Source of the DNA: an uncultured Candidatus Saccharibacteria bacterium | GTDB lineage: Bacteria > Patescibacteriota > WWE3 > UBA101185 > UBA10185 | Direction: 5' to 3' | Length of the DNA stretch: 64,000 nt | Assembly (NCBI GenBank): GCA_964490125.1 | Contig: CAZBAJ010000005.1 | Span: 4,631 to 68,630 of the forward strand | Shown here: in pieces, positions 1 through 64,000 of the stretch | How positions within the stretch are numbered: position 1 is the first letter of the stretch | How the letters are laid out: the number at the start of each line of letters is the position of its first letter | Translations under genes and position numbers: made by a program | Notes under the pieces: generated by a model | What the model saw: only the letters and a program-made list of their open reading frames with translations | What the model was told of the DNA's origin: nothing | Databases searched by the model: none

Positions 1-26
1 CAAGGATACCCAAGAGGAGGTGTATC

Positions 27-1112
27 GTGACATTCCTGAACCTGTTCGTCTACGCTGGTCTGATCGCGTTGGGCTGGATCGCGTGTGAGGTCTACTGGAC
101 CTCCATTCGGACTGACGCCCAGTCGGCCACCCACTTTCGGCGCGATGCCGTGGTGGGTCATCTGAAGTCCTACTGGGGCTTCATCAAGTTCGTGGGCGTC
201 GCCCTTCTGCTGTTCCTGGTCATCTCCCTGCTTTCCGGCTGTACCGTCGCTACGCGTGTGGTGGAGACCTTGGACAAGCCAGTCGCGAGCGCATTCGATG
301 GGACGGCCGAATCCGCCGAGCCTGTCGCTTCGGCAACCGCCGTCGTGGAACCGACCGAAGTGCCCGAGCCGATCAAGGTTTCGGAACCAATCAAAGGGCT
401 CGCAACCGACCTGGGGGCGCGGCTTTGTGATGCCGACATCACGACGATCGATGATCCCAAGAAGGCTCCCGCCATTGTGGTGGCGCCGGGCGAAGGGCTC
501 GTCATCTCGATGGACCCGGGCCGGGTTACGGCTGGGGATACGGAGGTCGTTTCGTCTGGCAGTGGTATACTGCTGGGTTTCACGAACGACACCAAGGAAC
601 CGGTGACGGTGACCGTGACTACCGGGTGGAACGCCCCGAATGGCAGGTGGAACACCTATATCTGTCGGTTCGACGGGAAAGCGATCGCCGAGCAGTCGGA
701 GATCAAGCAGGATGCGGAAAAGAAACCGGTGTATAAACTGGTCGTGATGAGCGATCTGATACCGGTTGTCACATCCGCCACTCCGGCGCCGAACGCCAAA
801 CCCGCGTCCAAGCCCGCCACAGTCAACTGCGACAGCTCGGGCCACTGGAAGGGCAAGTTGACCGTTCCTGCGGGTTGCACCCTTTGGGTATCCAGCGATG
901 CTGGCGGTGGAACCATCGACGATACGAAGTACAGCTACACTGAGGGCTACACCCTCAAGGTCTCTGGGCCGGCTGTCGTCGACATCACCACCCCCGAGGC
1001 GGGCAAGATCAACCACTGGATGGCTCCCACCGCCACCATGACGGCCGACAAAGATGGCAAGAACATCAATGTCAAGTGGGACGCCGCATCCAAGGAGCTG
1101 GTCAACCGCTGA
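27..1112 (+). CDS. GC-rich hypothetical secreted/lipoprotein-like protein (compositionally foreign)
   Basis: Long ORF with a GTG start at 27 that follows GAGGAGG. The whole ORF is about 65% GC, in sharp contrast to the AT-rich remainder of the window. N-terminal hydrophobic segments include a lipobox-like LLSGC. An alternative GTG start near 154 would give a classic lipoprotein signal. No recognisable catalytic motif. Confidence 0.45.
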   Translation: MTFLNLFVYAGLIALGWIACEVYWTSIRTDAQSATHFRRDAVVGHLKSYWGFIKFVGVALLLFLVISLLSGCTVATRVVETLDKPVASAFDGTAESAEPVASATAVVEPTEVPEPIKVSEPIKGLATDLGARLCDADITTIDDPKKAPAIVVAPGEGLVISMDPGRVTAGDTEVVSSGSGILLGFTNDTKEPVTVTVTTGWNAPNGRWNTYICRFDGKAIAEQSEIKQDAEKKPVYKLVVMSDLIPVVTSATPAPNAKPASKPATVNCDSSGHWKGKLTVPAGCTLWVSSDAGGGTIDDTKYSYTEGYTLKVSGPAVVDITTPEAGKINHWMAPTATMTADKDGKNINVKWDAASKELVNR

Positions 1113-1276
1113 GCGGTCACCGGGCGTCAAGTAGACACTTTAGACTGGACCCGTGTGTGGTGAAGATATAAGCCTTGCAATCCGCAAGCATTCTCTCATT
1201 ACACCCGGGTCCTTTTAGTATCTGTGGGATCTATTATTTATAGTCGCACAAAAATAGGCTATTATATTGTCATACT

Positions 1277-3400
1277 ATGAAAGAAAGAATTTCCAAACTT
1301 GGGTTTTATTCAAAGTTATTTATTGGGCTTGTGGTTTTTCATTTGGTTTTTTATGCAATTTTTAGGCATTTGCACACGGCTCCGCAGACCTTTGATAGCG
1401 CGGGGCATATGGCGTTGGCGTTTAAGTTTGCCCATTTATATAAGGACTTTTTGAATGGGGGAGAAACCACCCTGTACGATCTTTTAACCACCAGCTTTTA
1501 TTATCCGCCGTTAATGCATTGGGTTGGGGGGCTTGTCACTTTAATCTTTGGCAAGAGTTTTAATTTAATGCTTTACATGGTGTTTTTTAGCTTTTTGGGG
1601 TGTTTAGTCCTTATTAGAAAGATTGTACTTGCCTTGGGCTTTGGGGAAAAGGTGGCTTTTTATAGCGCGTTATTTTATTCCTTTTTTCCTTTTGTAGCAG
1701 ATCAGTCCCGGCTTTTTCACACGGATATTCCCATGTCGTTTTTCCTTTTGCTGTCGCTTTACTTTTTAATTAAGAGCGGGGGATTTAGGGCTAAAAAATA
1801 CACTTTGTTGTTTTTTGTGGTTGCCGGTTTAGGCATGTTAATCCGCTGGTTTGTGGTGTTTTATTTAGCCGTGCCTGTTTTGTATGTATTGTACTTGGCG
1901 TTGGTGCGGGATAAGGCAGTAAAGCAGGTTTTGCCACAGATTGTTTTGGGTGGCGGTTTGTTTTTGGTAATTTGTTTGCCTTGGTATGTGGCCAATTTAG
2001 AACTTTTGCGGATAGTTTCTGCCTTTTTTGCCCAAGGGGAAAAGGATGATCCGCAGGTGTTTTTGTCGTTGGAAAACATCAGCTACTATTTAAAAAACAT
2101 TGGCGGGTTTCAAATCCTTTTTGCGCCATTTTTCTTTTCCATCGTGGCTTTAGTCCGGCTTTATAAAGTCAATAAAAAATGGGCAATACTGGCTGTTTTG
2201 GAACTTTTGGTTATTTATGTGCTGTTTACCGTCATTAAAAACAAAAACAGCAGATATGTTTTGGGGCTTTTACCGGTGTTTGGTTTTTTGACTGCTTATG
2301 GTTTTAGTTTAGTGTCAAAAAAGGTTTTTAAAGGGGTGGTTCTTGGACTTTGTTTGCTGGGTTTTTTCTATACTTCTTTAAATAAAGTTCCGGTTCGTAG
2401 TGTAGAAAGCGGCGCTTGGGGGGTTTTGCTGGCAGGACCTTTTTACGACAATTTATACATTTATCCGTATGTGTTTTCTTACCGCACCAGTCAGATGGAT
2501 GTAGAAAAGCTCTTGACGGATGTGTACTTTCAGGCCGGTAATGCCGGAATAAAGCCAGTGGGTGTGGCGTCCTCCGTGGATTCCGAGGCGGTTTCCGTGG
2601 CTAATTTAGAACTTGCCAGAACTTATTTAGGTTATGACGACTTATTTTTTACCACACCTTACTTTAGGGAGCGACGGTTTGAGTCGGACTACGAACTTAT
2701 TAAATATTTGCGCGACCGGGGAACCTCTTTTTTGTTTGACGCCGATTACGCAGGACCCGATAACCATAGGCATTACGGTCTTTTAGTCCAACTGGGGGAA
2801 TTTGCCAGAAACTACGGCACTTATTGGTTTGACAGAACTACTGTGTATGACTACAGCGGTAATGAGATTAGGGTTTTACGGAGAAAGAACTTTAATGCAA
2901 ACTTTCCCGTGGATACCTGCCGAATGTTTGACACCCAAGAGGGGAAGCTTGCTTTGCAGGCTGATCCACTAGCCTCATTAGTTATTTTTACTTCTGCCTT
3001 TAGCTACAACGGCGTTCAACGAGCTTACGAACCCCAAACTACCAGAATTTTAGAACTTAATAATTTTGGGACAGAGATAACTAATTACGAAATAGGGGGA
3101 TTACCTGCTTCTGTCTCTGTTTGTCATAGAATGGGAACACAAGTTAAATTGGTTAAAGAAATTTCCAAGGCTTTGGTCGACAAGAATTCAAAATGTGGAC
3201 AAAATAGTTGTACAAGTTTAGTGCATTCTAAATACGGACTCAAAGGGGTGTTAAAGGAAAAAAGATACTCTAAAGAAGATTTTGAAGGTAGAGGGCTTGC
3301 AAAACTTGCTAAACAGGCAAAAATATATCCATACTATGAGGAGTATTATTCCTTGAAAAAGGATATACTAGATGAGTTAGTTAGCCATGGAACAAACTAA
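1277..3400 (+). CDS. polytopic membrane glycosyltransferase, GT-C fold (PMT/ArnT-like)
   Basis: 707 aa with about 12 predicted TM helices in the N-terminal two-thirds and a large C-terminal soluble domain. The architecture and N-terminal loop composition resemble GT39/GT83 dolichyl/undecaprenyl-phosphate-sugar transferases. AT-rich codon usage typical of the window. Confidence 0.5.
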   Translation: MKERISKLGFYSKLFIGLVVFHLVFYAIFRHLHTAPQTFDSAGHMALAFKFAHLYKDFLNGGETTLYDLLTTSFYYPPLMHWVGGLVTLIFGKSFNLMLYMVFFSFLGCLVLIRKIVLALGFGEKVAFYSALFYSFFPFVADQSRLFHTDIPMSFFLLLSLYFLIKSGGFRAKKYTLLFFVVAGLGMLIRWFVVFYLAVPVLYVLYLALVRDKAVKQVLPQIVLGGGLFLVICLPWYVANLELLRIVSAFFAQGEKDDPQVFLSLENISYYLKNIGGFQILFAPFFFSIVALVRLYKVNKKWAILAVLELLVIYVLFTVIKNKNSRYVLGLLPVFGFLTAYGFSLVSKKVFKGVVLGLCLLGFFYTSLNKVPVRSVESGAWGVLLAGPFYDNLYIYPYVFSYRTSQMDVEKLLTDVYFQAGNAGIKPVGVASSVDSEAVSVANLELARTYLGYDDLFFTTPYFRERRFESDYELIKYLRDRGTSFLFDADYAGPDNHRHYGLLVQLGEFARNYGTYWFDRTTVYDYSGNEIRVLRRKNFNANFPVDTCRMFDTQEGKLALQADPLASLVIFTSAFSYNGVQRAYEPQTTRILELNNFGTEITNYEIGGLPASVSVCHRMGTQVKLVKEISKALVDKNSKCGQNSCTSLVHSKYGLKGVLKEKRYSKEDFEGRGLAKLAKQAKIYPYYEEYYSLKKDILDELVSHGTN

Positions 3401-5042
3401 ACCAAAATTTAATCCTAAATACATTTTTTTGATAATAGGCTTGTTTGTGTTTTACACCGTTGCTGGTGTGGTGGCTAGGGGAGCGTTTTTGGATAAATCA
3501 AAACCGTTTCCCACCTGGTCACACGATTCCAAAAACTCGGTACTCAATGTTTGGACTTCTTGGGATAGCGGTTTTTATTACGATTTAGCTCACAACGGCT
3601 ATCCAAAAATTGAGGAGGATATAAAAGTCGCCTACATTGCCGCCCCGCAAAATAAATGGTTAAAAGTTTATACCGGCGGGGGAATGTTGGGAGAAAATAG
3701 GTTCGCCTTGCCGTCGTCTAACATCTCTGAAAAAGTCAGCAATACAATATTTATTATAGGTAGACCTTTTAATGCTGAACGCATACCAATTTATTATGGC
3801 TATGAGGGTATTCCGTACTGCCTGTTTGATGGTCCGATAGATTACGCCAGGGATGTAGAAGTTGCCAGAGAAGCTTTATCCAATCCAACCGCCTGCGGCG
3901 ATTCCGCTTGTACCAAATCTTATGTAACTTACTACTCCGCGGAAACTAAAAGCGTTTTGTATCAGGAATATTTTATAACCGGCAGTACTGATCCCGTAAA
4001 AACCTATGGGGGAAGTAGGCCTTTAGGTTTAGTGAACAACACCTACATGGGGTTTGGTTGCAACAGCGTTACAACTAAAGACATTGAAACAGCAAAAAGC
4101 CTGGACTACACTCACCAGTTTACTAATATTTCTTTTGGACCGTTATATCCCTGGCTCGTCAAGGGTTTGTCCGTGCTTACAGGCGATGTTGTTCTTGCCG
4201 GACTTTTACTTTCTTTAGTTTTCTGTATTGCATCATCCGTGTTTTTTTACAAACTAGCCCTGCACTTTTTGTCCCAAAAATCTGCCTCTTTAAGTTTGTT
4301 AGCTTACCTACTGCTACCTTTTGCGTTTTTCAACTACGCCTTTTTGCCGGTAGCCCTTTTTAACCTAATGTTTTTTGCCGTTATCTACTTTGCGTTAGCC
4401 AAAAAATTCGTTTGGAGCATTGTTCTTACGCCGCTTTTAGTTTTAACATCCTTTTACGGACTGTTTGTATTAGTTCCTCTTTGGTTTATTTACTTTAATA
4501 AGGAAGAAAGTCCGGTAGTTGGTCGGCAAGTTAAAGAGCCCGCACCCGTTTTTTCTTATACTTTAAACGCCTTAACAGCTCTTTTAGCTCTTGGTATTAA
4601 TGTCGGACTTATTTATTCCGTTACGGGCGATGTTTTTGCTTTAATCAGCTCTAAAATGCCGTGGTGGGGTGGGGCGCAAAGTTTTATCGGTGGATTTGTC
4701 ACATACTTTATGCAACTTGACGCGTCCAAATTTTTAGAAATTGTCTTTTTTGTCGTCATGCTTGGTGGACTAATTGCTTTGTATTACCTAAAAGTTTTTG
4801 AAAGTAAGCTGTTAAAAAATATTGCTTTAGGTTGCGCAATTATGTTTGGATTTATTTGTTTATTAAACGGCGGACTTACAGGCGTGCTTAAATATTACGC
4901 TTTAGGTTTTCCTATGTTTTTATATTATGGACGACTGGGGGAGGGCAATAATCAATTTGTAAAACTGTTGATGTTTTTAGGACCTCTGTTTGGCGCGCTC
5001 TTTATGGTCCTTTGGACTTTAAGCCTGCGCCTGGTGGTTTAA
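3387..5042 (+). CDS. polytopic membrane protein, probable GT-C-like glycosyltransferase
   Basis: 551 aa with an N-terminal anchor helix, an extracytoplasmic domain of about 230 aa (WDSGFYYDLAHNGY motif) and a C-terminal bundle of about 9 TM helices. A 14-nt overlap with the upstream gene indicates an operon. Confidence 0.4.
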   Translation: MEQTKPKFNPKYIFLIIGLFVFYTVAGVVARGAFLDKSKPFPTWSHDSKNSVLNVWTSWDSGFYYDLAHNGYPKIEEDIKVAYIAAPQNKWLKVYTGGGMLGENRFALPSSNISEKVSNTIFIIGRPFNAERIPIYYGYEGIPYCLFDGPIDYARDVEVAREALSNPTACGDSACTKSYVTYYSAETKSVLYQEYFITGSTDPVKTYGGSRPLGLVNNTYMGFGCNSVTTKDIETAKSLDYTHQFTNISFGPLYPWLVKGLSVLTGDVVLAGLLLSLVFCIASSVFFYKLALHFLSQKSASLSLLAYLLLPFAFFNYAFLPVALFNLMFFAVIYFALAKKFVWSIVLTPLLVLTSFYGLFVLVPLWFIYFNKEESPVVGRQVKEPAPVFSYTLNALTALLALGINVGLIYSVTGDVFALISSKMPWWGGAQSFIGGFVTYFMQLDASKFLEIVFFVVMLGGLIALYYLKVFESKLLKNIALGCAIMFGFICLLNGGLTGVLKYYALGFPMFLYYGRLGEGNNQFVKLLMFLGPLFGALFMVLWTLSLRLVV

Positions 5043-5058
5043 TTTATACCCCATAGTA

Positions 5059-5089
5059 TTGGACAAAACCCGTTTTTATTGCTATAATG
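5059..5089 (+). promoter_or_regulatory. sigma70-like promoter (TTGGAC/TGGACA -35, TATAAT -10) preceded by the CCCATAGTATTG motif
   Basis: A -35-like hexamer at 5059-5064 and a perfect TATAAT at 5084-5089. The region lies in native AT-rich sequence immediately upstream of the GC-rich CDS. AAGGAG Shine-Dalgarno at 5142-5147. Confidence 0.4.
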
Positions 5090-5154
5090 GGCATATCTAC
5101 GATTGGTAGACTAGCTCTTTGAATCTCAAAAGTAATATCACAAGGAGAAGTGTC

Positions 5155-6168
5155 ATGAAACGCATGTTGGCTGTTCTGTCCGTTCTTCTCGTCCTGTTGG
5201 GGCTAGTTGCCCAGCAGGTGTCGGCATCTGGGCACATCGTTGTCGAGGGCGGTATCAACCGAGTCGAGGGGTTTGTCCCCTTCTCGCGAGACGGTGTTTA
5301 CACTAGCACTGCGAAACCATACGATGTTGTGGTTACAGTGTATAGAACGATACCGCAAGTACCCGATGTAACGATCCGCATCGAAGGTGAGGCAAGCTGG
5401 GTTCCATGGGTTTCTTCCGGAACGGGAAGTGCTGTATGGGAATACGGCACCTGGCATTTCTGGGGGATCCTTTTTCCCACGGATGGCAAGATCGAGGTTG
5501 GACTGCGCGCGCCTGCGCCCCTGGAGACTAAGCGCATCTCCGTGAATGTACAGGATGGGTTTGGGGCATCAGAGTCGCGGACAGCGTATGTGTCGCCAAT
5601 TGGACAACCGCCGACTGCAACACCGACGGCCACCCCAACGCAGACTGGCGTTCCGCCAACGGTAACGCCGACCAGTACTGCCACTCCGACGGCGACACCC
5701 GCACACACGGCAACGCCAACGGCTGAGCCGTTGATCGTGTTAGAAGGTGGGGTTAACTCACAAGAAGGGTTTACACCCCTTGATCCCACCAAACCGATCA
5801 CTGTCACAACTCGGTTCGCGGCCGACATCATCGCCACGGTGTACAACCGGGGCGGGCCTACTGGTGCGCGCATCACCGTTGATGGGTTCAGCGACTGGAA
5901 AGTTGATGTGAGCGGTACAACCGCAAAGCCCGAGTTCTCGGGGACCTTAGGGGATTGGGGGTCGTGGGACCTCGAAGGCACTTGGTCGGGCGAAGGTCCG
6001 ATAGAGATGGTAATCCATGTCAAGTCCCCACCGCCCTACCGCCCCAATCCCGGGTGGACCGTCAATGTGTCGGCGCGCCCCGCAGGCACAGACGACTGGC
6101 AGGTCCGCCAGGCTGTGATCCAGAACAGTCGCTTCGGCCCCATCTACCTGCCTTTTATCGTTCGATAA
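5155..6168 (+). CDS. GC-rich secreted protein with two duplicated domains joined by a Thr/Pro-rich linker
   Basis: ATG at 5155 follows AAGGAG. Signal peptide MKRMLAVLSVLLVLLGLVAQQVSASG. Two homologous domains of about 140 aa (HIVVEGGINRVEGF... and LIVLEGGVNSQEGF...) are separated by a linker (PPTATPTATPTQTGVPPTVTPTSTATPTATP). High GC begins exactly at the start codon. Confidence 0.6.
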   Translation: MKRMLAVLSVLLVLLGLVAQQVSASGHIVVEGGINRVEGFVPFSRDGVYTSTAKPYDVVVTVYRTIPQVPDVTIRIEGEASWVPWVSSGTGSAVWEYGTWHFWGILFPTDGKIEVGLRAPAPLETKRISVNVQDGFGASESRTAYVSPIGQPPTATPTATPTQTGVPPTVTPTSTATPTATPAHTATPTAEPLIVLEGGVNSQEGFTPLDPTKPITVTTRFAADIIATVYNRGGPTGARITVDGFSDWKVDVSGTTAKPEFSGTLGDWGSWDLEGTWSGEGPIEMVIHVKSPPPYRPNPGWTVNVSARPAGTDDWQVRQAVIQNSRFGPIYLPFIVR

Positions 6169-6288
6169 GATTTAGAGAGCAGGCGCCACGCCCCTCACAG
6201 TCACAAATGTATCCCGCTAATTTGGGGGATTACAGATGATTGAGAGGGCGTGGCGTTTTGCGTATCTGGCAGTATAATCAAACAAGCA

Positions 6289-9200
6289 ATGTTAAAAATT
6301 ATCTCATTTTTTAAAACCAATATTTCAGGAATTGTTTTAGTTGTCATTTGCCTCTATATTTGTCGCGCTAATTACACACCCGGCACTTTTTTAACCGGCT
6401 GGGATACTTTGCATCCGGAGTTTAACTACCGCATTTATTTAAGCCGTATTTTGGACGGGGTGTGGCAGGAACATCAGAGTTTGGGGGCGGTGGCTACTCA
6501 AGCCCACGCTAGCGAGATTCCGCGCATTTTAGTGTTAATGCTTTTGGATGTATTTTTGCCCATGAATATGGTTAGGTATGCTTACGCATTTTTGATGTTA
6601 ATTTTAGGTCCTTTGGGGCTGTACGCGTTTATTAAGTATGTGTTAAGGGGCAGGGGTTTTTGGACGGGGGAAGTGGCGGGTTTTGCCGGCGGGTTGTTTT
6701 ACTTGTTTAATCTTGGGACTTTACAGCATTTTTATGTACCACTGGAGATGTTTTTAACTCACTTTGGACTTTTGGGGTGGTTGTTTTTGACCGTGGTGTG
6801 GTTTTTGCGGGAGGGGAGTAAAAAAGCGCTTGTTTGGTTTTCTGTAGTTACGCTTTTTATGACTTCTCAAGCCCACACCGCAACTTTGTTTTATGCTTTT
6901 TTCCTGTATTTGGTGTTATATCTTCTGACATATTTTGTCGCACACAAATGTAACGGCCAAATTTTTAAAAGAGCCGTTCTTATAATCACAGGAACCCTTG
7001 TTATCAATCTATTTTGGTTTCTGCCAAATGTTTATTTTGCAGTTACTCACGGAAAAGAAATTCAGGAGTCAAAAATCCATTTGTTGTTTTCACAAGAGGC
7101 TTTTTTGCAGAATAAAGAGTTTGGAAACATTAAGGATACCGCTTTACTTAAAAGCTTTTTGTTTAATTGGGGGGAGTATGTGGGGAATAACAGATACGGG
7201 GATTTATTGGATGAGTGGAAGTATCACTTACAACAGCCTTTAGTAATTCCTTTGGGTTATGCTTTTTTTGGTATGGCGGTTCTGGGATTGATTATGGCTG
7301 TTGTTAGGCGGGAGAGGGAACTTGTAGGGATTGGACTAATGTTTTTAGTAGGGTTGTTCTTTATTTTTAATGTTAATCCGCCACTTGGGGGTGTTTTTGT
7401 CTGGTTGCAGGATAATATCCCGCTTTTTAAGGAGGCGTTTAGGTTTCCGTTCACTAAATTTTCCATAGGTTTATTGTTCTGCTATGCAGTATTTTTTTCC
7501 TACTTTGTGTCTGTTGTGGTCAAAGTCTTGGGAGGATGGTCTGCCCATCCGACGAATGGGCTTCCCGCCGTAGGCGGGATCGGGACCCGTTTGGCGGGGG
7601 GCAGACCTCCGACCAGAATACTCGCGTGGTTAGGGTTCGTCGTCCTACTTTTTCTGTCCTTCTACTACTATGCCAAACCCATGTTTACCGGCGGATTAAT
7701 AAGCCCAAGTATGCGCGTTGCCATTCCCCAAAGATACTTTGACATGTTTAGCTATTTTGATACCCAAAAGGAGTACGGGCGGGTACTTAATTTGCCAATC
7801 CATTCCATGTGGGGTTGGGTGTATCACAATTGGGATCCGCAAACTACTCTAGGCTATCAAGGCGCGGGTTTTTTGTGGTTTGGTATAAAACAGCCGTTAA
7901 TTAATAGGGAGTTTGACAGGTGGAATCTTACAAATGAAAAACCTTACATGGAAATTTCCACGGCAATTTATTCCGAGGATGTGGCTACGCTGGAAAAGCT
8001 TTTGGATAAGTACAAAATCCGTTGGTTTTTGGTGGACCAAAGTATTGTAGCGCCAGAGCAGGATGTCAAACAGCTTTTTTATCCCCAAATAGAGTCGCTT
8101 CTTAAGTCGTCCCCAAAAATTAAACTGGAGAAAGACTTTGGGGACGGTTTAGCAGTTTACAAATACTTTCCAGACAAGGACTTTGCCCAAAAGGAGTGGC
8201 TCGATACCTATTATATAGCGGGCGACAGCACTTTTAAGGAGCCAAACGACCCTATTTATAACACCTACGGGAATTACGCGGGAAATGACGAAAAGTCTTA
8301 TCCGTTTGTGGGTATTACCAATTACGACGAAAGCGTAAAGCAGGGTTACATTACCAGCGACGCCAAAAACCTATATTTTAATAATGCTTTGGCTTTTTCT
8401 AATTTGTCTGCCAATATTGCCGGCAATCTGTTTCAATACTTGGTTTTTCTGGACAAGGCGGGGGAGAACTACTTATTAAAATTTGAGCCCGTGGAGAAAT
8501 CGCTTGAACTTGGTTTTTCTTATGATTTAGGCAAACTTGATCCAAACATAGTTGGGGTTGCAATAAATAACTCGACGGTTTTGTCTGTTGTCAAACCGCA
8601 GGTGAGGCAAGTAGTGCTTTTGGATCCAAGTCAGCAAGTAAAAATAAGTCAGCTCTCCCAGTCGTCCAACTTACTTACCGACACAGATTTTTTTAGTGCG
8701 CTGGAAAATTGCAGTTTGGTGGGGGAACAAACCTCGTACTCTTTGGAGCGCGTGGAAAACGGCTTTGTGTTGTTGGCGCAAAATGTGGACGCGTGCGTTA
8801 CCGTAAATTTGCAAAACTATTTGGCCGACGATGCCGAGGGCAAGACGAATGGAGCTACAAGCTTAATCCCGGGCGATTCCTGGAGTGCGGGCAGTATCTA
8901 CCAAGTTACAGTAGGTTTAGGTGAAGGTGCGGTTCTAAACAAGCAGGAAGTTTGCGTTTTTGACGATGTTTCTGGACTTTGCGTTAACCCCCCGCTTGCA
9001 GACGGCAAAACATTTTTTACCCCTCTACCAGGCAGAAATTATAGCTTGCGACTCTTCGCTCGTGGTAAAAAGTCACTTGCTAGAGAGGTTAGGGTAGAGT
9101 ATTCCAATCTAGGACTTTATACGCTAAAGAATGAAAAAGAGTCGGCTTTTAAGCCCAACTTAGTCCTGCAAAAAGACTTGGTCTTAAGCAAGTGGCAATT

Positions 9201-10020
9201 TGAAAAAGACCTTAATTATTCCGGCAATGCGTCCACACTTACCAACTACCCCAGGCTTTGTAATACCGGCGCAACCGCGTTTAATAAGTCCAAAATTTCT
9301 GTTATGGGCAGTTTTGGCACGCCCTTTATTAGGTACGAGTCCCACGGGGAGGCTTTGTGCGACTCTTTTGAATTTCCCATGTTTGACCACGCTAGTGGGG
9401 CGGTGTTGGAGGTTCGTTCAAGAAATTTGGCGGGTATGCCGTTAAGACTTTGTTTAACTAATGAGTATTCAAAGCGGTGCGACTTATATGTGTCGCTCAC
9501 CAAAAATGTTGATTTTACCACGCAGTACTTTTTAGTTCCGCCTATGGGCAATGGTAGGGGCTACACGGTAAATTTTAGCAATTTAATTTTTGGGACTTCT
9601 GTAAGCATTAACGACTTGGAATATGTGGCTTTGGTGCCGTTTCCTTACTACTTGGTACGGGGTATTCACAAGCCACTTACTACTGTAGCTGGGCGACTTT
9701 TGGTTTACAACCAAGCCTTTGAAAACGGCTGGATCGCGTGGTGCGGGTTTAAGCCCTGTCGCGCGGAGCATGTTGTGGTGAATAATTGGGCAAATGGTTG
9801 GGTTTTTCCCTCGGTTCAGGGAGACTCGTCGGTTTCGTCCAGCTCGTCGTCCCAACAAGTCGGTCAACCACCTCAAAATCTATCACCGTCGTCCCCAAAT
9901 GTAATTATTTTCTTTTGGCCACAAGTTTTAGAGTATCTTGGTTTTGGCTTTTTAATCGGCTGGTTTGCTTTAGTCGTCCTGCTCCCAAAACTCCAAAATT
10001 ATAAAAAAAGCTTTGACTGA
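6289..10020 (+). CDS. very large polytopic membrane protein with extracytoplasmic domains (GT-C / YfhO- or AftD-like)
   Basis: About 1240 aa from the ATG at 6289. The track ORF begins at a GTG at 6250 that lies inside an upstream hairpin. About 13 N-terminal TM helices, an internal TM pair, a large central/C-terminal soluble region and a C-terminal anchor helix. Carries an in-frame GC-rich palindromic insertion at about 7537-7610. Confidence 0.5.
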   Translation: MLKIISFFKTNISGIVLVVICLYICRANYTPGTFLTGWDTLHPEFNYRIYLSRILDGVWQEHQSLGAVATQAHASEIPRILVLMLLDVFLPMNMVRYAYAFLMLILGPLGLYAFIKYVLRGRGFWTGEVAGFAGGLFYLFNLGTLQHFYVPLEMFLTHFGLLGWLFLTVVWFLREGSKKALVWFSVVTLFMTSQAHTATLFYAFFLYLVLYLLTYFVAHKCNGQIFKRAVLIITGTLVINLFWFLPNVYFAVTHGKEIQESKIHLLFSQEAFLQNKEFGNIKDTALLKSFLFNWGEYVGNNRYGDLLDEWKYHLQQPLVIPLGYAFFGMAVLGLIMAVVRRERELVGIGLMFLVGLFFIFNVNPPLGGVFVWLQDNIPLFKEAFRFPFTKFSIGLLFCYAVFFSYFVSVVVKVLGGWSAHPTNGLPAVGGIGTRLAGGRPPTRILAWLGFVVLLFLSFYYYAKPMFTGGLISPSMRVAIPQRYFDMFSYFDTQKEYGRVLNLPIHSMWGWVYHNWDPQTTLGYQGAGFLWFGIKQPLINREFDRWNLTNEKPYMEISTAIYSEDVATLEKLLDKYKIRWFLVDQSIVAPEQDVKQLFYPQIESLLKSSPKIKLEKDFGDGLAVYKYFPDKDFAQKEWLDTYYIAGDSTFKEPNDPIYNTYGNYAGNDEKSYPFVGITNYDESVKQGYITSDAKNLYFNNALAFSNLSANIAGNLFQYLVFLDKAGENYLLKFEPVEKSLELGFSYDLGKLDPNIVGVAINNSTVLSVVKPQVRQVVLLDPSQQVKISQLSQSSNLLTDTDFFSALENCSLVGEQTSYSLERVENGFVLLAQNVDACVTVNLQNYLADDAEGKTNGATSLIPGDSWSAGSIYQVTVGLGEGAVLNKQEVCVFDDVSGLCVNPPLADGKTFFTPLPGRNYSLRLFARGKKSLAREVRVEYSNLGLYTLKNEKESAFKPNLVLQKDLVLSKWQFEKDLNYSGNASTLTNYPRLCNTGATAFNKSKISVMGSFGTPFIRYESHGEALCDSFEFPMFDHASGAVLEVRSRNLAGMPLRLCLTNEYSKRCDLYVSLTKNVDFTTQYFLVPPMGNGRGYTVNFSNLIFGTSVSINDLEYVALVPFPYYLVRGIHKPLTTVAGRLLVYNQAFENGWIAWCGFKPCRAEHVVVNNWANGWVFPSVQGDSSVSSSSSSQQVGQPPQNLSPSSPNVIIFFWPQVLEYLGFGFLIGWFALVVLLPKLQNYKKSFD

Positions 10021-10039
10021 AGTGTAATATAATATTCAC

Positions 10040-10258
10040 ATGAAAAAAGCACGCAAAACATTGTACGGAAACATGGTTGCTATTATTCAACCCGCGGAGG
10101 AGGGGGGTTTTTATGCCTACTGTCCTTCTTTACCCGGTTGTGCCAGCCAGGGAGAAACTTATGCTCAAACTGTAGAAAATATTACGGAGGCAATTCAGGG
10201 CGTGCTGTACTATTCTGCCAGGAGCTTAATAAAGTCAAAAGTCTTATGCGCCTTCTGA
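10040..10258 (+). CDS. HicB-like (UPF0150 family) small protein, orphan
   Basis: AIIQPAEEGGFYAYCPSLPGCASQGETYAQTVENITEAIQ matches the HicB/UPF0150 core. No HicA partner seen. The 3' end overlaps the convergent vapC. Confidence 0.4.
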   Translation: MKKARKTLYGNMVAIIQPAEEGGFYAYCPSLPGCASQGETYAQTVENITEAIQGVLYYSARSLIKSKVLCAF

Positions 10259-10641
10259 TAGAACAGGCCGTCTGCAGTTACATAATTACACCCCATCTTT
10301 TTTGCCAACGCTAAGAAGATACAGTCGTACACTGCTGTCTCTCCAAGCACCGATGATAGTTCAAAAGCCTGTTTTAATAACGGTGTGTCTTCTTTTATAT
10401 AAATAAAGTCAGCGTTATCAAATGTCTTAATTATTTCGGTAATTTGGTCGTTGCTTAATATTCCCCATTTAGCTTTTTTAGTTAATGTAGAGATAAACTC
10501 TATTTTTGCTAGATTTGGGCAATAGATCTTTGTTTTAGCATTTTCCAGCTTTTCCAACAGAACCAACGCAAGATGAGAATCGTCTTCTTGTAAGAATATT
10601 TTTACTAGAACACTAGTATCCAGTACGGTCTTAGATGTCAT
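10210..10641 (-). CDS. vapC: PIN-domain ribonuclease toxin VapC
   Basis: N-terminal VLDTSVLV acidic motif. A conserved D/E pattern follows. 143 aa. Confidence 0.7.
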   Translation of the reverse strand: MTSKTVLDTSVLVKIFLQEDDSHLALVLLEKLENAKTKIYCPNLAKIEFISTLTKKAKWGILSNDQITEIIKTFDNADFIYIKEDTPLLKQAFELSSVLGETAVYDCIFLALAKKMGCNYVTADGLFYQKAHKTFDFIKLLAE

Positions 10642-10774
10642 GTCCCCTAAATTTCCTTATAATGGGGACAGAACTTTCAGACACCTTTAAAGTTTTTGCA
10701 TAGGCCACAGCGCCACGCAACACCTTCCAATTTACATCTTTATTTGTAATTCTTTTTCTTGCTACTTTTTCCAT
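10624..10774 (-). CDS. small putative antitoxin (50 aa) overlapping the vapC start
   Basis: My manual translation of the minus strand gives MEKVARKRITNKDVNWKVLRGAVAYAKTLKVSESSVPIIRKFRGHDI. It is below the ORF-track size cutoff. An overlap of about 17 nt with vapC is classic antitoxin-toxin coupling. Confidence 0.35.
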
Positions 10775-10978
10775 GTTTTTGTTTTATCACAAACTATTTT
10801 ATTTGTCTAATTGTCAAGTACGGTGTAGTCACTAATCGTCATGCTCTCTGATTTTCCTTATTATGGGCAAGGAAGCTGGTGTAACGGGCATAGTCGCCAA
10901 ATGGTTTCTTATCATAGCCATCATTTTTTTATTGTCTTTAATTGGTCTTTTCATGACTCACTTTTACCACAAGGTTTG

Positions 10979-11752
10979 TCATTTGCCCAAGATATCTTTG
11001 GCGTAACTTATGGCGTTTTTTGCCATGGGTAGGGTGATATTTTGATACTGGGCGGGAATTTCGTTAACGCTATAGCCTGCTTCAACAAGCCCAAGAATAT
11101 CTGCCACCGTGATACGAGTGCCTTTAATGACGGGTTTCCCAAACCTAATGTTTTGATCCACGCCCACATACTTATTTTGTAGTTTTTGCATAGACGGATT
11201 ATACACCGTTTTCCTAATTTCTTGGACTTTTTTCTGATCCACGGCCAGAGGATTGCCCAGGTAATATTTTGGTTTGTAGTATAGCAGATCCGCTAAGGCC
11301 CTCTCCGGGGTAGCTTGTGAAAATGTCTCCTTGTCCTCTATACCCGCTCTATTTACTAGATACTCTGGTTTTAATTGTTTGCATCTCACTATTTTGTCGC
11401 CATATTTTATGGTTTGACTTTTTTGACCAGCCAAAACAACGGGAGTTATATTTTGGAACATTGCACCCGCCTTGCTTAGTACCGTTTCCAGCGTAATGTA
11501 CGACAGGGGACCGCACAGGGTGCAGGCAACCTCGTAGTCACTAAGCCTGCTAAGCGGGAGTTTGGAGTACACGCCTTTTTTTACTCTATATAACTTGGCG
11601 TCTGCTACATAGCGCTTAATGGTAGTCCAAAGGGTATTTTTGTCTTGAATGTCCCATAAAACCCCTAGATCTTTAGTGGTAAAGATATTTTTAGGCGTTT
11701 CTATTAGTGTTTGTAGTTTTTTAGTCCTGTACATTATTGTACAGGATAACAC
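10979..11752 (-). CDS. AbiEi-like N-terminal domain fused to a C-terminal DUF433 domain
   Basis: The N-terminus (TKKLQTLIETPKNIFTTKDLGVLWDIQDKNTLWTTIKRYVADAKLYRVKKGVY) resembles the AbiEi antitoxin wHTH. The C-terminus (GKPVIKGTRITVADILGLVEAGYSVNEIPAQY) is a DUF433 signature. Confidence 0.5.
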   Translation of the reverse strand: MLSCTIMYRTKKLQTLIETPKNIFTTKDLGVLWDIQDKNTLWTTIKRYVADAKLYRVKKGVYSKLPLSRLSDYEVACTLCGPLSYITLETVLSKAGAMFQNITPVVLAGQKSQTIKYGDKIVRCKQLKPEYLVNRAGIEDKETFSQATPERALADLLYYKPKYYLGNPLAVDQKKVQEIRKTVYNPSMQKLQNKYVGVDQNIRFGKPVIKGTRITVADILGLVEAGYSVNEIPAQYQNITLPMAKNAISYAKDILGK

Positions 11753-11889
11753 AACCTGTTCGTGGTGTCAAGACACTGTACTAGTTGCAGATCTATTAAA
11801 GAGATAATTCAGTATCTATTTAAAAAGCGTGAGATAATGAAATAAGTCAAGTTCAAGCAAGAGTCGCCAAAAACCGACAACCTATAGTA

Positions 11890-11918
11890 TTGACATAGTC
11901 TACCGAGTAGGTTACAAT
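11890..11918 (+). promoter_or_regulatory. strong sigma70-like promoter TTGACA-N17-TACAAT with upstream CCTATAGTATTG motif
   Basis: TTGACA at 11890-11895, a 17-nt spacer, TACAAT at 11913-11918. Predicted TSS near 11925. A 5-bp hairpin plus T7 tract follows at 11931-11952. Confidence 0.5.
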
Positions 11919-11983
11919 GATAATTGTTTGAGGCTGGTATACAGCCTTTTTTTGTAAATTCCACCTGCCTAAAAAAATATATT

Positions 11984-13456
11984 ATGCCGTTTGGTAAAAA
12001 TAGTGCCAATAAAAACGCAGGTTTGCAAACAAAACGCGTAAAATTACCCGTTGCGTTTTTGGTAGTCGTGCTTGCCGTGCTTGAAACAGTAAGCTTTGCC
12101 ATGGTTTTTAAGACTCACAAAACACATTTAGATACCCTTACCAGTTTAATGGGCGACAAGTTGGAGTCGGATGACAGAGAACAGATCAAGGGTGAAACTG
12201 ACGAGCAACAGGAGCAAGGATATACACAGAACGACCCGGGTTCGTGGTTTTGGCGCAATTCGCAAAGTCAAACAAAACTAGCTGCCAATAAAGATAATAA
12301 CAATAGCGAGGACAAAAAAGAGGGGAGTAATAAAAACAAAAAGGAGCCTAAGGGTAAAAAGAAGGTTGTACCTCCGGTCAATCCGGCAAATCAACTTCCC
12401 AGTGTGACAATAGACCTTGGTTTAGAGGGAAAAAGCTTTAAATACGGAGAAACTGTGTCAATAGCTGTCACTTCTACCGACTTTGATGGGGTGGTGCGGG
12501 AGCTTAGCCTTGTTGTTAACGACATTGTTAATGAGACTGTTGTAACATCGTCCCACATTTTTAACCTAGAATCCCTGCCGTTAGGTGTGTATAGGATTTA
12601 TGCTAAAGCTCTTGACGACAAGGGGGGAGAGGGAGTTTCCAGGACGATTACGATTTATGTTGACCCGCTTAACGCGTTTGACCCGGATATTTCTGAACCT
12701 ATTTCTGAGCCCATTTCGGATAGTATTTCCTCTGTTATTTCAGATACCGTGTCGGCAATAGTGTCCGAACCCATTTCTGAGGCAATTTCGGAGGCTCTAA
12801 GTACCGATGTTTCCAGTATTATTAGCGACATTATTTCTACACCTGTTTCCGATACCATATCATCGACAATGTCCGAAGCCATTAGCGATGTTGTCTCTAC
12901 GCCATTGTCGGATGAAATAAGTGACACGGTTTCAGCAGTGATTTCGGATGTCCTGAGTTCGGATATTTCCAACATTGTAAGCGATGTAGTTTCCACTCCC
13001 ATTTCGGATACCATATCAACGATAGTGTCCGACGCTATCAGCAATGTTGTCTCCACGCCATTGTCGGATGTAATAAGCGATGCGATCTCATCGGTAATTT
13101 CGGGTGATATATCCCAAACCATATCGTCCATACTTTCTAGCGACCTTTCTAGTGCGATTAGTGCGCCAATATCGCAAATCCTATCCCAAGATCTTTCGGC
13201 AGGCATATCGGACGCCGTATCCGATTTAATTTCCGATGTCCTAAGTACCGAAATATCCGATGTTTTGAGTGACGCGGTATCGACAGCTCTATCTGATACT
13301 GTCAGCGGGGTCATTTCTCAAGTTGTAAGTAGTCCTATTTCTGTTGTAATCAGCGATACACTGTCGACTCCTGTTTCGGGAACCTTATCGTCAGTAATCT
13401 CTGATGCTACTAGCGAGTCAGTTTCCGACTTTATTTCTACATTGTTAAGCCATTAA
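11984..13456 (+). CDS. membrane-anchored Ser-periodic tetrapeptide-repeat protein, (S-x-x-I/V/L) about 58 units
   Basis: ATG at 11984 (MPFGKNSANK...) followed by a signal-anchor helix. The track start at TTG 11924 coincides with the predicted TSS. Lys/Glu-rich spacer, a beta-rich domain of about 90 aa, then an uninterrupted array SEPISEAISEALSTDVSSIISDIISTPVSDTIS... with Ser every 4th and an aliphatic residue every 4th position, running to the C-terminus. Confidence 0.7.
   Translation: MPFGKNSANKNAGLQTKRVKLPVAFLVVVLAVLETVSFAMVFKTHKTHLDTLTSLMGDKLESDDREQIKGETDEQQEQGYTQNDPGSWFWRNSQSQTKLAANKDNNNSEDKKEGSNKNKKEPKGKKKVVPPVNPANQLPSVTIDLGLEGKSFKYGETVSIAVTSTDFDGVVRELSLVVNDIVNETVVTSSHIFNLESLPLGVYRIYAKALDDKGGEGVSRTITIYVDPLNAFDPDISEPISEPISDSISSVISDTVSAIVSEPISEAISEALSTDVSSIISDIISTPVSDTISSTMSEAISDVVSTPLSDEISDTVSAVISDVLSSDISNIVSDVVSTPISDTISTIVSDAISNVVSTPLSDVISDAISSVISGDISQTISSILSSDLSSAISAPISQILSQDLSAGISDAVSDLISDVLSTEISDVLSDAVSTALSDTVSGVISQVVSSPISVVISDTLSTPVSGTLSSVISDATSESVSDFISTLLSH
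12686..13447 (+). repeat. degenerate 12-nt (4-codon) tandem repeat inside the CDS
   Basis: Repeating units of the form tcNgaNNNNatN/tcNNNNgtN across about 760 nt. Codons vary between units, so this is not recent slippage, but the S-x-x-aliphatic period is strict. The antisense ORF 12655-13314 is an artefact of this repeat. Confidence 0.8.
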
Positions 13457-13488
13457 CTTGGCGTTACTATATTGTTAGATACTAATTT

Positions 13489-15336
13489 ATGTCATCAAAA
13501 ACAAACATCTTGGATAAGGCTTTGTGGGCGGTTTGGATTTTAATTTGCGTCGGTCAGGCGGTTGTTTTTAGTGGCGCCTACATAAGTGTCTACGATCTTC
13601 CAAAGATCCTAGTTTTGTGCGGGGGTATTTGCGGGCTTTGTTTTTTACTGCTTGTTAAGCGTCAAACAAAGGTAAGTATCGCGTTACTTTACACTCTGGG
13701 TATTTTTATTGCTCTAGTCGCCTTTAATATGGTTTTTTCCACCAATAGGTACAGGTCGTTTTGGGGCGATAAAGTCTACAACGACAGTTTTTTAGCCTTT
13801 ATTCTCTATTTTGTATTGCTAGCTTTGGTGTCGTTTGACCTACTTAAGACAAAGACCATTCTCGCTGGAATAAACTTATTAGGACTTCTTGTGGCAATTT
13901 CTGGTCTAATTCACGCTTATTTACTTTACATTCTTAAGCTTGACATTGTTTCGTACGACGGGCGTATTACTGGAACAATCGGGCAGGCAAATATCCTTGG
14001 GGGAATATTAGTTGCCGTTTTGCCGGTATCTATTTTGCTGTTTACCCGGTCAACCAGGCTTTTACACAAGATTTCTTATGCCGTTAGCGCCTTAATTATT
14101 TTTGCTTGTTTGCTGGTTTCCATGTCCAGGGGCGCTTTTTTGGCTTTAGGAGTGTTGGCTCTGGTGGAAATTGTTGTTAGGTTGAAAAGGGCTAAGTGGC
14201 GATTGGTGTTTTTAATGCTTGTTACAGCGTTTATTGCCGGTTTATTTTTTGTTCCAAAGGATTTAATAGCAAATTCAAAGTCGCCCTACCTTATTAGACG
14301 CTTTTTTTCTTTTAGAGATGGAAATAAGCTTTCTGACATTAGGTTTGAGATTTGGAAAAACTCCATTCCCGCGATTGCTAAAAAACCCTTAACAGGGTGG
14401 GGAAACGCAACTTTTCAAAATGTCTACCAGATGCACATAAATCCCACAAACGCCAATCAGACCCTTTTTAAGGAGGTGGAGACATCTCACAACATTGTCA
14501 TAGACGCCCTTTTGGAGTGGGGAATTGTGGCGTTTCTAGTTGTTTTGGTAGGAGTAGTCGTACTTGCTAACAAGTCGTCCGCTCCAAAACTGGTCAAATA
14601 CGGCTTATTGGCGGTGTTCATAAGGAGTCTTATTAACATAAATTCCGGTATAGTTTGGTTCTTATTTTTTGTCTATGTGGGTTTGTTGGTGCGGGACTTT
14701 AGGGGCAGGCAGTTTGACTTAGTGGGGAAGCGTTTGTTGGCGGTTTGGGTGACACTTTTTGCCCTTTCTGTGGCGATTTTTTGGTTGTTTATTAATTTTG
14801 GTCGGGCAGAGGTCTATGAAAAAAAGGCTCTAAAAGAGGGCGACGCCAGTAAGTCGGCGGAATACTACAAAACCGCTTTAAGCCATAATCCGTATAAAGA
14901 ATCGTTGTGGGGCAGTTATTTAGCGTTGTTGCTCTGGAAAGGGGATTTAACCCAGTTTGAACAGACGCTAAAGACGGTCGACACGCATTTTAATGACTAC
15001 CGTGGTAATTTTTACGCCGGGCTTTACTACATGCGACTAGGGGAGACCCACAAGGCTGTTGATCGCTTTAATACCGCCTATAAGCTAAACGCCAGGGATC
15101 CAAAAACTACCCACTATTTGGGACAATTGTATTATTCTCTGGGCGACCATTCTAGGGCGGAACAGATGTTCTTGTACACTGTCAACCTGGATGTTAGGAA
15201 CTTCAACGACGATTATATTTACCTTTGCGACATTGAGATAAGGCGGGGGGATTACAAGAAAGCCAGGAAGTACATGGAACAAGCCCCGGATTCGTCTAGG
15301 AAAGACTATTACGACAACCTCCTTAGGGGGCATTAG
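13489..15336 (+). CDS. Wzy_C-family (O-antigen ligase / PglL-like O-oligosaccharyltransferase-like) membrane protein with C-terminal TPR repeats
   Basis: About 12 TM helices with a periplasmic loop containing an ...SMSRGAFLALGV... Wzy_C-type motif. The C-terminal 180 aa form TPR-like helical repeats. Lies immediately downstream of the Ser-repeat protein. Confidence 0.55.
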   Translation: MSSKTNILDKALWAVWILICVGQAVVFSGAYISVYDLPKILVLCGGICGLCFLLLVKRQTKVSIALLYTLGIFIALVAFNMVFSTNRYRSFWGDKVYNDSFLAFILYFVLLALVSFDLLKTKTILAGINLLGLLVAISGLIHAYLLYILKLDIVSYDGRITGTIGQANILGGILVAVLPVSILLFTRSTRLLHKISYAVSALIIFACLLVSMSRGAFLALGVLALVEIVVRLKRAKWRLVFLMLVTAFIAGLFFVPKDLIANSKSPYLIRRFFSFRDGNKLSDIRFEIWKNSIPAIAKKPLTGWGNATFQNVYQMHINPTNANQTLFKEVETSHNIVIDALLEWGIVAFLVVLVGVVVLANKSSAPKLVKYGLLAVFIRSLININSGIVWFLFFVYVGLLVRDFRGRQFDLVGKRLLAVWVTLFALSVAIFWLFINFGRAEVYEKKALKEGDASKSAEYYKTALSHNPYKESLWGSYLALLLWKGDLTQFEQTLKTVDTHFNDYRGNFYAGLYYMRLGETHKAVDRFNTAYKLNARDPKTTHYLGQLYYSLGDHSRAEQMFLYTVNLDVRNFNDDYIYLCDIEIRRGDYKKARKYMEQAPDSSRKDYYDNLLRGH

Positions 15337-15364
15337 CAGGTCAGGTTTGCTTAAGCCCATAGTA

Positions 15365-15393
15365 TTGACAGAACTAGAAAAGTAGGCTACAAT
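15365..15393 (+). promoter_or_regulatory. strong sigma70-like promoter TTGACA-N17-TACAAT with upstream CCCATAGTATTG motif
   Basis: TTGACA at 15365-15370, a 17-nt spacer ending AGTAGGC, TACAAT at 15388-15393. Shares the extended AGTAGGYTACAAT and CCYATAGTATTGACA with the promoter at 11890. Confidence 0.5.
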
Positions 15394-15448
15394 TAGCCTT
15401 GTTAGCAGTTAGCTAAGTATTAAATTATCCTGCCAAATAAAGGTAAAT

Positions 15449-16060
15449 ATGACTAAAAGCGTTAACTACAAGTTAATAGGTGCCTTAGTAGTAGCCAGTT
15501 CCGTAGGTGTGTTAAGTGGTGGAGTAGCCTATGCCGGTTGTACTTCTAACTACGGTGGTGGTCAAACCTGTATCTACAACAAAAACTTTGACATTGAGAA
15601 AAAGGTTAGAAAGTTAGGGGACGACTCCTGGAAGGATAAAGTAACCGGAGTTGACGAGGGTGAAGTTGTAGAATTTAAGATAAAGGTAAAAAATGAAGGG
15701 GAAGTTAGTGTAGATGACATGAAAATGTCTGATAAACTTCCTAAAGAGATGGAAAGAGTTGGCGGAGACGGTTTGACCGAATATTGGGACGACTTTGATG
15801 CTGGCGAGACCAAAACCTTTATTATAAAGGCTAAGGTTAAAGACAGCGAGTACGATAGAAAAAACTTTGAGAAGTGTGTGGTCAACAAAGCCGAGGTTTT
15901 GTACGACGGTGATGATGAGGCTTCTGATACCGCTACTGTGTGTTACAGCGACGGTGCTCCTACCGAGTTACCTAAAACTGGTGGAAGCTCCTTGTTTTAC
16001 GGGTTTCTTGGTTTAGGTCTTACAGCTTTTGGCGCTTTTGCTAAAAAGCTAAAAAAGTAA
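15449..16060 (+). CDS. LPXTG-type cell-surface protein (sortase substrate)
   Basis: N-terminal signal peptide. C-terminal sorting signal LPKTGG followed by a hydrophobic stretch and a KKLKK tail. The central acidic beta-rich domain resembles DUF11. Confidence 0.65.
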   Translation: MTKSVNYKLIGALVVASSVGVLSGGVAYAGCTSNYGGGQTCIYNKNFDIEKKVRKLGDDSWKDKVTGVDEGEVVEFKIKVKNEGEVSVDDMKMSDKLPKEMERVGGDGLTEYWDDFDAGETKTFIIKAKVKDSEYDRKNFEKCVVNKAEVLYDGDDEASDTATVCYSDGAPTELPKTGGSSLFYGFLGLGLTAFGAFAKKLKK

Positions 16061-16135
16061 AACGACCAAACCAATCCTGTTAATCTCGTGATTATATGTT
16101 GACACGCGGGTCCGCTTTGATTTGACTTGGAAAAA

Positions 16136-16203
16136 CTTAGACCTAGGGTGGAGGGGAGTGGTTTGCCGTACAGCTTACTAGCCCCTTCCATCCTAGGTCT
16201 AAG
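16136..16203. other. long imperfect inverted repeat (about 21-bp arms, 25-nt loop) in the substrate-sortase intergenic region
   Basis: cttagacctagggtggagggg ... ccccttccatcctaggtctaag. Upstream at 16105-16119 is cgcgggtccgctttg, a truncated relative of the GC-rich element family. Downstream is a CAA-rich tract. Confidence 0.5.
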
Positions 16204-16304
16204 TGTCGCCATGCTACGGTACGCTAATGGCAACAGCAACACTAACAACAACAATAAGTGACGACATTTAAACATAAATTTTTCCAAATGCAATATGTAA
16301 TACT

Positions 16305-17012
16305 ATGACAAATATTTTAGCCAACAGAAAACTATCGACTGGGATTTTAGGAGGCATAGCATTTGTATTTGCTGTAGTTTTATTCTCCAAGTTATTCTTA
16401 AAGACAAATAACATCGGAGGATTTGCTGTTTGGGTTAATTCTTTTGGGAAAACTATTACCAATAAATTGGGTTTGGGGGATAGTACATCGACTTTTGGTA
16501 AAAATTCAGGCAAAGAGGCAAATCCATCCGTTTTTAAAGAAGTCGCAAAACCTGTTTATTTGTCGCCCAAAACTATTACTTTTAAGGATAAAACTTTAGA
16601 TGTGGAGGAAATTGGCGTGGAACAAGGCGGAATACTAGGTGTGCCTTCCGGTTGGTATACTGCAGGTTGGTATAAGGACGGGGCAAAAGCAGGAGAGGAA
16701 GGCAATGTAATTATTGACGGTCATTACGATACTAATACCGGCGCGCCCGGCGCGTTTTGGGAGTTGAAAGATCTACAAGTTGGTGATAAAGTGTCGTTAA
16801 CGGACTTATTAGGTCGCAGATTTGATTATAAAGTCAAAGAAAAGTCGTCAATAGCCATTACCGATCCCGAAAGAGCCAAAGTTTTTGCAAGTTCGCAAGC
16901 TAAAGAGTTAACTTTAATTACTTGCGGAGGCGTTTGGGACTATGCCAGTGGAACTTACAACAAGCGACTTGTAATTAAAGCGGAATTTGATAAGATGGAA
17001 AAAAGTTGGTAG
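16305..17012 (+). CDS. sortase (transpeptidase)
   Basis: N-terminal TM anchor. Catalytic His region (IDGHYDT). TLxTC motif (LTLITCGG). Downstream Arg. Confidence 0.75.
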   Translation: MTNILANRKLSTGILGGIAFVFAVVLFSKLFLKTNNIGGFAVWVNSFGKTITNKLGLGDSTSTFGKNSGKEANPSVFKEVAKPVYLSPKTITFKDKTLDVEEIGVEQGGILGVPSGWYTAGWYKDGAKAGEEGNVIIDGHYDTNTGAPGAFWELKDLQVGDKVSLTDLLGRRFDYKVKEKSSIAITDPERAKVFASSQAKELTLITCGGVWDYASGTYNKRLVIKAEFDKMEKSW

Positions 17013-17022
17013 TTTCCTTTTT

Positions 17023-17063
17023 AATCGGGGAGACGGCGCGGGGCAGTGGCCGCCTCTCCGATT
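17023..17063 (+). other. GC-rich stem-loop downstream of the sortase gene
   Basis: aatcggggagacggc / gccgcctctccgatt, a 15-bp imperfect stem with an 11-nt loop. No 3' U-tract. Confidence 0.4.
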
Positions 17064-17107
17064 AAGACTCATGAGTAATTTATTCCAACAAATTAGAAAG
17101 GACTAAA

Positions 17108-18457
17108 ATGAATGTAAAGAGATCTAATGGTCAAGTTACTTACTCAAGTTTTGGCGACAAGGGTGACGCAAGGCAGTCGGACAGAGGCGATAGACAAGAC
17201 AGCAGGATGGACAGAGCCGACAGAGGTGATAGAAACGGAGATCGTCCGTCAAGCGTAAGTTACTACCGCGAACCCCAACAAGGTCAAACAAATCAGTCAA
17301 ATTATCAAGAATATTTAGATACTTACCAGGGAGAGATGGTTCAGGTGGAGGGTGTACTAGAAATGTTGCCAGATTATGGTATTTTGCGACAGGATGACCG
17401 AGCCAGTGGCGATGATAATCTGCCTAGAGATGTCTATATAAGCCTTTCCCAGGTTAAGCGGTTTTCTTTACGGGTGGGCGACAAGGTAAAAGGTCAAGCC
17501 AGACCTCCAAAGGAGGGCGAGCGTTATCTTTCTATGTTAAAGGTTGAGCAAGTAGAGGGTTTGGATCCAGAAGAAGCTAGAAAAAGGCCATCGTTTAATA
17601 AACTTACGCCAATTTTTCCTACCGAATGGATGCATTTGGAAACCGAGCCTGACATAATTGCCACAAGACTTATTGATATAATTTCTCCTATTGGTAAGGG
17701 TCAAAGAGCAATGATTGTAGCTCCGCCCAAAGCGGGAAAAACCTTTTTACTTAAAGACATTGCAAATGGTATCACGGTGAATTATCCGGATGTCATACTT
17801 ATGGTGGCATTAATAGGGGAGCGACCGGAAGAGGTAACCGATATGCGACGCAGTGTTAAGGGCGAGGTTTTTTCCAGCAACTTTGACGAAAAAGCAGAAA
17901 ATCAAACAGGTGTTGCGGAAGTATGCTTAGAGCGGGCTAAACGCTTAGCGGAAAAGGGTAAAGATGTGGTTATTTTAATGGACTCGTTAACCAGGCTTGC
18001 CCGCGCCTACAACATGGTGGTACCACCTTCTGGTAGAACACTTTCCGGTGGGTTTGATCCGTCCGCGCTATACCCGCCTAAGCACTTTTTTGGTGCCGCC
18101 CGTAAATTTGAAGAAGGCGGTTCTCTAACCATTGTGGCTACAGCTCTGGTTGATACGGGTTCCAAGATGGATGATGTGATTTTTGAGGAATTTAAGGGTA
18201 CAGGTAATATGGAGTTGCGACTTGACAGATCGCTTTCCGAAAGACGGATTTTTCCCGCCATAGACATTAAAGCAAGCTCTACCAGGCACGAGGAAAAGCT
18301 GTACGACGAGAAAACTTTGGAATCAGTGTATAGGTTGCGTAGAATGGTGGACTTGTTGGACGACAGACAGGCTACAGAACTTGTTATTACCCGACTTAAA
18401 AAGTCAAAAACTAACAAGGAATTTTTGGAAACCTTGCATCAAGCACAAGCCGCCTAA
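17108..18457 (+). CDS. rho: transcription termination factor Rho with Arg/Asp-rich N-terminal extension
   Basis: Walker A (APPKAGKTFLLKDIANGI) plus the RecA-like core typical of Rho. N-terminal low-complexity RDR-rich region. Confidence 0.9.
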   Translation: MNVKRSNGQVTYSSFGDKGDARQSDRGDRQDSRMDRADRGDRNGDRPSSVSYYREPQQGQTNQSNYQEYLDTYQGEMVQVEGVLEMLPDYGILRQDDRASGDDNLPRDVYISLSQVKRFSLRVGDKVKGQARPPKEGERYLSMLKVEQVEGLDPEEARKRPSFNKLTPIFPTEWMHLETEPDIIATRLIDIISPIGKGQRAMIVAPPKAGKTFLLKDIANGITVNYPDVILMVALIGERPEEVTDMRRSVKGEVFSSNFDEKAENQTGVAEVCLERAKRLAEKGKDVVILMDSLTRLARAYNMVVPPSGRTLSGGFDPSALYPPKHFFGAARKFEEGGSLTIVATALVDTGSKMDDVIFEEFKGTGNMELRLDRSLSERRIFPAIDIKASSTRHEEKLYDEKTLESVYRLRRMVDLLDDRQATELVITRLKKSKTNKEFLETLHQAQAA

Positions 18458-18502
18458 GTTTGCTAAAATAACCTAATCGTCTTTATTGGACTAGTGAAAG
18501 TC

Positions 18503-18579
18503 GGCCTTCATGCCCCTCTCGTCGCGGGTCCCTGTCCGCCTTTGGCGGACGCCCGACTCCTCGAAAGTGCATGAAGCCC
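18503..18579 (+). repeat. GC-rich structured palindromic element, copy A
   Basis: Core ...tcatgcccctctcgtcgcgggtccctgtccgcctttggcggacgcccgactcctcgaa.... About 90% identical to the element at 63769-63844. Nested stems gtccgcc/ggcggac, cgtcg/cgac and an outer ccttcatgc/gcatgaagg. Confidence 0.55.
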
Positions 18580-18628
18580 TCCTTAGTCTCTATACTGGGG
18601 CGCAAAGCCCGATAAAGTCGACAAACTT

Positions 18629-19819
18629 ATGCTATTTACCATAGGTCGTCCGGTGTCAAAAAGGTTTGTGGAGATGCGCTTTACCAACCTTATCCCATAC
18701 GGACGCAACAAAATTTTAGTCCTCCTAAAAGACCTTGGTCTATTCTTTAGATGGCTGGGCGTGTATTTTGCGCTTAAAATCAAAAAATTCTTCCTTTTAG
18801 TGGGAAAAACCCTAGTTTTAGTCGTCCAAAAAGTCCAGGATCTTAAAAGTTATTTTGTGGCAAAACTTATTTGGTCACGGGGGAGGCTGGGCAGGCCGGT
18901 GGCAAATTTTATCGTCATGCTTTTGGCTTTAAGCGTATTCTTTTTTGGAGAAATTCTTAGCGGGTCAAAATTAGTGGTTAGCAAAGAGGTTGACCCAGAC
19001 TATTTAAAAACGGTTGTGGACATTATTCCGGAAAAAAACATTGCGCTAACCACTATTCCGGAAGAGCGCCAACGGACGCAGTATCTGGCTTACAAAATCG
19101 AGTCGGGCGACACTTTATTTGGCATTGGAAATAAATTTAAGGTTTCTGTTGACGCGTTAAAGTATGTAAATAATTTGTACGACGGATCGGTGCTAAAGGT
19201 TGGGAGTGAAATTGTGATTCCGCCTGCTTCTGGCTTGATTCATAAAGTAGAGGCGGGCGATACACTTGCGTCCATTGCTAAAAAATACTCCGTACCGTCA
19301 CAGGCTATTGCGGACTTTAACTACCTGTTAGAGCCTAATAAATTGGCTTTAGGGACAGAACTTGTTATTCCTGATGCTAAAATTCCTCAACCTGTAGTTT
19401 TGGGTTTGCCTGTTGGACTTGCCACTATTGCCCAAGGTGTTAACGACGCGAGTGCTAAAAAGGGTTGGTGTATGTGGCCTACATCGGTTAGCGTAATTAC
19501 CCAAAACTTTTCTTGGTATCATAATGGTTTGGATATTTCCGGAGGTGGAACGCCCCCAATTTATTCTTGCGCGGGCGGCGTGGTTGTTAGAGCGGGTTGG
19601 GATCCGTTTGGGCTTGGTTTGCATGTTAGAGTCGACCACGGTAACGGTTACGAAACAATCTACGGTCACATGAGTAGACTAGATGTAAGCTACGGCGACA
19701 AAGTCAAAAAGGGCGAAATTGTAGGGATTATGGGTAGTACAGGCAACTCTACAGGTCTGCATGTTCATTTTATGATAAAGTACAACGGGTCGCCACAAGA
19801 TCCTTTAAAGTATATTTAG
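18629..19819 (+). CDS. LysM-domain M23 family peptidoglycan metalloendopeptidase
   Basis: Two LysM repeats (YKIESGDTLFGIG..., HKVEAGDTLASIA...). C-terminal M23 motifs (HNGLDI, GSTGNSTGLHVHF). TM region near the N-terminus. Confidence 0.8.
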   Translation: MLFTIGRPVSKRFVEMRFTNLIPYGRNKILVLLKDLGLFFRWLGVYFALKIKKFFLLVGKTLVLVVQKVQDLKSYFVAKLIWSRGRLGRPVANFIVMLLALSVFFFGEILSGSKLVVSKEVDPDYLKTVVDIIPEKNIALTTIPEERQRTQYLAYKIESGDTLFGIGNKFKVSVDALKYVNNLYDGSVLKVGSEIVIPPASGLIHKVEAGDTLASIAKKYSVPSQAIADFNYLLEPNKLALGTELVIPDAKIPQPVVLGLPVGLATIAQGVNDASAKKGWCMWPTSVSVITQNFSWYHNGLDISGGGTPPIYSCAGGVVVRAGWDPFGLGLHVRVDHGNGYETIYGHMSRLDVSYGDKVKKGEIVGIMGSTGNSTGLHVHFMIKYNGSPQDPLKYI

Positions 19820-19839
19820 AGCGACGAATACAGCAAGAT

Positions 19840-21138
19840 ATGATAGACAATGTCAAAATTACAATTAAAGCGGGCGACGGAGGAGATGGAGCAGTTTCTT
19901 TTCACCGTGAAAAGTTTGTCACTCGTGGTGGACCGGATGGCGGCGATGGCGGTAGGGGAGGCTCCGTAATTTTTGTTGCGGACAACAACACTTCTACTTT
20001 GGACGACTTTAGGTCAAAAAAGGTTTTTAGCGCGCAAAATGGGGAAGCGGGTAAAAAGTTAAAAATGTACGGCAAAAACGCCGAGGATTTGTATATAAAG
20101 GTACCGGTTGGGACTTTGGTGTTCCAGGTTGACGACTTGGGAGACGATTCCGAACTTGCCAAAACAGATAAATTTACTAAAAAGCTAATAGACGGGGCTT
20201 CCTCACAGCGTCAATTAATTGCGGATTTAAACCAACTTGGCGACCGGTTTCTGGTGGCAAAGGGAGGTCGTGGGGGCAAGGGTAATTACAAATTTAAGTC
20301 GTCCACCAACCAAACGCCCACACAATACATTCCCGGCGAGGCAGGGGAGCAAAAAGAAATTATTTTGGAGCTAAAACTTATTGCCGATGTGGGACTTATT
20401 GGGCTTCCCAGCGCAGGTAAAAGCACGCTTATTAACGCACTGGCCCACACTAACGCTAAGGTAGCGTCGTACCACTTTACAACTTTGGAACCTAATTTGG
20501 GGGTTTGGCAGATTGACGCGGGTAGGCGGGTTGTGGTTGCCGATATTCCGGGGTTGATCGAGGGTGCGTCTTTAGGTAAGGGTTTGGGTGACGAGTTTTT
20601 GCGCCACATTGAACGCACTAAAGTTTTGGTGCATTTGGTGGATCCTTTGGCGGTAATGGAAGAGAAATCAATCGAAGCTCGAAATCGTTTGACTGCGGTG
20701 GACTCGCCAAGAGCTAACGAGCTTGAATCTAGTCAGCTAATAAATCCTGCCAAAGTGTTCCAAAACTACCAAGTCGTCCTAAAAGAGCTTAAAGACTACA
20801 AGGGCGGACTTTGGGATGTTAGCCAAAAGCCCCAGGTTGTGGTTATAAATAAAATTGACATTACAGAAGTTAAAGATGCGCTTACAGCTTTGGTTGACTA
20901 TTTTAGGCTCCAGGTAGTTGAGGTGCTACCAATCTCTGCGGCAACGGGGGAGGGTGTAGAGGCGTTGCGCAAAAAAGTGCTGGAAGTTTTGTCGTACACC
21001 AAAGAACCAGAGGTGGAAATTGAACCTCCTGTTAAAAAATACAATCTGTACAATTTGCCGGGTTTAAATCGTCGTCCTGTTTTAACTAAAGAGGTTAAAG
21101 GTTTGGTGGAAGCCCCTAAAAGGCGGGAGATTAGGTAG
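19840..21138 (+). CDS. obg: GTPase Obg/CgtA
   Basis: N-terminal Obg fold (IKAGDGGDGAVSFHREKFVTRGGPDGGDGGRGGSVIF). G domain (GLPSAGKSTL, DIPGLIEGA, NKID). C-terminal extension. Confidence 0.9.
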   Translation: MIDNVKITIKAGDGGDGAVSFHREKFVTRGGPDGGDGGRGGSVIFVADNNTSTLDDFRSKKVFSAQNGEAGKKLKMYGKNAEDLYIKVPVGTLVFQVDDLGDDSELAKTDKFTKKLIDGASSQRQLIADLNQLGDRFLVAKGGRGGKGNYKFKSSTNQTPTQYIPGEAGEQKEIILELKLIADVGLIGLPSAGKSTLINALAHTNAKVASYHFTTLEPNLGVWQIDAGRRVVVADIPGLIEGASLGKGLGDEFLRHIERTKVLVHLVDPLAVMEEKSIEARNRLTAVDSPRANELESSQLINPAKVFQNYQVVLKELKDYKGGLWDVSQKPQVVVINKIDITEVKDALTALVDYFRLQVVEVLPISAATGEGVEALRKKVLEVLSYTKEPEVEIEPPVKKYNLYNLPGLNRRPVLTKEVKGLVEAPKRREIR

Positions 21139-21174
21139 TCGCGGGGAATTGGTAACTTTGATTGACTACGGTTT

Positions 21175-21183
21175 TGCTATAAT
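21175..21183 (+). promoter_or_regulatory. extended -10 promoter element (TGcTATAAT) upstream of tRNA-Ala
   Basis: tgctataat lies 35 nt upstream of the tRNA 5' end. No well-spaced -35. Confidence 0.3.
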
Positions 21184-21218
21184 ACTTAAGCGAACAAGCA
21201 ACTTAAATGACAAAATAT

Positions 21219-21294
21219 GGGCCGTTAGCTTAGTTGGTAGAGCGCTTCCATGGCATGGAAGAGGTCAGCGGTTCGACTCCGCTACGGTCCACCA
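21219..21294 (+). tRNA. tRNA-Ala (anticodon GGC), CCA encoded
   Basis: Cloverleaf folded by hand. Acceptor gggccgt/acggtcc with the G3:U70 alanine identity pair. Anticodon loop atGGCat. T-loop ttcgact. Confidence 0.85.
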
Positions 21295-21334
21295 TTAAAG
21301 TCAACAAAAAGACAACAGCATCAGTAAAAATAAT

Positions 21335-22051
21335 ATGACAAATGAAGAAATTACTCTCCACGCCTTAGAGTTTGCCAAAAAGAATAAACTCCGCATAGCC
21401 AGAGAATTGACCGATCCAAGTAAATATAAGCCTACAGACCATCCCGTCTCTGTTTTTATGGCAGGTTCTCCTGGGGCGGGTAAGACGGAATTTTCTAAAA
21501 ATCTTGCTAAAGATTTACATAAAGGTGAAGGCATCAATGTTGTTCGGATTGACGGGGATGATTTAAGACCATATATGCCGGGTTATACAGGAAGTAACTC
21601 TCACCTATTCCAGGGTGCCGTTTCTTTAATTGTTGAGAAGATGCAAGATTTAGTATTACATACAGGGCAAAACTTTATTCTGGATGGAACTTTCTCTAGT
21701 TATCGTAAAGCTACCGAAAACATCAATCGCTCCTTGTCTAAGGGCAGGGTTGTTTCAGTTTTTTACTTGTATCAAAGACCTGAAATAGCTTGGAAGTTTA
21801 CCCAGGCGCGTGAAAAAGCAGAAGGTAGAAACATTCCCAAAACAGCCTTTATTAGTCAATTTTCTGAGGCTAGAGAAACAATTGAGAACCTAATTTTGAA
21901 TTATGGTGGTCTTATTAAGATAACTCTTGTGGCTAAAGACTTTGAGAATAAAACAATCGATCTTGTTGAAATTGCGGACAATGCGACAAAAATTGACGGT
22001 GTTACTTTTGCTCGTTATAATGAGCGAGAATTAGAAAGTTTATTAAAATGA
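21335..22051 (+). CDS. zeta-toxin-like P-loop kinase family protein
   Basis: Walker A (FMAGSPGAGKTEF) with the zeta/AAA_33-like layout. ATGA overlap with the next small ORF. Confidence 0.55.
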   Translation: MTNEEITLHALEFAKKNKLRIARELTDPSKYKPTDHPVSVFMAGSPGAGKTEFSKNLAKDLHKGEGINVVRIDGDDLRPYMPGYTGSNSHLFQGAVSLIVEKMQDLVLHTGQNFILDGTFSSYRKATENINRSLSKGRVVSVFYLYQRPEIAWKFTQAREKAEGRNIPKTAFISQFSEARETIENLILNYGGLIKITLVAKDFENKTIDLVEIADNATKIDGVTFARYNERELESLLK

Positions 22052-22215
22052 GACCCACAAAAAAGAATGAAAAATTAAGAAATGTAAACGGTTTCTCCGA
22101 CTTTTTTTACCATGCGACTCCAGAGGAGAGGCAAAAGGTTCTTAGAGAAGTGGTTAAAAAAGCCAATGATGACCAAGCTAAGTTATATTCTGAATACGGA
22201 AAGGCAGGAGTATGA
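22048..22215 (+). CDS. small hypothetical protein (55 aa), translationally coupled on both sides
   Basis: My manual translation gives MRPTKKNEKLRNVNGFSDFFYHATPEERQKVLREVVKKANDDQAKLYSEYGKAGV. ATGA overlaps at both ends (22048-22051 and 22212-22215). Below the track cutoff. Confidence 0.3.
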   Translation: MRPTKKNEKLRNVNGFSDFFYHATPEERQKVLREVVKKANDDQAKLYSEYGKAGV

Positions 22216-22589
22216 GGTTAAACGCTGTTGGAGTGTCGTCAAAAAATATCGGGGAGACAGTTAAATTCTATCAACTGTTGGGGTTTGAGTTTCAGCCATA
22301 CGGTAAAGAGGATAGGCATGTTGAGTCAATTAATAACCAGGGATCTAAACTTATGATCGACCATATTTCCATGGTCAAAGAAATAATCGGCGTCACACCC
22401 GCTCCTTCTAATCATTCAAACTTTGCCATTCAATATGACACACCGTCCGATCTAAATCTTGTGGTCAAGAGTTTAGAAACTGGAGGATACGGGATCGTGA
22501 AACCGGCTTGGGATGCTTTTTGGGGTCAGAGGTACGCGGTTGTTAAGGATCCGGATGGTTACATGGTGGATCTGTACTCTTATCTGTGA
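22212..22589 (+). CDS. VOC/glyoxalase-bleomycin resistance family protein
   Basis: 125 aa with the two-module beta-alpha-beta-beta-beta pattern (VGVSSKNIGETVKFY..., AVVKDPDGYMVDL). Confidence 0.7.
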   Translation: MRLNAVGVSSKNIGETVKFYQLLGFEFQPYGKEDRHVESINNQGSKLMIDHISMVKEIIGVTPAPSNHSNFAIQYDTPSDLNLVVKSLETGGYGIVKPAWDAFWGQRYAVVKDPDGYMVDLYSYL

Positions 22590-22622
22590 GTTGCCTCTTG
22601 TTAATTGGTTTCAATCTTTGCA

Positions 22623-23318
22623 TCATCTTGGAAATTTGCTGACATATTTTTCAATGCTTGCCGGAAGGTTTTGGATTGTTTCCGTTGTTACAAAAGGATC
22701 TATTCGGCTGTCGCCACGGTCTTGGAGTTCGTAATCGGGTACTAAATGTCCAAAAAGTTGTTGCGTCATAAGGTCTACAACCCGCTCTTTTTCCCAATGT
22801 GTAAGTCCAAACTGTCTGACGATATTTTCTTCAATCCCCATATGAACCATCTCATGAATGGGCGTGTGGGTTTGGCTGACGCGCTTAAAAGTTCCGTCCG
22901 CCCTTGTTAACATAACAACTACCCCAGTGTCCTCATAATAATTCCCACCTGGACCGTATTTAGTTAAGGCTAGTTGGTAGACGGGGAAGGTTTTAAATCC
23001 CCAAAGAGCGTTAAGTTTTTGAAAAGTTGGCAGTGTAGCTTCAAAAAGCGGGCGATGGCTTTCTAATATCTCTAGTCCTTTGGCAAAAAACGCCGGATCG
23101 TATTCAGTCGCCAAGAATTCTGCTAACTTACTCTCTCTCTCCTGCGTCCCAAAAGGAGTCCTTAAGTCGGGTACATCGGGCAAACCTAGCGTGTAGCCGT
23201 TTTCCTGATACCAAGGAAGTTGGTTTAGTACGGATTCCAGCCAGGCAAATTCTTCCTCCGGGGTTTGGGGGCGGATTTCTATTCTCATAACGGGTTGTAG
23301 TTCCTGTCTAGTCGCCAT
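22623..23318 (-). CDS. hypothetical protein with HExxH motif (possible Zn-dependent hydrolase)
   Basis: Start taken at ATG 23316-23318 (MATRQELQ...), immediately downstream of a TGcTATAAT extended -10 on the minus strand, so probably leaderless. Contains HEMVHMG. Confidence 0.45.
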   Translation of the reverse strand: MATRQELQPVMRIEIRPQTPEEEFAWLESVLNQLPWYQENGYTLGLPDVPDLRTPFGTQERESKLAEFLATEYDPAFFAKGLEILESHRPLFEATLPTFQKLNALWGFKTFPVYQLALTKYGPGGNYYEDTGVVVMLTRADGTFKRVSQTHTPIHEMVHMGIEENIVRQFGLTHWEKERVVDLMTQQLFGHLVPDYELQDRGDSRIDPFVTTETIQNLPASIEKYVSKFPR

Positions 23319-23351
23319 TTGCTTGATATTATAGCACCAATAACGCTCCGC

Positions 23352-23413
23352 TTGACAACATGGTAATTGCCAGTTATCATAAAACCATGGTTTATGGTAA
23401 TTACCAACTATCA
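23352..23413 (+). promoter_or_regulatory. promoter TTGACA-N17-TATCAT overlapped by two 20-bp direct repeats (putative operator)
   Basis: TTGACA at 23352-23357, TATCAT at 23375-23380. Repeats atggtaattgccagttatca (23360-23379) and atggtaattaccaactatca (23394-23413) with period 34. Sits in the divergent intergenic region. Confidence 0.4.
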
Positions 23414-23446
23414 CTCCACAATCCGTGGTGGGAGGAGGGCTATAAT

Positions 23447-24742
23447 ATGGACGCCGACTCCAAACTAGTGGAGCTTTCTGCCTTAAAATACCGTTACATT
23501 CACCCCTTAATAAATGAATATCCCGTGGAAAAAGATGTGGTTTTTACCATGCGCGGTCCAAGGAGGGTGGGCAAGACCACGCTTATTAAGTTAATTATCA
23601 AAAAACTACTTGACCAAAAAATTCCCAGAAAAAACCTTTTTTATCTTCCGTGCGACAGGATTGAGCATTTTAACGAGCTTTATACTGCAGTAAGGAGTTA
23701 TGTCGATAAACAAAGAGTTTCCGCTAGCGGTAGAATTTACATCTTTTTAGATGAAGTGTCATATGTAAAAGAATGGCAAAGAGCTGTAAAATCGCTGTGG
23801 GATGACGACGTGCTTAAAAACTGCACATTGCTAATAACAGGGTCAAACGCCGTCGACTTAAAAGTGTCGTCCGAAAGATTACCCGGTAGAACTGGCAAAT
23901 ATTTTAATAGCGAAAAACTATTTTTACCGTTAGATTTTTTTGACTTCTACAAACTACTAAACCCCGATTGGACGGGGGAGTTTGAACCCAAAAATCTACC
24001 CAAGTTTAAAAAATATTTGGACGACTTTATGTTGGTAGGGGGTTTTCCACAGGTTATTAACGAGTACTACACCAATGGCTTTATAGCGTCGGAAACCTAT
24101 GAAACTTATACCAAGTGGGTTGACGGGGATGTTCACAAAAACGGTAAGTCTACGGAAAGTGCCTACCGACTGTTTAAAGAGTTGGACAAAACGCTTACTA
24201 GTAGGGTAAGTTACACTAATTTAGCTAAGGACACGCTTTTTGCGTCCCAACAGAGTGTGCAGGATTATGTGGAGCTTTTTGACCTCACGTATGTTTGTTT
24301 TAAGTGCGATTACTTGCTATTAGAGTCCAGGAAAGTCGATCCTAAAAAAAATAAAAAGTTTTACTTTGTCGACCCGTTTGTTCATAACGCGCTTTTGGCT
24401 AAGCAGGATGGATTTTTGGACGACGCTTTTAATTATTCACGCAAGCTGTTGGCAGGGGAGAATGTTGCTTCCACTAGGTTTGAGGAGGTGGTGGGAAGTT
24501 TGTTAAAAAGACGGTTTACACGCATTGATTACGGTATGTTAGCGGGCGACGCGTTGGAAGTAGATTTTGTGGGCTTTGACCACGGTAAATATAGCCTTTT
24601 TGAATGTAAATACGGGAAAACAGGTTTGCAAAACTACTTAAACTATAAAAAACTATTTGACTCTTTTGGGGGTTTAAAGATTTTGGTTCCCGATATTGCC
24701 GAGGAAGGGGAAACCTCGTTTTTTGACCTTTTTAAGGGTTGA
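23447..24742 (+). CDS. AAA-family ATPase (AAA_14 + DUF4143-type)
   Basis: Start at ATG 23447, 9 nt after GGAGGAG. Walker A (GPRRVGKTTLIKLI). Walker B (IFLDEVSY). C-terminal DUF4143-like region. Confidence 0.65.
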   Translation: MDADSKLVELSALKYRYIHPLINEYPVEKDVVFTMRGPRRVGKTTLIKLIIKKLLDQKIPRKNLFYLPCDRIEHFNELYTAVRSYVDKQRVSASGRIYIFLDEVSYVKEWQRAVKSLWDDDVLKNCTLLITGSNAVDLKVSSERLPGRTGKYFNSEKLFLPLDFFDFYKLLNPDWTGEFEPKNLPKFKKYLDDFMLVGGFPQVINEYYTNGFIASETYETYTKWVDGDVHKNGKSTESAYRLFKELDKTLTSRVSYTNLAKDTLFASQQSVQDYVELFDLTYVCFKCDYLLLESRKVDPKKNKKFYFVDPFVHNALLAKQDGFLDDAFNYSRKLLAGENVASTRFEEVVGSLLKRRFTRIDYGMLAGDALEVDFVGFDHGKYSLFECKYGKTGLQNYLNYKKLFDSFGGLKILVPDIAEEGETSFFDLFKG

Positions 24743-25331
24743 TTAGCGTCCGTTCTCCAGTATTTATATCTATTGCGTAGGGATATATTTTTGGCTCTAT
24801 TTCTAAGTTAATTTCTTTAAGTTTTGGACCATCCTTGGATTCTTTTATATACTGTTCCATCATAAGTTCGGAGTCCCGTCTTGCTTGCTCTGATTTTCTT
24901 ATAGCATCTTCTGGTGCAATGTACATGGGTGTGGTGTATAGGTTAGGATAGTTTTGGTTAATCTTTTTGCTTTGAGACTCTGGTAAATTTCTGTATAGGA
25001 CAAGAATAGCGACTTCTGCTACGGTAATAAACAGGATAAGGAACACCGCAGTATAAGCAAGTATTTTCAGTCCCACCAGACCTCTACGGGTGACAAAGAA
25101 GTATAGAGGAACAAAAAACACCGCTAGAAAATAAATTAGAACAGTGGTTAACGCGGATACTGCCCACAAAGTGCTTGTAAACGCAAAATTTGTAGTGCTA
25201 CTACCTCTGTAAAACAGGCCGTTGTTTATGGGCATTACTCTTTGGAAAAAGACATAAAGTAAGAAAGATAAAGAGAAGACAAGAAGAGCTTGAGTTAGAC
25301 CTAGCAACCAATTGGGTACTATTTTATTCAT
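24732..25331 (-). CDS. hypothetical membrane protein
   Basis: Start at internal ATG (MNKIVPNWLLG...). 3-4 predicted TM helices. Acidic C-terminus. Confidence 0.45.
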   Translation of the reverse strand: MNKIVPNWLLGLTQALLVFSLSFLLYVFFQRVMPINNGLFYRGSSTTNFAFTSTLWAVSALTTVLIYFLAVFFVPLYFFVTRRGLVGLKILAYTAVFLILFITVAEVAILVLYRNLPESQSKKINQNYPNLYTTPMYIAPEDAIRKSEQARRDSELMMEQYIKESKDGPKLKEINLEIEPKIYPYAIDINTGERTLINP

Positions 25332-25421
25332 GGGGGAATTATACCATCGATTGGGTGACGGCGAAAAACCCCGTCGCACGACGGGGTTTTTAAAGCGTCT
25401 GTTGGATTAATTAATCCAAGC

Positions 25422-27701
25422 TTATGGTTTTACTGGCTCTACCGGTGCTATAGGTTCGGCTTCACCCGGTTTGGTCAACGGTTCTTGGGGAAGGGGAGCC
25501 ACTTCGGTTGGTTTTCCAGCCCCTTCTATACTTTCCACACTCGGCTTGGTTGCGGTTTGCGCCCCGGCAACTTGAGCAAGCTCCTTATCCACGGTTTCTA
25601 TGTCGCTCAACACTAATTTATAATCCGCACCATCTTTTTCCACCAAAGTCTGTACAATTTCCAGCTCCGCTTTAGCGTCACTGTAAGCTTTAAGTTTATA
25701 CAGCGCGTTGGCAAGATTATATCTGGCGTTTGCATAGTCGCCCTTTAAATTAACCGCCTGTTTAAACAGATTGCCTGCGGAAAGATAATCTTCCTTTGCG
25801 TAGTAAATACCGCCAAGCTCTACCCGCAAAACAGGGTTAGTGGGATCCAGCTGGATAGCTGTGTTGTAAGCTTGGACGGCAAATTGGTCGGCATCCTTGG
25901 CAATAGGAATTAAAAACTTGTAGATTTGCGCCCGAGCAGTCCAGTTGGCAGAATCTAACGGGTTTAAATTCTCCGTGGCAAATCTTATGTTTCTAAGAGC
26001 TTGTGCCAGCAAGTTTTGCGCGGTGGTTTTTTCCTGGTCGGTTAAGTTTTCTTTGGTCGACAAGGATTGGGCAAGCACCAAGTTAGTGTTGGTGTACAGC
26101 CTGTGATATTGCGACCGATTTGGATTAACGGCAATAGCCTTTACTTGGTAGTCGTACGCACTGCTAACATTTTGGTTATTTGCGGCAACAACTGCTTTGC
26201 GAATATATACTTCTGGGGCGTATTGTAAATAACCTTGATATACGCCAAACACTGTCAGAGCCACAATAGGCAAAGCAATAATGTATTGCAAAACTTCTTT
26301 CTTATAAAGGATTCGGCTTTCTACTAAAATACTTTGCTCTTGACTTTGAACCTCCGAACCCAAAGAAATGGTTGTAAGTTTTGCCCACGCTTTGTTAGTG
26401 TTTAGCGTGGCTTCTGCCGTAAGTAGGGCAAGGAGTATAAAGGTTATAGCTACAGCTAAAAAGCTAGTATAGGTTAATAGCATGGCAGAAAGAGATACTA
26501 TAAGTCCGCCGGCAAGCACTACAGAAAGTCCTTTATATGCGTCTTTCACCTTTGTCGTTCTAATTACCAATTTTATGACAACGGCTACAAACATTGCGTA
26601 AACTGCCAGTCCAAAAATCCCCATGGTAGAAAGAATGTTAAAAGCCTCGTTTGCCGGTTTGTCAAAGTTTACATTCCAGGTTGGCGTGGCATTTTGACTT
26701 AATGTCTTGTACCTAGGGTAATTTAGGTAAAAAGTGCTTACACCGGAGCCAAAAATAGGAAAGTCTCTAATGGTTGTTGACGACACGATCCAAGATTCTT
26801 TAATGGACGGTAATACTTCCCGCGGGTAATCGCGCTTAAGTAGGCTACTTGTTTGAGGGACGACAAAATACAACGCGACAAAAGCTATTACCGCGCCTAG
26901 GGTTGGGAGAATGTATATTTTGTTTTTTGCCAGAGTCTCTGCGGACGACATAGCTAGACCAAGTGCCACCACTGCTAAAGCAACAAGAGCAAAAATCGCT
27001 CCGCCAAAGACTGCGACTGCCATAAAGTCAACCAAAAACGCCACTACAAACGCCAGTTTCTTTATAGTCGTCCTAATATTTACTGCTAACAGGGCGCAAA
27101 GGACGGAGCCTATTAACGCCGTTACTGCTAATGTACTGCTGGTGCCGGTAAGCAAGAAGCCTTTTTGGTTAAACAGATTCATAAATGGAATAGTTAGCCC
27201 CGCGTAATTAATAAGACCTAAGAACGAGGGGATAGCTGTGGCACCTGCCAAACCGTATAAAATGGTGCGGATTTTTTTGGTTGAGTCGACATTTGTAGAA
27301 ACCGCATAATAAAAGAAGTACAGCGTTACAAAGCCAAACAGACTAGGAAACCATCTACCGTAGGAACCAAAAAGACTGGCGGTTTTGTCCAGGGAAGTTA
27401 AAGTCGACAAAATAAAACCTACCAAAAGCAGAAGTAATGGAAAGTCTATAGGAGATTTGGCAAAATACACCTTTTTCTCCACCAGCATTTTTGCACACCA
27501 TGTTAATGCAAGTACCGCCGTTATCAGCGCAAAGAAATACAGTTTGTTAAACTCAAAGTACTCGTTAGTTACAGTGAGAAAAAAAACAGGGAGTAAAAAA
27601 GCCACCCCTAAAATTAACCCGAATATTAAATTGTTAAGTGTCTTTTGGACAGTAGTATTTTTCATGACTTTAACAATTACATGTTTACTATAACTTGTCA
27701 A
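25422..27701 (-). CDS. Wzy_C-family (O-antigen ligase-like) polytopic membrane protein with TPR repeats and Pro-rich C-terminal tail
   Basis: About 12 TM helices. C-terminal TPR-like repeats (YAKEDYLSAGNLFKQAVNLKGDYANARYNLANALYKL). PEPxxP tail. Paralogous architecture to 13489-15336. An alternative start is M13 at 27665. Confidence 0.55.
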   Translation of the reverse strand: MTSYSKHVIVKVMKNTTVQKTLNNLIFGLILGVAFLLPVFFLTVTNEYFEFNKLYFFALITAVLALTWCAKMLVEKKVYFAKSPIDFPLLLLLVGFILSTLTSLDKTASLFGSYGRWFPSLFGFVTLYFFYYAVSTNVDSTKKIRTILYGLAGATAIPSFLGLINYAGLTIPFMNLFNQKGFLLTGTSSTLAVTALIGSVLCALLAVNIRTTIKKLAFVVAFLVDFMAVAVFGGAIFALVALAVVALGLAMSSAETLAKNKIYILPTLGAVIAFVALYFVVPQTSSLLKRDYPREVLPSIKESWIVSSTTIRDFPIFGSGVSTFYLNYPRYKTLSQNATPTWNVNFDKPANEAFNILSTMGIFGLAVYAMFVAVVIKLVIRTTKVKDAYKGLSVVLAGGLIVSLSAMLLTYTSFLAVAITFILLALLTAEATLNTNKAWAKLTTISLGSEVQSQEQSILVESRILYKKEVLQYIIALPIVALTVFGVYQGYLQYAPEVYIRKAVVAANNQNVSSAYDYQVKAIAVNPNRSQYHRLYTNTNLVLAQSLSTKENLTDQEKTTAQNLLAQALRNIRFATENLNPLDSANWTARAQIYKFLIPIAKDADQFAVQAYNTAIQLDPTNPVLRVELGGIYYAKEDYLSAGNLFKQAVNLKGDYANARYNLANALYKLKAYSDAKAELEIVQTLVEKDGADYKLVLSDIETVDKELAQVAGAQTATKPSVESIEGAGKPTEVAPLPQEPLTKPGEAEPIAPVEPVKP

Positions 27702-27759
27702 GAGGTAATTTTCCCGTTACGGGAGCAGACAATAAATCTTGTAATGACGGGATTAAGCG

Positions 27760-28449
27760 TTAATTGGAGATCCACCAGCTAACTTCAGCGTCGGTGGCGG
27801 TTGGGGCATCTAGTTCCAAGTAAAAACCTTCAAAAGGAATTTTTTGGGAGATCCAATATCTGGTAGCCGGTGAAAAGTCAGAGCTAAAAGTTGCGTTAAT
27901 TTTTGAGTCCAGTTTTACTTGGGAGCTTTTTATATACACCTTCTTTTGGTTTTTTAAAATGTAAGTAGTCCCACTGTCCAAAATAAACTTTTTGTCTAAT
28001 TCCAAAGTTCTTTTAATTAGGTCATTTTTGGACTTGCCTATGGGCAAAAAGCCAAAACCCGCAAGAATTACCAGACCAAAAAGAGCCAAAAGCGCAAATT
28101 TAACAGTTTTGGTCGACGGTGTTAAGATCCTTGCCACCTTTATTGTTGAGGCATAGGTTTTTTGATTTTGACTATTTTGATTTATGGTAGAAAGTGACTT
28201 TAGTTTTTGACCGATTTCCTCATTAGAAAGTCCCAAAGCTTTTAATTTTTCTATTTCCAACAGGGTATCCAGCGCGTGTTTTGGATAGTGACCTATAACC
28301 TCGCCATTTATAGTTCTTCTGACCATGTGGGGGAGCAGTCCCAATTTGGTGTAGTAGCGCAACCTATTATAAGGGTCGCCCTTGCCAAACTTAACACCGT
28401 TTTTTACGGCAAGCTCTATTAAAGTGTCCAGCGCTAGTAAGTCGTCCAT
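27760..28449 (-). CDS. hypothetical membrane-anchored protein with N-terminal HTH-like domain
   Basis: The N-terminal 80 aa are helical with a putative HTH (YNRLRYYTKLGLLP). Single TM (ALLALFGLVILAGFGFL). C-terminal extracytoplasmic domain. Confidence 0.4.
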   Translation of the reverse strand: MDDLLALDTLIELAVKNGVKFGKGDPYNRLRYYTKLGLLPHMVRRTINGEVIGHYPKHALDTLLEIEKLKALGLSNEEIGQKLKSLSTINQNSQNQKTYASTIKVARILTPSTKTVKFALLALFGLVILAGFGFLPIGKSKNDLIKRTLELDKKFILDSGTTYILKNQKKVYIKSSQVKLDSKINATFSSDFSPATRYWISQKIPFEGFYLELDAPTATDAEVSWWISN

Positions 28450-28468
28450 TTGTCGCCCGTATTATAAC

Positions 28469-28489
28469 AAATTCTATTCAGATTAGAGA
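28469..28489 (+). promoter_or_regulatory. conserved 21-nt motif AAATTCTATTCAGATTAGAGA upstream of dprA (candidate competence-regulon box)
   Basis: The identical 21-mer occurs at 35024-35044 upstream of comEA. In both cases exactly 42 nt separate the motif end and the start codon. Confidence 0.5.
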
Positions 28490-28531
28490 AGACCGTCTTT
28501 ACAAAATATCTGGTCGACGCAAAATGGCACT

Positions 28532-29500
28532 ATGCTCGAACACCAAACTAGCAACGCCAATCAAGTTAGCCGTGAGTATCAGATCAATCGTGAATGTCCA
28601 GTCAACCACGATTATCAAGTCAATAGAATTACTAGACAGCAAGCTGATTACCCAAAGTTACTAAACAAGGCGCCGGACGCGCCGGATCAGTTGTATTTTT
28701 TGGGCGACTTTAAGCCCGCGATTTTTGATAAGGCTTTAGCTGTGGTGGGCAGTAGGGCTATGACGCTGTATGGTGAGTGGGTGGTTTCTAACATTGTTAG
28801 GGATGTTGCCCAGAGTGGGGTGACTATAGTTTCTGGTTTCATGTACGGGATTGACGCGCTTGCCCATAGAGTTGCCTTAGATGCCGGCGGTATTACGGTT
28901 GCCGTAATGGCAGGCGGGGTGGACTATATTTTTCCCAGTCATCAAGAGGACATGTATTGGGAAATTGCCCAAAAGGGGATGGTGATTTCGGAATTTCATA
29001 AGCCCGACTTTGGCGGAAAGTGGATGTTTGCCAGAAGAAACCGTATTGTAGCGGGTTTGTGTCAAGCTACTTTGGTTGTGGAGGCGGGGCAAAAAAGTGG
29101 CTCTCTTATTACGGCGGGCTTTGCTAAAAAGTATGACAGGCAGATACTTACGGTGCCGGCTAATTTAAATGCACCAAACTCGTTTGGGACTACGCAACTG
29201 CTTAAGGATGGGGCAAAAATGGTTACCTGTGCCGACGATATTTTAAAAGTATATTACGATACTCCAAACAATTACCGACATAAATCTATAAGTGCGGTAA
29301 ATAAGCGGTTAAAGTTAGAGGTAGCCGACGAGGATTCCAGGAGGCTTTTAAGATTTCTTAGTAGGGAGGGGCTTACGGTTGATCAATTGGTTCAAAAGTC
29401 ACGCCTTGCAGTAACAGGAGTCTTGAGATGCATTACGGGTTTAAGTTTAGGAGGTCTTATTGAAGAGCGGGGAGGTAGGTATTATGTTGCTAAAAGTTAA
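28532..29500 (+). CDS. dprA: DNA-processing protein DprA (Smf)
   Basis: Rossmann-like DprA core (LYFLGD..., AVVGSRAMTLYGEW..., SGFMYGIDALAHRVALDAGGITVAVMAGGVD). C-terminal wHTH-like region. Confidence 0.8.
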   Translation: MLEHQTSNANQVSREYQINRECPVNHDYQVNRITRQQADYPKLLNKAPDAPDQLYFLGDFKPAIFDKALAVVGSRAMTLYGEWVVSNIVRDVAQSGVTIVSGFMYGIDALAHRVALDAGGITVAVMAGGVDYIFPSHQEDMYWEIAQKGMVISEFHKPDFGGKWMFARRNRIVAGLCQATLVVEAGQKSGSLITAGFAKKYDRQILTVPANLNAPNSFGTTQLLKDGAKMVTCADDILKVYYDTPNNYRHKSISAVNKRLKLEVADEDSRRLLRFLSREGLTVDQLVQKSRLAVTGVLRCITGLSLGGLIEERGGRYYVAKS

Positions 29501-31073
29501 GTCGGCATATTTTTTTGGAATTGACGCGTTTGATGTTGATGTGGAGGTAAATATTTTGGATAGAAGTATGCCGGGTTTTGAAGTGGTTGGATTGGCGGGT
29601 AGGGAAGTGGAGGAAAGCCGTGAGCGGGTAAAAAACGCGCTTCTTAATACTTTTAAGGAATTTCCTTACAATAAAAAGATTTTGGTTAACCTTGCTCCGG
29701 CGGATGTGCCTAAAGAAGGTTCGTATTACGATTTGCCCATTGCCGCCTGTTTGTTGAGCAGTATGCGGGACATTAATTTTCCCAGCGACTCCGCGTTTTT
29801 TGGCGAGCTTTCTTTGGATGGGAGTGTGCGCAAACTTAAGGGCGCGTACTTGTTTGTGTCGTTTGCAAAGGAGCGATGTTTAAAAAATGTGTTCATTCCA
29901 TTAGCTTGTTACCAAGAGGTCAAAAACATAACAGGGGTAAATATTTACCCAATTTCTACTCTTAACGATTTACTGGACTACGAGACCGCCCGACAAAAGT
30001 TTTTTGAGGCTCATGAGAACAAAAGAAATCAAGTCGGTTTGGAAAATCAACAGACAGTCATCCCTATTTATACAGAAATTTCTACCGGCGGTGTAACATT
30101 GTCAACCGACATAATTGACTTTAGTGATGTGGTAGGGCAGGATGCTGCAAAGCGGGCGTTAGAAATAAGCGCGTGCGGTGGCCACAATTTGTTAATGGAG
30201 GGTAGTCCCGGCAGCGGTAAAACCATGTTGGCAAAAGCGCTTTGCGGCATCCTGCCACAACTTAGTCAACAAGAAGAACACGAGGTTGCAAAAATCTACT
30301 CCGCCTGTGGATTATTTGAATCCAAAATTTTCTCCGGAAAATTCCGCCCGTTCAGAAGTCCACATCATACTATTACATATTCTGGCATGGTGGGTGGGGG
30401 AGCGGTGCCGAGACCTGGAGAAATAAGTTTGGCACACAAGGGTGTTCTGTTTTTAGATGAGCTGTCCGAATTTCAGTCCAACATTTTAGAATGTCTTCGT
30501 CAACCAATAGAAGAAGGTTTTATAACCATTGCTCGGAGCAAGGGGAGTGTGACCATGCCGTGCGATTTTACTCTAGTAGCTTGTACCAATCCTTGTCCGT
30601 GTGGTTATTATGGCGACGAAAAAACGCCCTGTACTTGCAAACCCTGGCAAATCTCTCTGTATTCCAAAAAACTATCCGGGCCAATTTTGGACCGAATTGA
30701 CATGCTTACCCGTGTTTCCAGTCCGCATGATGGTAAGTCAGTTAAAACTGCCCGCTTTTTACAAACCCAAACCAAGACCTCCCACATAATAAAAGAGCGG
30801 GTAGAAGAAGTTCGCCAAATTCAGCGCCAAAGATTTTTAGGTCAGACCACATTGCTAAATGCCCGCATGTCAAACAGTCAAGTCAAACAATACTGCGCGA
30901 TAAATTCAACTAGTCATGACTTATTAGACAACGCAATTGAGCGACTTCATTTATCGCCCAGGGGAGTTTTTAAAATTATTAAAGTTGCCAGAACTATTGC
31001 CGACATGGAGAAAAAGGCGCAGATAACGCCCGCGTGCCTTGCCGAGGCGATACAATACAAAACCATGGGCTAA
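29484..31073 (+). CDS. comM: YifB/ComM family Mg-chelatase-like AAA+ ATPase
   Basis: ATG at 29484 follows GGAGGTAGG. Lon-like N-terminal domain. Walker A (MEGSPGSGKTMLAKAL). Zinc-finger-like CPCGYYGDEKTPCTC. C-terminal ChlI-like domain. Confidence 0.85.
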   Translation: MLLKVKSAYFFGIDAFDVDVEVNILDRSMPGFEVVGLAGREVEESRERVKNALLNTFKEFPYNKKILVNLAPADVPKEGSYYDLPIAACLLSSMRDINFPSDSAFFGELSLDGSVRKLKGAYLFVSFAKERCLKNVFIPLACYQEVKNITGVNIYPISTLNDLLDYETARQKFFEAHENKRNQVGLENQQTVIPIYTEISTGGVTLSTDIIDFSDVVGQDAAKRALEISACGGHNLLMEGSPGSGKTMLAKALCGILPQLSQQEEHEVAKIYSACGLFESKIFSGKFRPFRSPHHTITYSGMVGGGAVPRPGEISLAHKGVLFLDELSEFQSNILECLRQPIEEGFITIARSKGSVTMPCDFTLVACTNPCPCGYYGDEKTPCTCKPWQISLYSKKLSGPILDRIDMLTRVSSPHDGKSVKTARFLQTQTKTSHIIKERVEEVRQIQRQRFLGQTTLLNARMSNSQVKQYCAINSTSHDLLDNAIERLHLSPRGVFKIIKVARTIADMEKKAQITPACLAEAIQYKTMG

Positions 31074-31138
31074 GAAATATACCTCGCAAAATAAATACCC
31101 TGCATCCATAATTTCAACCTTTAACTAGGTAAGGGGTA

Positions 31139-31166
31139 TTGACATTATTTTCTAAAGAGGTATTAT
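31139..31166 (+). promoter_or_regulatory. promoter TTGACA-N16-TATTAT directing a leaderless ArsR-family mRNA
   Basis: TTGACA at 31139-31144 and TATTAT at 31161-31166. The ATG of the regulator at 31174 lies about 7 nt downstream of the -10. Confidence 0.45.
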
Positions 31167-31173
31167 GTTTGTC

Positions 31174-31476
31174 ATGAAGTACAATGTAAATATTTCCAAA
31201 GCAATGTCCGACAAAAACAGGCTTAAAATCCTGGAGATGCTTTCTGCTGGGGAGCAAAAAGTTGGAGTTGTGTCCGATAAGCTTGGGGTGGAGGAGAACT
31301 TAGCTTCTCATCACCTTAGAGTTCTTTCCGGGCTTGGCTTTTTAAAAAGCGACAAGCGCGGTAGAGAAGTCTTCTACAAGCTTAACGCAGCAAAGATAGT
31401 ATCAATGCTGGTGGACCTCCAAAAGAATGCTACCTTTAAGGACATTCTCAAGCAGGCCGTTGCTGAAGCGAAATAA
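31174..31476 (+). CDS. ArsR/SmtB-family transcriptional regulator
   Basis: wHTH (LSDKNRLKILEMLSAGEQKVGVVSDKLGVEENLASHHLRVLSGLGFL). Confidence 0.7.
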   Translation: MKYNVNISKAMSDKNRLKILEMLSAGEQKVGVVSDKLGVEENLASHHLRVLSGLGFLKSDKRGREVFYKLNAAKIVSMLVDLQKNATFKDILKQAVAEAK

Positions 31477-31529
31477 CTAGCGATTAAGTTATCCTAGGAT
31501 GATTTAACCGACGAAAATCCCGCCGAAAG

Positions 31530-32060
31530 GTGGGATTTTTGGTAAAATGGCGACAAATGGGGAAAATTGTACCGTTAAGTAAAATCCCGGCGATTGTAAA
31601 AAAGTGCCAAAGCGGGGGGGGGCGTGTTGGCTTAATAACAGGCTGTTTTGATGTTTTGCATATTGGGCATATTAAGCTTTTTAAGTGGGCAAAAAAGCGG
31701 GTTGATTTATTAATAGTAGGACTAGATTCGGACGGCTAGATTAAGTTGTCCAAAGGCGCAGGTCGTCCCGTATTTACTCAAAAAGTACGACTTGAAGTTA
31801 TTTCCGAGCTTTCTTCCGTGGATTATGCTTTTGGGATCCGTGAGATTTTGGATTTTTCCAGCCCATCGTCAAGCAGTTACTACGCTGCGCTTTCCAAGAA
31901 AATCGCCCCCGACTATTTGATTACGCATTTGGCTAAGGACAGATTTACCGATGACAAAATCAAAAGGGCTAGGGATTTAGGTATCAAGGCGTTGATCCAT
32001 AGGGATCGGGCATCGACATCATCGACGGAGATTATTGGGAGAGTAAAACGCCTGTGGTGA
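31530..32060 (+). pseudogene. nucleotidyltransferase (RfaE-domain-II / cytidylyltransferase-like) interrupted by an in-frame TAG at 31737-31739
   Basis: The two track ORFs 31530-31739 and 31746-32060 are in the same frame and contiguous. The HxGH motif (GCFDVLHIGHIKLF) lies in the first fragment. The second fragment continues the expected ...GLDSDG*IKLSKGAGRPVF... alignment of HldE-C/RfaE-II. TAG is used as a genuine stop elsewhere in the window, for example at the end of obg. Confidence 0.55.
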
Positions 32061-32064
32061 CAGA

Positions 32065-32292
32065 TCACCCATCTATGTTTACTTTATCCGTTGGAATACT
32101 GGGGGAGTGGATGGCGAAGAATTTGGTAGGCGCGAGAAATTCACCGGAAATAACATTATTCACATCCACATGGTCCGTTTTGCGTCTATCGCCTTCTGGT
32201 AGAAAAGATCCTACAAACCAACCACGCGTTGCTTCTGCATCCACATACTTTCCATGAAAATATTTATTGTTTCCGACTTTGGTTGTGTCCAT
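32065..32292 (-). CDS. small hypothetical protein (75 aa)
   Basis: ORF downstream of leuS and co-oriented with it. ATG preceded by AAAGG. No recognisable motif. May be spurious. Confidence 0.25.
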   Translation of the reverse strand: MDTTKVGNNKYFHGKYVDAEATRGWFVGSFLPEGDRRKTDHVDVNNVISGEFLAPTKFFAIHSPSIPTDKVNIDG

Positions 32293-32311
32293 ATTATTTT
32301 AACCTTTCCAG

Positions 32312-34798
32312 CTAAATACTTATACTCACGATTTTACCAGGCACAAAAACAAATTTCTTTATTTCTCCTTGTAGGTGTTTGGCGATTTTCTCGTCCTTAA
32401 GGATTTTTTCCTTTAGGGTTTCTTCTGTGTCTTTTGCATCTGTCACTATTTGTCCTCTAACTCTACCATTTATCATAACTGGAATGGTCGTGGAGGTAGT
32501 TTCATCCTCCGTTTTGTCAAACTCTGGCCATGATTGCCAGTGTACGCTGTTCTTCTTGTCCCATGTAGAAAATCCGTTAATTTCTTGCCACAATTGCTCT
32601 GCCAAAAACGGCATAAATGGGGCAAGTACTTTTATAAAGCCTTTCCAAACCTCTGTGTCAATAGCGTCAACCTTTTTAAGGGCATTTACAAAAATCATAA
32701 TCTCACTAATTGCGGTGTTCATTTTAAGGTTCTCACACATTTCGGTAATATTTTTTACCATTTTGTTGTACGACTTTTTGATAGATGGATCGTCATGCGG
32801 GCGAACTTTGTCCTTAAAGTCATATATTGTCTTAACCAGTCGCCACATAGCTTTAATAGTATTTTCATTCCACGGATAGGTTTCTTCGTATGGTCCTAAA
32901 AAGGCTATGGCAAGTCTGGTGGCATCCGCTCCATAATTGGCGACAAGGTCAGACGGCATGACCACATTACCGTATCTTTTTGACATTTTTTTACCGTCCG
33001 GTCCAAGAAGTAACCCGCCCGTCATCCGCCATTTGTAAGGTTCTGGGGTTGGGACAAGTCCCTGGTCGTACAAAAACCTATGCCAAAAGCGCGAGTAAAG
33101 CAGGTGTACCGTGGTATGTCCACCGTCGCCAAAATATTTGTCAACCGGCAACCAATATTTTAGTTTTTCATAATCCGCAAAAGCGTTATTATTATGTGGG
33201 TCTATATAACGCAAAAAGTACCAGCTGGAGCCTGCCCATGTAGGCATGGTTTGGGTTTCTCGTTTTGCGGGATTGCCTTGCTTGTCTGTGGTATTAACCC
33301 AGTCCGTAAGTTTTGCCAGGGGAGGGGAGCCGTCTTGACCTGGTTTAAAATCTTTGGACGGCGGTAAAACCAACGGAAGTTTTTTTGCTATCTCCTCCGG
33401 ATTTTCCGTTGACGCTATAGCCTCCACACTGCCGTCCTGTTTGTAGACTAGGGGAATAGGTTCGCCCCAGTACCTTTGGCGGGAAAAAATCCAATCACGC
33501 ATTTTGCAGGCTGTGGACTTAGCGCCTTTACCTTCTTTTTCTAATCTGGCGACGGCTTGGTTATAAAACTCTTCCGATTTTATACCGTCGTAGCTTGCGG
33601 AATTTATCATTACGCCGTTTTCTGTGAATAGTTGGTTGGACGACTTATCGTCGGGTTGTACTGGTCTTATGACTTCGATTATCTCAAGGCCGTATTTTTT
33701 GGCGAAATCCATGTCCCTTTCATCGTGCGCTGGAACACCCATGATTGAGCCAGTTGCGTAATCCATCAAAATGTAGTCAGCCACAAAAACGGGGATCTTC
33801 CGCGTGACTTCATCAAAGGGATGCCTAGCATTAAGACCCTCTAGCCTGATTCCGGATTTTTCTTTTTGGGTCTTTCGGTCCATGTCGGAGCGGTCTTTTG
33901 CTTTGTCAACATATAGATTTATTTCATCCTTATTGTTAGAAAGTTGCGCCAGCCTCTTTACCACCGGATGTTCCGGGGCAATGGCCAAAAAAGTTACTCC
34001 AAACAGCGTATCTGGTCTAGTTGTAAAGACTTTAAGTTGGTCAATCTCTGTACCCGATTCGTCGTAAAGTTCAAAAGCAACTTCTGCGCCGTCGCTCTTA
34101 CCTATCCAGTTTCTTTGCGCTGTTTTTATGTAGTCGGGAAAGTCCGTTTCTTCTAGTCCGTCCAGCAATTTTTGGGCATACAGGGGCATTTTTAGCACCC
34201 ACTGTTTGTAAACTTTTCGCTCGACTCTTTTATTGTCGCGTTCCGCCACTTTATAACCGTCTTCACTATTTATTACTTCTTCTTCTGCTAAAATTCCAAG
34301 GCTTTCTGACCACCATACCGAGGTTTCCTTGAATTCTGCCAAGCCGTTTTCGTACAATTTTAAAAAAATCCACTGCGTCCATTTATAATAATCCGGATCG
34401 CAAGTATTTATTTCCCGATTCCAGTCAAAGCTGTAACCCATGTCCTGAAGGGATTTTTTAAAGCTTTGGGAAAGTTCCGCAATTAGATCCTGTGGAGTTT
34501 TGTTTGCTTTTATGGCAAAACCCTCTGTGGGTAGACCAAAAGAGTCCCAGCCCATGGGGTATAAAACATTGTAACCTCGCATTTTAAGATACTTTGCGTA
34601 CATATCCGGCACGGTGTAGCGCATCATGTGACCCGCATGTAGGTAAGGTCCGGAGGGGTAGGGGAGTTCCGCTAAAATATACTTTTTAGGCTTGGGGGAA
34701 AAATCTACTGCCTCGTAAAGATTATCGGCGTACCATTTTTCTTTCCAAGTCGACTCAATTTTTTTATGGTCGTATAAGGTTTTTTTCTCTTGCGACAT
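32312..34798 (-). CDS. leuS: leucyl-tRNA synthetase
   Basis: Class I motifs HAGH (PYPSGPYLHAGHMMRYT) and KMSKR. CP1 editing domain and anticodon-binding C-terminus typical of LeuS. Confidence 0.95.
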   Translation of the reverse strand: MSQEKKTLYDHKKIESTWKEKWYADNLYEAVDFSPKPKKYILAELPYPSGPYLHAGHMMRYTVPDMYAKYLKMRGYNVLYPMGWDSFGLPTEGFAIKANKTPQDLIAELSQSFKKSLQDMGYSFDWNREINTCDPDYYKWTQWIFLKLYENGLAEFKETSVWWSESLGILAEEEVINSEDGYKVAERDNKRVERKVYKQWVLKMPLYAQKLLDGLEETDFPDYIKTAQRNWIGKSDGAEVAFELYDESGTEIDQLKVFTTRPDTLFGVTFLAIAPEHPVVKRLAQLSNNKDEINLYVDKAKDRSDMDRKTQKEKSGIRLEGLNARHPFDEVTRKIPVFVADYILMDYATGSIMGVPAHDERDMDFAKKYGLEIIEVIRPVQPDDKSSNQLFTENGVMINSASYDGIKSEEFYNQAVARLEKEGKGAKSTACKMRDWIFSRQRYWGEPIPLVYKQDGSVEAIASTENPEEIAKKLPLVLPPSKDFKPGQDGSPPLAKLTDWVNTTDKQGNPAKRETQTMPTWAGSSWYFLRYIDPHNNNAFADYEKLKYWLPVDKYFGDGGHTTVHLLYSRFWHRFLYDQGLVPTPEPYKWRMTGGLLLGPDGKKMSKRYGNVVMPSDLVANYGADATRLAIAFLGPYEETYPWNENTIKAMWRLVKTIYDFKDKVRPHDDPSIKKSYNKMVKNITEMCENLKMNTAISEIMIFVNALKKVDAIDTEVWKGFIKVLAPFMPFLAEQLWQEINGFSTWDKKNSVHWQSWPEFDKTEDETTSTTIPVMINGRVRGQIVTDAKDTEETLKEKILKDEKIAKHLQGEIKKFVFVPGKIVSISI

Positions 34799-35023
34799 GG
34801 GAGGATTTTATACTTTTTTGACGATGGGAGCAAGTTGATTCGTGATGTCCTAAGATTTTTTATAGAAGACCGTGGCGGAGATGTTTTGTTTATTACCGCA
34901 GTTGATAGCGCTGTGCGTGTAAAATGCGGTTAATAATGGGGAGAATTAACTCGCTTAAAACGATAGTTTGGATAAGTATCGGTAATAATGCGTTAATCTG
35001 CCAAAATAAGTTGTCGTAACAAT

Positions 35024-35044
35024 AAATTCTATTCAGATTAGAGA
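35024..35044 (+). promoter_or_regulatory. second copy of the 21-nt motif AAATTCTATTCAGATTAGAGA, upstream of comEA
   Basis: Identical to 28469-28489. 42 nt to the comEA ATG. Lies in the leuS/comEA divergent region. Confidence 0.5.
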
Positions 35045-35086
35045 CAACTATCTTGCCAAAAACTAAATCCATGATATTTATAAACC

Positions 35087-35926
35087 ATGTTTGAAGAGCA
35101 GTCGCAAAAATTGTATGACGGATTGACTGATAGGATAAATAACCTATTTGCTAAGAAGCCATTTTTTTCTACTTTGTTGTTATGTGTTTTAGTAAGTTTG
35201 GTGGTTTTTGTAGTAAGCATGGACTATAAAAGTGGCGAGGCAAAAGTGGAGGTTACTATTGCAGACAATGGAGTTAAACAGACTTTGAGCGACGCTACAA
35301 AAGAACCTAAGGAATTTAAGGTTGACTTGGCTGGGGCGGTTAAAAAACCCGGAGTCTATGTTTTGCCTTTGGGAAGTAGGTTGAGCGACCTTATTACCTT
35401 GGGTGGCGGTTTTACCAGCGATGTTTCTGCGTTGTGGGTCAGTAAAAATCTTAATTTGTCACAAAATGTCAGTGACGGGGAAAAAGTCTACATTCCTTTT
35501 GAGTGGGATTTGGCGACTTTGGAGGGGAGTGGGGAGGTGCGGGCTTTAAGTTTGGGCGTTATCCCTGGAACAAAACAGTCAAGTTTGGTGGCAACGGAAT
35601 TAAAAAAGATGGAGGTTTCTGCCGGCACAACTACCACTTCCGGTACAGGTCCATCTAATACTTCAACCGGAAGTACCGGTAATCAGGATGTCCCGGAATC
35701 TTCGTCGTCCAGCTCACCCAGTCCCACACCTACCCCCTCAACAAATAATTTAGTAAATGTAAATACCGCTACAAGTATAGAGATAGACGCCCTGCCGGGA
35801 ATTGGACCTGCTTATGCGGGTAGGATTATAGAAAATCGACCTTACGCGTCCATAGAAGAATTTAAGGAAAAAAGCGGACTTTCTGTAAATTTGGCGACGA
35901 GTTTGCAGGACTTAATTAGCTTTTGA
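35087..35926 (+). CDS. comEA: ComEA-like DNA receptor (helix-hairpin-helix)
   Basis: N-terminal TM. SLBB-like region. Ser/Thr/Pro linker. C-terminal tandem HhH (VNVNTATSIEIDALPGIGPAYAGRIIENRPY). Confidence 0.8.
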   Translation: MFEEQSQKLYDGLTDRINNLFAKKPFFSTLLLCVLVSLVVFVVSMDYKSGEAKVEVTIADNGVKQTLSDATKEPKEFKVDLAGAVKKPGVYVLPLGSRLSDLITLGGGFTSDVSALWVSKNLNLSQNVSDGEKVYIPFEWDLATLEGSGEVRALSLGVIPGTKQSSLVATELKKMEVSAGTTTTSGTGPSNTSTGSTGNQDVPESSSSSSPSPTPTPSTNNLVNVNTATSIEIDALPGIGPAYAGRIIENRPYASIEEFKEKSGLSVNLATSLQDLISF

Positions 35927-37152
35927 CACGCATGCGTAGTAGCGGATTAGTTATTTTGATTTTCTTGGCGGTGTGGCGGGTGGGCGGGTATGTTTCTTGG
36001 AAACCGGCGGTTTTTGCGGAAAAGCTAAGTAACGAGAAGAATAAGAGTTATCAGGCGCCGGTTGACGAATGTGCTACGGGTGACGACACATTGAGTATAG
36101 GTTCTGTTAGAGATGTTGGCGGAATTGAACACAAGGTGGAAAACGACATGATTGCGAGGTTGGGCGGGCTGGGCAGGGGAATTTACTGTGGGTTTAAAAA
36201 GTGGTCGATGGAATTTAAGCAACAAGCATCATATAAAATTCAAGAAGTCCTGCCCAGCCCGCACAGTGAGTTGGTTATGGGCATGGTTTTAGGCGAGGAT
36301 CAGTTCAAACTCGTCCCCACATATAACGACATCTTGAAGAAAGTTGGATTGGTGCATGTGGTTGTGGTTTCCGGCTACAATATTAGTCTGGTATTTACTT
36401 TATTAATGCGGATTTTAGGTTCGCAATACAAGGTAAAAAATCTAGTCATTGGTTTATTTATTACGCTAGTTTATGCGGGTATTTCTGGTTTTGGTATTCC
36501 TGCAGTACGCGCTTGGATCATGGGATCTATTGCGGTTATCTTTAAGTTTTATGGTCGACCAGCGGAGGGTATAGAGGTTCTTATATTTTCAGCTATAGTC
36601 ATACTTATATTAGCACCAAGTCAGTTGTTTTCTGTGAGTTTTATGCTAAGTTTTTTGGCTACACTGGGCGTAATGGTTGTCCCGGAGGCATTAAAAGGTT
36701 TTGTAGGTAAGTTGGGGGTAAAGACCGTACCTACTTATTTGGAAGATTTTAATACTAGTTTAAGCGCCCAGTTAATGGTAAATCCCGTTTTGTCGTACTA
36801 TTTTGGCACTATCAGTTTAGTGTCATTAATAGCAAACCCTTTGGTTTTGTGGGTTGTACCCATCTGTACCGTTTTGGGAGGTTTGCTGGTGGCGGTAGCC
36901 TTTATCAGTCCCCTACTTTCTCAAATTTTGGCATTTATGATGTTTCCTTTTTTGGACTTTTTTGTCAGCTTTTCCGAATTTTTTGCTAAATTTGCTACCG
37001 CTTCTGTTAGTTTGCGGTTTAGTGTTTACGCCGTGTTTGTCTATTACCTTGGACTGTTTATTGCTATAAGGCATTTTACTGTTAAAAACGCTAGGACAGT
37101 TAAACCGATTCTGCCGACTACTCGTGTGATTAGTAAAGGTAGTAGGGCATGA
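35923..37152 (+). CDS. comEC: ComEC/Rec2 DNA-uptake channel, membrane (competence) domain
   Basis: DUF4131-like N-terminus and a polytopic Competence domain (VHVVVVSGYNISLVFTLL...). ATGA overlaps at both ends. Confidence 0.8.
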   Translation: MTRMRSSGLVILIFLAVWRVGGYVSWKPAVFAEKLSNEKNKSYQAPVDECATGDDTLSIGSVRDVGGIEHKVENDMIARLGGLGRGIYCGFKKWSMEFKQQASYKIQEVLPSPHSELVMGMVLGEDQFKLVPTYNDILKKVGLVHVVVVSGYNISLVFTLLMRILGSQYKVKNLVIGLFITLVYAGISGFGIPAVRAWIMGSIAVIFKFYGRPAEGIEVLIFSAIVILILAPSQLFSVSFMLSFLATLGVMVVPEALKGFVGKLGVKTVPTYLEDFNTSLSAQLMVNPVLSYYFGTISLVSLIANPLVLWVVPICTVLGGLLVAVAFISPLLSQILAFMMFPFLDFFVSFSEFFAKFATASVSLRFSVYAVFVYYLGLFIAIRHFTVKNARTVKPILPTTRVISKGSRA

Positions 37153-37886
37153 AGATCCTTCCTTACGGTATTTTTATCGTTTTGTATTATATTTTTAGAG
37201 CGGTTTTTATTATCCCTCAAGAAAACAAGTTCTACATTGCTTTTCTTAATGTCGGTCAGGGAGACGCTTTTGTCATAAATATTCCTACTTACGGGAAGGT
37301 TTTATTGGATACCGGGTTTAATTATCAGGCTAATTACCTGTCTGCTAGACACAGTGTTTTCCCTGTTTGTCAACTAAAGTCAGTCTTTATTACGCATTTT
37401 GATTTTGATCATATAGGCGGTTTGGACAGGGTGGCTAGATACTGTAAAAGTATCCACAGATATGACAATTTATCTACGGGAGATGTTCTTACCTTGGGTG
37501 ACGCCAGATTTAGTGTTCTTAGTCCGCCTACTAAAAACACTACCCACGAAGAAAACGATGATTCTATTGTTGTGTTTCTCCAGCATAGGAATTTTAAGGC
37601 GTTGCTTCCCGGTGATGCCGGAATAGATGTTTTAGAAAAGTTACTTTTGTTAAAGTCGGAGGATTTATTGGGGTTGTCGGATCTGGATGTATACAAAGTT
37701 GCGCATCACGGATCTAAATACAACAACAGTTTTTCTTTTGTCGACCAGTTAAAGCCCAAATACTGCGTAATTTCGGTAGGGAAAAATACCTTCGGTCATC
37801 CGGCACAACAGGTTCTTGACGATCTTAACCGCGCAGGTTGCGTGGTTTTAAGAACCGACCAAGTCGGTACAATAATGCTATACTAA
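37149..37886 (+). CDS. comEC: ComEC C-terminal metallo-beta-lactamase-fold domain, encoded as a separate ORF
   Basis: MBL motifs VGQGDAF, HFDFDHIGG, VAHHGS. Normally fused to the ComEC membrane domain. Here it starts 4 nt inside the upstream stop. Confidence 0.8.
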   Translation: MKILPYGIFIVLYYIFRAVFIIPQENKFYIAFLNVGQGDAFVINIPTYGKVLLDTGFNYQANYLSARHSVFPVCQLKSVFITHFDFDHIGGLDRVARYCKSIHRYDNLSTGDVLTLGDARFSVLSPPTKNTTHEENDDSIVVFLQHRNFKALLPGDAGIDVLEKLLLLKSEDLLGLSDLDVYKVAHHGSKYNNSFSFVDQLKPKYCVISVGKNTFGHPAQQVLDDLNRAGCVVLRTDQVGTIMLY

Positions 37887-37890
37887 CTGC

Positions 37891-39807
37891 ATGGATGTTG
37901 CGCTATTAATTAAGGAAAAACTAAAACAAATCGCCCAAAATTTGTATCAGTTGGATATTACCGATGTGGATGTTGAGCATCCGCAGAACCCGTTGTGGGG
38001 GGATTATTCCAGCAATATCGCGTTGATTAACGCTAAGGCCGTAGGTAAACAGCCTGTTGTTATGGCTAAGGAATTGGTGGCGGTTCTTGTTGATGCTTTT
38101 CCCGAGGGTTTTTTTAGTAAAATCTCTGTAGCAGGTCCTGGTTTTATAAATTTTTCCCTTTCACAACAATTTTATCTAAAGAGCATGTTTAAGATTTTAG
38201 CGGAGGCAGAAGACTTTGGGAAAGCTAATGTTGGACAGGGTATACGCGTGGCGCTTGAGCATTCCAATGTCAATCCCAACAAGGCAGCCCATGTAGGTCA
38301 CTTGCGAAACGCGGTGATTGGTCAGTTTATAGAGCGAAGTTATGAGTTTCTTGGTTACGATGTGACGGTTCAGTATTATGCTAACGACCTTGGGGTTCAG
38401 GTTTCTACCTCCCTATTAGGAGTAAAGAAGCTAGGCGACTTGTTTGATGTGACAAAGTATAAAAAGTTTGACCACTACATGTGGGATGTTTACGCTAAGA
38501 TCTCCCAGGCATTGGAAACTGATGAGTCGCTAAAATTAGAACTGGCTAATCTTATGGCTAAGTTAGATGCCAGAGACCCATCTGTAGCTAAAGAACAAGC
38601 AGAGCTGTCCAAGAAAGTGCTAAAAGATAATATGACAACCTTCTCATTGTTGGGGATAGACTACGATTTGGTAGTGTACGAATCAAGCATCAAAGACATG
38701 TTGATGTGGGAAAAAGCATTTGAAAAACTTAAAAACAACAAAAATATATATTTTGCGACGGAGGGTAATTCCAAGGGTTGTTGGCTAGTTAGAATGCCGT
38801 CACAAAATAACAGTGGCGACAAAAAACCTTTAGACATAGAAGAGGACAAGATTATCGTTAGAAGTAACGGTATACCCACCTATACAGGTAAAGACATTGC
38901 TTATCATATGTGGAAGTTTGGGTTACTGGACATGGATTTTAAGTACAATAAAGTATCACAAAACACGCAGAGGAAGTCATTATACGAAACTAGTGATCAA
39001 GGGGATACGCTGAACAAATTTACTAATTGCGACATGGTTATAGATGTTATAGATGTTAGACAAACCTATGCCATTGATGCCGTTAAGAAGTCACTAGCAT
39101 ATCTAGGTTACCAAGAACAATCAGACAAGTTAAAGCACATCAATTACGGACATGTATATCTTTCCGTCAAGACGGCTATTTCTTTAGGTTATGACATACC
39201 CAAGGAATCCGATCAAATAGCTATGAGTGGCAGGAAAGGCGTAGGAATAAAAATTGATGACTTTATTGACATGGTTGATGCTTCTCTAAAAGAAACTCAT
39301 GGGGATTTTCCTAACGCAAAAGATGTCAGAAACTCGGCTATTAAGTTTGACATTTTACGCTACGACACTTTTCAGGATGTTGTTTTTGACATAGAGTCCG
39401 CTTTAAATTTTAAAGGTTTTACCGGTCCTTATATTCAATATACCCACGCCAGAGCAAACTCGTTGTTAGAAAAAGCAGGCTACACAATAAATTCTAGCGA
39501 CTTTGACTATCTACAAAAAAAGCTGGCAGACTTGGCGCTAGGAAACTCTGCTCTTACCGTACTCCAATCTCTGTATAGATTCCCGGAAGTAATTATAGAG
39601 TCAGCTAATAACTACGCGCCAAACGCCCTGTGTCAGTATTTGTACGACTTATGTCAGAAATTTAATTCCTTTTATAACGATTCCCCTATCATCAATGCGG
39701 AAACCCCAGAGTTAAAGGAATTTAGGTTGCTCCTTACCGCGTCAACCAGGCAGATTATAAAAACCGGCTTGTATTTACTTGGGATAACCGCTGTTGATAG
39801 AATGTAG
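37891..39807 (+). CDS. argS: arginyl-tRNA synthetase
   Basis: N-terminal Arg add-on domain. HVGH motif (PNKAAHVGHLRNAVIG). Class I core. C-terminal DALR anticodon-binding domain. Confidence 0.9.
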   Translation: MDVALLIKEKLKQIAQNLYQLDITDVDVEHPQNPLWGDYSSNIALINAKAVGKQPVVMAKELVAVLVDAFPEGFFSKISVAGPGFINFSLSQQFYLKSMFKILAEAEDFGKANVGQGIRVALEHSNVNPNKAAHVGHLRNAVIGQFIERSYEFLGYDVTVQYYANDLGVQVSTSLLGVKKLGDLFDVTKYKKFDHYMWDVYAKISQALETDESLKLELANLMAKLDARDPSVAKEQAELSKKVLKDNMTTFSLLGIDYDLVVYESSIKDMLMWEKAFEKLKNNKNIYFATEGNSKGCWLVRMPSQNNSGDKKPLDIEEDKIIVRSNGIPTYTGKDIAYHMWKFGLLDMDFKYNKVSQNTQRKSLYETSDQGDTLNKFTNCDMVIDVIDVRQTYAIDAVKKSLAYLGYQEQSDKLKHINYGHVYLSVKTAISLGYDIPKESDQIAMSGRKGVGIKIDDFIDMVDASLKETHGDFPNAKDVRNSAIKFDILRYDTFQDVVFDIESALNFKGFTGPYIQYTHARANSLLEKAGYTINSSDFDYLQKKLADLALGNSALTVLQSLYRFPEVIIESANNYAPNALCQYLYDLCQKFNSFYNDSPIINAETPELKEFRLLLTASTRQIIKTGLYLLGITAVDRM

Positions 39808-39813
39808 GAAAGC

Positions 39814-40878
39814 ATGGGTTTATTTAGAGTTACCAGATCAAAAAAAAGCTTTAGTTTAATTAGGGTGATTTCTGCCGTTTTGGTATTAGGACTTTTGGTT
39901 GTAGCGGTAGCTGAATCGGCAAAGTACCTTTATGTTGCGCGCCTTCCCAAAAGCGTTAGCACAAAAATAGAGCCTTCTGTTAACAAACTTGCTGCGGTTT
40001 TGGGTGTGGCAAAAACTTCTTTAGCGTCGTTGGACAAGTTAGGGAGCGTTCTGGTTGACGATGAGGAGAGAAGCACGGCGACCAGCATTAAGTCCAGCGA
40101 TTCAACTCGTGATCAAGGTGAAAATAGAGATCAACCTGCCCAAAAAGACCAGCCGATTCAAAAAGCCCAAATTGTGGTTAAATTAGCGCTACTTTCCGAC
40201 TCCCATAATGATTTGGAGTATTTGGAGAAGGCCTTAGTTAAGGCAAAGGATTACGGTGTCAATGAGGTAATTTTTTTGGGCGACTACACGGACTGGGGCG
40301 AGCTTGCCAACTTGCAAAAGTCTAAAGAGGTTATGGATACCTCGCAACTTCCTTATGTTTCTTTACCGGGCGACCATGATTTAGGTGAGACGAGAGATGA
40401 GTCCAATTTTGTTAAAGTTTTTGGTGATACTTACGGTACTTTGAAGTTTGACAATATAAAACTCGAGTATTTTGACAATAGTAAAAACTTTACTAGTATC
40501 AGCGATCCCGCTATCGCATGGTTTGCCAAAGAGATAAAAGACGCTAATTTTCTATTTCTTTCACAACCTTTAGCGACAGCAAGTATGTCCAGAGTTATGG
40601 GGATTGTGGACGGCGTTAGAGACGAGGAGGTTTTTGCCCAGAACAAAGAGCTTTTATCAGAGGTTCGCAACAGCAATGTTAGAGTGATAGTTTCGGGGGA
40701 TTTACATCAATTTTCACAATATAAGGACCCCGTAAAGGATGGTTTGTGGCATTATTCTGTGGGTGCGGTGTTAAAGTCACAAAGTTTAGAAAAACTTAAC
40801 CTCCAGTCGCCCCGCTTTGCCGTTTTGACAATAAGAAAAGATTTATCGTACGAAATTGTAGATGTTCCTATTGATTAG
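39814..40878 (+). CDS. membrane-anchored calcineurin-like metallophosphoesterase
   Basis: N-terminal TM. Phosphoesterase motifs (LSDSHND, GDYTDWGE, LPGDHDL, SGDLH). Confidence 0.7.
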   Translation: MGLFRVTRSKKSFSLIRVISAVLVLGLLVVAVAESAKYLYVARLPKSVSTKIEPSVNKLAAVLGVAKTSLASLDKLGSVLVDDEERSTATSIKSSDSTRDQGENRDQPAQKDQPIQKAQIVVKLALLSDSHNDLEYLEKALVKAKDYGVNEVIFLGDYTDWGELANLQKSKEVMDTSQLPYVSLPGDHDLGETRDESNFVKVFGDTYGTLKFDNIKLEYFDNSKNFTSISDPAIAWFAKEIKDANFLFLSQPLATASMSRVMGIVDGVRDEEVFAQNKELLSEVRNSNVRVIVSGDLHQFSQYKDPVKDGLWHYSVGAVLKSQSLEKLNLQSPRFAVLTIRKDLSYEIVDVPID

Positions 40879-41995
40879 TTGTGGATGGAGTGTTAACATT
40901 TCACACATGGATTTTCCACTTTTTAATTCAAAAGCTTTAGGTAATGGCAAATCCTACGATTTAAATGACCCGGTCGGTCGCAGAGAGTATTTTGAAGACA
41001 AGCTAGGCAAAAAACTAGAAGATATTAAGGAGTTTTTAGACAATAATACCTTTGTGGGTTTTATGCTGGCAAAAAAGAGTGCGGGTAAAGGTACTTACTC
41101 AAAGATGTTTGCAGAGATAGTCGGAGAAAGTAGAGTTGCGCACATCTCGGTGGGGGATATTGTGCGACAAGTTCATAAGACTGTCGAATCTGATCCAGTT
41201 GAAAAAGACAAGCTTATTCAATATTTGACATCTAATTACAGAGGTTTTATTACAGTAGAAGATTGCGTAGATGCTTTGGTCGGTAGATCTCAAGAAAAAC
41301 TTATACCGACAGAATTTATCCTTGCCTTAGTTAAAAGAGAGATTGAAAAAGTAGGAAGAAAAGCGATATTTATTGACGGTTTTCCTAGAACACTCGACCA
41401 AATCTCTTACTCCCTGTATTTTAGGTCTTTAATTAATTTACGGGACGATCCTGATTTTTTTGTTATGATCGACATTCCGGAAACAATTATCGACGAGCGA
41501 ATGAAGTACAGAGTAGTTTGTCCTCTTTGCAACACATCCAGAAACCTTAAATTATTGCCTACAAAATTCGTCGAATACGATAAGGATCAAAATAAATTTC
41601 ACTTACTTTGCGATAATAAAATTTGCCAGGGTTATTCCAGAACAAGACTTGTAGCAAAAGAAGGTGATGATAAAGGTATAGAGCCGATAAGAGATAGGCT
41701 GGCGTTGGATGGAAAACTTATGGAGATGGCTATGACTTTGCAGGGAATTCCAAGAATTATGGTGAGGAATGCTGTTCCGGTTGACAAGGTCAGCCAATAC
41801 ACAGAACCTTATGAAATTACCCCAGCTTTTAACTATGAGTACGATGAGGCGAAAGGGGAAGTGCTTACAAAACAGGAACCGTGGGTTGTAAAGGACGACG
41901 CTGGAAACGATTGCAACAGCTTACTGGCCCCCCCAGCACTGCTTTCTATGATGTCGCAATTACACGATGTTTTAATCGGTGATTCAAAGAATTAA
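40862..41995 (+). CDS. adenylate-kinase-like nucleoside monophosphate kinase family protein (start uncertain)
   Basis: P-loop-like LAKKSAGKGTYSKMFAEI and a Cys-containing LID-like segment (VCPLCNTSRN...LLCDNKICQG). Longer than canonical Adk, so the true start may be the ATG at 40907. Confidence 0.4.
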   Translation: MFLLISCGWSVNISHMDFPLFNSKALGNGKSYDLNDPVGRREYFEDKLGKKLEDIKEFLDNNTFVGFMLAKKSAGKGTYSKMFAEIVGESRVAHISVGDIVRQVHKTVESDPVEKDKLIQYLTSNYRGFITVEDCVDALVGRSQEKLIPTEFILALVKREIEKVGRKAIFIDGFPRTLDQISYSLYFRSLINLRDDPDFFVMIDIPETIIDERMKYRVVCPLCNTSRNLKLLPTKFVEYDKDQNKFHLLCDNKICQGYSRTRLVAKEGDDKGIEPIRDRLALDGKLMEMAMTLQGIPRIMVRNAVPVDKVSQYTEPYEITPAFNYEYDEAKGEVLTKQEPWVVKDDAGNDCNSLLAPPALLSMMSQLHDVLIGDSKN

Positions 41996-42056
41996 CAAGT
42001 CAAATTGAGCAAAAGTCCTCTTGCAATCTGTACATGTTTATGCTAATTTTATGTAC

Positions 42057-42431
42057 ATGAAATCCGTCAGGGAACATAAAAGAAACACGGTGGAAGTACT
42101 GACAGAGATGGATCAAGGGCAGGTATTAAACATCAGTCAAGCCCGTCCTATGTTGAGTTCTATTATTTCCAATGTTTCCAATCGGGCGTACCTTGTGGGC
42201 AAAAGGGGAGTACCGAGCATAATTATTATGGACTACTCCCTTGCTAAAAGGTTTGTGCCGGAAAGTTTTATCCAACAGGGCTTTTCCCTTAAACCCGCTG
42301 TAAAAGCTGGCAAAAGATTCGTCAACTTTGTTGAAGATCTACATACTAGGGGAGTTTTAACTACGGGCAAGCATTTAAGAAAAAACATCAGTTTAGCCCA
42401 AAATGTCGACAGGATTGTATATGGCATCTAG
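42057..42431 (+). CDS. Phd/YefM-family antitoxin
   Basis: LNISQARPMLSSIISNVSNRAYLVGKRGVPSIIIMDY matches the Phd/YefM fold. Start chosen at an internal ATG. The stop overlaps the downstream vapC start by 11 nt. Confidence 0.55.
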   Translation: MKSVREHKRNTVEVLTEMDQGQVLNISQARPMLSSIISNVSNRAYLVGKRGVPSIIIMDYSLAKRFVPESFIQQGFSLKPAVKAGKRFVNFVEDLHTRGVLTTGKHLRKNISLAQNVDRIVYGI

Positions 42432-42849
42432 CGGTTTGCTCTTAGATTCCAGTTTTCTCGTCGCCCTTTTTAACAAAGAATATTCTTTACACGAGGATGC
42501 TTTGAAGGCAAGTCATAAATTTTTGACAGAGAGTGACAAGTTATTCATCACAAACCTTATTTTTGTCGAATTTGCTACTGTACTTTCGATGCGGTTGGGT
42601 AAGAGTGGCTTAGAGGAGGCTTTGGGTCAGGATCTTTTATTAAAAGGTGGGTTAGTGGAGCTGTTTGTTAATCAGGAGCTTTACGACGAAGTCAAAAAGA
42701 CTTATTTAAAGGATGTTTTGCATAAGGATATAAGTTTTGTCGACTTAAGTACAGCCCTAGTGGCTAAGAAAATGTCGCTAGATGTAGTGTCGTTTGACAA
42801 GCATTTTAAGGCTTTAGGCAAAAGATACGGATTTAAAGTTTTTCCATAA
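42421..42849 (+). CDS. vapC: PIN-domain toxin VapC
   Basis: LLDSSFLVALF N-terminal motif, conserved acidic residues, SFVD. Confidence 0.7.
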   Translation: MASSGLLLDSSFLVALFNKEYSLHEDALKASHKFLTESDKLFITNLIFVEFATVLSMRLGKSGLEEALGQDLLLKGGLVELFVNQELYDEVKKTYLKDVLHKDISFVDLSTALVAKKMSLDVVSFDKHFKALGKRYGFKVFP

Positions 42850-42879
42850 ATAGTGTAGGATACACATATTCGACAAAGT

Positions 42880-42969
42880 GGAGGGGTCGCATAGTGGCCT
42901 AGTGCGATGGTCCTGAACACCATTTCCGTCGCAAGGCGGACGAGGGTTCGAATCCCTCCCCCTCCGCCA
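42880..42969 (+). tRNA. tRNA-Ser (anticodon TGA), type II with long variable arm, CCA encoded
   Basis: Acceptor ggagggg/cccctcc with discriminator G73. 3-bp D stem. Anticodon stem atggt/accat with loop ccTGAac, showing an unusual C33. Long variable arm. T-arm gaggg-ttcgaat-ccctc. Confidence 0.75.
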
Positions 42970-43080
42970 GTGTCAAAACGCTATCAACAATCGTCCAAAT
43001 TTTTAGGTAACGCAATTATTAGACTTTAAAGTCTTACACTTTGCGTTGTAAATTCTTGAAGGTCGTGGTATTATGTCGAT

Positions 43081-44505
43081 ATGAAGAAGTTTTACGACCG
43101 TGAAGAAGAACTTAGGGCTTTAAGCAGTCTAGTCAAGGCCTCCAAAAAGTCAGCCAGATTTACTTATATTATTGGGCAAAGACGCGTAGGTAAAACCTTT
43201 TTAATAAGGCAGGCTTATTTAGAGAATGTGGAAACTGCAAAAAGCACAATCTATTTTTTTGTGGGACGAAAGACGGAGGAAGTCTTAGCAAAGGAATTTT
43301 CCAACATAGTAGCGGGTAAGCTTGGTTACGCCCCAAATTTTACTTCTGTAACAGATCTAATTCTATTTCTATTCGAGTCGTCCAAAAAGCAACCCCTTAC
43401 AGTTGTTTTTGACGAGTTCCAAAATTTTTATTACTCCGCCCCCGAAGTATTCTCCGGCTTACAGAAAATATGGGATGAGAATAAGCATCAAGCCAAAATA
43501 AACCTTATTTGTGTGGGTTCGGTGTACAGTTTTATGGAAAAGATCTTTGCTTCCCGCCATGAGCCACTTTTTGGTCGAGTGACTGGGAAAATAGTACTCA
43601 AACCCTTAAAAATACCTGTAATAAAAACCATGCTTAAAGATAAAAAAGCTTACTCGTTTAATTATTTGTTGGAGTTGTACGCCATGTTTAACGGTGTCGC
43701 AAAATACTACGAATACTTGGAGGAATATAAACTTTTTGGAAAAACTCCCCAAGAAATCTTTGAGCGATTGTTTCTAGAGACCGACGCCCCACTAGCTACT
43801 GAGGGAAAAGATTTGCTTATGGAGGAGTTTGGCGCAGATTATCAGACATTTTTTTCTATTCTTGAGGTTGTCGCCCATGAAAAAAGCATCTCTAACCAGA
43901 AAATCGCTAACGCCGTAGGTTTAAATTTAAACAATGCCAGCACCTATCTTTCTAGGTTGGAGAAGCGCTATAACCTTATTAAACGGGATATTCCGTTGCT
44001 AGTGCCTGCAAGTAGGAAGGGACTTTACAAAATTAAAGACAAATTTTTAAAGCTTTGGTTCACTGTAATTTTTTCTAACCTATCGCTTGTGGAATCGGGT
44101 CAAAAAGAAGCCATGTCAAAAATATTTAAGGATAGATTTCAAAACATTAAGGGTGTGGCGTTTGAGGATTTTGTCGCCGAGCTTTTAGCCTCCAATTACG
44201 AGCAATTTCCATATTCAAAATGGGGGAAGTATTGGGACAAAAATGTGGAGATTGACCTGTTAGGTTTTGCTCCGGAAAAAGATGAGATGCTGTTGTGTGA
44301 GTGTAAGTCAAAATTGTCGGGTGATTATAAGGCTTTAGTGGGGGAGCTGGCAAGAAAAAAAGAAGTTCTCCAAAAAGTATTTGAGGGAAAGAAGGTACTA
44401 CTTGCTTTGTTTGTTGCCGACGATGTTAAAAAATCTGCTTTGGAGTTTTTTGACGCCAATAATGTTACAGTATACGACAGCAGGGCATTAGACAAGATCA
44501 TCTAA
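43081..44505 (+). CDS. ATPase of the archaeal-ATPase/DUF234 family
   Basis: Walker A (IGQRRVGKTFLI), Walker B (VVFDEFQ) and a C-terminal DUF234-like region. Confidence 0.65.
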   Translation: MKKFYDREEELRALSSLVKASKKSARFTYIIGQRRVGKTFLIRQAYLENVETAKSTIYFFVGRKTEEVLAKEFSNIVAGKLGYAPNFTSVTDLILFLFESSKKQPLTVVFDEFQNFYYSAPEVFSGLQKIWDENKHQAKINLICVGSVYSFMEKIFASRHEPLFGRVTGKIVLKPLKIPVIKTMLKDKKAYSFNYLLELYAMFNGVAKYYEYLEEYKLFGKTPQEIFERLFLETDAPLATEGKDLLMEEFGADYQTFFSILEVVAHEKSISNQKIANAVGLNLNNASTYLSRLEKRYNLIKRDIPLLVPASRKGLYKIKDKFLKLWFTVIFSNLSLVESGQKEAMSKIFKDRFQNIKGVAFEDFVAELLASNYEQFPYSKWGKYWDKNVEIDLLGFAPEKDEMLLCECKSKLSGDYKALVGELARKKEVLQKVFEGKKVLLALFVADDVKKSALEFFDANNVTVYDSRALDKII

Positions 44506-44546
44506 CACTAGAATCTGACATTAGAAAGCCTGCAATATGTTAATTA

Positions 44547-44621
44547 TGGTACTCCCGGCGGGAATTGAACCCGCACCTTTGGCTTCGGAAGCCAAAATTC
44601 TATCCGTTGAACTACGGGAGC
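44547..44621 (-). tRNA. tRNA-Arg (anticodon CCG), CCA encoded
   Basis: The minus-strand cloverleaf has acceptor gctcccg/cgggagt with G1:U72. Anticodon loop ttCCGaa. T-arm gcggg-ttcaatt-cccgc. Discriminator A. Confidence 0.8.
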
Positions 44622-44660
44622 TTGCTTCCGCCCATTATACCATCCGCAAAGTATAGCAAT

Positions 44661-44689
44661 TTGACATTTAGTATTACCAAATGTAGTAT
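44661..44689 (+). promoter_or_regulatory. promoter TTGACA-N17-TAGTAT directing a leaderless antitoxin mRNA
   Basis: TTGACA at 44661-44666 and TAGTAT at 44684-44689. The ATG at 44700 lies about 10 nt downstream. The promoter overlaps the tRNA-Arg gene on the opposite strand. Confidence 0.4.
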
Positions 44690-44699
44690 GGTAATACTT

Positions 44700-44957
44700 A
44701 TGGATCAATTACTCTCGACTATAACAGCAAAGGGGCAAATAACCATTCCTAAAATATTTAGGGATTCTCTGGCTCTTTCGGAGTCGGACAAGGTGGTTTT
44801 TACCCAACTTGATGAAAAAACACTGGCGGTTAAATCTGCCAGCAGGGATTTTATGGTTCATAGCGGTTCCGTAAAAGCAAAAAAGCCGTTAGAAAGTTCT
44901 AATAAAGTCCAACAAAAAGTTTATAGAAAAATGGCGCGGGAATGGACTACTTTTTAG
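44700..44957 (+). CDS. AbrB/MazE (SpoVT-AbrB) family antitoxin
   Basis: MDQLLSTITAKGQITIPKIFRDSLALSESDKVVF swapped-hairpin motif. The track ORF N-terminus overlaps the tRNA and is not coding. Confidence 0.6.
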   Translation: MDQLLSTITAKGQITIPKIFRDSLALSESDKVVFTQLDEKTLAVKSASRDFMVHSGSVKAKKPLESSNKVQQKVYRKMAREWTTF

Positions 44958-45346
44958 ACACCAACATTTTCCTTAGGTTTTTTGTGGACGAGCCAAAAGC
45001 CCAGCATCAAAAGTGTCAACAACTATTTGAAAAGATTTCTAAAGGCGAGATAACTGCTGTTACTAGTCCGCTAGCCATTTTTGAAGTTATCTGGACGCTC
45101 CAAAGCTACTACGAACTGCCAAAACAAGACATTATCGACAAAGTCTTTGATGTCATTGTTTGTCCATATATTTTAATTGACGGAAAAGAACTACTGCTGA
45201 CCAGTTTGCTGATGTGGCAAGTGAAAAACATTAAGTTTAACGATATTTATCTATACAACTATCTAAAAGCCAAGGGTTTAGGTAAAATATACTCTTACGA
45301 CAAGGATTTTAATAAATTTGCCGACATTTTAAGGCTGGAACCTTAG
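44942..45346 (+). CDS. vapC: PIN-domain toxin VapC
   Basis: FLDTNIFL motif, SYDKDF. Overlaps the antitoxin stop. Confidence 0.75.
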   Translation: MDYFLDTNIFLRFFVDEPKAQHQKCQQLFEKISKGEITAVTSPLAIFEVIWTLQSYYELPKQDIIDKVFDVIVCPYILIDGKELLLTSLLMWQVKNIKFNDIYLYNYLKAKGLGKIYSYDKDFNKFADILRLEP

Positions 45347-45354
45347 GAGTTTTT

Positions 45355-47241
45355 ATGAAGCTTGGATTAATTAACAAAAAGGCTAATACCATTTCCCTCG
45401 GGTCTAATTCCGATTACGACCACAAGAAAGTGAGCCTCAACGAATTTTGGAACATCTCCAAATGGATTTTTACCTATCTTGTTAAGATGAACAAAAGGTT
45501 CACTCTAGGTTACCTCATTACCGCGCTACTGGACACGGTTTGGAGTATTGCTAATGCTTATGTGCTTTCAGGCATCTTGAATATGGTGATCGATTTGGCA
45601 CAACGGGGGGGAACTCGATTGAACGATTTGTATCCGTATTTCGGTTTGTTACTGGGCTTGAATGTGGTGTTTTCTGCCATTAGCTTTGTTAAATGGTATT
45701 ACAGAAGAGGTTTAGCCCTTATTTCTTATTCAGAGGTTTCTAGAAGTTACTATAAGCGACTGGAATACTTAGGGATCCAGACCCTGGAGGGTCCTGAGAT
45801 GAATAACAAGCTTACTCGTGCGCAGGATGGGATTAACCAGGTATCCGATTACTTTGAGCAGACTGTGGAATTTCTCAAGAGTTTCTTTACACTCGTTATC
45901 TCTATTGCCATTGTTTTTAAGGTTGCGCCTCTAGTCATGTTGGTTATGTTTCTTTTATCTATCCCCAGATTTCTTGTTGATAGGCGTTTCAGATCCCTGG
46001 TCTGGTCTTGGGGTTACATAAACACAGAGGAGCGACGAAAGGCGGGATCAAGTTCCGGATCACTTTCCAGCACAATTAGTCTGTTGGAAATTTCAGTAAT
46101 CAAAGCCCAAAGTTTTCTGGATAACAAATTTACCGCATTCTATAACTATTTCAACGCTAGGGCATTACAGATTCGCAAATCATGGTTTACATCGTCGTTC
46201 TTTTTCGAAGTAATTTCAAATTCCGCTTCGTACTTTGGGTACCTTTATCTTTTTGCAAAGTACCTAGGTAAGCTAATTAATGTCGGACAAGTTTTCTTTT
46301 ATATTCGGATGATAGACATGTTTCAACGATCCTTAACTCAAACTTTCGATTGGATGAACAACCTTTTTGAGTATTCCATTCGATTTAGGGAGCTTTATAT
46401 GGTCTTTGTTACGAAACCGGCTTTTGAAGACGGAGCCGTGGAATTTCCTAAACTAGCTAAAGGGCCGGAAATTGAAGTCAAAAACATGTCGTTTAAATAC
46501 CCAAACACTGACAAAATGATTTTTAACAACCTGTCGCTCAAAATTAAAAGTGGTGAAAAAGTTGCCATAGTAGGACATAACGGGGCAGGGAAGACTACTT
46601 TGGTAAAGCTTTTATGTCGAATATATAAACCCACAAGTGGGGAGATTGTCGTAAATGGTCGAAATTTGACAGACTTAAAGATTGATAGTTGGTACCAAAA
46701 CATGGGTGTGTTGTTTCAGGAGTTTAACACTTATCCGCAACTTACTGTAAGGGAGAATATTACCATAGGAAATCCCAACGAACCGATGGATGAGGTGGCT
46801 TTGCACTTGGCAGCTCAGAGTGCCGATGCGTCATCCTTTATTGACGAATTTCCTGCCAAATACGACCAAATCTTAAGTGAAAAATTTAAAGGGGGAATTA
46901 GGCCGTCTACCGGACAATGGCAAAAATTGGCTATCGCGCGCTTTTTCTATCGCAACGCTCCGCTGGTAATTTTTGACGAGCCCACCGCGTCCATTGACGC
47001 CGTGTCGGAATACAACATTTTTAACAAAATTTACGACTTTTTTAAGGAGAAGACAGTAATTATAATATCGCATCGCTTTTCCACCGTCCGCAATGCTGAC
47101 AGAATTATAGTTTTGGACCACGGGGAGATTATTGAAGAAGGCACCCACGACTTTTTAATGAGTAACAACGGTTATTATGCCAAAGCATTTAATTTGCAGG
47201 CAAAAGGCTACGGGGCTAGTGATGACGGGGGTAGGGAGTAA
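45355..47241 (+). CDS. ABC transporter, fused permease/ATP-binding exporter
   Basis: Six N-terminal TM helices. Walker A (GHNGAGKTTLVKLL). Signature (STGQWQKLAIAR). Walker B (VIFDEPT). H-loop. Confidence 0.85.
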   Translation: MKLGLINKKANTISLGSNSDYDHKKVSLNEFWNISKWIFTYLVKMNKRFTLGYLITALLDTVWSIANAYVLSGILNMVIDLAQRGGTRLNDLYPYFGLLLGLNVVFSAISFVKWYYRRGLALISYSEVSRSYYKRLEYLGIQTLEGPEMNNKLTRAQDGINQVSDYFEQTVEFLKSFFTLVISIAIVFKVAPLVMLVMFLLSIPRFLVDRRFRSLVWSWGYINTEERRKAGSSSGSLSSTISLLEISVIKAQSFLDNKFTAFYNYFNARALQIRKSWFTSSFFFEVISNSASYFGYLYLFAKYLGKLINVGQVFFYIRMIDMFQRSLTQTFDWMNNLFEYSIRFRELYMVFVTKPAFEDGAVEFPKLAKGPEIEVKNMSFKYPNTDKMIFNNLSLKIKSGEKVAIVGHNGAGKTTLVKLLCRIYKPTSGEIVVNGRNLTDLKIDSWYQNMGVLFQEFNTYPQLTVRENITIGNPNEPMDEVALHLAAQSADASSFIDEFPAKYDQILSEKFKGGIRPSTGQWQKLAIARFFYRNAPLVIFDEPTASIDAVSEYNIFNKIYDFFKEKTVIIISHRFSTVRNADRIIVLDHGEIIEEGTHDFLMSNNGYYAKAFNLQAKGYGASDDGGRE

Positions 47242-47271
47242 CTACACCGTAATTGTAACAAAAAAATTAAT

Positions 47272-47299
47272 TTGACAAAATACATTTAATGTATATAAT
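47272..47299 (+). promoter_or_regulatory. promoter TTGACA-N16-TATAAT directing a leaderless RHH-antitoxin mRNA
   Basis: TTGACA at 47272-47277 and TATAAT at 47294-47299. ATG at 47310. Confidence 0.45.
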
Positions 47300-47309
47300 G
47301 CAATACATT

Positions 47310-47549
47310 ATGTCCAACTACACAACAGTAACATTAAGAAAAGAGACTTATAATAAACTTTCCGATTTTACCAGGGAGGTTAGAGCAACAAATTCCGAGG
47401 CTGTAGACAGGTTACTGACTTTTTATTGGAAAGACAGAAAGGAGAAGTCTGACAAAGCCTTGGAGAAGTTTAGAGAAGGCATAAGGGGTTTAGGGATTAA
47501 AAAAAAGCTCAAGAGTTCCGAACTAAATGTTATTAATGCGTATTTATGA
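47310..47549 (+). CDS. ribbon-helix-helix-type antitoxin (VapB-like)
   Basis: MSNYTTVTLRKETYNKLSDF has an N-terminal beta-strand plus helices typical of RHH/CopG. ATGA overlap with the downstream PIN gene. Confidence 0.5.
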   Translation: MSNYTTVTLRKETYNKLSDFTREVRATNSEAVDRLLTFYWKDRKEKSDKALEKFREGIRGLGIKKKLKSSELNVINAYL

Positions 47550-48001
47550 TTTACCTTTTAGATACAAGTGTGTTGGTGAATCTTGTTTTTGCTGACATTA
47601 TAGCCTTAACCGAAGAAGAAAAAGAATCAGTTAGGTTTGCTAATTCACTAGAACCTAGAGAGAGGTGGGTAGCCGATTTCGTTTTGACGGAATTTGCTTT
47701 AGTAGCTCAAAAAGTTTTGCCGTCAAAATTTTTGCTAACCAAAGATCCCGTTGTTTTAAACACATACCTAAGTAGGGAGCTGGAATTTTTTGACGAGTTT
47801 TCTACGATTTTTACTTCTTATGTCCCGGATCATCTGGAGGTCGAGGTTGCTTTGAAAGATTATGTAGAGTACTGGAAGAAGAACAAGTCCAATAGAGCGC
47901 TGTCATTTGTCGACTTGTTTTTACTTTCACTTGCTAAAAAACACGGCGTCGGTTTGCTTACCGTAGACAGAAAGATGTCGACTTATATAAAGCCAAATTA
48001 A
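47546..48001 (+). CDS. vapC: PIN-domain toxin VapC
   Basis: LLDTSVLV, SFVDLF, TVDRK motifs. Confidence 0.7.
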   Translation: MIYLLDTSVLVNLVFADIIALTEEEKESVRFANSLEPRERWVADFVLTEFALVAQKVLPSKFLLTKDPVVLNTYLSRELEFFDEFSTIFTSYVPDHLEVEVALKDYVEYWKKNKSNRALSFVDLFLLSLAKKHGVGLLTVDRKMSTYIKPN

Positions 48002-48087
48002 GTGATTTATCTGTAACGCTGTGTCCCCTACATGATAGAATATCAGGGTTTGACGATGGGAAAACTGGTACCAGAGGTAGAGTTTTG

Positions 48088-48163
48088 GCTCCCATAGCTC
48101 AAGCGGATAGAGCGCGGGTTTCCTAAACCTGATATTCCAGTTCGAGTCTGGGTGGGGGCACCA
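48088..48163 (+). tRNA. tRNA-Arg (anticodon CCT), CCA encoded
   Basis: Acceptor gctccca/tgggggc with G3:U70. D-arm gctc/gagc. Anticodon stem cgggt/acctg with loop ttCCTaa. T-arm tccag-ttcgagt-ctggg. Confidence 0.8.
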
Positions 48164-48252
48164 ATTTGATAGTTGAAGTGCGTGAAGCAAGCGATCCGAA
48201 TCTACGAGAAAGTACTGCGAAGTGTACTTTCGAGTGATTCGGGAGCGAGTAA

Positions 48253-48329
48253 CGGGGTGTGGCGCAATTGGCTAGCGCGCTGCTTTCGGGTAGCAGAGGT
48301 TCGCGGTTCAAGTCCGCGCACCCCGACCA
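48253..48329 (+). tRNA. tRNA-Pro (anticodon CGG), CCA encoded
   Basis: Acceptor cggggtg/caccccg with the C1:G72 typical of bacterial tRNA-Pro. Anticodon loop ttCGGgt with G37. T-arm cgcgg-ttcaagt-ccgcg. The track ORF 48173-48391 is this tRNA, not a protein. Confidence 0.85.
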
Positions 48330-48341
48330 AAAGAAACAAAG

Positions 48342-48929
48342 CTAGGCTTCTAATTCAAAGGGTTTTTTGTATTTGTCCAAAATTTGCCTAATAAAGTCCA
48401 AATGATCCTGCGGGGTCATAGTTTTGGCAAAGTATTCTTTAACCACCTCTTCAATTACTTCCAGCGAGCGTTTATCTATTTCTTTTAGCCTACTTTGCTT
48501 GTACGACTCGAGTTCTGCCTCCATTTTTACATATCCGCCCGCAATTTTGTCGCGCAATTCCTGCTCTGTTTGGATAGCCTCCTTATGAAGCGCGGTTTTA
48601 AAGTCGTCCGCCTCTTTTAGAACATCGGTTTTAAATTCCTGTGTGGCGTCTTTAAGTTGCGCTTGAACAAAGTCCTTGGATTCGTCAACGGCAAGATCTG
48701 TTTCTTTTATCATTCTTTTAGCGCGTTCGTTAGACTCTTTTATGATATTTAGCGACTTGGTTTTTGCCTCCTCCAAAATTACTAGTGCTTTTTTGTAGGC
48801 TTGATCACGGGCTACCTCTTCGTCCCGTCTTTTTTTGTCATACATTGACGATGCCATTACCAACAACGCTCCAAAAAAAGAAAAAATTACCAAAAGAATT
48901 AGAAGCAAGGCGATTGTAGGCAGTTCCAT
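48342..48929 (-). CDS. membrane-anchored coiled-coil protein resembling F-type ATP synthase subunit b
   Basis: Single N-terminal TM (ELPTIALLLILLVIFSFFGALLVMA) followed by a long Ala/Lys/Glu-rich helix (ARDQAYKKALVILEEAKTKSLNIIKESNERAKRMI...). No other ATP synthase genes adjacent. Confidence 0.35.
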   Translation of the reverse strand: MELPTIALLLILLVIFSFFGALLVMASSMYDKKRRDEEVARDQAYKKALVILEEAKTKSLNIIKESNERAKRMIKETDLAVDESKDFVQAQLKDATQEFKTDVLKEADDFKTALHKEAIQTEQELRDKIAGGYVKMEAELESYKQSRLKEIDKRSLEVIEEVVKEYFAKTMTPQDHLDFIRQILDKYKKPFELEA

Positions 48930-48969
48930 GGTTTCTGTGAGCATAAATTTACTATCTGTATTACATAAA

Positions 48970-49788
48970 CTATAACACAAGAATTAAGTACGCTAAAGCA
49001 AGTCCAATGAGCATGACGCCAAAAGCCAGAATGGTATTAAAAATCATGGCGGTTCTTATAGTTCCTTGAGCTAGCGGGTTTCTGCCTAGAGCTTCTATGG
49101 TGCGACCAGAGGTCTTACCAAAGGTGGAAAAGCCAATAACAAAAGTGGCAACCACAATTAATGCCGCCAGAATGTAGCGCAGGGATTCTACTGGATTTAA
49201 AAGTGGTGATAGCGCGCCGGACCTTAAAGCGTCCAAAAGGTTAGTTTTTACAGTGTTGTTAATAAAAGCGTGTTTGGGTTCTACAGTCGACCAGACTAAT
49301 CCGGGTTCGTTGCCGTTTGACGCTAAAAAGTCTTCCGTGGCTTTGCCTATTACAAAACCACTTTTGTCGGCTTTTTGACCTGTGCCGGCTTGGGTTGACG
49401 ATGTTATGTAGTCGCCCTTTTTAATGTCGCCATTTGTATTTGACACTAAAATTTGGGCTTCACCTGATTGCAATATTAAGTGGCGCGGAGTTTGAGTAGG
49501 TTCTAAAATACTTACGGACGAGTTTTCTACTACCACGCCGATAATTTCCGTGTCGTACGGCTCTATTGCTAGAGTGTACTCGTTGCCTTTGTGGGAAATA
49601 ATACTGCCGACCTTAGCGTCGCCGGTAATTTCTACCAGTCCTGTTGAAACACCCCTTGCCAAACCTGCTTGGGCGACTTTATTTGTGGCTAGTAAGGCTG
49701 TAAAGGTAAAAATAGTTGCAATGGTTAGCGCTAGAGTTGTTGACTTTGATTTAGGTTCAAAAATTCCGGCGCCTTTGATTTTGGGCAT
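48970..49788 (-). CDS. secreted beta-rich protein with C-terminal two-helix membrane hairpin (weak resemblance to ATP synthase subunit c)
   Basis: Start at ATG 49786-49788 (MPKIKGAG...) directly after a TATACT -10, so leaderless. Signal peptide ending AQA. A domain of about 200 aa. The C-terminus EALGRNPLAQGTIRTAMIFNTILAFGVMLIGLALAYLILVL parallels the c-subunit loop RQP...LRT...helix but lacks the carboxylate. Confidence 0.4.
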   Translation of the reverse strand: MPKIKGAGIFEPKSKSTTLALTIATIFTFTALLATNKVAQAGLARGVSTGLVEITGDAKVGSIISHKGNEYTLAIEPYDTEIIGVVVENSSVSILEPTQTPRHLILQSGEAQILVSNTNGDIKKGDYITSSTQAGTGQKADKSGFVIGKATEDFLASNGNEPGLVWSTVEPKHAFINNTVKTNLLDALRSGALSPLLNPVESLRYILAALIVVATFVIGFSTFGKTSGRTIEALGRNPLAQGTIRTAMIFNTILAFGVMLIGLALAYLILVL

Positions 49789-49809
49789 AGTTTGAGTATA
49801 CAATAAAGT

Positions 49810-50478
49810 GTGTCGTTGACAAGCTTTAGAAAACGCTTTTGGAAGATTTTTCCTAATATTTTTATTTTGACAGGGCTTGGGCTTTTTGTGGTTGCAGTTG
49901 TGCCTTACGCGCGTGACGAGATTTGGTATTTTATTAAACAACACAAAGGTCAGCAGTTTATTTTGGGCGACGGGGGACAGCGGGACAGTGTGTTTGCTAG
50001 ATATTTGTCGACCAAAACTATTTCTGTAACCCCAGTGGATACAAATTTTGGCATCGTGATAGAAAAACTTGGGGTTAATGCTCCGGTGGTTGCGGATGTG
50101 GCGGTGTCAGACGAGTCGGCTTATAAAGAGGCTCTTAAGTATGGCGTCGCTCATGCCAGTACTTCCAGCTATCCGTCGCGCGAATCCGGTAATGTCTATC
50201 TGTTTGCTCACTCGTCGCTTAATTTCTGGGAATTGGGCAAGTACGCGCAGGTGTTTAATTTGCTTAGAAAACTTGAGGTAGGGGACAGGATTCATATTTT
50301 TTATCAGCAGGACGACTTTGTTTATCGCGTGATTAATAAAGAGGTTTACAAGGGGTTTAACACTTACGCCTTAACCCGTCCCGTTTTAGAGCCTTTGCTG
50401 ACTTTGCAAACCTGTGACCCTCCAGGGACGACACTAAATAGACTGGTTGTAACGGCAAAACTTACCGAAGTCCGATAG
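49810..50478 (+). CDS. sortase family transpeptidase (second copy)
   Basis: N-terminal TM. Catalytic His (VYLFAHSS). Cys in LTLQTCDP. Arg downstream. Confidence 0.65.
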   Translation: MSLTSFRKRFWKIFPNIFILTGLGLFVVAVVPYARDEIWYFIKQHKGQQFILGDGGQRDSVFARYLSTKTISVTPVDTNFGIVIEKLGVNAPVVADVAVSDESAYKEALKYGVAHASTSSYPSRESGNVYLFAHSSLNFWELGKYAQVFNLLRKLEVGDRIHIFYQQDDFVYRVINKEVYKGFNTYALTRPVLEPLLTLQTCDPPGTTLNRLVVTAKLTEVR

Positions 50479-51628
50479 TATACAAGTCGGTTTGACCCGA
50501 GGATTTGAAGGAGGTTAAAACCACAAGTTTATCTCCACCGGGAGCTACAAAAACCTTGTTGGAGTAAAGGGTATTATTGTAAATTTCTGTTTTGTTTGTT
50601 CCGTCAATTCTTGTCATGTAAATTGTACCCTTCTTGTCTTTTTCTATTTCGCCTTCCACGGTGATTAAATGGAAGCTGTCGGAGTACCAAAAGACTTGGG
50701 GTTGGGGATCAGCCGACTTGATAGTAAAAACAACGGTGTCAACTTGTTCACCCACGGGTAAGGGCTTTTCCGAGTTATACACCCTGTACTCCGTCTGGTC
50801 GCCGACTATTTTTTTGTATAGGAATTTTTTTTCATCCGGCGCCCATAGCGAGTCTTTTGAAACCGCTTGATCTTTTAAAGCCTCATCAATGCCAAGCTTT
50901 TCTATAAATGCTGTTCGTTTTTTTAGCGTATCCGTCTCCCAGGTCGTTCTTAATTTGTCCACATCAGTTGGTAATAGAAGACTTCTAATAGTCTTGTCGA
51001 TTAGATTGAAGATTTGATACCTGCCGTCGTTCAGCTGAATAAGTAAATATTTTTCATCAGGCGACCATTCTATGGATTTACTTTGTGAGTATTTTGTGAT
51101 TGAGGTATCTTCTAGTACAACGCTTGGAGTGGATTTAAAGAGATTAAGGGTGCCTTCGGACAAAGAAACTACCCAAATGCCTGGATTTTCGGTGTCGCTA
51201 GATACAAAGGCTAGTTTGGTGAGTGTGGGGGAAATTGCAGGATTGCTGGCACCCGTATTTGTGAGAGGTTCTAATCTAGGCGACTGGGAGATAAGCACTG
51301 CCGTTATATCAGTGGCCAGTTCTGGGAAGACTTCTATCTCTTTAGACCATGGAGAAAAACCGTTTTTTACCATTTTAATAGTGTGTTTACCGGGCTCTAC
51401 CGCAGAAATAGTATTGTTAGTGGCGGTTACTAAGACACCGTTAATATAGACATTTGCTCCTTGAGGTATAGACTTTACGCTTACCAATCCTGTAGATTTT
51501 AACGCTACAGTTTTATTGTCATCATCTTTTTTTAGTCTGTATCCGCCTGCATACAAAAAAATTGCGGTTGTTAAAGTTATAAGGCTTATGGCGGTGAGCG
51601 CCATTTGAACAAGTTCTTTTTTGGACAT
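50462..51628 (-). CDS. PEGA-domain protein with beta-propeller-like C-terminal region
   Basis: N-terminal TM. PEGA domain (VKSIPQGANVYINGVLVTATNNTISAVEPGKHTIKMVKNGFSPWSKEIEV). Repeated ...SPDEKYL/WAPDEKKF... blades. Confidence 0.6.
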   Translation of the reverse strand: MSKKELVQMALTAISLITLTTAIFLYAGGYRLKKDDDNKTVALKSTGLVSVKSIPQGANVYINGVLVTATNNTISAVEPGKHTIKMVKNGFSPWSKEIEVFPELATDITAVLISQSPRLEPLTNTGASNPAISPTLTKLAFVSSDTENPGIWVVSLSEGTLNLFKSTPSVVLEDTSITKYSQSKSIEWSPDEKYLLIQLNDGRYQIFNLIDKTIRSLLLPTDVDKLRTTWETDTLKKRTAFIEKLGIDEALKDQAVSKDSLWAPDEKKFLYKKIVGDQTEYRVYNSEKPLPVGEQVDTVVFTIKSADPQPQVFWYSDSFHLITVEGEIEKDKKGTIYMTRIDGTNKTEIYNNTLYSNKVFVAPGGDKLVVLTSFKSSGQTDLYTIGLR

Positions 51629-51891
51629 AGTTTTTTTATTTTAATAATAGAGACCTTATATATAATAAGAGTTTAGCTCTGATTTCGCAAGTTAAGGGTG
51701 TCGACACAATTTACCTACTTGTTATGGGAGTCGAACCAAGCAATCAAAAAAAATTTGGACAATACACATTTGCAATCATTAGATGTCAATTATAGAACCG
51801 GCAAAAAAATTAAATAAATTTTAAAAATCTTCCTGCTTTCATACTCTGTCATATTGACAACATGTTTTTATGTTGTAAAGTGTATTAAGTT

Positions 51892-52776
51892 ATGCAACAA
51901 GATACTTTTAGCGAAAAACTTTACACATCGACAGAAGTTGCGGAAATACTTGGCGTCAGTCTTAGATCTATATACAGGTATCTTGATGATAACAAGATTC
52001 AAGCTGCTGTAAAAACTGCCACAGGGCGACATAGATTCACAAGACAGAATATTAATGATTTCTTGCACCCCAGTGAATCAAGAGCAGTTAAAGAAACACC
52101 TCATGAGAAAATACAATCGGCCGAAGTTCCAAGTTCCGCACTAGAAGAAGTTGAACAAGATGAGTTTGAAGAGGGTCAAAAAGAGGTTGAAGTTATATCT
52201 AAAAGTGTTAAAGAGCCACAAAGTGAGAAAGTGGCTATCCAAGACGAGCCGGTAGATTGGCTAGCTCGATTCAGGCAGGCGGCGGAAAAATACAAAACCC
52301 AAGATAGTGAAGAAAGTATAGAAAAAGTTACAAAAAAGACATTTAAAGCACAAGAAGCCCCAGAGATACAGGAAAAGGAAGAGGCGGAGCAGGAAGATGA
52401 GTCCACATACTACTATTACAGGAGTGGAGTAGGCGGTTTAAAGGAGATAGCCCAAGCTATAGACAAGTCAGCTAAAAACGCCTCACTAGACTACGCTTTT
52501 ACCATGAGCGCGGGGTTGTCGCTTCACAAGCCTATCAAACCCTTTTCCCTGATTCATTCTTATGTCAGACCTGCGGATTTGGCGTATTTTGAAAAAGTCC
52601 TCCAACTTACTCCGTGTCAAAAAGATACTGCACAGTTATGTTTAATAACCTCAAGCGATGAGAAGTTGTATGCCCAAAGAAAAGAGTTGCACGGTTTGTA
52701 TGTAGTGTCGGACAACCAAATAAAGACGGATTTGCTTAATGACGGCGAGACCGAGCTTGCCAACGAGCTAGAATAA
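51892..52776 (+). CDS. HTH (MerR/excisionase-type) DNA-binding domain protein with acidic middle region
   Basis: N-terminal YTSTEVAEILGVSLRSIYRYLDDNKI HTH_17-like motif. Glu-rich low-complexity centre. Confidence 0.45.
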   Translation: MQQDTFSEKLYTSTEVAEILGVSLRSIYRYLDDNKIQAAVKTATGRHRFTRQNINDFLHPSESRAVKETPHEKIQSAEVPSSALEEVEQDEFEEGQKEVEVISKSVKEPQSEKVAIQDEPVDWLARFRQAAEKYKTQDSEESIEKVTKKTFKAQEAPEIQEKEEAEQEDESTYYYYRSGVGGLKEIAQAIDKSAKNASLDYAFTMSAGLSLHKPIKPFSLIHSYVRPADLAYFEKVLQLTPCQKDTAQLCLITSSDEKLYAQRKELHGLYVVSDNQIKTDLLNDGETELANELE

Positions 52777-52792
52777 AGTGTAGAATTCACTC

Positions 52793-54361
52793 GTGGATTC
52801 CAATAAAACCCCCAAAATAATTCAGGCGTTGGAAAAGGTTATTTTAGACCCTTCGGTAAATCAGCTTACCGGCAAGACCGCGCACCCGTTAAAAATTATG
52901 CTGGTTGCCGTAGAGGTTTCTCCCTATGCGCGGGTAGGTGGGGTTTCCATGGTAATTGGTGCTTTAGCAAATTCTCTTAAAGCCTTGGGACACGATGTTA
53001 GAATCTTTATGCCCAAATTTGGCTTTATTGACGAGCAATTGTATAAAACCCAAGTTATTATGCAGGGTTTAAAAGTCCCCACCGGTGATCAAAACACGCC
53101 TTTTTTGGAATGCAATGTCAAACGACATATAAGAAACGGCATTCCCACTTATTTTTTGGAAAACATGGAATATTACGAGTTGCGCGCCAATGTATACGGT
53201 TATACTGACGATGCTATAAGGTGGGCTTTGTTAAATAGAGGCGCATTGGAGTTCATTTTAAAGTCCGACTTTGTACCCGATGTCATTCATTGTAATGACT
53301 GGCAATGTGGTTTATTGCCAAATTATCTTAAGAGCGTGTACAAAAATGAGATTGCGTTGGCAAATATGGCAACGGTTTACACCATTCATAATTTAAAGTT
53401 TCAGGGTATGTTTGACCATAAGAATGTTTCGGAAATTGACTTTGACGACGGATGGTCGGACATAGCACCTTTTTTTGATGTGCGTTTGACTAAGCAGAAC
53501 TTTATGCGTCGGGGGCTTATCCATGCCGATATGATAAGTACTGTTTCTAAAAGTTACGCTAAGGAAATATCTACCCCGGAATACGGCGAAGGTTTAGATA
53601 AATTAATTTGCGAGCTTAGGGAAAAGATTTTTGGCATAGTTAACGGGATAGATTACACAGAAATGGACCCTGCTAAAGATTCCCTTTTAGAGAAGAACTA
53701 CGACATAAAGTCCATAGATTTAAGGTCGTACAACAAAGAGGCTTTGCAAAAGGAGTTTGATTTGGAGGTAAATAAAGATATTCCCATGCTGGGATTTGTT
53801 GGCAGGTTAGATGCCCAAAAAGGTGTAGATTTGATGGTTTCCGTATTGGAAAAGTTTTTAGGTAGGTATAACGCGCAATTTGTCCAAGTGGGTGGGGGAG
53901 ACGGCTGGCTAATGGAACTGCTGCAGAATTTAAAGCTTAAGTATCCTGCAAAAGTTGGCGTCTACCCGTTTCCAAATTTTACTTTGCCTAGGTTAGTTTT
54001 TGGTGGGAGCGACATAATTTTGTTTCCTTCCAGATTTGAGCCGTGCGGTGTGGTTCAACTTGAGGCAATGCGTTACGGTGCCATTCCATTGGTTAGGAAT
54101 GTGGGCGGATTAAAGGATACCGTAAAACAGTTTGACACATTAACACAAAAGGGTACGGGCTTTGTGTTTGACGACTTTGATGAGTTTGCTTTATACGGTG
54201 AGATTGTACGGGCTTTAGAGGTGTATAAAAATCCCATGTTGTGGAGGAAAATGCAAATTAACGCCATGCGGGAAGACTACAGTTGGACATACAGTGCTAA
54301 GGAGTATGAAAAGCTGTATTTAAGGGCGCAAAATGTTGTCAGTAAGAAAGTCGCTATATAA
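52793..54361 (+). CDS. glgA: glycogen/starch synthase (GT5)
   Basis: N-terminal KIMLVAVEVSPYARVGGVSMVIGALANSL (the K-x-GG motif region). C-terminal GT-B domain with the E...FEPCGVVQLEAMRYG motif. Confidence 0.85.
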   Translation: MDSNKTPKIIQALEKVILDPSVNQLTGKTAHPLKIMLVAVEVSPYARVGGVSMVIGALANSLKALGHDVRIFMPKFGFIDEQLYKTQVIMQGLKVPTGDQNTPFLECNVKRHIRNGIPTYFLENMEYYELRANVYGYTDDAIRWALLNRGALEFILKSDFVPDVIHCNDWQCGLLPNYLKSVYKNEIALANMATVYTIHNLKFQGMFDHKNVSEIDFDDGWSDIAPFFDVRLTKQNFMRRGLIHADMISTVSKSYAKEISTPEYGEGLDKLICELREKIFGIVNGIDYTEMDPAKDSLLEKNYDIKSIDLRSYNKEALQKEFDLEVNKDIPMLGFVGRLDAQKGVDLMVSVLEKFLGRYNAQFVQVGGGDGWLMELLQNLKLKYPAKVGVYPFPNFTLPRLVFGGSDIILFPSRFEPCGVVQLEAMRYGAIPLVRNVGGLKDTVKQFDTLTQKGTGFVFDDFDEFALYGEIVRALEVYKNPMLWRKMQINAMREDYSWTYSAKEYEKLYLRAQNVVSKKVAI

Positions 54362-54367
54362 CAACTT

Positions 54368-54396
54368 TTGACAATATAAGCAGAATATTGTATACT
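54368..54396 (+). promoter_or_regulatory. promoter TTGACA-N17-TATACT upstream of the GH57 genes
   Basis: TTGACA at 54368-54373 and TATACT at 54391-54396. Followed by a leader of about 130 nt with an 11-bp GC-rich stem (gtccggggtgg/ccacttcggac, 54418-54478). Confidence 0.45.
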
Positions 54397-54532
54397 ACCT
54401 AGTACATTGCACAGTCTTGTCCGGGGTGGTGGTATTCTCATTTTGTGGGCAGGAAAGTGAGGAGAGCCACTTCGGACTAGGTTGTGCAATTTTTTTGCTT
54501 GCGGTTTTAAAAGTTGCAGATATAATAGTTCC

Positions 54533-55852
54533 GTGAACATTTGTTTTTTACTCCACTTTTATCAGCCTTCAAACCAGTCGGAGAGTGTAATAAAAAAAAT
54601 TGCTCACGAGTGCTATCTTCCTCTAGTCAAACTACTAAAAAACGATAAAAGAATTAGGTTGACGGCAAATTTTCCATTGGCTCTACTTGCGCAACTAGAT
54701 GCTTACGGTTTTAGCGACTTAATTAAGGACATTAAAGATTTGGTTGATGCTCAAAGGTTAGAACTTGTTGGTAGTGGTGCGTATCACCCGTTGCTTACAA
54801 AAATCCCATTAAAGTTTGGGGAAAAACAGATTATGTTAAATGAACTTGCCCAGGGTTACTATTTTGGCGCGGACAAAGATTTTGAGGGCGAGGACTGCTA
54901 TATGATTAAAGATCTCAAGGGTTTTTTTCCACCGGAGATGGCAATAAATATTTCCGTTTTGGAGATGCTGGATTCGTTGGGCTACTTTTGGGTGGCTGTA
55001 GACGAAACTTGTCTGCCAAAGGATGTAATAAGCAGTCATATATGCGGGACAATGTATAAATTTAGCAATCTATCTATCAAATTGATAATACGCGATAGAG
55101 ACTTATCTAACCAAATTGCTTTTAAGCGTGATTTGGATATTGCGTCAATTACTGACAAAGTTTTGCAGGGAGATAGCGATAAATTACTGGCTTTTGATGC
55201 CGAAGCTCTTGGTCACCACTACCCGGATGGTATAGACATGTTTGAGGCTATTTTGTCGGGCATTTTTAAAAAGGGAATCCAGACTTCTACGGTATCACAA
55301 GCTTTTGACGGGACAAGTTGCAAAAACATCCCGCATATTCAGGAGTCAACATGGAGTTCTACCCAAAGTAGCATATACCCTTTATGGGAAAATAGAGAGA
55401 ACAAAGTAAATTCCGCATTGTGGGACTTGTTTAACAATGTTCACTTGGAGCTGGGGGGACAGGAGGGTGGATCAGGTGGTGACACGGCAGACAATATCGG
55501 ACAGTTTAACCATTTTGGCACCACTGGAAATCCGGGCGGTCTTGATTTTGATTTGATGGCAGGACCTGTTTGGAAAAAATCTTCTGCAGATTTAACTGGA
55601 AAAGATACCAGCGACAAGGATATTACATTGTTGGACATGTTAAGGCTTGAGCAAAGCGATCAGTTTTGGTGGTCTTCCGGAGTCGAACTTAACGGTAAAA
55701 CTAATTTTAGTACTACAATGGTAACTTCCGTTTTGGACTACTATCGTAAAGTTATTGATGGTTTTAAATTATCGCATAGTTTGCTAGACCGTGTTAGAGA
55801 GCTTGAAGAGTTACTACGGAATTATAAGGACAATAGTCATGCAGTGGTGTAA
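54533..55852 (+). CDS. glycoside hydrolase family 57 protein (alpha-glucan branching/amylase-like), copy 1
   Basis: N-terminal FLLHFYQPSNQ, a GH57 HQP-type motif. Start tentatively at GTG 54533. Overlaps the downstream paralog by 14 nt. Confidence 0.6.
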   Translation: MNICFLLHFYQPSNQSESVIKKIAHECYLPLVKLLKNDKRIRLTANFPLALLAQLDAYGFSDLIKDIKDLVDAQRLELVGSGAYHPLLTKIPLKFGEKQIMLNELAQGYYFGADKDFEGEDCYMIKDLKGFFPPEMAINISVLEMLDSLGYFWVAVDETCLPKDVISSHICGTMYKFSNLSIKLIIRDRDLSNQIAFKRDLDIASITDKVLQGDSDKLLAFDAEALGHHYPDGIDMFEAILSGIFKKGIQTSTVSQAFDGTSCKNIPHIQESTWSSTQSSIYPLWENRENKVNSALWDLFNNVHLELGGQEGGSGGDTADNIGQFNHFGTTGNPGGLDFDLMAGPVWKKSSADLTGKDTSDKDITLLDMLRLEQSDQFWWSSGVELNGKTNFSTTMVTSVLDYYRKVIDGFKLSHSLLDRVRELEELLRNYKDNSHAVV

Positions 55853-57332
55853 TTTTTTACATTTCTATCAGCCAGCTAATCAGCAAAGGGATATACTAGA
55901 AGCTGTAGTAAATCAATGCTATCGACCTTTGTTTACAGGTCTGCTGAAGAAAGATAGGGCAAAACTAACCGTTAATATTTCCGGTGCTCTCTTCGAACTG
56001 TTGGACAAATATAACTTTAAGGATGTTGTCGACGCTATTGTCAGCCTGCACGCTAGAGGGAATTTGGAGTTGACCTCTACGGCCTGTTATCATGCATTCC
56101 TACCTTTACTACCAAGAGAGGAAGTTGTAAGACAGATAGAACTCAATAATAAAGTATTAAAACGCTATTTAGGGAATGATTTTATGCCAAAAGGCTTTTT
56201 TCCACCCGAGATGGGTTGTAACTCAGCTTTAATGAATATTATAGATGACATGGGGTTTGAATACATTGTATTGGATGAAATAGCACACCCAAATTATGGG
56301 AAGGGAAATAGTTTAGGAAATAATCATTTTACATTTTCTAATACTAAATTACATATTTTATATCGACAAAGAGTACCTAGTAATATACTTATGAGTGGTA
56401 TAGAGCGCAACAGCAAATCTATTGGCGCGATATTGAACAATTATAGTAATCAAGAGTACTTAATAACTGCCATGGACGGAGAAACCTTTGGACACCATAG
56501 ACCAGGATTAGAGGTTCCGTTTTTAGAGTTATTCGATGACATAAATATACAATACGCTAAAATAGAAGATTTGTTGTTACAAAAATACACAAAGGCTCCC
56601 ACTTCTGTTGTAGATTCTACATGGGCAAGTAGTTTGGATGATATATCCAAGAGGATTCAATTTATCTCGTGGAAGGATCCTGATAATGTATTACATACTT
56701 GGCAGTGGGAATTGGTTGAAGTTTTGTTAAATGTTGTCAATAGTTTAGGTAAGGAAGAACCTAATTATGAAAAAATTCGGTCTGATAAAGATAAGGCTCT
56801 AGCGTCTGATCAATTTTTTTGGGCGTGCGCAAATCCTTGGTGGAGTGTGGAGATGATTGAGGGTGGGGCGTACGCATGTCTTACCGTTATTGAGAAAATT
56901 CCAAACATCTCTCCGTCAATATTAGAACACGCCAGAACTCTTTACAGAAACATCATTTCCACGGCTTTTGAATGGCAACGAAAAGGAAAAATTAGGGAAA
57001 TCAGTGCAAGTAGAAATATAGCCCAGAGAATTCCTTTTAAAGCCAGAACATTGGAGGTAGGTGGGGCAGAGGTTGCAGTTTATCAGGCTTTTATCGACAT
57101 GATGAAGGCACAGGAAGTCCAAGCAGCAAAAGCAGGCGAATACGAAAAAGCCATTTTATGGCGTGATGCAGTATACAAAATAGAGACAAAAAACGACATT
57201 TACGATGCAATTAACGCCATAGATCTATTGAGAATAGAAATTTCTAACGAACGCGTGGAGGACATGATATCCAAGTATAAGGAGGATTACTACAAAATTA
57301 GAGGCGGTCAGCCTGAACAGAGGAGTAACTAA
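55839..57332 (+). CDS. glycoside hydrolase family 57 protein, copy 2
   Basis: ATG at 55839 (MQWCNFLHFYQPANQ). Paralog of the upstream gene with a C-terminal helical domain. Confidence 0.65.
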   Translation: MQWCNFLHFYQPANQQRDILEAVVNQCYRPLFTGLLKKDRAKLTVNISGALFELLDKYNFKDVVDAIVSLHARGNLELTSTACYHAFLPLLPREEVVRQIELNNKVLKRYLGNDFMPKGFFPPEMGCNSALMNIIDDMGFEYIVLDEIAHPNYGKGNSLGNNHFTFSNTKLHILYRQRVPSNILMSGIERNSKSIGAILNNYSNQEYLITAMDGETFGHHRPGLEVPFLELFDDINIQYAKIEDLLLQKYTKAPTSVVDSTWASSLDDISKRIQFISWKDPDNVLHTWQWELVEVLLNVVNSLGKEEPNYEKIRSDKDKALASDQFFWACANPWWSVEMIEGGAYACLTVIEKIPNISPSILEHARTLYRNIISTAFEWQRKGKIREISASRNIAQRIPFKARTLEVGGAEVAVYQAFIDMMKAQEVQAAKAGEYEKAILWRDAVYKIETKNDIYDAINAIDLLRIEISNERVEDMISKYKEDYYKIRGGQPEQRSN

Positions 57333-57334
57333 TT

Positions 57335-58792
57335 ATGCTAAAAGTTTTATTGTGTGGGTCTGAGGTGGCACCTGTAATCAAGCTGGGCGGTTTGGGTGAT
57401 GTGTTAGGTTCCTTACCCAAGTCGTTGGAAAACATAGGCGTTGACGCCGATGTTGTGGCGCCGTTTTTTCCTTCTGCCAAAATTGAAGGACTTAAGCTTT
57501 ATAAGAGCAGGGATTTATTAGTTCCGTTTACTGGAGTAAATCAGCGGGTTGAGGTTTGGGCGACAAAATTACCTGCTTCCAATGTTGACCTCTACATGTT
57601 AAAGAATGACGATTTTTTTGGCGGTGTTGGAAAAAGCGCTTTCCTAGGAAATTTGTCGGAAACGCAGGCGTTTTCCTTTTTTAGCAGGTGTGTGGTTGAG
57701 TTGGTAAAAAGTAGATTTAATACTTACGATGTAGTCCACTGTAATGATTGGCACACGGGTCTTGTAACTCACCTATTGCAGGACGAATTAGGCATCTCCC
57801 GACCCGCTACTATTATGACAATTCATAATATATCTTACCAAGGGTTGGGCGATACATTTGTGGCGCATGAGGCTGGTCTTGATCCGGCGGTTCATAAAAC
57901 CATTAGTTGGGATATTTCCGACGGCGATTTAAATTTACTTATGCAGGGTATTATGACGACCGATTTTATCACTACTGTGTCTCCATCGTATGTGACGGAA
58001 TTACTAGCTATGGACGATGGCAGTCAGATACAAGATGTGCTAATAAGTAGACAAGACAGATTTATTGGGATATTAAACGGCTTAGATTACGCATCTTTTC
58101 CAAGAAGTATAAGCAAGGGAAATTGGCAATCGCAAAAACAGAGTGACAAAAACGAGTTATTAACAGAACTGGCTTTTGTGAAGAGCGATGACGAAAAGTA
58201 TGATAAAGAGTACAAAGAAGGACCAGTTTTTTCCATGGTTTCAAGATTAGACCCCAATCAAAAGGGTTTGGATATTCTTTTCGAGATCATTCCATACATA
58301 GTAGAAAACGGTGGAAGGTTCGTGTTACTGGGTTCTGGGGATAAAGCTTGGGAGGAAAAATTTAAACAACTGCAGACCGAATTAGGTCCACAAAAAGTGT
58401 CTATTAACACAACTTTTGACGCAGATTTAGCCATAAAAATTTACAAAGGGAGTGACTTTTTTCTTATCCCGTCAAAATTTGAACCTTGCGGACTTACTCA
58501 AATGATTGCCATGTGGTACGGAGCTGTTCCTGTAGCCCACGCCACGGGAGGTTTAAAAGACACTATAAAACACGGCAAGACTGGATTTCTGTTCACCGAC
58601 TACTCTGCGGAAGCCTTTAAAGCCTGTCTAACAAAATGTTTTAATATTTACAAAAGTCCGGCGCATTTTGCTATAGTAGAAGAGTGCTTAAGTCAGGATT
58701 TTAGTTTTGACAAAAGCGCGCAGTCTTACAAAGAACTTTACGAAAAAGCTGTGCAAATTAGAAAGGATGCGTATGGGCCTGTTTATCTTTGA
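57335..58792 (+). CDS. glycogen-synthase-like GT-B glycosyltransferase (second copy)
   Basis: MLKVLLCGSEVAPVIKLGGLGDVLGSLPKSL N-terminus. C-terminal FEPCGLTQMIAMWYG motif. Confidence 0.75.
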   Translation: MLKVLLCGSEVAPVIKLGGLGDVLGSLPKSLENIGVDADVVAPFFPSAKIEGLKLYKSRDLLVPFTGVNQRVEVWATKLPASNVDLYMLKNDDFFGGVGKSAFLGNLSETQAFSFFSRCVVELVKSRFNTYDVVHCNDWHTGLVTHLLQDELGISRPATIMTIHNISYQGLGDTFVAHEAGLDPAVHKTISWDISDGDLNLLMQGIMTTDFITTVSPSYVTELLAMDDGSQIQDVLISRQDRFIGILNGLDYASFPRSISKGNWQSQKQSDKNELLTELAFVKSDDEKYDKEYKEGPVFSMVSRLDPNQKGLDILFEIIPYIVENGGRFVLLGSGDKAWEEKFKQLQTELGPQKVSINTTFDADLAIKIYKGSDFFLIPSKFEPCGLTQMIAMWYGAVPVAHATGGLKDTIKHGKTGFLFTDYSAEAFKACLTKCFNIYKSPAHFAIVEECLSQDFSFDKSAQSYKELYEKAVQIRKDAYGPVYL

Positions 58793-59738
58793 CCCTCTAA
58801 CCGGTGAACCAACAATATTGGCGACCAATAGAGCAAAGCGACACGATCAGACGGGCGTTGTGAATGCTAACGCTGTAGGTATGGTAAAAGCCGACGATGG
58901 AAAAGTTGACAACCTACTTAAAGAAGAACAAGCGCCACCTTGTTTCTTTTGCAAAGGTAGCGAGTCTATTACACCGCCAACCTTGTATCAGGATGAGGAT
59001 GATTGGAATGTTAGGGTTTTTGCCAATAAATTTCCCTTGGTACCGGATCACGAGATTATTGTCCATTCGCCGGATCATCACAAAGACATGGAGGATTTTA
59101 ATCACGACCAAAATGTCAGAATAATTAGGGCCTATTTAAACAGAGTGTCGTATTATGGCACACAGGACAAAGAGGTTATCATCTTCAATAACAAAGGTGG
59201 GCGGGCGGGAGCTTCCATCGTCCACCCGCACTCTCAAATTATTGCCACTAAGGGTTTTCCGGGCATTATAGAAAAGGAAAAAGCAGAAGCTCTGCATTAT
59301 AGTAATGAGAAAAACTCCTGTTATTGGTGTGACGAGTGGCAGGAGGCGGTAGCGGGAAAAACTCGTGTTGTTCATGAGTCGTCACACTTTGTTGTATTTT
59401 GTCCTAAAGCTAGCAGGTGGAGCTACGAAATGGTTTTGGTGCCAAAAAACCACAAACCTAACTTTGGATTTATCGACGAGATGGAAATTAACGATTTAGC
59501 AAAAGTATTGCCGGGAGCTTTACTGGCCTACAAAAACTGCTTTAACAACCCGGACCGCAATTTTTGGATTCACACGGTTAGATACGAGCCTTATCATTGG
59601 CATATTGGCTTTTTGCCGCATATAAAGGTTTTTGGGGCATTGGAGATGGGCGCTGGAATTTGGGTAAGTGATAAAGCAACGCCGGAGGACGCAGGTCATG
59701 AACTAAAGGCGCATTTTCCGATAAACTTGTTTGCATAG
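58773..59738 (+). CDS. GalT-family (galactose-1-phosphate uridylyltransferase / ADP-glucose phosphorylase-like) HIT-superfamily protein
   Basis: ATG at 58773 overlapping the glgA2 stop by 20 nt. Cys/His zinc motif (FCKGSE...HSPDHH). Active-site HPHSQ. Confidence 0.6.
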   Translation: MGLFIFDPLTGEPTILATNRAKRHDQTGVVNANAVGMVKADDGKVDNLLKEEQAPPCFFCKGSESITPPTLYQDEDDWNVRVFANKFPLVPDHEIIVHSPDHHKDMEDFNHDQNVRIIRAYLNRVSYYGTQDKEVIIFNNKGGRAGASIVHPHSQIIATKGFPGIIEKEKAEALHYSNEKNSCYWCDEWQEAVAGKTRVVHESSHFVVFCPKASRWSYEMVLVPKNHKPNFGFIDEMEINDLAKVLPGALLAYKNCFNNPDRNFWIHTVRYEPYHWHIGFLPHIKVFGALEMGAGIWVSDKATPEDAGHELKAHFPINLFA

Positions 59739-59898
59739 GTCTACCTAGCCGTTTTTTTATCTAAAATAAAGGAAAAAGCGATGCCAAGGTTTTTTAGCTT
59801 GACAAGTCGCACTATTTTTGTAACAATGCACAAGTTGCCAAAGATAGCAAGTGTCCAGCACTTAATTTTCCTACAGGGAACAGCTTGCCGAGGTTACT

Positions 59899-60384
59899 AT
59901 GCCGAATACAATTAAAATACAAAAAGTTAAAGACATCTCCCAAAAAGTCCAAAAAGCTTCTTCTTTGACCTTTTTTGAGTATACAAAACTAGGTGCTAAC
60001 GCGCTAAACGACTTAAGAAACAAAGCTAAAGAGGTGGAGGCGGAAGTTTTAGTGGCAAAAAATACTTTGGTAAAAATTGCGCTGGGCGACAAAAAGTCGC
60101 AGGAGGGCGACCTTCAAGGTCAAACTGGATTGTTACTGGCTTTTGCCGACAGTTTAAGTCCCCTAAAAGTCCTATACGATTTTTCTAAAAAATTTGAGAG
60201 TCTAAAAATTAAGGGTGCTTTTGTGGACGGAAGTTACTACGAATCGACAAAAGTACTTGAATTAGGTCAATTGCCCACAAAGAACGACTTACTAGTTAGG
60301 GTTTTACGGGGATTTAATAACCCTGTAGCCAAATTTGTTTATGTATTGTCTGCTGTAGCTGACAAAAAGGGGGTGCAAGAGTAA
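59899..60384 (+). CDS. rplJ: 50S ribosomal protein L10
   Basis: MPNTIKIQKVKDISQKVQKASSLTFFEYTKLGANALNDLR matches the typical L10 N-terminus. TTGACA at 59799-59804 upstream. Confidence 0.9.
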   Translation: MPNTIKIQKVKDISQKVQKASSLTFFEYTKLGANALNDLRNKAKEVEAEVLVAKNTLVKIALGDKKSQEGDLQGQTGLLLAFADSLSPLKVLYDFSKKFESLKIKGAFVDGSYYESTKVLELGQLPTKNDLLVRVLRGFNNPVAKFVYVLSAVADKKGVQE

Positions 60385-60768
60385 ATGGAATTATCTGCAA
60401 ATGCACAAAAAGTCATGGAAATGGTTGAAAAAATGACTGTTCTGGAGTTAAACGACCTGGTCAAGGCTTTGGAAGAAAAATTTGGAGTTTCTGCTAGCGC
60501 CCCGGTTAGTGTTGGCGGTGCTGGTGCCGGAGCGTCTGCTCCAGCCGAGGAAAAAACCGAATTTGATGTAGTTCTTGCCGAAGCCGGAGGTAATAAAATA
60601 GCCGTTATTAAGGCGGTAAGGGAATTAAATCAAGCTTTAGGTTTGGTGGAGGCTAAAACATTGGTAGAAAGCGCACCAAAAGTGTTGCTTGAGGGCGCTA
60701 AAAAAGAAGCCGCGGAAGAAGCTAAAAAGAAACTAGAAGTTGCCGGGGCTAAGGTGGAGTTAAAGTAA
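60385..60768 (+). CDS. rplL: 50S ribosomal protein L7/L12
   Basis: N-terminal dimerisation helix. Ala/Gly hinge. C-terminal domain [43 protein letters not shown]. Confidence 0.9.
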
Positions 60769-60854
60769 GGTTGTTGCAGAAGTAGCTTAGAACCGAAGCA
60801 GAGACTTTTGCTACTTGATGCTAGAGTTGGGTTGTTTTTCGATTGACCGACCTA

Positions 60855-60880
60855 CCGCGAGTTAACACCTCGCGGTTTTT
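60855..60880 (+). terminator. Rho-independent terminator after rplL
   Basis: ccgcgag-ttaacac-ctcgcgg followed by ttttt. Confidence 0.75.
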
Positions 60881-61069
60881 GGTTCTATAGCGATCCTTTG
60901 GGGTGAGCATCTGGGACTAATATTTATACTTCCCGAGGGTTATTCTGTAGCGTATTGCAATTGAATTGCATTTGCAATCTATCTGCAATACACTGAAATT
61001 CGTTGGTATGGGGAATACATCAAGAGCCGTAGGCAAAATGGATAGGTAAAAAGAATAGAAATCTAGTTT

Positions 61070-61834
61070 ATGGAGATACTAAAAAGCATCGGAAATTATA
61101 AATATCGATATCTGAAGCTGGGAACCGGTCATAAAAAACTGTTGGTACTTTGGGGATTTGCCAGTTTTAAAGAAAACGCGACTAAGCTGGTCGACCAGAA
61201 TTTCTCCAATTACACCACACTTATACCCGAGTACCCTTATCACAATAATTTTGACGACTCGGGTATGGAGGACATTTCGATAGAGGCGCTTTCTGATTAT
61301 CTAAAGGATCTATTGCGACACGAGGATTTTACCGACTTTGATGTACTAGGCTTTTCTTTGGGAGGACTCATGGCGTTGGAAATTGCTAAAAACTGCAGGG
61401 GTTTTAGAATCGGTAAAGCCATAATTTGGGCATCACCGGTCCTTGGTTTGAAAGGTGTGACCGATTTACCGAGTCAACTGGCAAGTATTTATACAAGGTC
61501 GCCAAAAGATAGGCTCCAAGCCGTCCACATAAATAAACTGTTTCAAAAAGCTTTACTAACACGGGGGATAAAAGTATTTGATCCGGATCAGGTTAAAAAG
61601 TATTTGATCGCTTTTCAGTCGTACAGATTAGCTACTTTGGAAGAAAACCTAAATTATCTATTTATTTACGACCCTTTGGACGCATTGGTGTCGATAAAAA
61701 ATGCCCAGTACATAAAGAAATTAGCTGACCATGGTAATGTAGAGCTTGTAGAAATACGGGGCGGGGGACATTTTGGCACAAAAACCGGGTGGGCAAAAGC
61801 GTTAGCTAAAATAAAGGACTTTCTAGACAAGTAG
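61070..61834 (+). CDS. alpha/beta-hydrolase fold protein
   Basis: Nucleophile elbow GFSLGG. C-terminal His region (GGGHFG). Confidence 0.7.
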   Translation: MEILKSIGNYKYRYLKLGTGHKKLLVLWGFASFKENATKLVDQNFSNYTTLIPEYPYHNNFDDSGMEDISIEALSDYLKDLLRHEDFTDFDVLGFSLGGLMALEIAKNCRGFRIGKAIIWASPVLGLKGVTDLPSQLASIYTRSPKDRLQAVHINKLFQKALLTRGIKVFDPDQVKKYLIAFQSYRLATLEENLNYLFIYDPLDALVSIKNAQYIKKLADHGNVELVEIRGGGHFGTKTGWAKALAKIKDFLDK

Positions 61835-61904
61835 GATCAAGACCAGAGTTCACAAATCAAAGTTATCAGGTTAAACAGTCAAGTATACGAGTTGTTATTT
61901 AATA

Positions 61905-62025
61905 AATCCCGGGATGCCGACCGCCGAACCAGACTCCCGCGTAGGAAGATGTGATCTCGGATCCGCCAGAGGCGGATACTCCCGATCTCCTGAAAATATA
62001 ACGTCGAGAGAATACTTCAGGATCG
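61905..62025. ncRNA. GC-rich structured segment between convergent genes (candidate small RNA or bidirectional terminator)
   Basis: Local GC far above background. Hairpin gatctcggatccgcc-aga-ggcggatactcccgatc (61953-61987) is immediately followed by tcctgaa...ttcagga (61988-62022). The overlapping track ORFs are Arg-rich and implausible as proteins. Confidence 0.3.
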
Positions 62026-62132
62026 GTTTAAACGAGCACCCTAGGAAATTTTCAAAGCACATATATTTAACTGGTTTCCGTGTCAAAAGTCAAGCCCAAA
62101 AATGTCAACCAAAGATTAATAAAGCGTATTGG

Positions 62133-62783
62133 TTAAAGCTGTAGCAGGTTGACAAAAAAGCTGACGATGGGGGAGACGATTTTGGAAATACTGCCCGTGG
62201 CTACCATAAAAATTAAGATAAATATGCCGTAGGGGGCAAGTTGTACCCACTGCACGGAGAGTTGCGGTGGTAAAAGACCGTTGACGATTTTAAAGCCATC
62301 TAAAGGCTCTATTGGAAGCAAGTTAAAGATGCCCAAAACGATGTTATACAAAATGACTGGATACAAAAATGTGGTCAGAATAAGAATAGGGGACACCAAG
62401 CCAGAATTTGTATTTGCGCCAAAAATTGACTCAATAATCTTTACTACCATCGTCAGTAAAGTCGCCATTAAAAAATTGCTACCGGGACCGGCAAAGGAAA
62501 TTATGGCAGCGTCCCGTTTTGGATTTTTTAGGTTGTAATAATTTATGGGAACTGCTTTTCCCCAACCAAATCCCGCTATTAAAAGTGTAAGCGTGCCTAA
62601 TGGATCTAGGTGCGCTAAAGGATTTAAGCTTACCCGACCAAGATCTTTAGCTGTGGAGTCGCCCAGTTTGTTAGCCACAAAGGCATGGGAAAACTCATGA
62701 ATAGTAATAGAAAACAGCAAAGCCACGGCAATAACAGCAAAAAGTAGGGGATTTTCAAATAGCGTTCCCAAAAGTCCAGTCAT
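62133..62783 (-). CDS. site-2 protease family (M50) membrane metalloprotease
   Basis: HEFSHAFVANKLGD (HExxH in a TM helix) plus a downstream LDG motif. Confidence 0.75.
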   Translation of the reverse strand: MTGLLGTLFENPLLFAVIAVALLFSITIHEFSHAFVANKLGDSTAKDLGRVSLNPLAHLDPLGTLTLLIAGFGWGKAVPINYYNLKNPKRDAAIISFAGPGSNFLMATLLTMVVKIIESIFGANTNSGLVSPILILTTFLYPVILYNIVLGIFNLLPIEPLDGFKIVNGLLPPQLSVQWVQLAPYGIFILIFMVATGSISKIVSPIVSFFVNLLQL

Positions 62784-62821
62784 TTACACATTGTACACTA
62801 GATGGTAGAATTCAAAAACCT

Positions 62822-63016
62822 ATGAATGGCGTTATAAATTATTTGACGGCGGTGCGGGGAGAGTTTAAAAATGTAACTTGGCCTACCAGGCAGGAGGCGG
62901 TTCGCTTGACTCTTTTTGTGGTAGGTGGTAGTTTGCTAGTTGGACTTTTTGTTGGCGGGACTGACGCCGTCTTGCTAAAAGGTTTAGAGGCTTGGATAAA
63001 ACTATGGACGATTTAA
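62822..63016 (+). CDS. secE: preprotein translocase subunit SecE
   Basis: 64 aa. VRGEFKNVTWPTRQEAVRLTLFVVGGSLLVGLFVG matches the SecE signature and single TM. Lies upstream of nusG. Confidence 0.8.
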   Translation: MNGVINYLTAVRGEFKNVTWPTRQEAVRLTLFVVGGSLLVGLFVGGTDAVLLKGLEAWIKLWTI

Positions 63017-63762
63017 CAAAAGATACAACAACCGATGTAAAAGATGTTGCGGATACGGCTGTGATTACGGATGCGACTACGGTAGCGGAGGATGTAGAAA
63101 CGACTAAAGAGGTAGATGATGTAGAGGTTGAGGAGTCGGATACGGAAAAGAGTGCTGTTGATAAGCCGTCGGATGGAACATCGGAGCAGGTATCCGACAA
63201 GAATTTGAACATAGTTACAATATCCGACATGCCGTCCGAAGGAGCCAAGTGGTATGTTGTCCACACCTATTCTGGTCATGAAAATAAGGTGGCAGTAACT
63301 TTAAAACAGCGCGCGGTGTCTACGGGGTATTTGGATAGGGTTTTTAAAGTCCTTATTCCTACACAAAAAAAGATTATGGTGAGTGAGGGCAAAAAGCGGG
63401 AGGTGGACGAGCATATTTTGCCGGGTTATGTAGTGGTTCTTATGAAACTTTCTGACGAAGTATGGCATTTGGTAAGGTCGACTCGGGGGGTTACGGGGTT
63501 TGTGGGGATTGGTAGTACACCAACGCCTCTACCGGAGTCAGAAGTTAGAACTTTAATGAAGTTTATGCAGATGGAAGCGCCCAAGTTTGAGGCTAGGTAT
63601 TCGGTTGGGGATGCGGTTAAAATTGTGGACGGGCCCTGGAAAGACTTTATGGGTAAGGTGGATGAAGTTAACGAAGAGCAGGGGAGGGTTAAGGTTTTGG
63701 TTTCTGTTTTTGAACGGGAAACTCCTATGGAGTTGGAGTTTTCCCAAGTTACTGCTATCTAG
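62992..63762 (+). CDS. nusG: transcription antitermination factor NusG with acidic N-terminal extension
   Basis: NGN domain ([21 protein letters not shown]). KOW ([35 protein letters not shown]). About 75 aa of D/E/T-rich N-terminal extension. Confidence 0.85.
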
Positions 63763-63768
63763 TTGCTT

Positions 63769-63844
63769 GGTTTTCATGCCCTTTTCGTCGCGGGTCCCGG
63801 TCCGCCTGTGGCGGACGCCCGACTCCTCAAATGGCAAGAAAACC
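63769..63844 (+). repeat. GC-rich structured palindromic element, copy B (in the rplK leader)
   Basis: About 90% identical to 18503-18579. Differences fall in loops or are compensatory in the outer stem (ggttttcatgcc/ggcaagaaaacc here, ccttcatgc/gcatgaagg in copy A). Confidence 0.55.
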
Positions 63845-63887
63845 TCGCACATTGCCAGTAGATCTAGGTTACTTTGAAAGGAAAAAA

Positions 63888-64000
63888 ATGGCTAAAGAAA
63901 AAAAGATAAAAGCATATGTGAAACTGAATATTCCGGCAGGTAAGGCCAATCCCGCACCTCCGGTTGGACCTTCCTTGGGTCAACATGGCGTGCCGTTAAT
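63888..64000 (+). CDS. rplK: 50S ribosomal protein L11 (5' partial, runs off window)
   Basis: My manual translation gives [37 protein letters not shown], matching the L11 N-terminus. Position after secE-nusG is canonical. Confidence 0.85.

What the first reader, a model, noticed from the sequence alone, without database searches (positions are those of the whole stretch)
42021..48329. tRNA-punctuated accessory island packed with three VapC modules of different antitoxin classes, an orphan DUF234 ATPase and an ABC exporter
Within 6.3 kb the window has Phd-VapC (42057-42849), tRNA-Ser, a DUF234/archaeal-type ATPase (43081-44505), tRNA-Arg on the opposite strand, MazE/AbrB-VapC (44700-45346), an ABC exporter (45355-47241), RHH-VapC (47310-48001), then tRNA-Arg and tRNA-Pro. 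Three PIN toxins are paired with three structurally different antitoxins (Phd, AbrB, RHH). The antitoxin promoters are leaderless and one overlaps a tRNA gene. The tRNA genes are classic integration anchors although no integrase is present. A fourth VapC with a 50-aa antitoxin, an orphan HicB and an AbiEi-DUF433 fusion lie at 10040-11752. The lone ATPases (here and at 23447-24742, the latter with a repeat-bearing operator) are typical of defence islands whose partners are uncharacterised.
Basis: partly seen in the sequence, partly recalled or inferred. Interest (0 to 1): 0.5.

Follow-up and report, generated by a model that had tools for sequence, protein, structure and literature searches.

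The report
Toxin-antitoxin cassettes nested in tRNA cluster
In an ultrasmall (Patescibacteria/CPR) bacterium, a conserved cluster of four tRNA genes and an ABC exporter gene has each of its four intergenic gaps filled by a self-contained selfish or defence cassette, and related genomes show these cassettes being deleted or swapped one at a time, so this is a long-lived cassette nest and not a mobile island inserted at a tRNA gene.

Summary
There are four tRNA genes, three PIN/VapC toxins with intact catalytic residues, each preceded by a small antitoxin gene, a DUF234 ATPase and an ABC exporter.

The island interpretation is only half right. Relatives (L004/L087, L085, L088, L089) share a compact backbone: ADK-like, tRNA-Ser, tRNA-Arg(CCG), ABC exporter, tRNA-Arg(CCU), tRNA-Pro, DivIVA-like. 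In L088 it spans about 2.3 kb with no cassette. So the tRNAs and the exporter are core.

The three toxin-antitoxin (TA) pairs and the ATPase occupy four separate gaps and vary independently. Deletion scars in L085, L004 and L164 show the three TA cassettes being lost. L164 and L178 carry orthologous cassettes in the same gaps. A near-identical strain (L179) carries a swapped core of the first TA pair.

I found no integrase, no att repeat and no compositional deviation.

The ATPase is a PDC-S27-type candidate defence protein (AAA+ ATPase, winged helix, PD-(D/E)xK nuclease) whose antiviral role is untested.

These are ordinary kinds of elements in an instructive arrangement. Interest is modest.

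The parts
42021..42059 (+). Promoter/operator of the first TA pair: -35 TTGCAA (42021-42026), 17 nt, -10 TAATTT (42044-42049). Two copies of the palindromic box TGTACATG lie at 42029-36 and 42052-59. The second box covers the start codon, which implies a leaderless transcript.
   Evidence: Sequence read. The -35 and first box are conserved in L084, L085, L086 and L004 even where the genes are deleted.
42057..42431 (+). Phd/YefM-like antitoxin (124 aa), gap 1. Residues 1-32 are identical in strain L179. The rest is swapped there.
   Evidence: PF02604 is below threshold in all three family members. Only 3 homologues were found in 5.8 billion proteins. Allele swap shown.
42403..42849 (+). PIN/VapC toxin 1 (148 aa), overlapping the antitoxin gene by 29 nt.
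   Evidence: PIN 8e-11. D15/E56/D114/D132 are invariant. A pseudogene remnant is present in L085.
42880..42969 (+). tRNA-Ser(UGA), core backbone.
   Evidence: Same position in L004, L005, L085, L088, L089, L164 and L179.
43020..43080 (+). Conserved ~40-nt element (43020-43059) followed by the ATPase promoter: -35 TTGTAA (43046-43051), 17 nt, TG-extended -10 TATTAT (43069-43074). The ATG lies 6 nt after the -10 box.
   Evidence: The element is conserved in L164 and kept in L085, where the ATPase is absent (z=8.2).
43081..44505 (+). Single-gene AAA+ ATPase, winged helix and DUF234 (PD-(D/E)xK) protein of PDC-S27 type, gap 2.
   Evidence: Pfam. PADLOC PDC-S27 3.8e-57. Walker A, Walker B and ExD...ExK are conserved in 27 homologues. 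A 74% orthologue lies in the same gap in L164.
44547..44621 (-). tRNA-Arg(CCG), core backbone, convergent with the ATPase gene.
44661..44698 (+). Promoter/operator of the second TA pair: -35 TTGACA (44661-66), 17 nt, -10 TAGTAT (44684-89). The inverted repeat AGTATTACC / GGTAATACT flanks the -10 box.
   Evidence: (I2). Nearly identical in L178.
44700..44957 (+). AbrB/MazE-fold antitoxin (85 aa), gap 3.
   Evidence: MazE_antitoxin 1e-7. AbrB 2e-9. 68% orthologue in L178 and a C-terminal remnant in L164.
44942..45346 (+). PIN/VapC toxin 2 (134 aa), overlapping the antitoxin gene by 16 nt.
   Evidence: PIN 9e-12. 79% orthologue in L178. Only about the first 30 nt survive in L164.
45355..47241 (+). 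ABC exporter half-transporter (628 aa), core backbone. Here it starts 9 nt after the PIN2 stop, has an AGGAG Shine-Dalgarno sequence and no promoter of its own, so it is probably co-transcribed with AbrB-PIN2.
   Evidence: ABC_tran 2e-34. MsbA-like 6e-70, below the curated cut-off. Conserved in place in L004, L085, L088, L089 and L178. TA-less relatives carry CTGACA-N17-TATTAT directly upstream.
47272..47309 (+). Promoter/operator of the third TA pair: TTGACA (47272-77), 16 nt, TATAAT (47294-99). Half-sites ATACATT / AATGTAT / ATACATT surround the -10 box. The ATG lies 10 nt after the -10 box.
   Evidence: 12/12 consensus match. Sequence. Conserved in L164 and L178 while the upstream DNA has diverged.
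47310..47549 (+). Probable ribbon-helix-helix antitoxin (79 aa), gap 4. A near-orphan family.
   Evidence: Weak VAPB_antitox and RHH_3 hits. Only 6 hits at E<1e-3 among 1.84 billion representatives. Orthologues in L164 (67%) and L178 (75%). C-terminal remnant in L004.
47546..48001 (+). PIN/VapC toxin 3 (151 aa). An ATGA start/stop overlap joins it to the antitoxin gene.
   Evidence: PIN 2e-8. Catalytic residues invariant. Orthologues in L164 (48%) and L178 (56%).
48088..48163 (+). tRNA-Arg(CCU), core backbone. The gene occurs in two forms among relatives.
48253..48329 (+). tRNA-Pro(CGG), core backbone.

Best explanation
**What it is.** The segment is a conserved chromosomal tRNA-gene cluster plus an ABC exporter gene in a Patescibacteria (CPR) bacterium. 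The tRNAs are Ser-UGA, Arg-CCG, Arg-CCU and Pro-CGG. Each of the four intergenic gaps holds an autonomous cassette with its own sigma-70-type promoter.

**The TA cassettes.** Three cassettes are VapBC-type type II toxin-antitoxin pairs.
- Each has a small DNA-binding antitoxin. One has the AbrB fold, one is probably Phd/YefM and one is probably RHH.
- The antitoxin gene overlaps a PIN ribonuclease gene, which suggests translational coupling.
- By analogy with characterised VapBC systems, the antitoxin-toxin complex represses its own promoter through the palindromes at the -35 and -10 boxes. The freed toxin cleaves tRNA or rRNA and arrests growth.

**The fourth cassette.** It is a single-gene AAA+ ATPase, winged helix and PD-(D/E)xK nuclease of the PDC-S27 candidate-defence type. 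It is inferred to use ATP-dependent sensing or remodelling to license nucleic-acid cleavage.

**History.** The cassettes were not delivered together by an integrase at a tRNA att site.
- They are old residents of this clade and are inherited vertically.
- They are lost independently by internal deletions.
- At least one was rewritten by homologous recombination that swapped the toxin core together with the toxin-binding half of its antitoxin.
- One cassette (AbrB-PIN2) has taken over transcription of the core ABC exporter gene.

**Shown.** Gene content, active-site integrity, promoter and operator conservation, the conserved backbone, independent presence or absence, deletion scars and the allele swap.

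**Inferred.** Toxicity and neutralisation, autoregulation, leaderless translation, the defence role of the ATPase, and co-transcription with the exporter.
For: **Backbone.** The order ADK-like, tRNA-Ser, tRNA-Arg(CCG,-), ABC, tRNA-Arg(CCU), tRNA-Pro, DivIVA-like(-) is shared by L004/L087, L085, L088 and L089. It spans 2.3 kb and is cassette-free in L088.

**Independent variation.**
- Gap 1 holds Phd-PIN1 in L084, L086 and L179. It holds a pseudogene in L085, where the promoter is kept, about 525 bp are deleted and there is a frameshift (z=42). A weaker remnant is present in L004 (z=4).
- Gap 2 holds the ATPase in L164 at 74% identity.
- Gap 3 holds AbrB-PIN2 in L178. In L164 a scar keeps the AbrB C-terminal half and the first ~30 nt of PIN2, and the deletion also removed the ABC gene.
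- Gap 4 holds RHH-PIN3 in L164 and L178. L004 keeps only the C-terminal half of RHH (z=17). L089 has an unrelated HTH_17 ORF there.

**Allele swap.** L179 is 97-100% identical in the flanks but only ~45% identical over window 42150-42740. The L085 remnant is 69% identical to the L179 allele and 35% identical to the window allele.

**No island signatures.** No integrase, no att-like repeat and no compositional deviation.

**Function-related sequence.** PIN acidic residues are invariant. ATPase and nuclease motifs are invariant or nearly so. Operators are conserved across lineages. PDC-S27 matches at 3.8e-57. PDC-S27 is described as an ATPase fused to a PD-(D/E)XK domain with validation pending (PMC12988326). 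DUF234 is listed as a PD-(D/E)XK family (PMC3424549).
Against: - No strain-level pair shows a clean gain, so for gap 2 (the ATPase) insertion in the window/L164 lineage cannot be told apart from deletion elsewhere.
- Several comparison loci are short metagenome contigs (L164, L178, L179). The L179 mosaic could in principle be an assembly chimera between co-occurring genomes.
- The species tree is not resolved. The ABC tree and per-gene identities disagree. 'Vertical inheritance plus loss' versus 'lateral exchange by recombination' therefore cannot be apportioned.
- The Phd and RHH folds are not established.
- No expression, toxicity or phage data exist.
Confidence: 0.75

Rival explanations
1. 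This is a single accessory genomic island integrated by site-specific recombination at tRNA genes, with the tRNAs as attachment anchors and the ABC exporter as cargo. The integrase has since been lost.
For: tRNA genes are classic integration sites. The TA and defence content resembles defence islands. The ATPase family occurs on some viral contigs at 32-35% identity.
Against: - All four tRNAs and the ABC gene are in the same order in cassette-free relatives.
- The variable DNA is four separate gaps that vary independently.
- There is no tRNA-derived direct repeat.
- There is no integrase between 35.0 and 55.5 kb.
- GC and GC3 equal those of the flanks.
Confidence: 0.05
2. The cassettes are recent, independent horizontal gains in the window lineage. 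Each would have been inserted or exchanged by homologous recombination after natural transformation, with the conserved tRNA genes and the ABC gene serving as homology arms. They would not be ancient residents undergoing loss.
For: - The L179 allele swap has sharp breakpoints in conserved motifs.
- L085 is the closest relative for ADK-like (85%) and ABC (74%), but not for 10 flanking genes.
- The tRNA-Arg(CCU) and tRNA-Arg(CCG) forms do not follow the ABC tree.
- L178 has the cassettes while its ABC sister L088 has none.
- ComEA and ComEC genes are present at 35087-37152.
Against: - Deletion scars in three lineages document loss, not gain.
- Cassette proteins are 48-79% identical between lineages. 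Core proteins are 46-85% identical, so no recent transfer is needed to explain the values.
- Composition is fully ameliorated.
- This rival overlaps with the main explanation. It differs in how much weight goes to gain versus loss.
Confidence: 0.15
3. The cassettes are functionally coupled to their neighbours. The VapC toxins would target the adjacent tRNAs, or the autoregulated TA promoters would drive or modulate transcription of the downstream tRNA genes and the ABC exporter. The arrangement would then be a regulatory device, not selfish DNA.
For: - All cassettes except the convergent tRNA-Arg(CCG) gene face the same way as the downstream tRNAs, and no terminator-like site lies between them.
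- PIN1 ends 30 nt before tRNA-Ser, and its 3' end stays conserved in decayed copies.
- The ABC gene has lost its own promoter behind AbrB-PIN2 in both the window and L178.
- From established knowledge, VapC toxins commonly cleave tRNAs.
Against: - Relatives keep the same tRNAs and exporter with no cassettes, and they have their own promoters.
- Cassettes decay freely.
- No known precedent links a VapC gene to the gene of its target tRNA.
- Nothing here tests cleavage specificity.
Confidence: 0.05

Closest known systems
VapBC type II toxin-antitoxin modules (PIN-domain toxin with an AbrB-, Phd/YefM- or RHH-type antitoxin)
   Same: - A two-gene operon with the antitoxin first and overlapping reading frames.
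- A PIN domain with the four conserved acidic residues.
- Palindromic operators over the promoter.
- Several paralogous modules with different antitoxin folds in one genome.
   Different: - The Phd-like and RHH-like antitoxins are near-orphan sequence families. They have 3 and 2 word-indexed homologues, and the RHH-like one has 6 HMMER hits in 1.84 billion representatives.
- The transcripts appear leaderless.
- One module sits upstream of, and probably drives, a core ABC exporter gene.
- Activity is untested.
PDC-S27 (PADLOC candidate single-gene defence system: ATPase fused to a PD-(D/E)xK domain; Pfam ATPase_2 plus DUF234)
   Same: - Full-length HMM match (3.8e-57).
- The same domain order, with intact Walker A, Walker B and ExD...ExK motifs.
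- A stand-alone gene with a patchy cross-phylum distribution.
- Homologues lie next to AbiEii, Phd antitoxin and AAA_14-DUF4143 genes.
   Different: - Here it is wedged between two tRNA genes in a reduced CPR genome.
- The family itself has no experimentally shown antiviral activity (PMC12988326).
tRNA-associated integrative genomic or defence islands
   Same: Accessory TA and defence genes lie next to tRNA genes and vary among relatives.
   Different: - There is no integrase, no att duplication and no compositional signature.
- The block is not contiguous. The tRNAs lie inside a conserved backbone and do not form island borders.
TA cassettes in chromosomal integron arrays (e.g. the Vibrio superintegron), from my own knowledge
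   Same: Many small, promoter-bearing TA cassettes are packed in one chromosomal region and vary between strains cassette by cassette.
   Different: - There is no integron integrase and there are no attC sites.
- The cassettes sit in fixed gaps between essential-type genes.
- Turnover appears to be by deletion and homologous recombination.

Membership tests
VapBC type II TA | Toxin has a PIN domain with the four conserved acidic residues | tested here: met
   Pfam PIN is above threshold for all three toxins. D15, E56, D114 and D132 are invariant in the 8 aligned PINs.
VapBC type II TA | A small antitoxin gene with a DNA-binding domain lies immediately upstream, overlapping or abutting the toxin gene | tested here: met
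   The overlaps are 29 nt, 16 nt and 4 nt (ATGA). The AbrB fold is above threshold. The Phd and RHH folds are only below threshold, and the models were uninformative.
VapBC type II TA | An autoregulatory operator (palindrome or repeat) lies in the promoter | tested here: met
   Palindromes overlap the -35 and -10 boxes of all three promoters and are conserved across lineages. Binding itself is not testable here.
VapBC type II TA | The toxin arrests growth and the cognate antitoxin neutralises it | not testable with these tools
   This needs expression assays.
tRNA-integrated genomic island | An integrase or recombinase gene lies at one end | tested here: not met
   No such family appears among the called genes from 35026 to 55549 or in the Pfam scans.
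tRNA-integrated genomic island | A direct repeat of the tRNA 3' end marks the far att site | tested here: not met
   No repeat family between 40000 and 50000 involves a tRNA.
tRNA-integrated genomic island | The block is present or absent as one unit next to an intact tRNA | tested here: not met
   Four gaps vary independently while the tRNAs and ABC gene keep their order.
tRNA-integrated genomic island | Composition differs from the host genome | tested here: not met
   Cassette GC is 0.36-0.42 and GC3 is 0.36-0.45. The flanks are 0.39-0.45 and 0.36-0.47.
PDC-S27 candidate defence ATPase-nuclease | Full-length match to the PDC-S27 models, with ATPase_2 and DUF234 domains | tested here: met
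   PDLC04985 3.8e-57 over residues 3-414. Pfam DUF234 4e-17 and ATPase_2 2e-15.
PDC-S27 candidate defence ATPase-nuclease | Intact Walker A, Walker B and PD-(D/E)xK motifs | tested here: met
   G32..K38 T39, D111 E112, E390, D392 and E407 are invariant in 27 homologues. K409 is nearly invariant.
PDC-S27 candidate defence ATPase-nuclease | Protects against phage | not testable with these tools
   Validation is pending even for the family as a whole (PMC12988326).

The most novel reading that the evidence does not exclude
The tRNA cluster may act as an integrase-free cassette-exchange locus. In these probably naturally competent, genome-reduced bacteria, the conserved tRNA genes, promoter-operators and toxin C-termini would serve as homology arms. 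Whole TA or defence cassettes, or only the matched toxin-core and antitoxin-C-terminus pair, could then be swapped between strains and species. That would maintain deep allelic classes at fixed chromosomal gaps, as seen with alleles A and B of Phd-PIN1. In effect it would be a recombination-driven hypervariable addiction and defence locus, with one cassette wired to control a core exporter.
Probability: 0.3. Interest if true: 0.55.

Novelty: new member of a known kind. Interest (0 to 1): 0.35.

Why it matters
Patescibacteria have very small genomes and have been hypothesised to lack most classical defences (PMC12455944). Here about 4 kb of a 6.3-kb stretch is spent on three TA pairs and a candidate defence nuclease, and they have been kept in the same gaps across species-level divergence. 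The locus is a compact natural example of cassette-by-cassette gain, decay and allele replacement without mobile-element machinery. It also shows that proximity to tRNA genes is not evidence of integration. The near-orphan antitoxins and the strain-level swap of the toxin core with the antitoxin's binding half would be good material for studying TA specificity and co-evolution. The practical significance is otherwise modest.

Tried and rejected
**Negative or uninformative searches.**
- I searched for att-like or tRNA-derived direct repeats between 40 and 50 kb and found none.
- Rfam found only the five tRNAs in the window.
- AlphaFold2 models of the Phd-like and RHH-like antitoxins, built from 3- and 2-sequence alignments, had pLDDT 43 and 50. 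I therefore ran no fold searches.
- Profile searches of both antitoxins and a sequence search of the ATPase against PDB sequences gave only chance-level hits.
- PADLOC has no models that hit the PIN toxins or the antitoxins.

**Tests that did not apply or did not reach significance.**
- I asked whether the ADK-like/tRNA junction is a general hot spot across Patescibacteria. The Ser/Arg/Arg/Pro arrangement exists only in the close clade (ADK-like at least 61% identical). More distant loci have a different tRNA-Pro(GGG) or none nearby, so the test does not apply.
- I looked for cassette remnants in L088 and L089, and in gaps 2 and 3 of L004 and gap 3 of L085. None were significant against shuffles.
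- I considered whether the AbrB promoter is the captured ancestral ABC promoter. The similarity is only what two sigma-70 promoters share, so I do not claim it.

**Literature.** Searches for VapC or TA systems in Patescibacteria found no paper that treats this arrangement.

Full report
**Observation**

ARAGORN and Rfam agree on four tRNA genes in the stretch. They are tRNA-Ser(UGA) at 42880-42969 (+), tRNA-Arg(CCG) at 44547-44621 (-), tRNA-Arg(CCU) at 48088-48163 (+) and tRNA-Pro(CGG) at 48253-48329 (+).

Pfam places PIN domains above threshold at 42403-42849, 44942-45346 and 47546-48001. It also finds a MazE/AbrB antitoxin at 44700-44957, an ATPase_2 plus DUF234 protein at 43081-44505, and an ABC transporter ATPase domain at 45355-47241. 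In an alignment of eight PINs from the window and its relatives, the four canonical acidic residues are the only invariant columns.

The other two antitoxin labels are weaker.
- The 124-aa protein at 42057-42431 and its two homologues each hit Phd/YefM below threshold at the same region (E=0.016, 0.035 and 1e-4).
- The 79-aa protein at 47310-47549 and its relatives give only faint VAPB_antitox or RHH_3 hits.
- Structure predictions were too poor to use (pLDDT 43 and 50), and PDB profile searches were empty.

Each cassette has a sigma-70-like promoter that ends 6-10 nt before its start codon and carries palindromes. This fits leaderless or nearly leaderless transcripts. The claim that one promoter overlaps a tRNA gene is wrong. 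Only an artefactually extended TTG ORF overlaps tRNA-Arg(CCG), and the -35 box lies 40 nt beyond the tRNA.

They are a PIN toxin, a HicB-like ORF, an AbiEi-DUF433 fusion, and an AAA_14-DUF4143 ATPase of PDC-S01 type preceded by 20-nt direct repeats.

**Organism and comparison set**

The flanking genes are ComEA, ComEC, a metallo-beta-lactamase, ArgRS, a metallophosphoesterase and an unusual 377-aa adenylate-kinase-like protein. The best matches place the window in Patescibacteria/CPR.

I used the ADK-like protein as an anchor. Scans of one genome per species and of metagenome contigs returned 160 loci. Only the closest ones (ADK-like at least 61% identical) have the same tRNA neighbourhood. 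Further relatives came from look-ups of cassette homologues: L164, L172-L179.

**The backbone is conserved**

L004/L087, L085, L088 and L089 all share one gene order. It runs ADK-like, tRNA-Ser(UGA), tRNA-Arg(CCG, minus strand), ABC exporter (52-74% identical), tRNA-Arg(CCU), tRNA-Pro(CGG), then the DivIVA-like gene on the minus strand. Further synteny continues on both sides.

In L088 this backbone spans about 2.3 kb, with gaps of 10-58 bp and no TA or ATPase gene. In the window the same stretch is 6.35 kb.

The tRNAs and the exporter are therefore core. The extra ~4 kb is four separate inserts:
- gap 1, between ADK-like and tRNA-Ser: Phd-PIN1
- gap 2, between tRNA-Ser and tRNA-Arg(CCG): the ATPase
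- gap 3, between tRNA-Arg(CCG) and the ABC gene: AbrB-PIN2
- gap 4, between the ABC gene and tRNA-Arg(CCU): RHH-PIN3

**The cassettes vary independently and leave scars**

Gap 1
- L084, L086 and L179 carry Phd-PIN1.
- L085 keeps the promoter TTGCAATCTGTACATGT. It then has a ~525-bp deletion and a frameshifted 3' half of PIN1. The local alignment scores z=42 against shuffles.
- L004 keeps promoter-like and 3'-end fragments, with weaker support (z=4).

Gap 2
- L164 carries a 74% identical ATPase directly after the 3' end of tRNA-Ser.
- L085 has no ATPase but retains the ~40 nt that lie upstream of its promoter (z=8.2).

Gap 3
- L178 carries AbrB (68%) and PIN2 (79%), followed 9 nt later by the ABC gene, as in the window.
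- L164 keeps only the C-terminal half of AbrB and the first ~30 nt of PIN2. A deletion there removed the rest of PIN2 and the entire ABC exporter up to the RHH promoter.

Gap 4
- L164 and L178 carry RHH-PIN3 (67%/48% and 75%/56% identical) with a conserved promoter and palindrome.
- L004 keeps only the C-terminal half of the RHH gene and no PIN (z=17).
- L089 has an unrelated HTH_17 plus membrane ORF there.

Orthologous cassettes thus sit in the same gaps in lineages whose core proteins are only 46-85% identical to the window's. The three TA cassettes are each seen being lost by deletion. Nothing resembles a single integration event:
- there are no tRNA-derived repeats
- there is no integrase between 35.0 and 55.5 kb
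- GC and GC3 are indistinguishable from the flanks

**Recombination**

L179 comes from a strain whose ArgRS, metallophosphoesterase and ADK-like genes, and whose tRNA-Ser region, are 97-100% identical to the window. Between window positions ~42150 and ~42740, however, identity drops abruptly to ~45%. The diverged block covers the C-terminal three-quarters of Phd and the first ~105 residues of PIN1. At protein level these are 41% and 50% identical.

The L085 pseudogene belongs to this second allele class. It is 69% identical to the L179 allele and 35% identical to the window allele. L086 belongs to the window's class. So two deep allele classes of the same cassette occupy the same gap across strains and species. 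The breakpoints fall in the most conserved motifs, VLNISQARP and ISFVDLS.

Other signs of mosaicism:
- L085 is the closest relative for ADK-like (85%) and ABC (74% against 52-55% for the others). It is not the closest for ten flanking genes.
- tRNA-Arg(CCU) exists in two very different forms. Their distribution (window, L088 and L164 against L085, L004 and L089) does not follow the ABC tree.

I treat these as evidence of homologous exchange at the locus, with two caveats. L179 is a single short-read contig, and the species tree is unresolved.

**Mechanism**

The three pairs have the anatomy of VapBC type II TA systems:
- the antitoxin gene comes first
- the reading frames overlap by 29, 16 and 4 nt
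- the PIN active sites are intact
- palindromic operators lie over the promoter elements: TGTACATG twice, AGTATTACC/GGTAATACT, and ATACATT/AATGTAT/ATACATT

These operators are conserved between lineages while neighbouring DNA has diverged.

From established knowledge of VapBC systems, I infer that the toxin-antitoxin complex represses its own promoter. Loss of the antitoxin would free a ribonuclease that cuts tRNA or rRNA.

The ATPase has invariant Walker A and Walker B motifs and an E-x-D...E-x-K nuclease motif that is invariant or nearly so. DUF234 is catalogued as a PD-(D/E)XK family (PMC3424549). The protein matches PADLOC's PDC-S27 at 3.8e-57. PDC-S27 is described as an ATPase fused to a PD-(D/E)XK domain, with antiviral validation still pending (PMC12988326).

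Its homologues are patchy across phyla. They sit beside AbiEii, Phd antitoxin and AAA_14-DUF4143 genes, not beside tRNAs. A few are on viral contigs. The most likely role is a stand-alone, ATP-gated nuclease acting in defence or abortive infection.

The ABC exporter in the window and in L178 starts 9 nt after PIN2, has an AGGAG Shine-Dalgarno sequence and has no promoter of its own. TA-less relatives have CTGACA-N17-TATTAT directly upstream of the ABC gene. The exporter is therefore probably transcribed from the autoregulated AbrB promoter. This is inferred.

**Comparison with known systems and verdict**

These are members of known kinds, namely VapBC modules and a PDC-S27-type protein. They are not a tRNA-integrated island.

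What is somewhat unusual:
- TA and defence cassettes are packed into every gap of a conserved tRNA cluster in a reduced genome.
- They persist in fixed gaps across species.
- Decay is documented cassette by cassette, and one allele swap is documented.
- Two antitoxin families are near-orphans. The Phd-like one has 3 homologues and the RHH-like one has 2 in 5.8 billion proteins. The RHH-like one has 6 HMMER hits in 1.84 billion representatives, two of them C-terminal remnants.

Interest is modest.

Noticed in passing
window 42150-42740, compared with L179 2975-3570: A near-identical strain (flanks 97-100% nt identical) carries a replaced core of the Phd-PIN1 cassette (~45% nt identity) with sharp breakpoints. 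The L085 pseudogene belongs to the same second allele class.
   Followed up: yes
window 48088-48163, and relatives L004, L085, L088, L089 and L164: tRNA-Arg(CCU) occurs in two very different forms. A 76-nt form is identical in the window, L088 and L164. A 75-nt form is found in L085, L004 and L089. The distribution does not follow the ABC-exporter tree. tRNA-Arg(CCG) is likewise unusually divergent in L085 and L089. This suggests replacement of tRNA genes by recombination.
   Followed up: partly
window 45340-45360, and L178 795-812: The core ABC exporter gene follows PIN2 after 9 nt, has an AGGAG Shine-Dalgarno sequence and lacks the CTGACA-N17-TATTAT promoter seen in TA-less relatives. It is probably transcribed from the TA promoter.
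   Followed up: partly
window 43020-43059: A ~40-nt element (AGACTTTAAAGTCTTACACTTTGCGTTGTAA) lies upstream of the ATPase promoter. It is conserved in L164 and retained in L085, which lacks the ATPase. Its function is unknown. It could be an operator, an UP element or a deletion scar.
   Followed up: partly
L004 13530-13748 (P0126), and P0127: In two lineages the C-terminal, presumably toxin-binding, half of the RHH-like antitoxin survives as an ORF with a new N-terminus and no PIN toxin. It may be an orphan anti-toxin fragment or simply decay.
   Followed up: no
L173-L177, compared with window 48164-48252: Same-species contigs from other samples (99% nt identical) have a spacer between tRNA-Arg(CCU) and tRNA-Pro that is ~76 bp longer. 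It appears to duplicate window ~48193-48249.
   Followed up: no
window 23353-23450: Upstream of the second lone ATPase (AAA_14 plus DUF4143, PDC-S01 type) lie two 20-nt direct repeats (ATGGTAATTGCCAGTTATCA and ATGGTAATTACCAACTATCA). They sit between a TTGACA box and a TATAAT box that abuts an ATG at 23448. The longer ORF starts at 23360.
   Followed up: partly
window 10631-10774 and 10832-10954 (-): Two short ORFs upstream of the fourth PIN gene end in similar sequences (PIIRKFRGHDI and PIIRKIREHDD). They look like a duplicated mini-antitoxin. Neither has a Pfam match.
   Followed up: no
window 1-1000 and 5001-6000: Two patches have much higher G+C (0.61 and 0.55 against 0.42 for the window). 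They overlap ORFs 27-1112 and 5119-6168, which have no Pfam match.
   Followed up: no
window 40862-41995: The anchor gene is an unusual 377-aa adenylate-kinase-like protein with long N- and C-terminal extensions. It is conserved across Patescibacteria at 48-87% identity and scores below the NCBIfam adk cut-offs.
   Followed up: no

Follow-up and report, generated by a model that had tools for sequence, protein, structure and literature searches.

CsrA is the classical glycogen regulator, and the RNA hairpins bound by CsrA and RsmE (in the glgC leader and the CAGGAxG repeats of CsrB and RsmZ) present a GGA motif (CAGGA) in an apical loop near glycogen genes, as does the hairpin RNA described here. 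It differs from those sites in that its invariant motif is longer (UGGGCAGG) and in that each RNA has a single conserved GGA site. A search of ~2 Mb of sequence, a weak test, gave no CsrA gene; we take the resemblance as a lead and claim no membership. Intrinsic (Rho-independent) terminators are similar in another way: as in these, a U-run comes directly after a long hairpin that contains GC (and, in the sister clade discussed below, an A-tract comes before it), but the hairpin RNA departs from them in its own upstream consensus promoter, its invariant loop and its strict tie to one gene cluster. As to the genes themselves, a glycogen operon has already been reported, in one sentence, for WWE3 RAAC2, the GH57 family being assumed to supply the branching enzyme (Kantor et al., 2013, mBio, PMC3812714); that paper makes no mention of an HTH gene or an RNA, nor of the resemblance of the “GalT” to ADP-glucose phosphorylase. 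The cluster genes have been known since 2013; the structured RNA inside the cluster is previously undescribed.

In the window analyzed here (the whole stretch of DNA, 64 kb in length), the cluster lies on the + strand and runs from an HTH_17 regulator through glgA1, a 171-nt spacer, GH57A, GH57B and glgA2 to a GalT-like HIT enzyme (Table 1). Among WWE3, over 10 independent lineages have an identical gene order, at protein identities of 50–80%, and the glgA1-GH57B pair is found across the CPR. The gene order and coordinates given in a preliminary description of this DNA (glgA, spacer, two GH57 genes, glgA, GalT-like gene) are borne out, the order recurring across WWE3 (Patescibacteria/CPR) genomes, and family matches uphold its view that the genes form an alpha-glucan cluster, the GT5 synthases and the GH57 enzymes each being present twice and joined by a GalT-branch HIT enzyme. 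The 20-nt overlap that it noted between the GalT-like gene and glgA2 also stands, an alignment with 10 homologues confirming the start at 58773. Its statement that glgB, glgC and glgP are lacking is good for the window only, where neither these nor pgm were found; GlgC may be encoded elsewhere in the genome. The HTH_17 gene, overlooked in that description, is immediately 5′ of glgA1 in all WWE3 relatives. Its product combines an acidic linker with a conserved C-terminal domain that matched nothing in Pfam or the PDB, and the family comprises 522 homologues, from CPR/WWE3 in all cases where the source is named. The locus as a whole is best explained as a lineage-typical alpha-glucan (glycogen-like) storage cluster of an uncultured WWE3/Katanobacteria (Patescibacteria) bacterium with a tiny genome, a structured RNA being embedded in the cluster, an explanation to which, including the protein and RNA roles proposed below, we would give a probability of about one half.

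Table 1. Features of the alpha-glucan cluster, in window coordinates.
Feature	Position	Strand	Evidence or remark
HTH_17 (MerR/excisionase-type) DNA-binding protein	51892..52776	+	Pfam PF12728, 3.6e-10; heads conserved cluster
glgA1, GT5 glycogen/starch synthase	52793..54361	+	TIGR02095, 479.6 bits; PF08323
Near-consensus sigma-70 promoter, TTGACA-17-TATACT	54368..54396	+	11/12 match; predicted driver of hairpin RNA
Conserved hairpin RNA, ~90 nt	54404..54496	+	Fold, covariance model, compensatory changes
TATAAT box, putative promoter of leaderless GH57A-GH57B-glgA2-GalT mRNA	54521..54526	+	6 nt 5′ of GH57A GTG; inferred
GH57A, divergent GH57 enzyme, 439 aa	54533..55852	+	PF03065, 4.8e-18
GH57B, GH57 enzyme, 497 aa, CPR-wide partner of glgA1	55839..57332	+	
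glgA2, second GT5 glycogen synthase	57335..58792	+	TIGR02095, 391.7 bits
GalT-branch HIT nucleotidyltransferase/phosphorylase, At5g18200/DUF4931 type	58773..59738	+	Best PDB match 1Z84

Both synthases match TIGR02095 over their full length, above its cut-off of 328.45 bits, and also match PF08323 and PF00534, a GT5 N-terminal domain being followed by a GT1 C-terminal one, as expected of GT5 members; in the alignment, the N-terminal K-x-G-G-L motif reads KLGGL in glgA2 and RVGGV in glgA1. From their family, the two would be expected to elongate alpha-1,4 chains from ADP-glucose. Identity is 28% between glgA1 and glgA2 and 29% between GH57A and GH57B, so both paralogue pairs are old. The GH57A ORF extends from 54482 to 55852 and that of GH57B from 55791 to 57332, with the real starts at GTG 54533 and ATG 55839, respectively, and a 14-nt overlap between the two genes. 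GH57A is confined to the extended WWE3 cluster. That the two belong to glycoside hydrolase family 57 is clear: PF03065 is matched, the (beta/alpha)7 fold is confirmed, and both catalytic residues, Glu in region 3 and Asp in region 4, are present. The catalytic Glu (GFFPPEM) and Asp (ALDAETFGHH) of GH57A are retained in 12 homologues, and the catalytic residues of GH57B are invariant across 43.

Assignment to the GH57 branching enzymes is another matter. A member of that subfamily should have ~170 residues, with an inserted domain, between nucleophile and acid/base, carry a DUF1957-type domain at its C terminus and be most similar to characterized branching enzymes, a combination not seen in GH57A and GH57B. 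In the branching enzymes of T. kodakarensis (TK1436, 3N8T) and T. thermophilus (1UFA/3P0B), and in T. maritima AmyC (2B5D), ~75 extra residues separate the nucleophile region from the acid/base region; this insertion is absent here, and identity to the present proteins is only 16–18%. Amylopullulanases score as well as these enzymes do, and the last ~100 residues of GH57B, which close with the invariant GGQPEQR motif, correspond to nothing in the matched GH57 enzymes. GH57A and GH57B form a separate GH57 subfamily and, since both are without the insertion, “branching” is unproven. Two GH57 enzymes that are catalytically intact by sequence could, as members of this family, remodel, branch or trim glucan.

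The last gene of the cluster is directly 3′ of glgA2 in every WWE3 locus extending that far, the two ORFs overlapping or abutting. The protein has the motifs VHPHSQ, CFFC and CYWC (two CxxC), and in a PDB search its top match was the ADP-glucose phosphorylase 1Z84, at 97 bits (1.4e-26, residues 95–310) versus 68 bits for E. coli GalT. This Arabidopsis enzyme (At5g18200; PDB 1Z84/2H39), the closest solved relative, has the same H-x-H-x-Q nucleophile motif and both Zn-type CxxC sites, with identity of only ~30% over the aligned part. The second CxxC is invariant in the GalT-like family and common to the Arabidopsis enzyme; the first is missing in some family members. The plant enzyme's equilibrium reportedly favors ADP-glucose formation. 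Scores against the class I galactose-1-phosphate uridylyltransferase equivalogs are below cut-off for both TIGR00209 (89.2, cut-off 102.1) and PRK11720 (95.9, cut-off 448), with the match confined to residues ~116–282. Given this shortfall and the better match to 1Z84 than to E. coli GalT, a role in ADP-glucose metabolism is a reasonable prediction: the enzyme, translationally coupled to glgA2, would handle a sugar nucleotide, most likely through the reaction glucose-1-phosphate + ADP <-> ADP-glucose + phosphate, and would so feed ADP-glucose to the synthases without GlgC. It could instead be a genuine Leloir-type UDP-glucose:galactose-1-phosphate uridylyltransferase or other nucleotidyl phosphorylase feeding hexose-1-phosphates, with ADP-glucose coming from a GlgC encoded elsewhere. 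Public annotations call the protein GalT, both GalT Pfam domains and PRK11720/TIGR00209 are matched, the HPHxQ motif is common to the two, and the matches include 6K5Z, a GalT of comparable size from an archaeon; we nevertheless think this rather improbable, in view of the TIGR00209 score, the clearly better alignment with At5g18200 (which spans both half-domains including the second CxxC), the tight linkage to glgA2, and the absence of galK and galE from both the cluster and the 64-kb window.

The spacer between glgA1 and GH57A holds a conserved structured RNA: a helix at 54406–54490 with apical loop GUGGGCAGG at 54445–54453, followed by a U-run (T7) at 54490–54496. Its predicted dG is -46.7 kcal/mol (z = -6.3; 0/200 shuffles folded as well), and with its GC-containing stem and U7 it has the form of an intrinsic terminator. 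In 13 homologues, 98.1% of cells are paired (~50% in slid controls), and compensatory changes affect 17 of the 29 stem pairs, a level exceeded by 0/500 shuffles, while the 9-nt loop, U/GUGGGCAGG(A), is invariant as the stems drift and co-vary. Covariance-model scores are 93.9 bits on the + strand and 26.7 on the - strand for the window hairpin, and 66–102 and 22–42 bits, respectively, across the homologues; this strand difference, together with the G.U pairs, indicates that the RNA is read from the + strand. Between the window and its closest relative, RNA identity is 98% and GH57B protein identity 79%, both RNA changes preserving pairing. Exactly one copy is present per locus, solely in the cluster context (120 metagenome pattern hits). 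At least 5 T are found in the next 8 nt after the hairpin in 11 of the 13 homologues; L060 and L165 have no good U-run, and read-through into GH57A at these two loci is possible. The 11-bp stem of the preliminary description (gtccggggtgg/ccacttcggac) is real, but merely the middle of this longer hairpin, and what it took for a purine-rich loop is mostly paired in the apical helix; conservation of the leader, on which its proposal depended, is strong. With Rfam 15, a scan of the window at gathering thresholds detected 5 tRNAs and nothing else, matches to the spacer at E<=10 were limited to hairpin noise of the generic miRNA-precursor sort, and four homologous loci gave no match at E<=5, so that the leader matched no Rfam family. 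No complementary target of the RNA was found in the window.

Two promoter elements, both overlooked in the preliminary description, flank the hairpin. The upstream one, between the glgA1 stop and the hairpin, is the sole 11/12 match in 9.7 kb; TTGACA-17-TAnAAT is kept in every homologue while the spacer sequence diverges, and in this clade the -10 box ends 8–12 nt 5′ of the hairpin. Downstream, the GH57A start is preceded in most homologues by a TAnAAT box at a distance of 6–7 nt (3 or 9 nt being allowed in two), and GH57A has no Shine-Dalgarno sequence. Comparable arrangements of a -10 box near the start occur at many operon-first genes within the window, and a TAGAAT box is 6 nt 5′ of the glgA1 GTG. 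The position of the GH57A box suggests that its mRNA is leaderless, and hence that the RNA is unlikely to be a riboswitch of the classical 5′ UTR kind.

In the sister clade, the same loop (GGGCAGGA) is carried on the terminator hairpin of a ~300-nt RNA 5′ of glgA1, with an A-tract and a U-tract flanking the terminator stem and a ~115-nt co-varying domain 5′ of it; no relevant Rfam match to this leader was found. GH57A and the GalT-like gene are both missing from this clade, so the core pathway can do without either.

The reading that we prefer is that transcription from the strong, conserved promoter in the glgA1-GH57A spacer yields an RNA of ~90 nt, essentially one long hairpin plus U-run, which has the shape of an intrinsic terminator and ends just 5′ of a separate promoter for leaderless GH57A mRNA. 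This would be a short, self-terminating, cluster-specific regulatory RNA, its start, end and independence being judged from sequence; the invariant loop may be recognized by a putative trans factor (protein or another RNA), and the RNA may in addition act on the promoter downstream, insulating or modulating it. The argument for a regulatory RNA is the combination of a self-contained terminator-like transcript, an invariant loop, and a separate downstream promoter for leaderless GH57A mRNA.

A riboswitch or attenuator acting on the GH57 mRNA, as the preliminary description had it, is the closest competitor: the hairpin would lie in the 5′ leader of a GH57A-GH57B-glgA2-GalT mRNA, with a ligand or protein setting termination versus read-through. 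In its favor, the hairpin has a terminator shape and is directly 5′ of the operon; in two clades that differ in gene order, its place is always immediately 5′ of an operon with GH57B; the ~115-nt domain of the sister clade could be an aptamer, and the weak U-runs of two homologues would fit as well. In the clade of the window, however, a riboswitch consisting of aptamer and expression platform in a 5′ UTR is not what is seen, at least in classical form: the transcript starts at the hairpin base and the hairpin is the whole RNA, leaving no room for an aptamer, anti-terminator or alternative fold, and no Rfam riboswitch was matched. The GH57A start, with its own -10 box in nearly all homologues and no Shine-Dalgarno sequence, has a leaderless signature that a read-through transcript would not imitate, and we regard attenuation as unlikely on balance. 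Still less probable, in our judgment, is that the hairpin does no more than separate transcription units, as a strong intrinsic terminator or an insulator, and that its conserved loop reflects a DNA-level site, e.g., for the HTH_17 protein, 5′ of the GH57A promoter. The GC-rich hairpin and U-run in 11/13 sequences, the sister-clade A- and U-tracts (as in bidirectional terminators), the placement of the loop ~50–70 bp 5′ of the downstream -10 box, and the cluster-specific DNA-binding protein encoded next door are all compatible with it; but a dedicated, conserved consensus promoter would be pointless for a plain glgA1 terminator, invariance of a 9-nt loop across lineages with complete stem turnover is not a feature of ordinary terminators, and a DNA site has no need to be always at the apex of an RNA helix tolerating G.U pairs.

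On the most far-reaching view, the GGGCAGG-loop RNA might be a regulatory RNA of a new class, devoted to CPR glycogen genes (90 nt long here and ~300 nt in the sister clade) and working through loop capture of a regulatory protein or through regulated termination that gates a downstream leaderless promoter; the cluster, for its part, may make ADP-glucose without GlgC or ATP, from ADP and glucose-1-phosphate, by a HIT-family phosphorylase. This larger picture is offered tentatively, as one that is more apt to fail than to hold in full; if true, ADP-glucose synthesis free of GlgC and ATP would be an energy-saving route suiting minimal-genome symbionts.

The spacer between glgA1 and GH57A, the first of two GT5 synthase genes and the first of two tandem GH57 paralogues, contains a promoter, a hairpin beginning ten nucleotides past the -10 box, and a U7 run directly 3' of the hairpin. 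None of 200 shuffles equalled the fold stability of this spacer RNA. The preliminary description had proposed a possible riboswitch or attenuator leader here; four Rfam scans returned nothing relevant, and because no family matched the RNA in the window, the spacer or homologous loci, SRP RNA and 6S RNA were dropped along with the known riboswitches.

Coordinates of the cluster, its spacer elements and other features of the window
Feature	Coordinates	Strand	Remarks
1256-aa ORF	6250-10020		no Pfam match
Zeta-toxin-family gene	21335-22051		
HTH_17 gene	51892-52776	+	ends 16 nt upstream of glgA1
glgA1	52793-54361	+	TIGR02095, 480 bits (cut-off 328)
Non-coding spacer	54362-54532	+	between glgA1 and GH57A
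Promoter TTGACA-17-TATACT	54368-54396	+	sole 11/12 match in 9.7 kb
Hairpin	54406-54490	+	dG -46.7 kcal/mol, z = -6.3
TATAAT box	54521-54526	+	exactly 6 nt before GH57A GTG
GH57A	54533 (GTG) to 55852	+	ORF map and family scans
GH57B	55839 (ATG) to 57332	+	14-nt overlap with GH57A
glgA2	57335-58792	+	TIGR02095, 392 bits (cut-off 328)
GalT-like HIT protein gene	58773-59738	+	20-nt overlap with glgA2
rplJ-rplL	59899-60768		directly 3' of GalT-like gene

Relatives retain the promoter hexamers, the hairpin and in most cases the U-run; they differ in the promoter spacer and flanks. The RNA of the closest relative is 98% identical, compared with 79% for the GH57B protein, and its only two changes both remain paired through G.U. 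More distant WWE3 genomes have completely different stem sequences with pairing retained, and an unchanged apical motif, AUUYUGUGGGCAGGARA. In a covariance-model alignment of 13 distinct sequences, 98.1% of cells are paired, falling to about 50% when the partner strand is slid; compensatory double changes occur in 17 of 29 pairs, with the observed values reached by none of 500 shuffles. RNAalifold on an independent MAFFT alignment gave 12 compensatory pairs. Covariance-model scores are 66-102 bits for the gene strand and 22-42 bits for the opposite one; across about 1 Mb the model matched exactly once in each extended cluster and nowhere else. Scanning metagenomes with the 17-mer yielded 120 loci, six of them true instances with promoter and hairpin, all between glgA1 and GH57A; the others, without hairpin or cluster context, were set aside as chance matches. 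By these comparative criteria the spacer RNA is genuine, strongly selected and specific to the cluster. In five loci with more divergent RNA promoters (L020, L025, L095, L106, L165), the promoter spacer opens with a conserved TTGACAaRCCTATAA, possibly an operator or an extension of the promoter.

Is the hairpin a leader of the GH57 mRNA or a transcript of its own? No Shine-Dalgarno sequence precedes GH57A, and in most of its homologues a TAnAAT lies 6-7 nt from the start codon (with 3 or 9 nt allowed in two); the -10 box is placed in the same way before glgA1 in both this clade and a sister WWE3 clade (loci L029-L036). Many operon-first genes of the window are likewise without a Shine-Dalgarno sequence, their start codon being preceded at 6-10 nt by a -10-like TAnnnT box, for example those starting at 27760 (minus strand), 37891, 39814, 43081, 52793, 54533 and 62133 (minus strand); the internal genes glgA2, GalT-like and rplL have Shine-Dalgarno-like motifs. 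Leaderless mRNAs thus appear to be common in this genome. Since a -10 box abutting the start without a Shine-Dalgarno sequence is the signature of a leaderless mRNA, the GH57A operon most likely has its own promoter, with the hairpin RNA a separate short transcript ending just upstream. A riboswitch leader of the classical form on the GH57 mRNA is unlikely with this arrangement: in the window's clade the hairpin makes up the whole predicted transcript, so that an aptamer with expression platform would not be possible.

The sister clade, found through weak covariance-model matches, has the order HTH / glgA1 / GH57B and lacks both GH57A and the GalT-like gene. A hairpin lies just 5' of its glgA1, between an A-tract and a U-tract, and bears the loop ...AAGUGA(N1-3)GGGCAGGACACUU...; the GGGCAGGA loop on this terminator is the same as that of the spacer RNA. 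The hairpin is the terminal part of a non-coding region of about 300 nt (e.g., L036 7975-8372) that begins at its own promoter, TTGACA-17-TATACT, and holds in its 5' domain a long-range helix of about 115 nt with covariation. This longer form, which has no Rfam match and does not detect the window-clade loci by nhmmer, could accommodate an aptamer and expression platform. The sole element common to the two forms is U-GGGCAGG-A, displayed in the loop of a terminator-like hairpin. Both lie immediately upstream of a GH57B-containing transcription unit, a placement that speaks for a function linked to these genes rather than for an unrelated housekeeping RNA. Instead of the two missing genes, L036 has one for a 584-aa APH-family (PF01636) kinase-like protein (11680-13434), located between GH57B and an inverted glgA2; maltokinases belong to the APH family.

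The spacer RNA probably acts through recognition of its invariant loop by a trans factor; it may sequester a protein, pair with another RNA, or modulate the adjacent promoter by regulated termination. As to pairing, the loop complement CCTGCCCAC (at most one mismatch) has 16 matches in the window against 9.4 expected, none near a start codon and none on the cluster mRNA strand. As to a protein partner, the CAGGA of the loop resembles the sites through which CsrA regulates glycogen genes. With the CsrA proteins of E. coli and B. subtilis as queries, tblastn gave no match in the limited DNA searched (about 2 Mb), a weak test; with this result, and no complementary target in the window, the resemblance to CsrA sites is only a lead.

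The ORF map and family scans agree with the plus-strand cluster layout originally proposed, and the start of the GalT-like gene at 58773 is fixed by alignment of ten homologues, so its overlap with glgA2 stands. The pathway reading fared less evenly: an affinity to ADP-glucose phosphorylase was borne out, a GH57 branching role was not. Both duplications are judged ancient, with 29% identity between GH57A and GH57B and 28% between glgA1 and glgA2. In both GH57 proteins and all homologues examined, the nucleophile Glu (GFFPPEM) and the acid/base Asp ((A/M)D(A/G)E(T/A)(F/L)GHH) are present, so both are probably active enzymes. Neither matches an NCBIfam model. The closest solved relative of GH57B by sequence is the T. 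litoralis 4-alpha-glucanotransferase; against the branching enzymes AmyC, TK1436 and TT1467, its family profile aligns only piecewise, skipping about 75 of their residues. About 90 residues separate Glu and Asp, which we take to be a non-branching GH57 architecture. On the piecewise alignment and this spacing, the pair is assigned to a distinct GH57 subfamily, for which the label "branching enzyme" is not established. GH57B has at least 2609 homologues, nearly all of about 497 aa with an invariant GGQPEQR terminus; its AlphaFold model took a 43-sequence alignment as input, single-sequence prediction reaching only pLDDT 37.

The GalT-like protein matches both GalT Pfam domains and DUF4931_N, and scores 89.2 with TIGR00209, below the cut-off of 102.1. 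Its best solved relative is the Arabidopsis ADP-glucose phosphorylase At5g18200 (97 bits, 1.4e-26), as against 68 bits for E. coli GalT. All family members share VHPHSQ and the second CxxC (CYWC), and the gene abuts or overlaps glgA2 in all WWE3 loci reaching that far. As the GT5 synthases of the cluster belong to the ADP-glucose type, it is simplest to suppose that the enzyme interconverts ADP + glucose-1-phosphate and ADP-glucose + phosphate; the equilibrium of ADP-glucose phosphorylase reportedly favours ADP-glucose formation. None of glgB, glgC, glgP and pgm turned up in the 64-kb window when its other large ORFs were annotated with Pfam; a GlgC could be encoded elsewhere in the genome. 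The cluster should not be taken as a textbook "GH57 branching + GalT" pathway.

Homologues of the cluster proteins bear WWE3 or Patescibacteria names. The order sortase / PEGA (minus strand) / HTH_17 / glgA1 / spacer / GH57A / GH57B / glgA2 / GalT-like / rplJ / rplL is found in all sufficiently long WWE3 loci, with protein identities of 50-80%. CPR lineages outside WWE3 keep only an adjacent glgA1-GH57B pair; Dehalococcoidia (L039-L053) have a tandem GH57-GH57 at 31-35% identity to GH57B, in some with glgA several kb away. The HTH_17 gene heading the cluster is absent from the preliminary description; its family has 522 homologues, the source-named ones all CPR and nearly all WWE3. Two features of the protein are a long acidic linker and a conserved C-terminal domain of about 120 aa, the latter with no Pfam or PDB match. 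Downstream of the cluster, no Rfam L10 leader was matched in the 160-nt spacer 59739-59898. In the window and in L054, L060 and L184, rpoB does not follow rplL, and an alpha/beta hydrolase and/or M50 peptidase gene lies between rplJ-rplL and secE-nusG-rplK-rplA.

The operon was already listed for the WWE3 RAAC2 genome (Kantor et al., 2013; PMC3812714), so the protein cluster in itself is not new. Beyond that paper, the searchable literature held nothing pertinent on bacterial ADP-glucose phosphorylase, GH57 with GalT, ADP-glucose in CPR, glgC in Patescibacteria or WWE3 RNA motifs. The new item is the spacer RNA, which is undescribed as far as Rfam 15 and this literature show. Few regulatory RNAs are, to our knowledge, recorded from Patescibacteria, and this one adds a candidate. 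The CPR make up a large uncultured share of bacterial diversity with minimal metabolism, in which carbon storage, and regulation of any kind, are poorly known; together with the start-abutting -10 boxes, the spacer RNA prompts one to ask how control is exercised upstream of leaderless genes.
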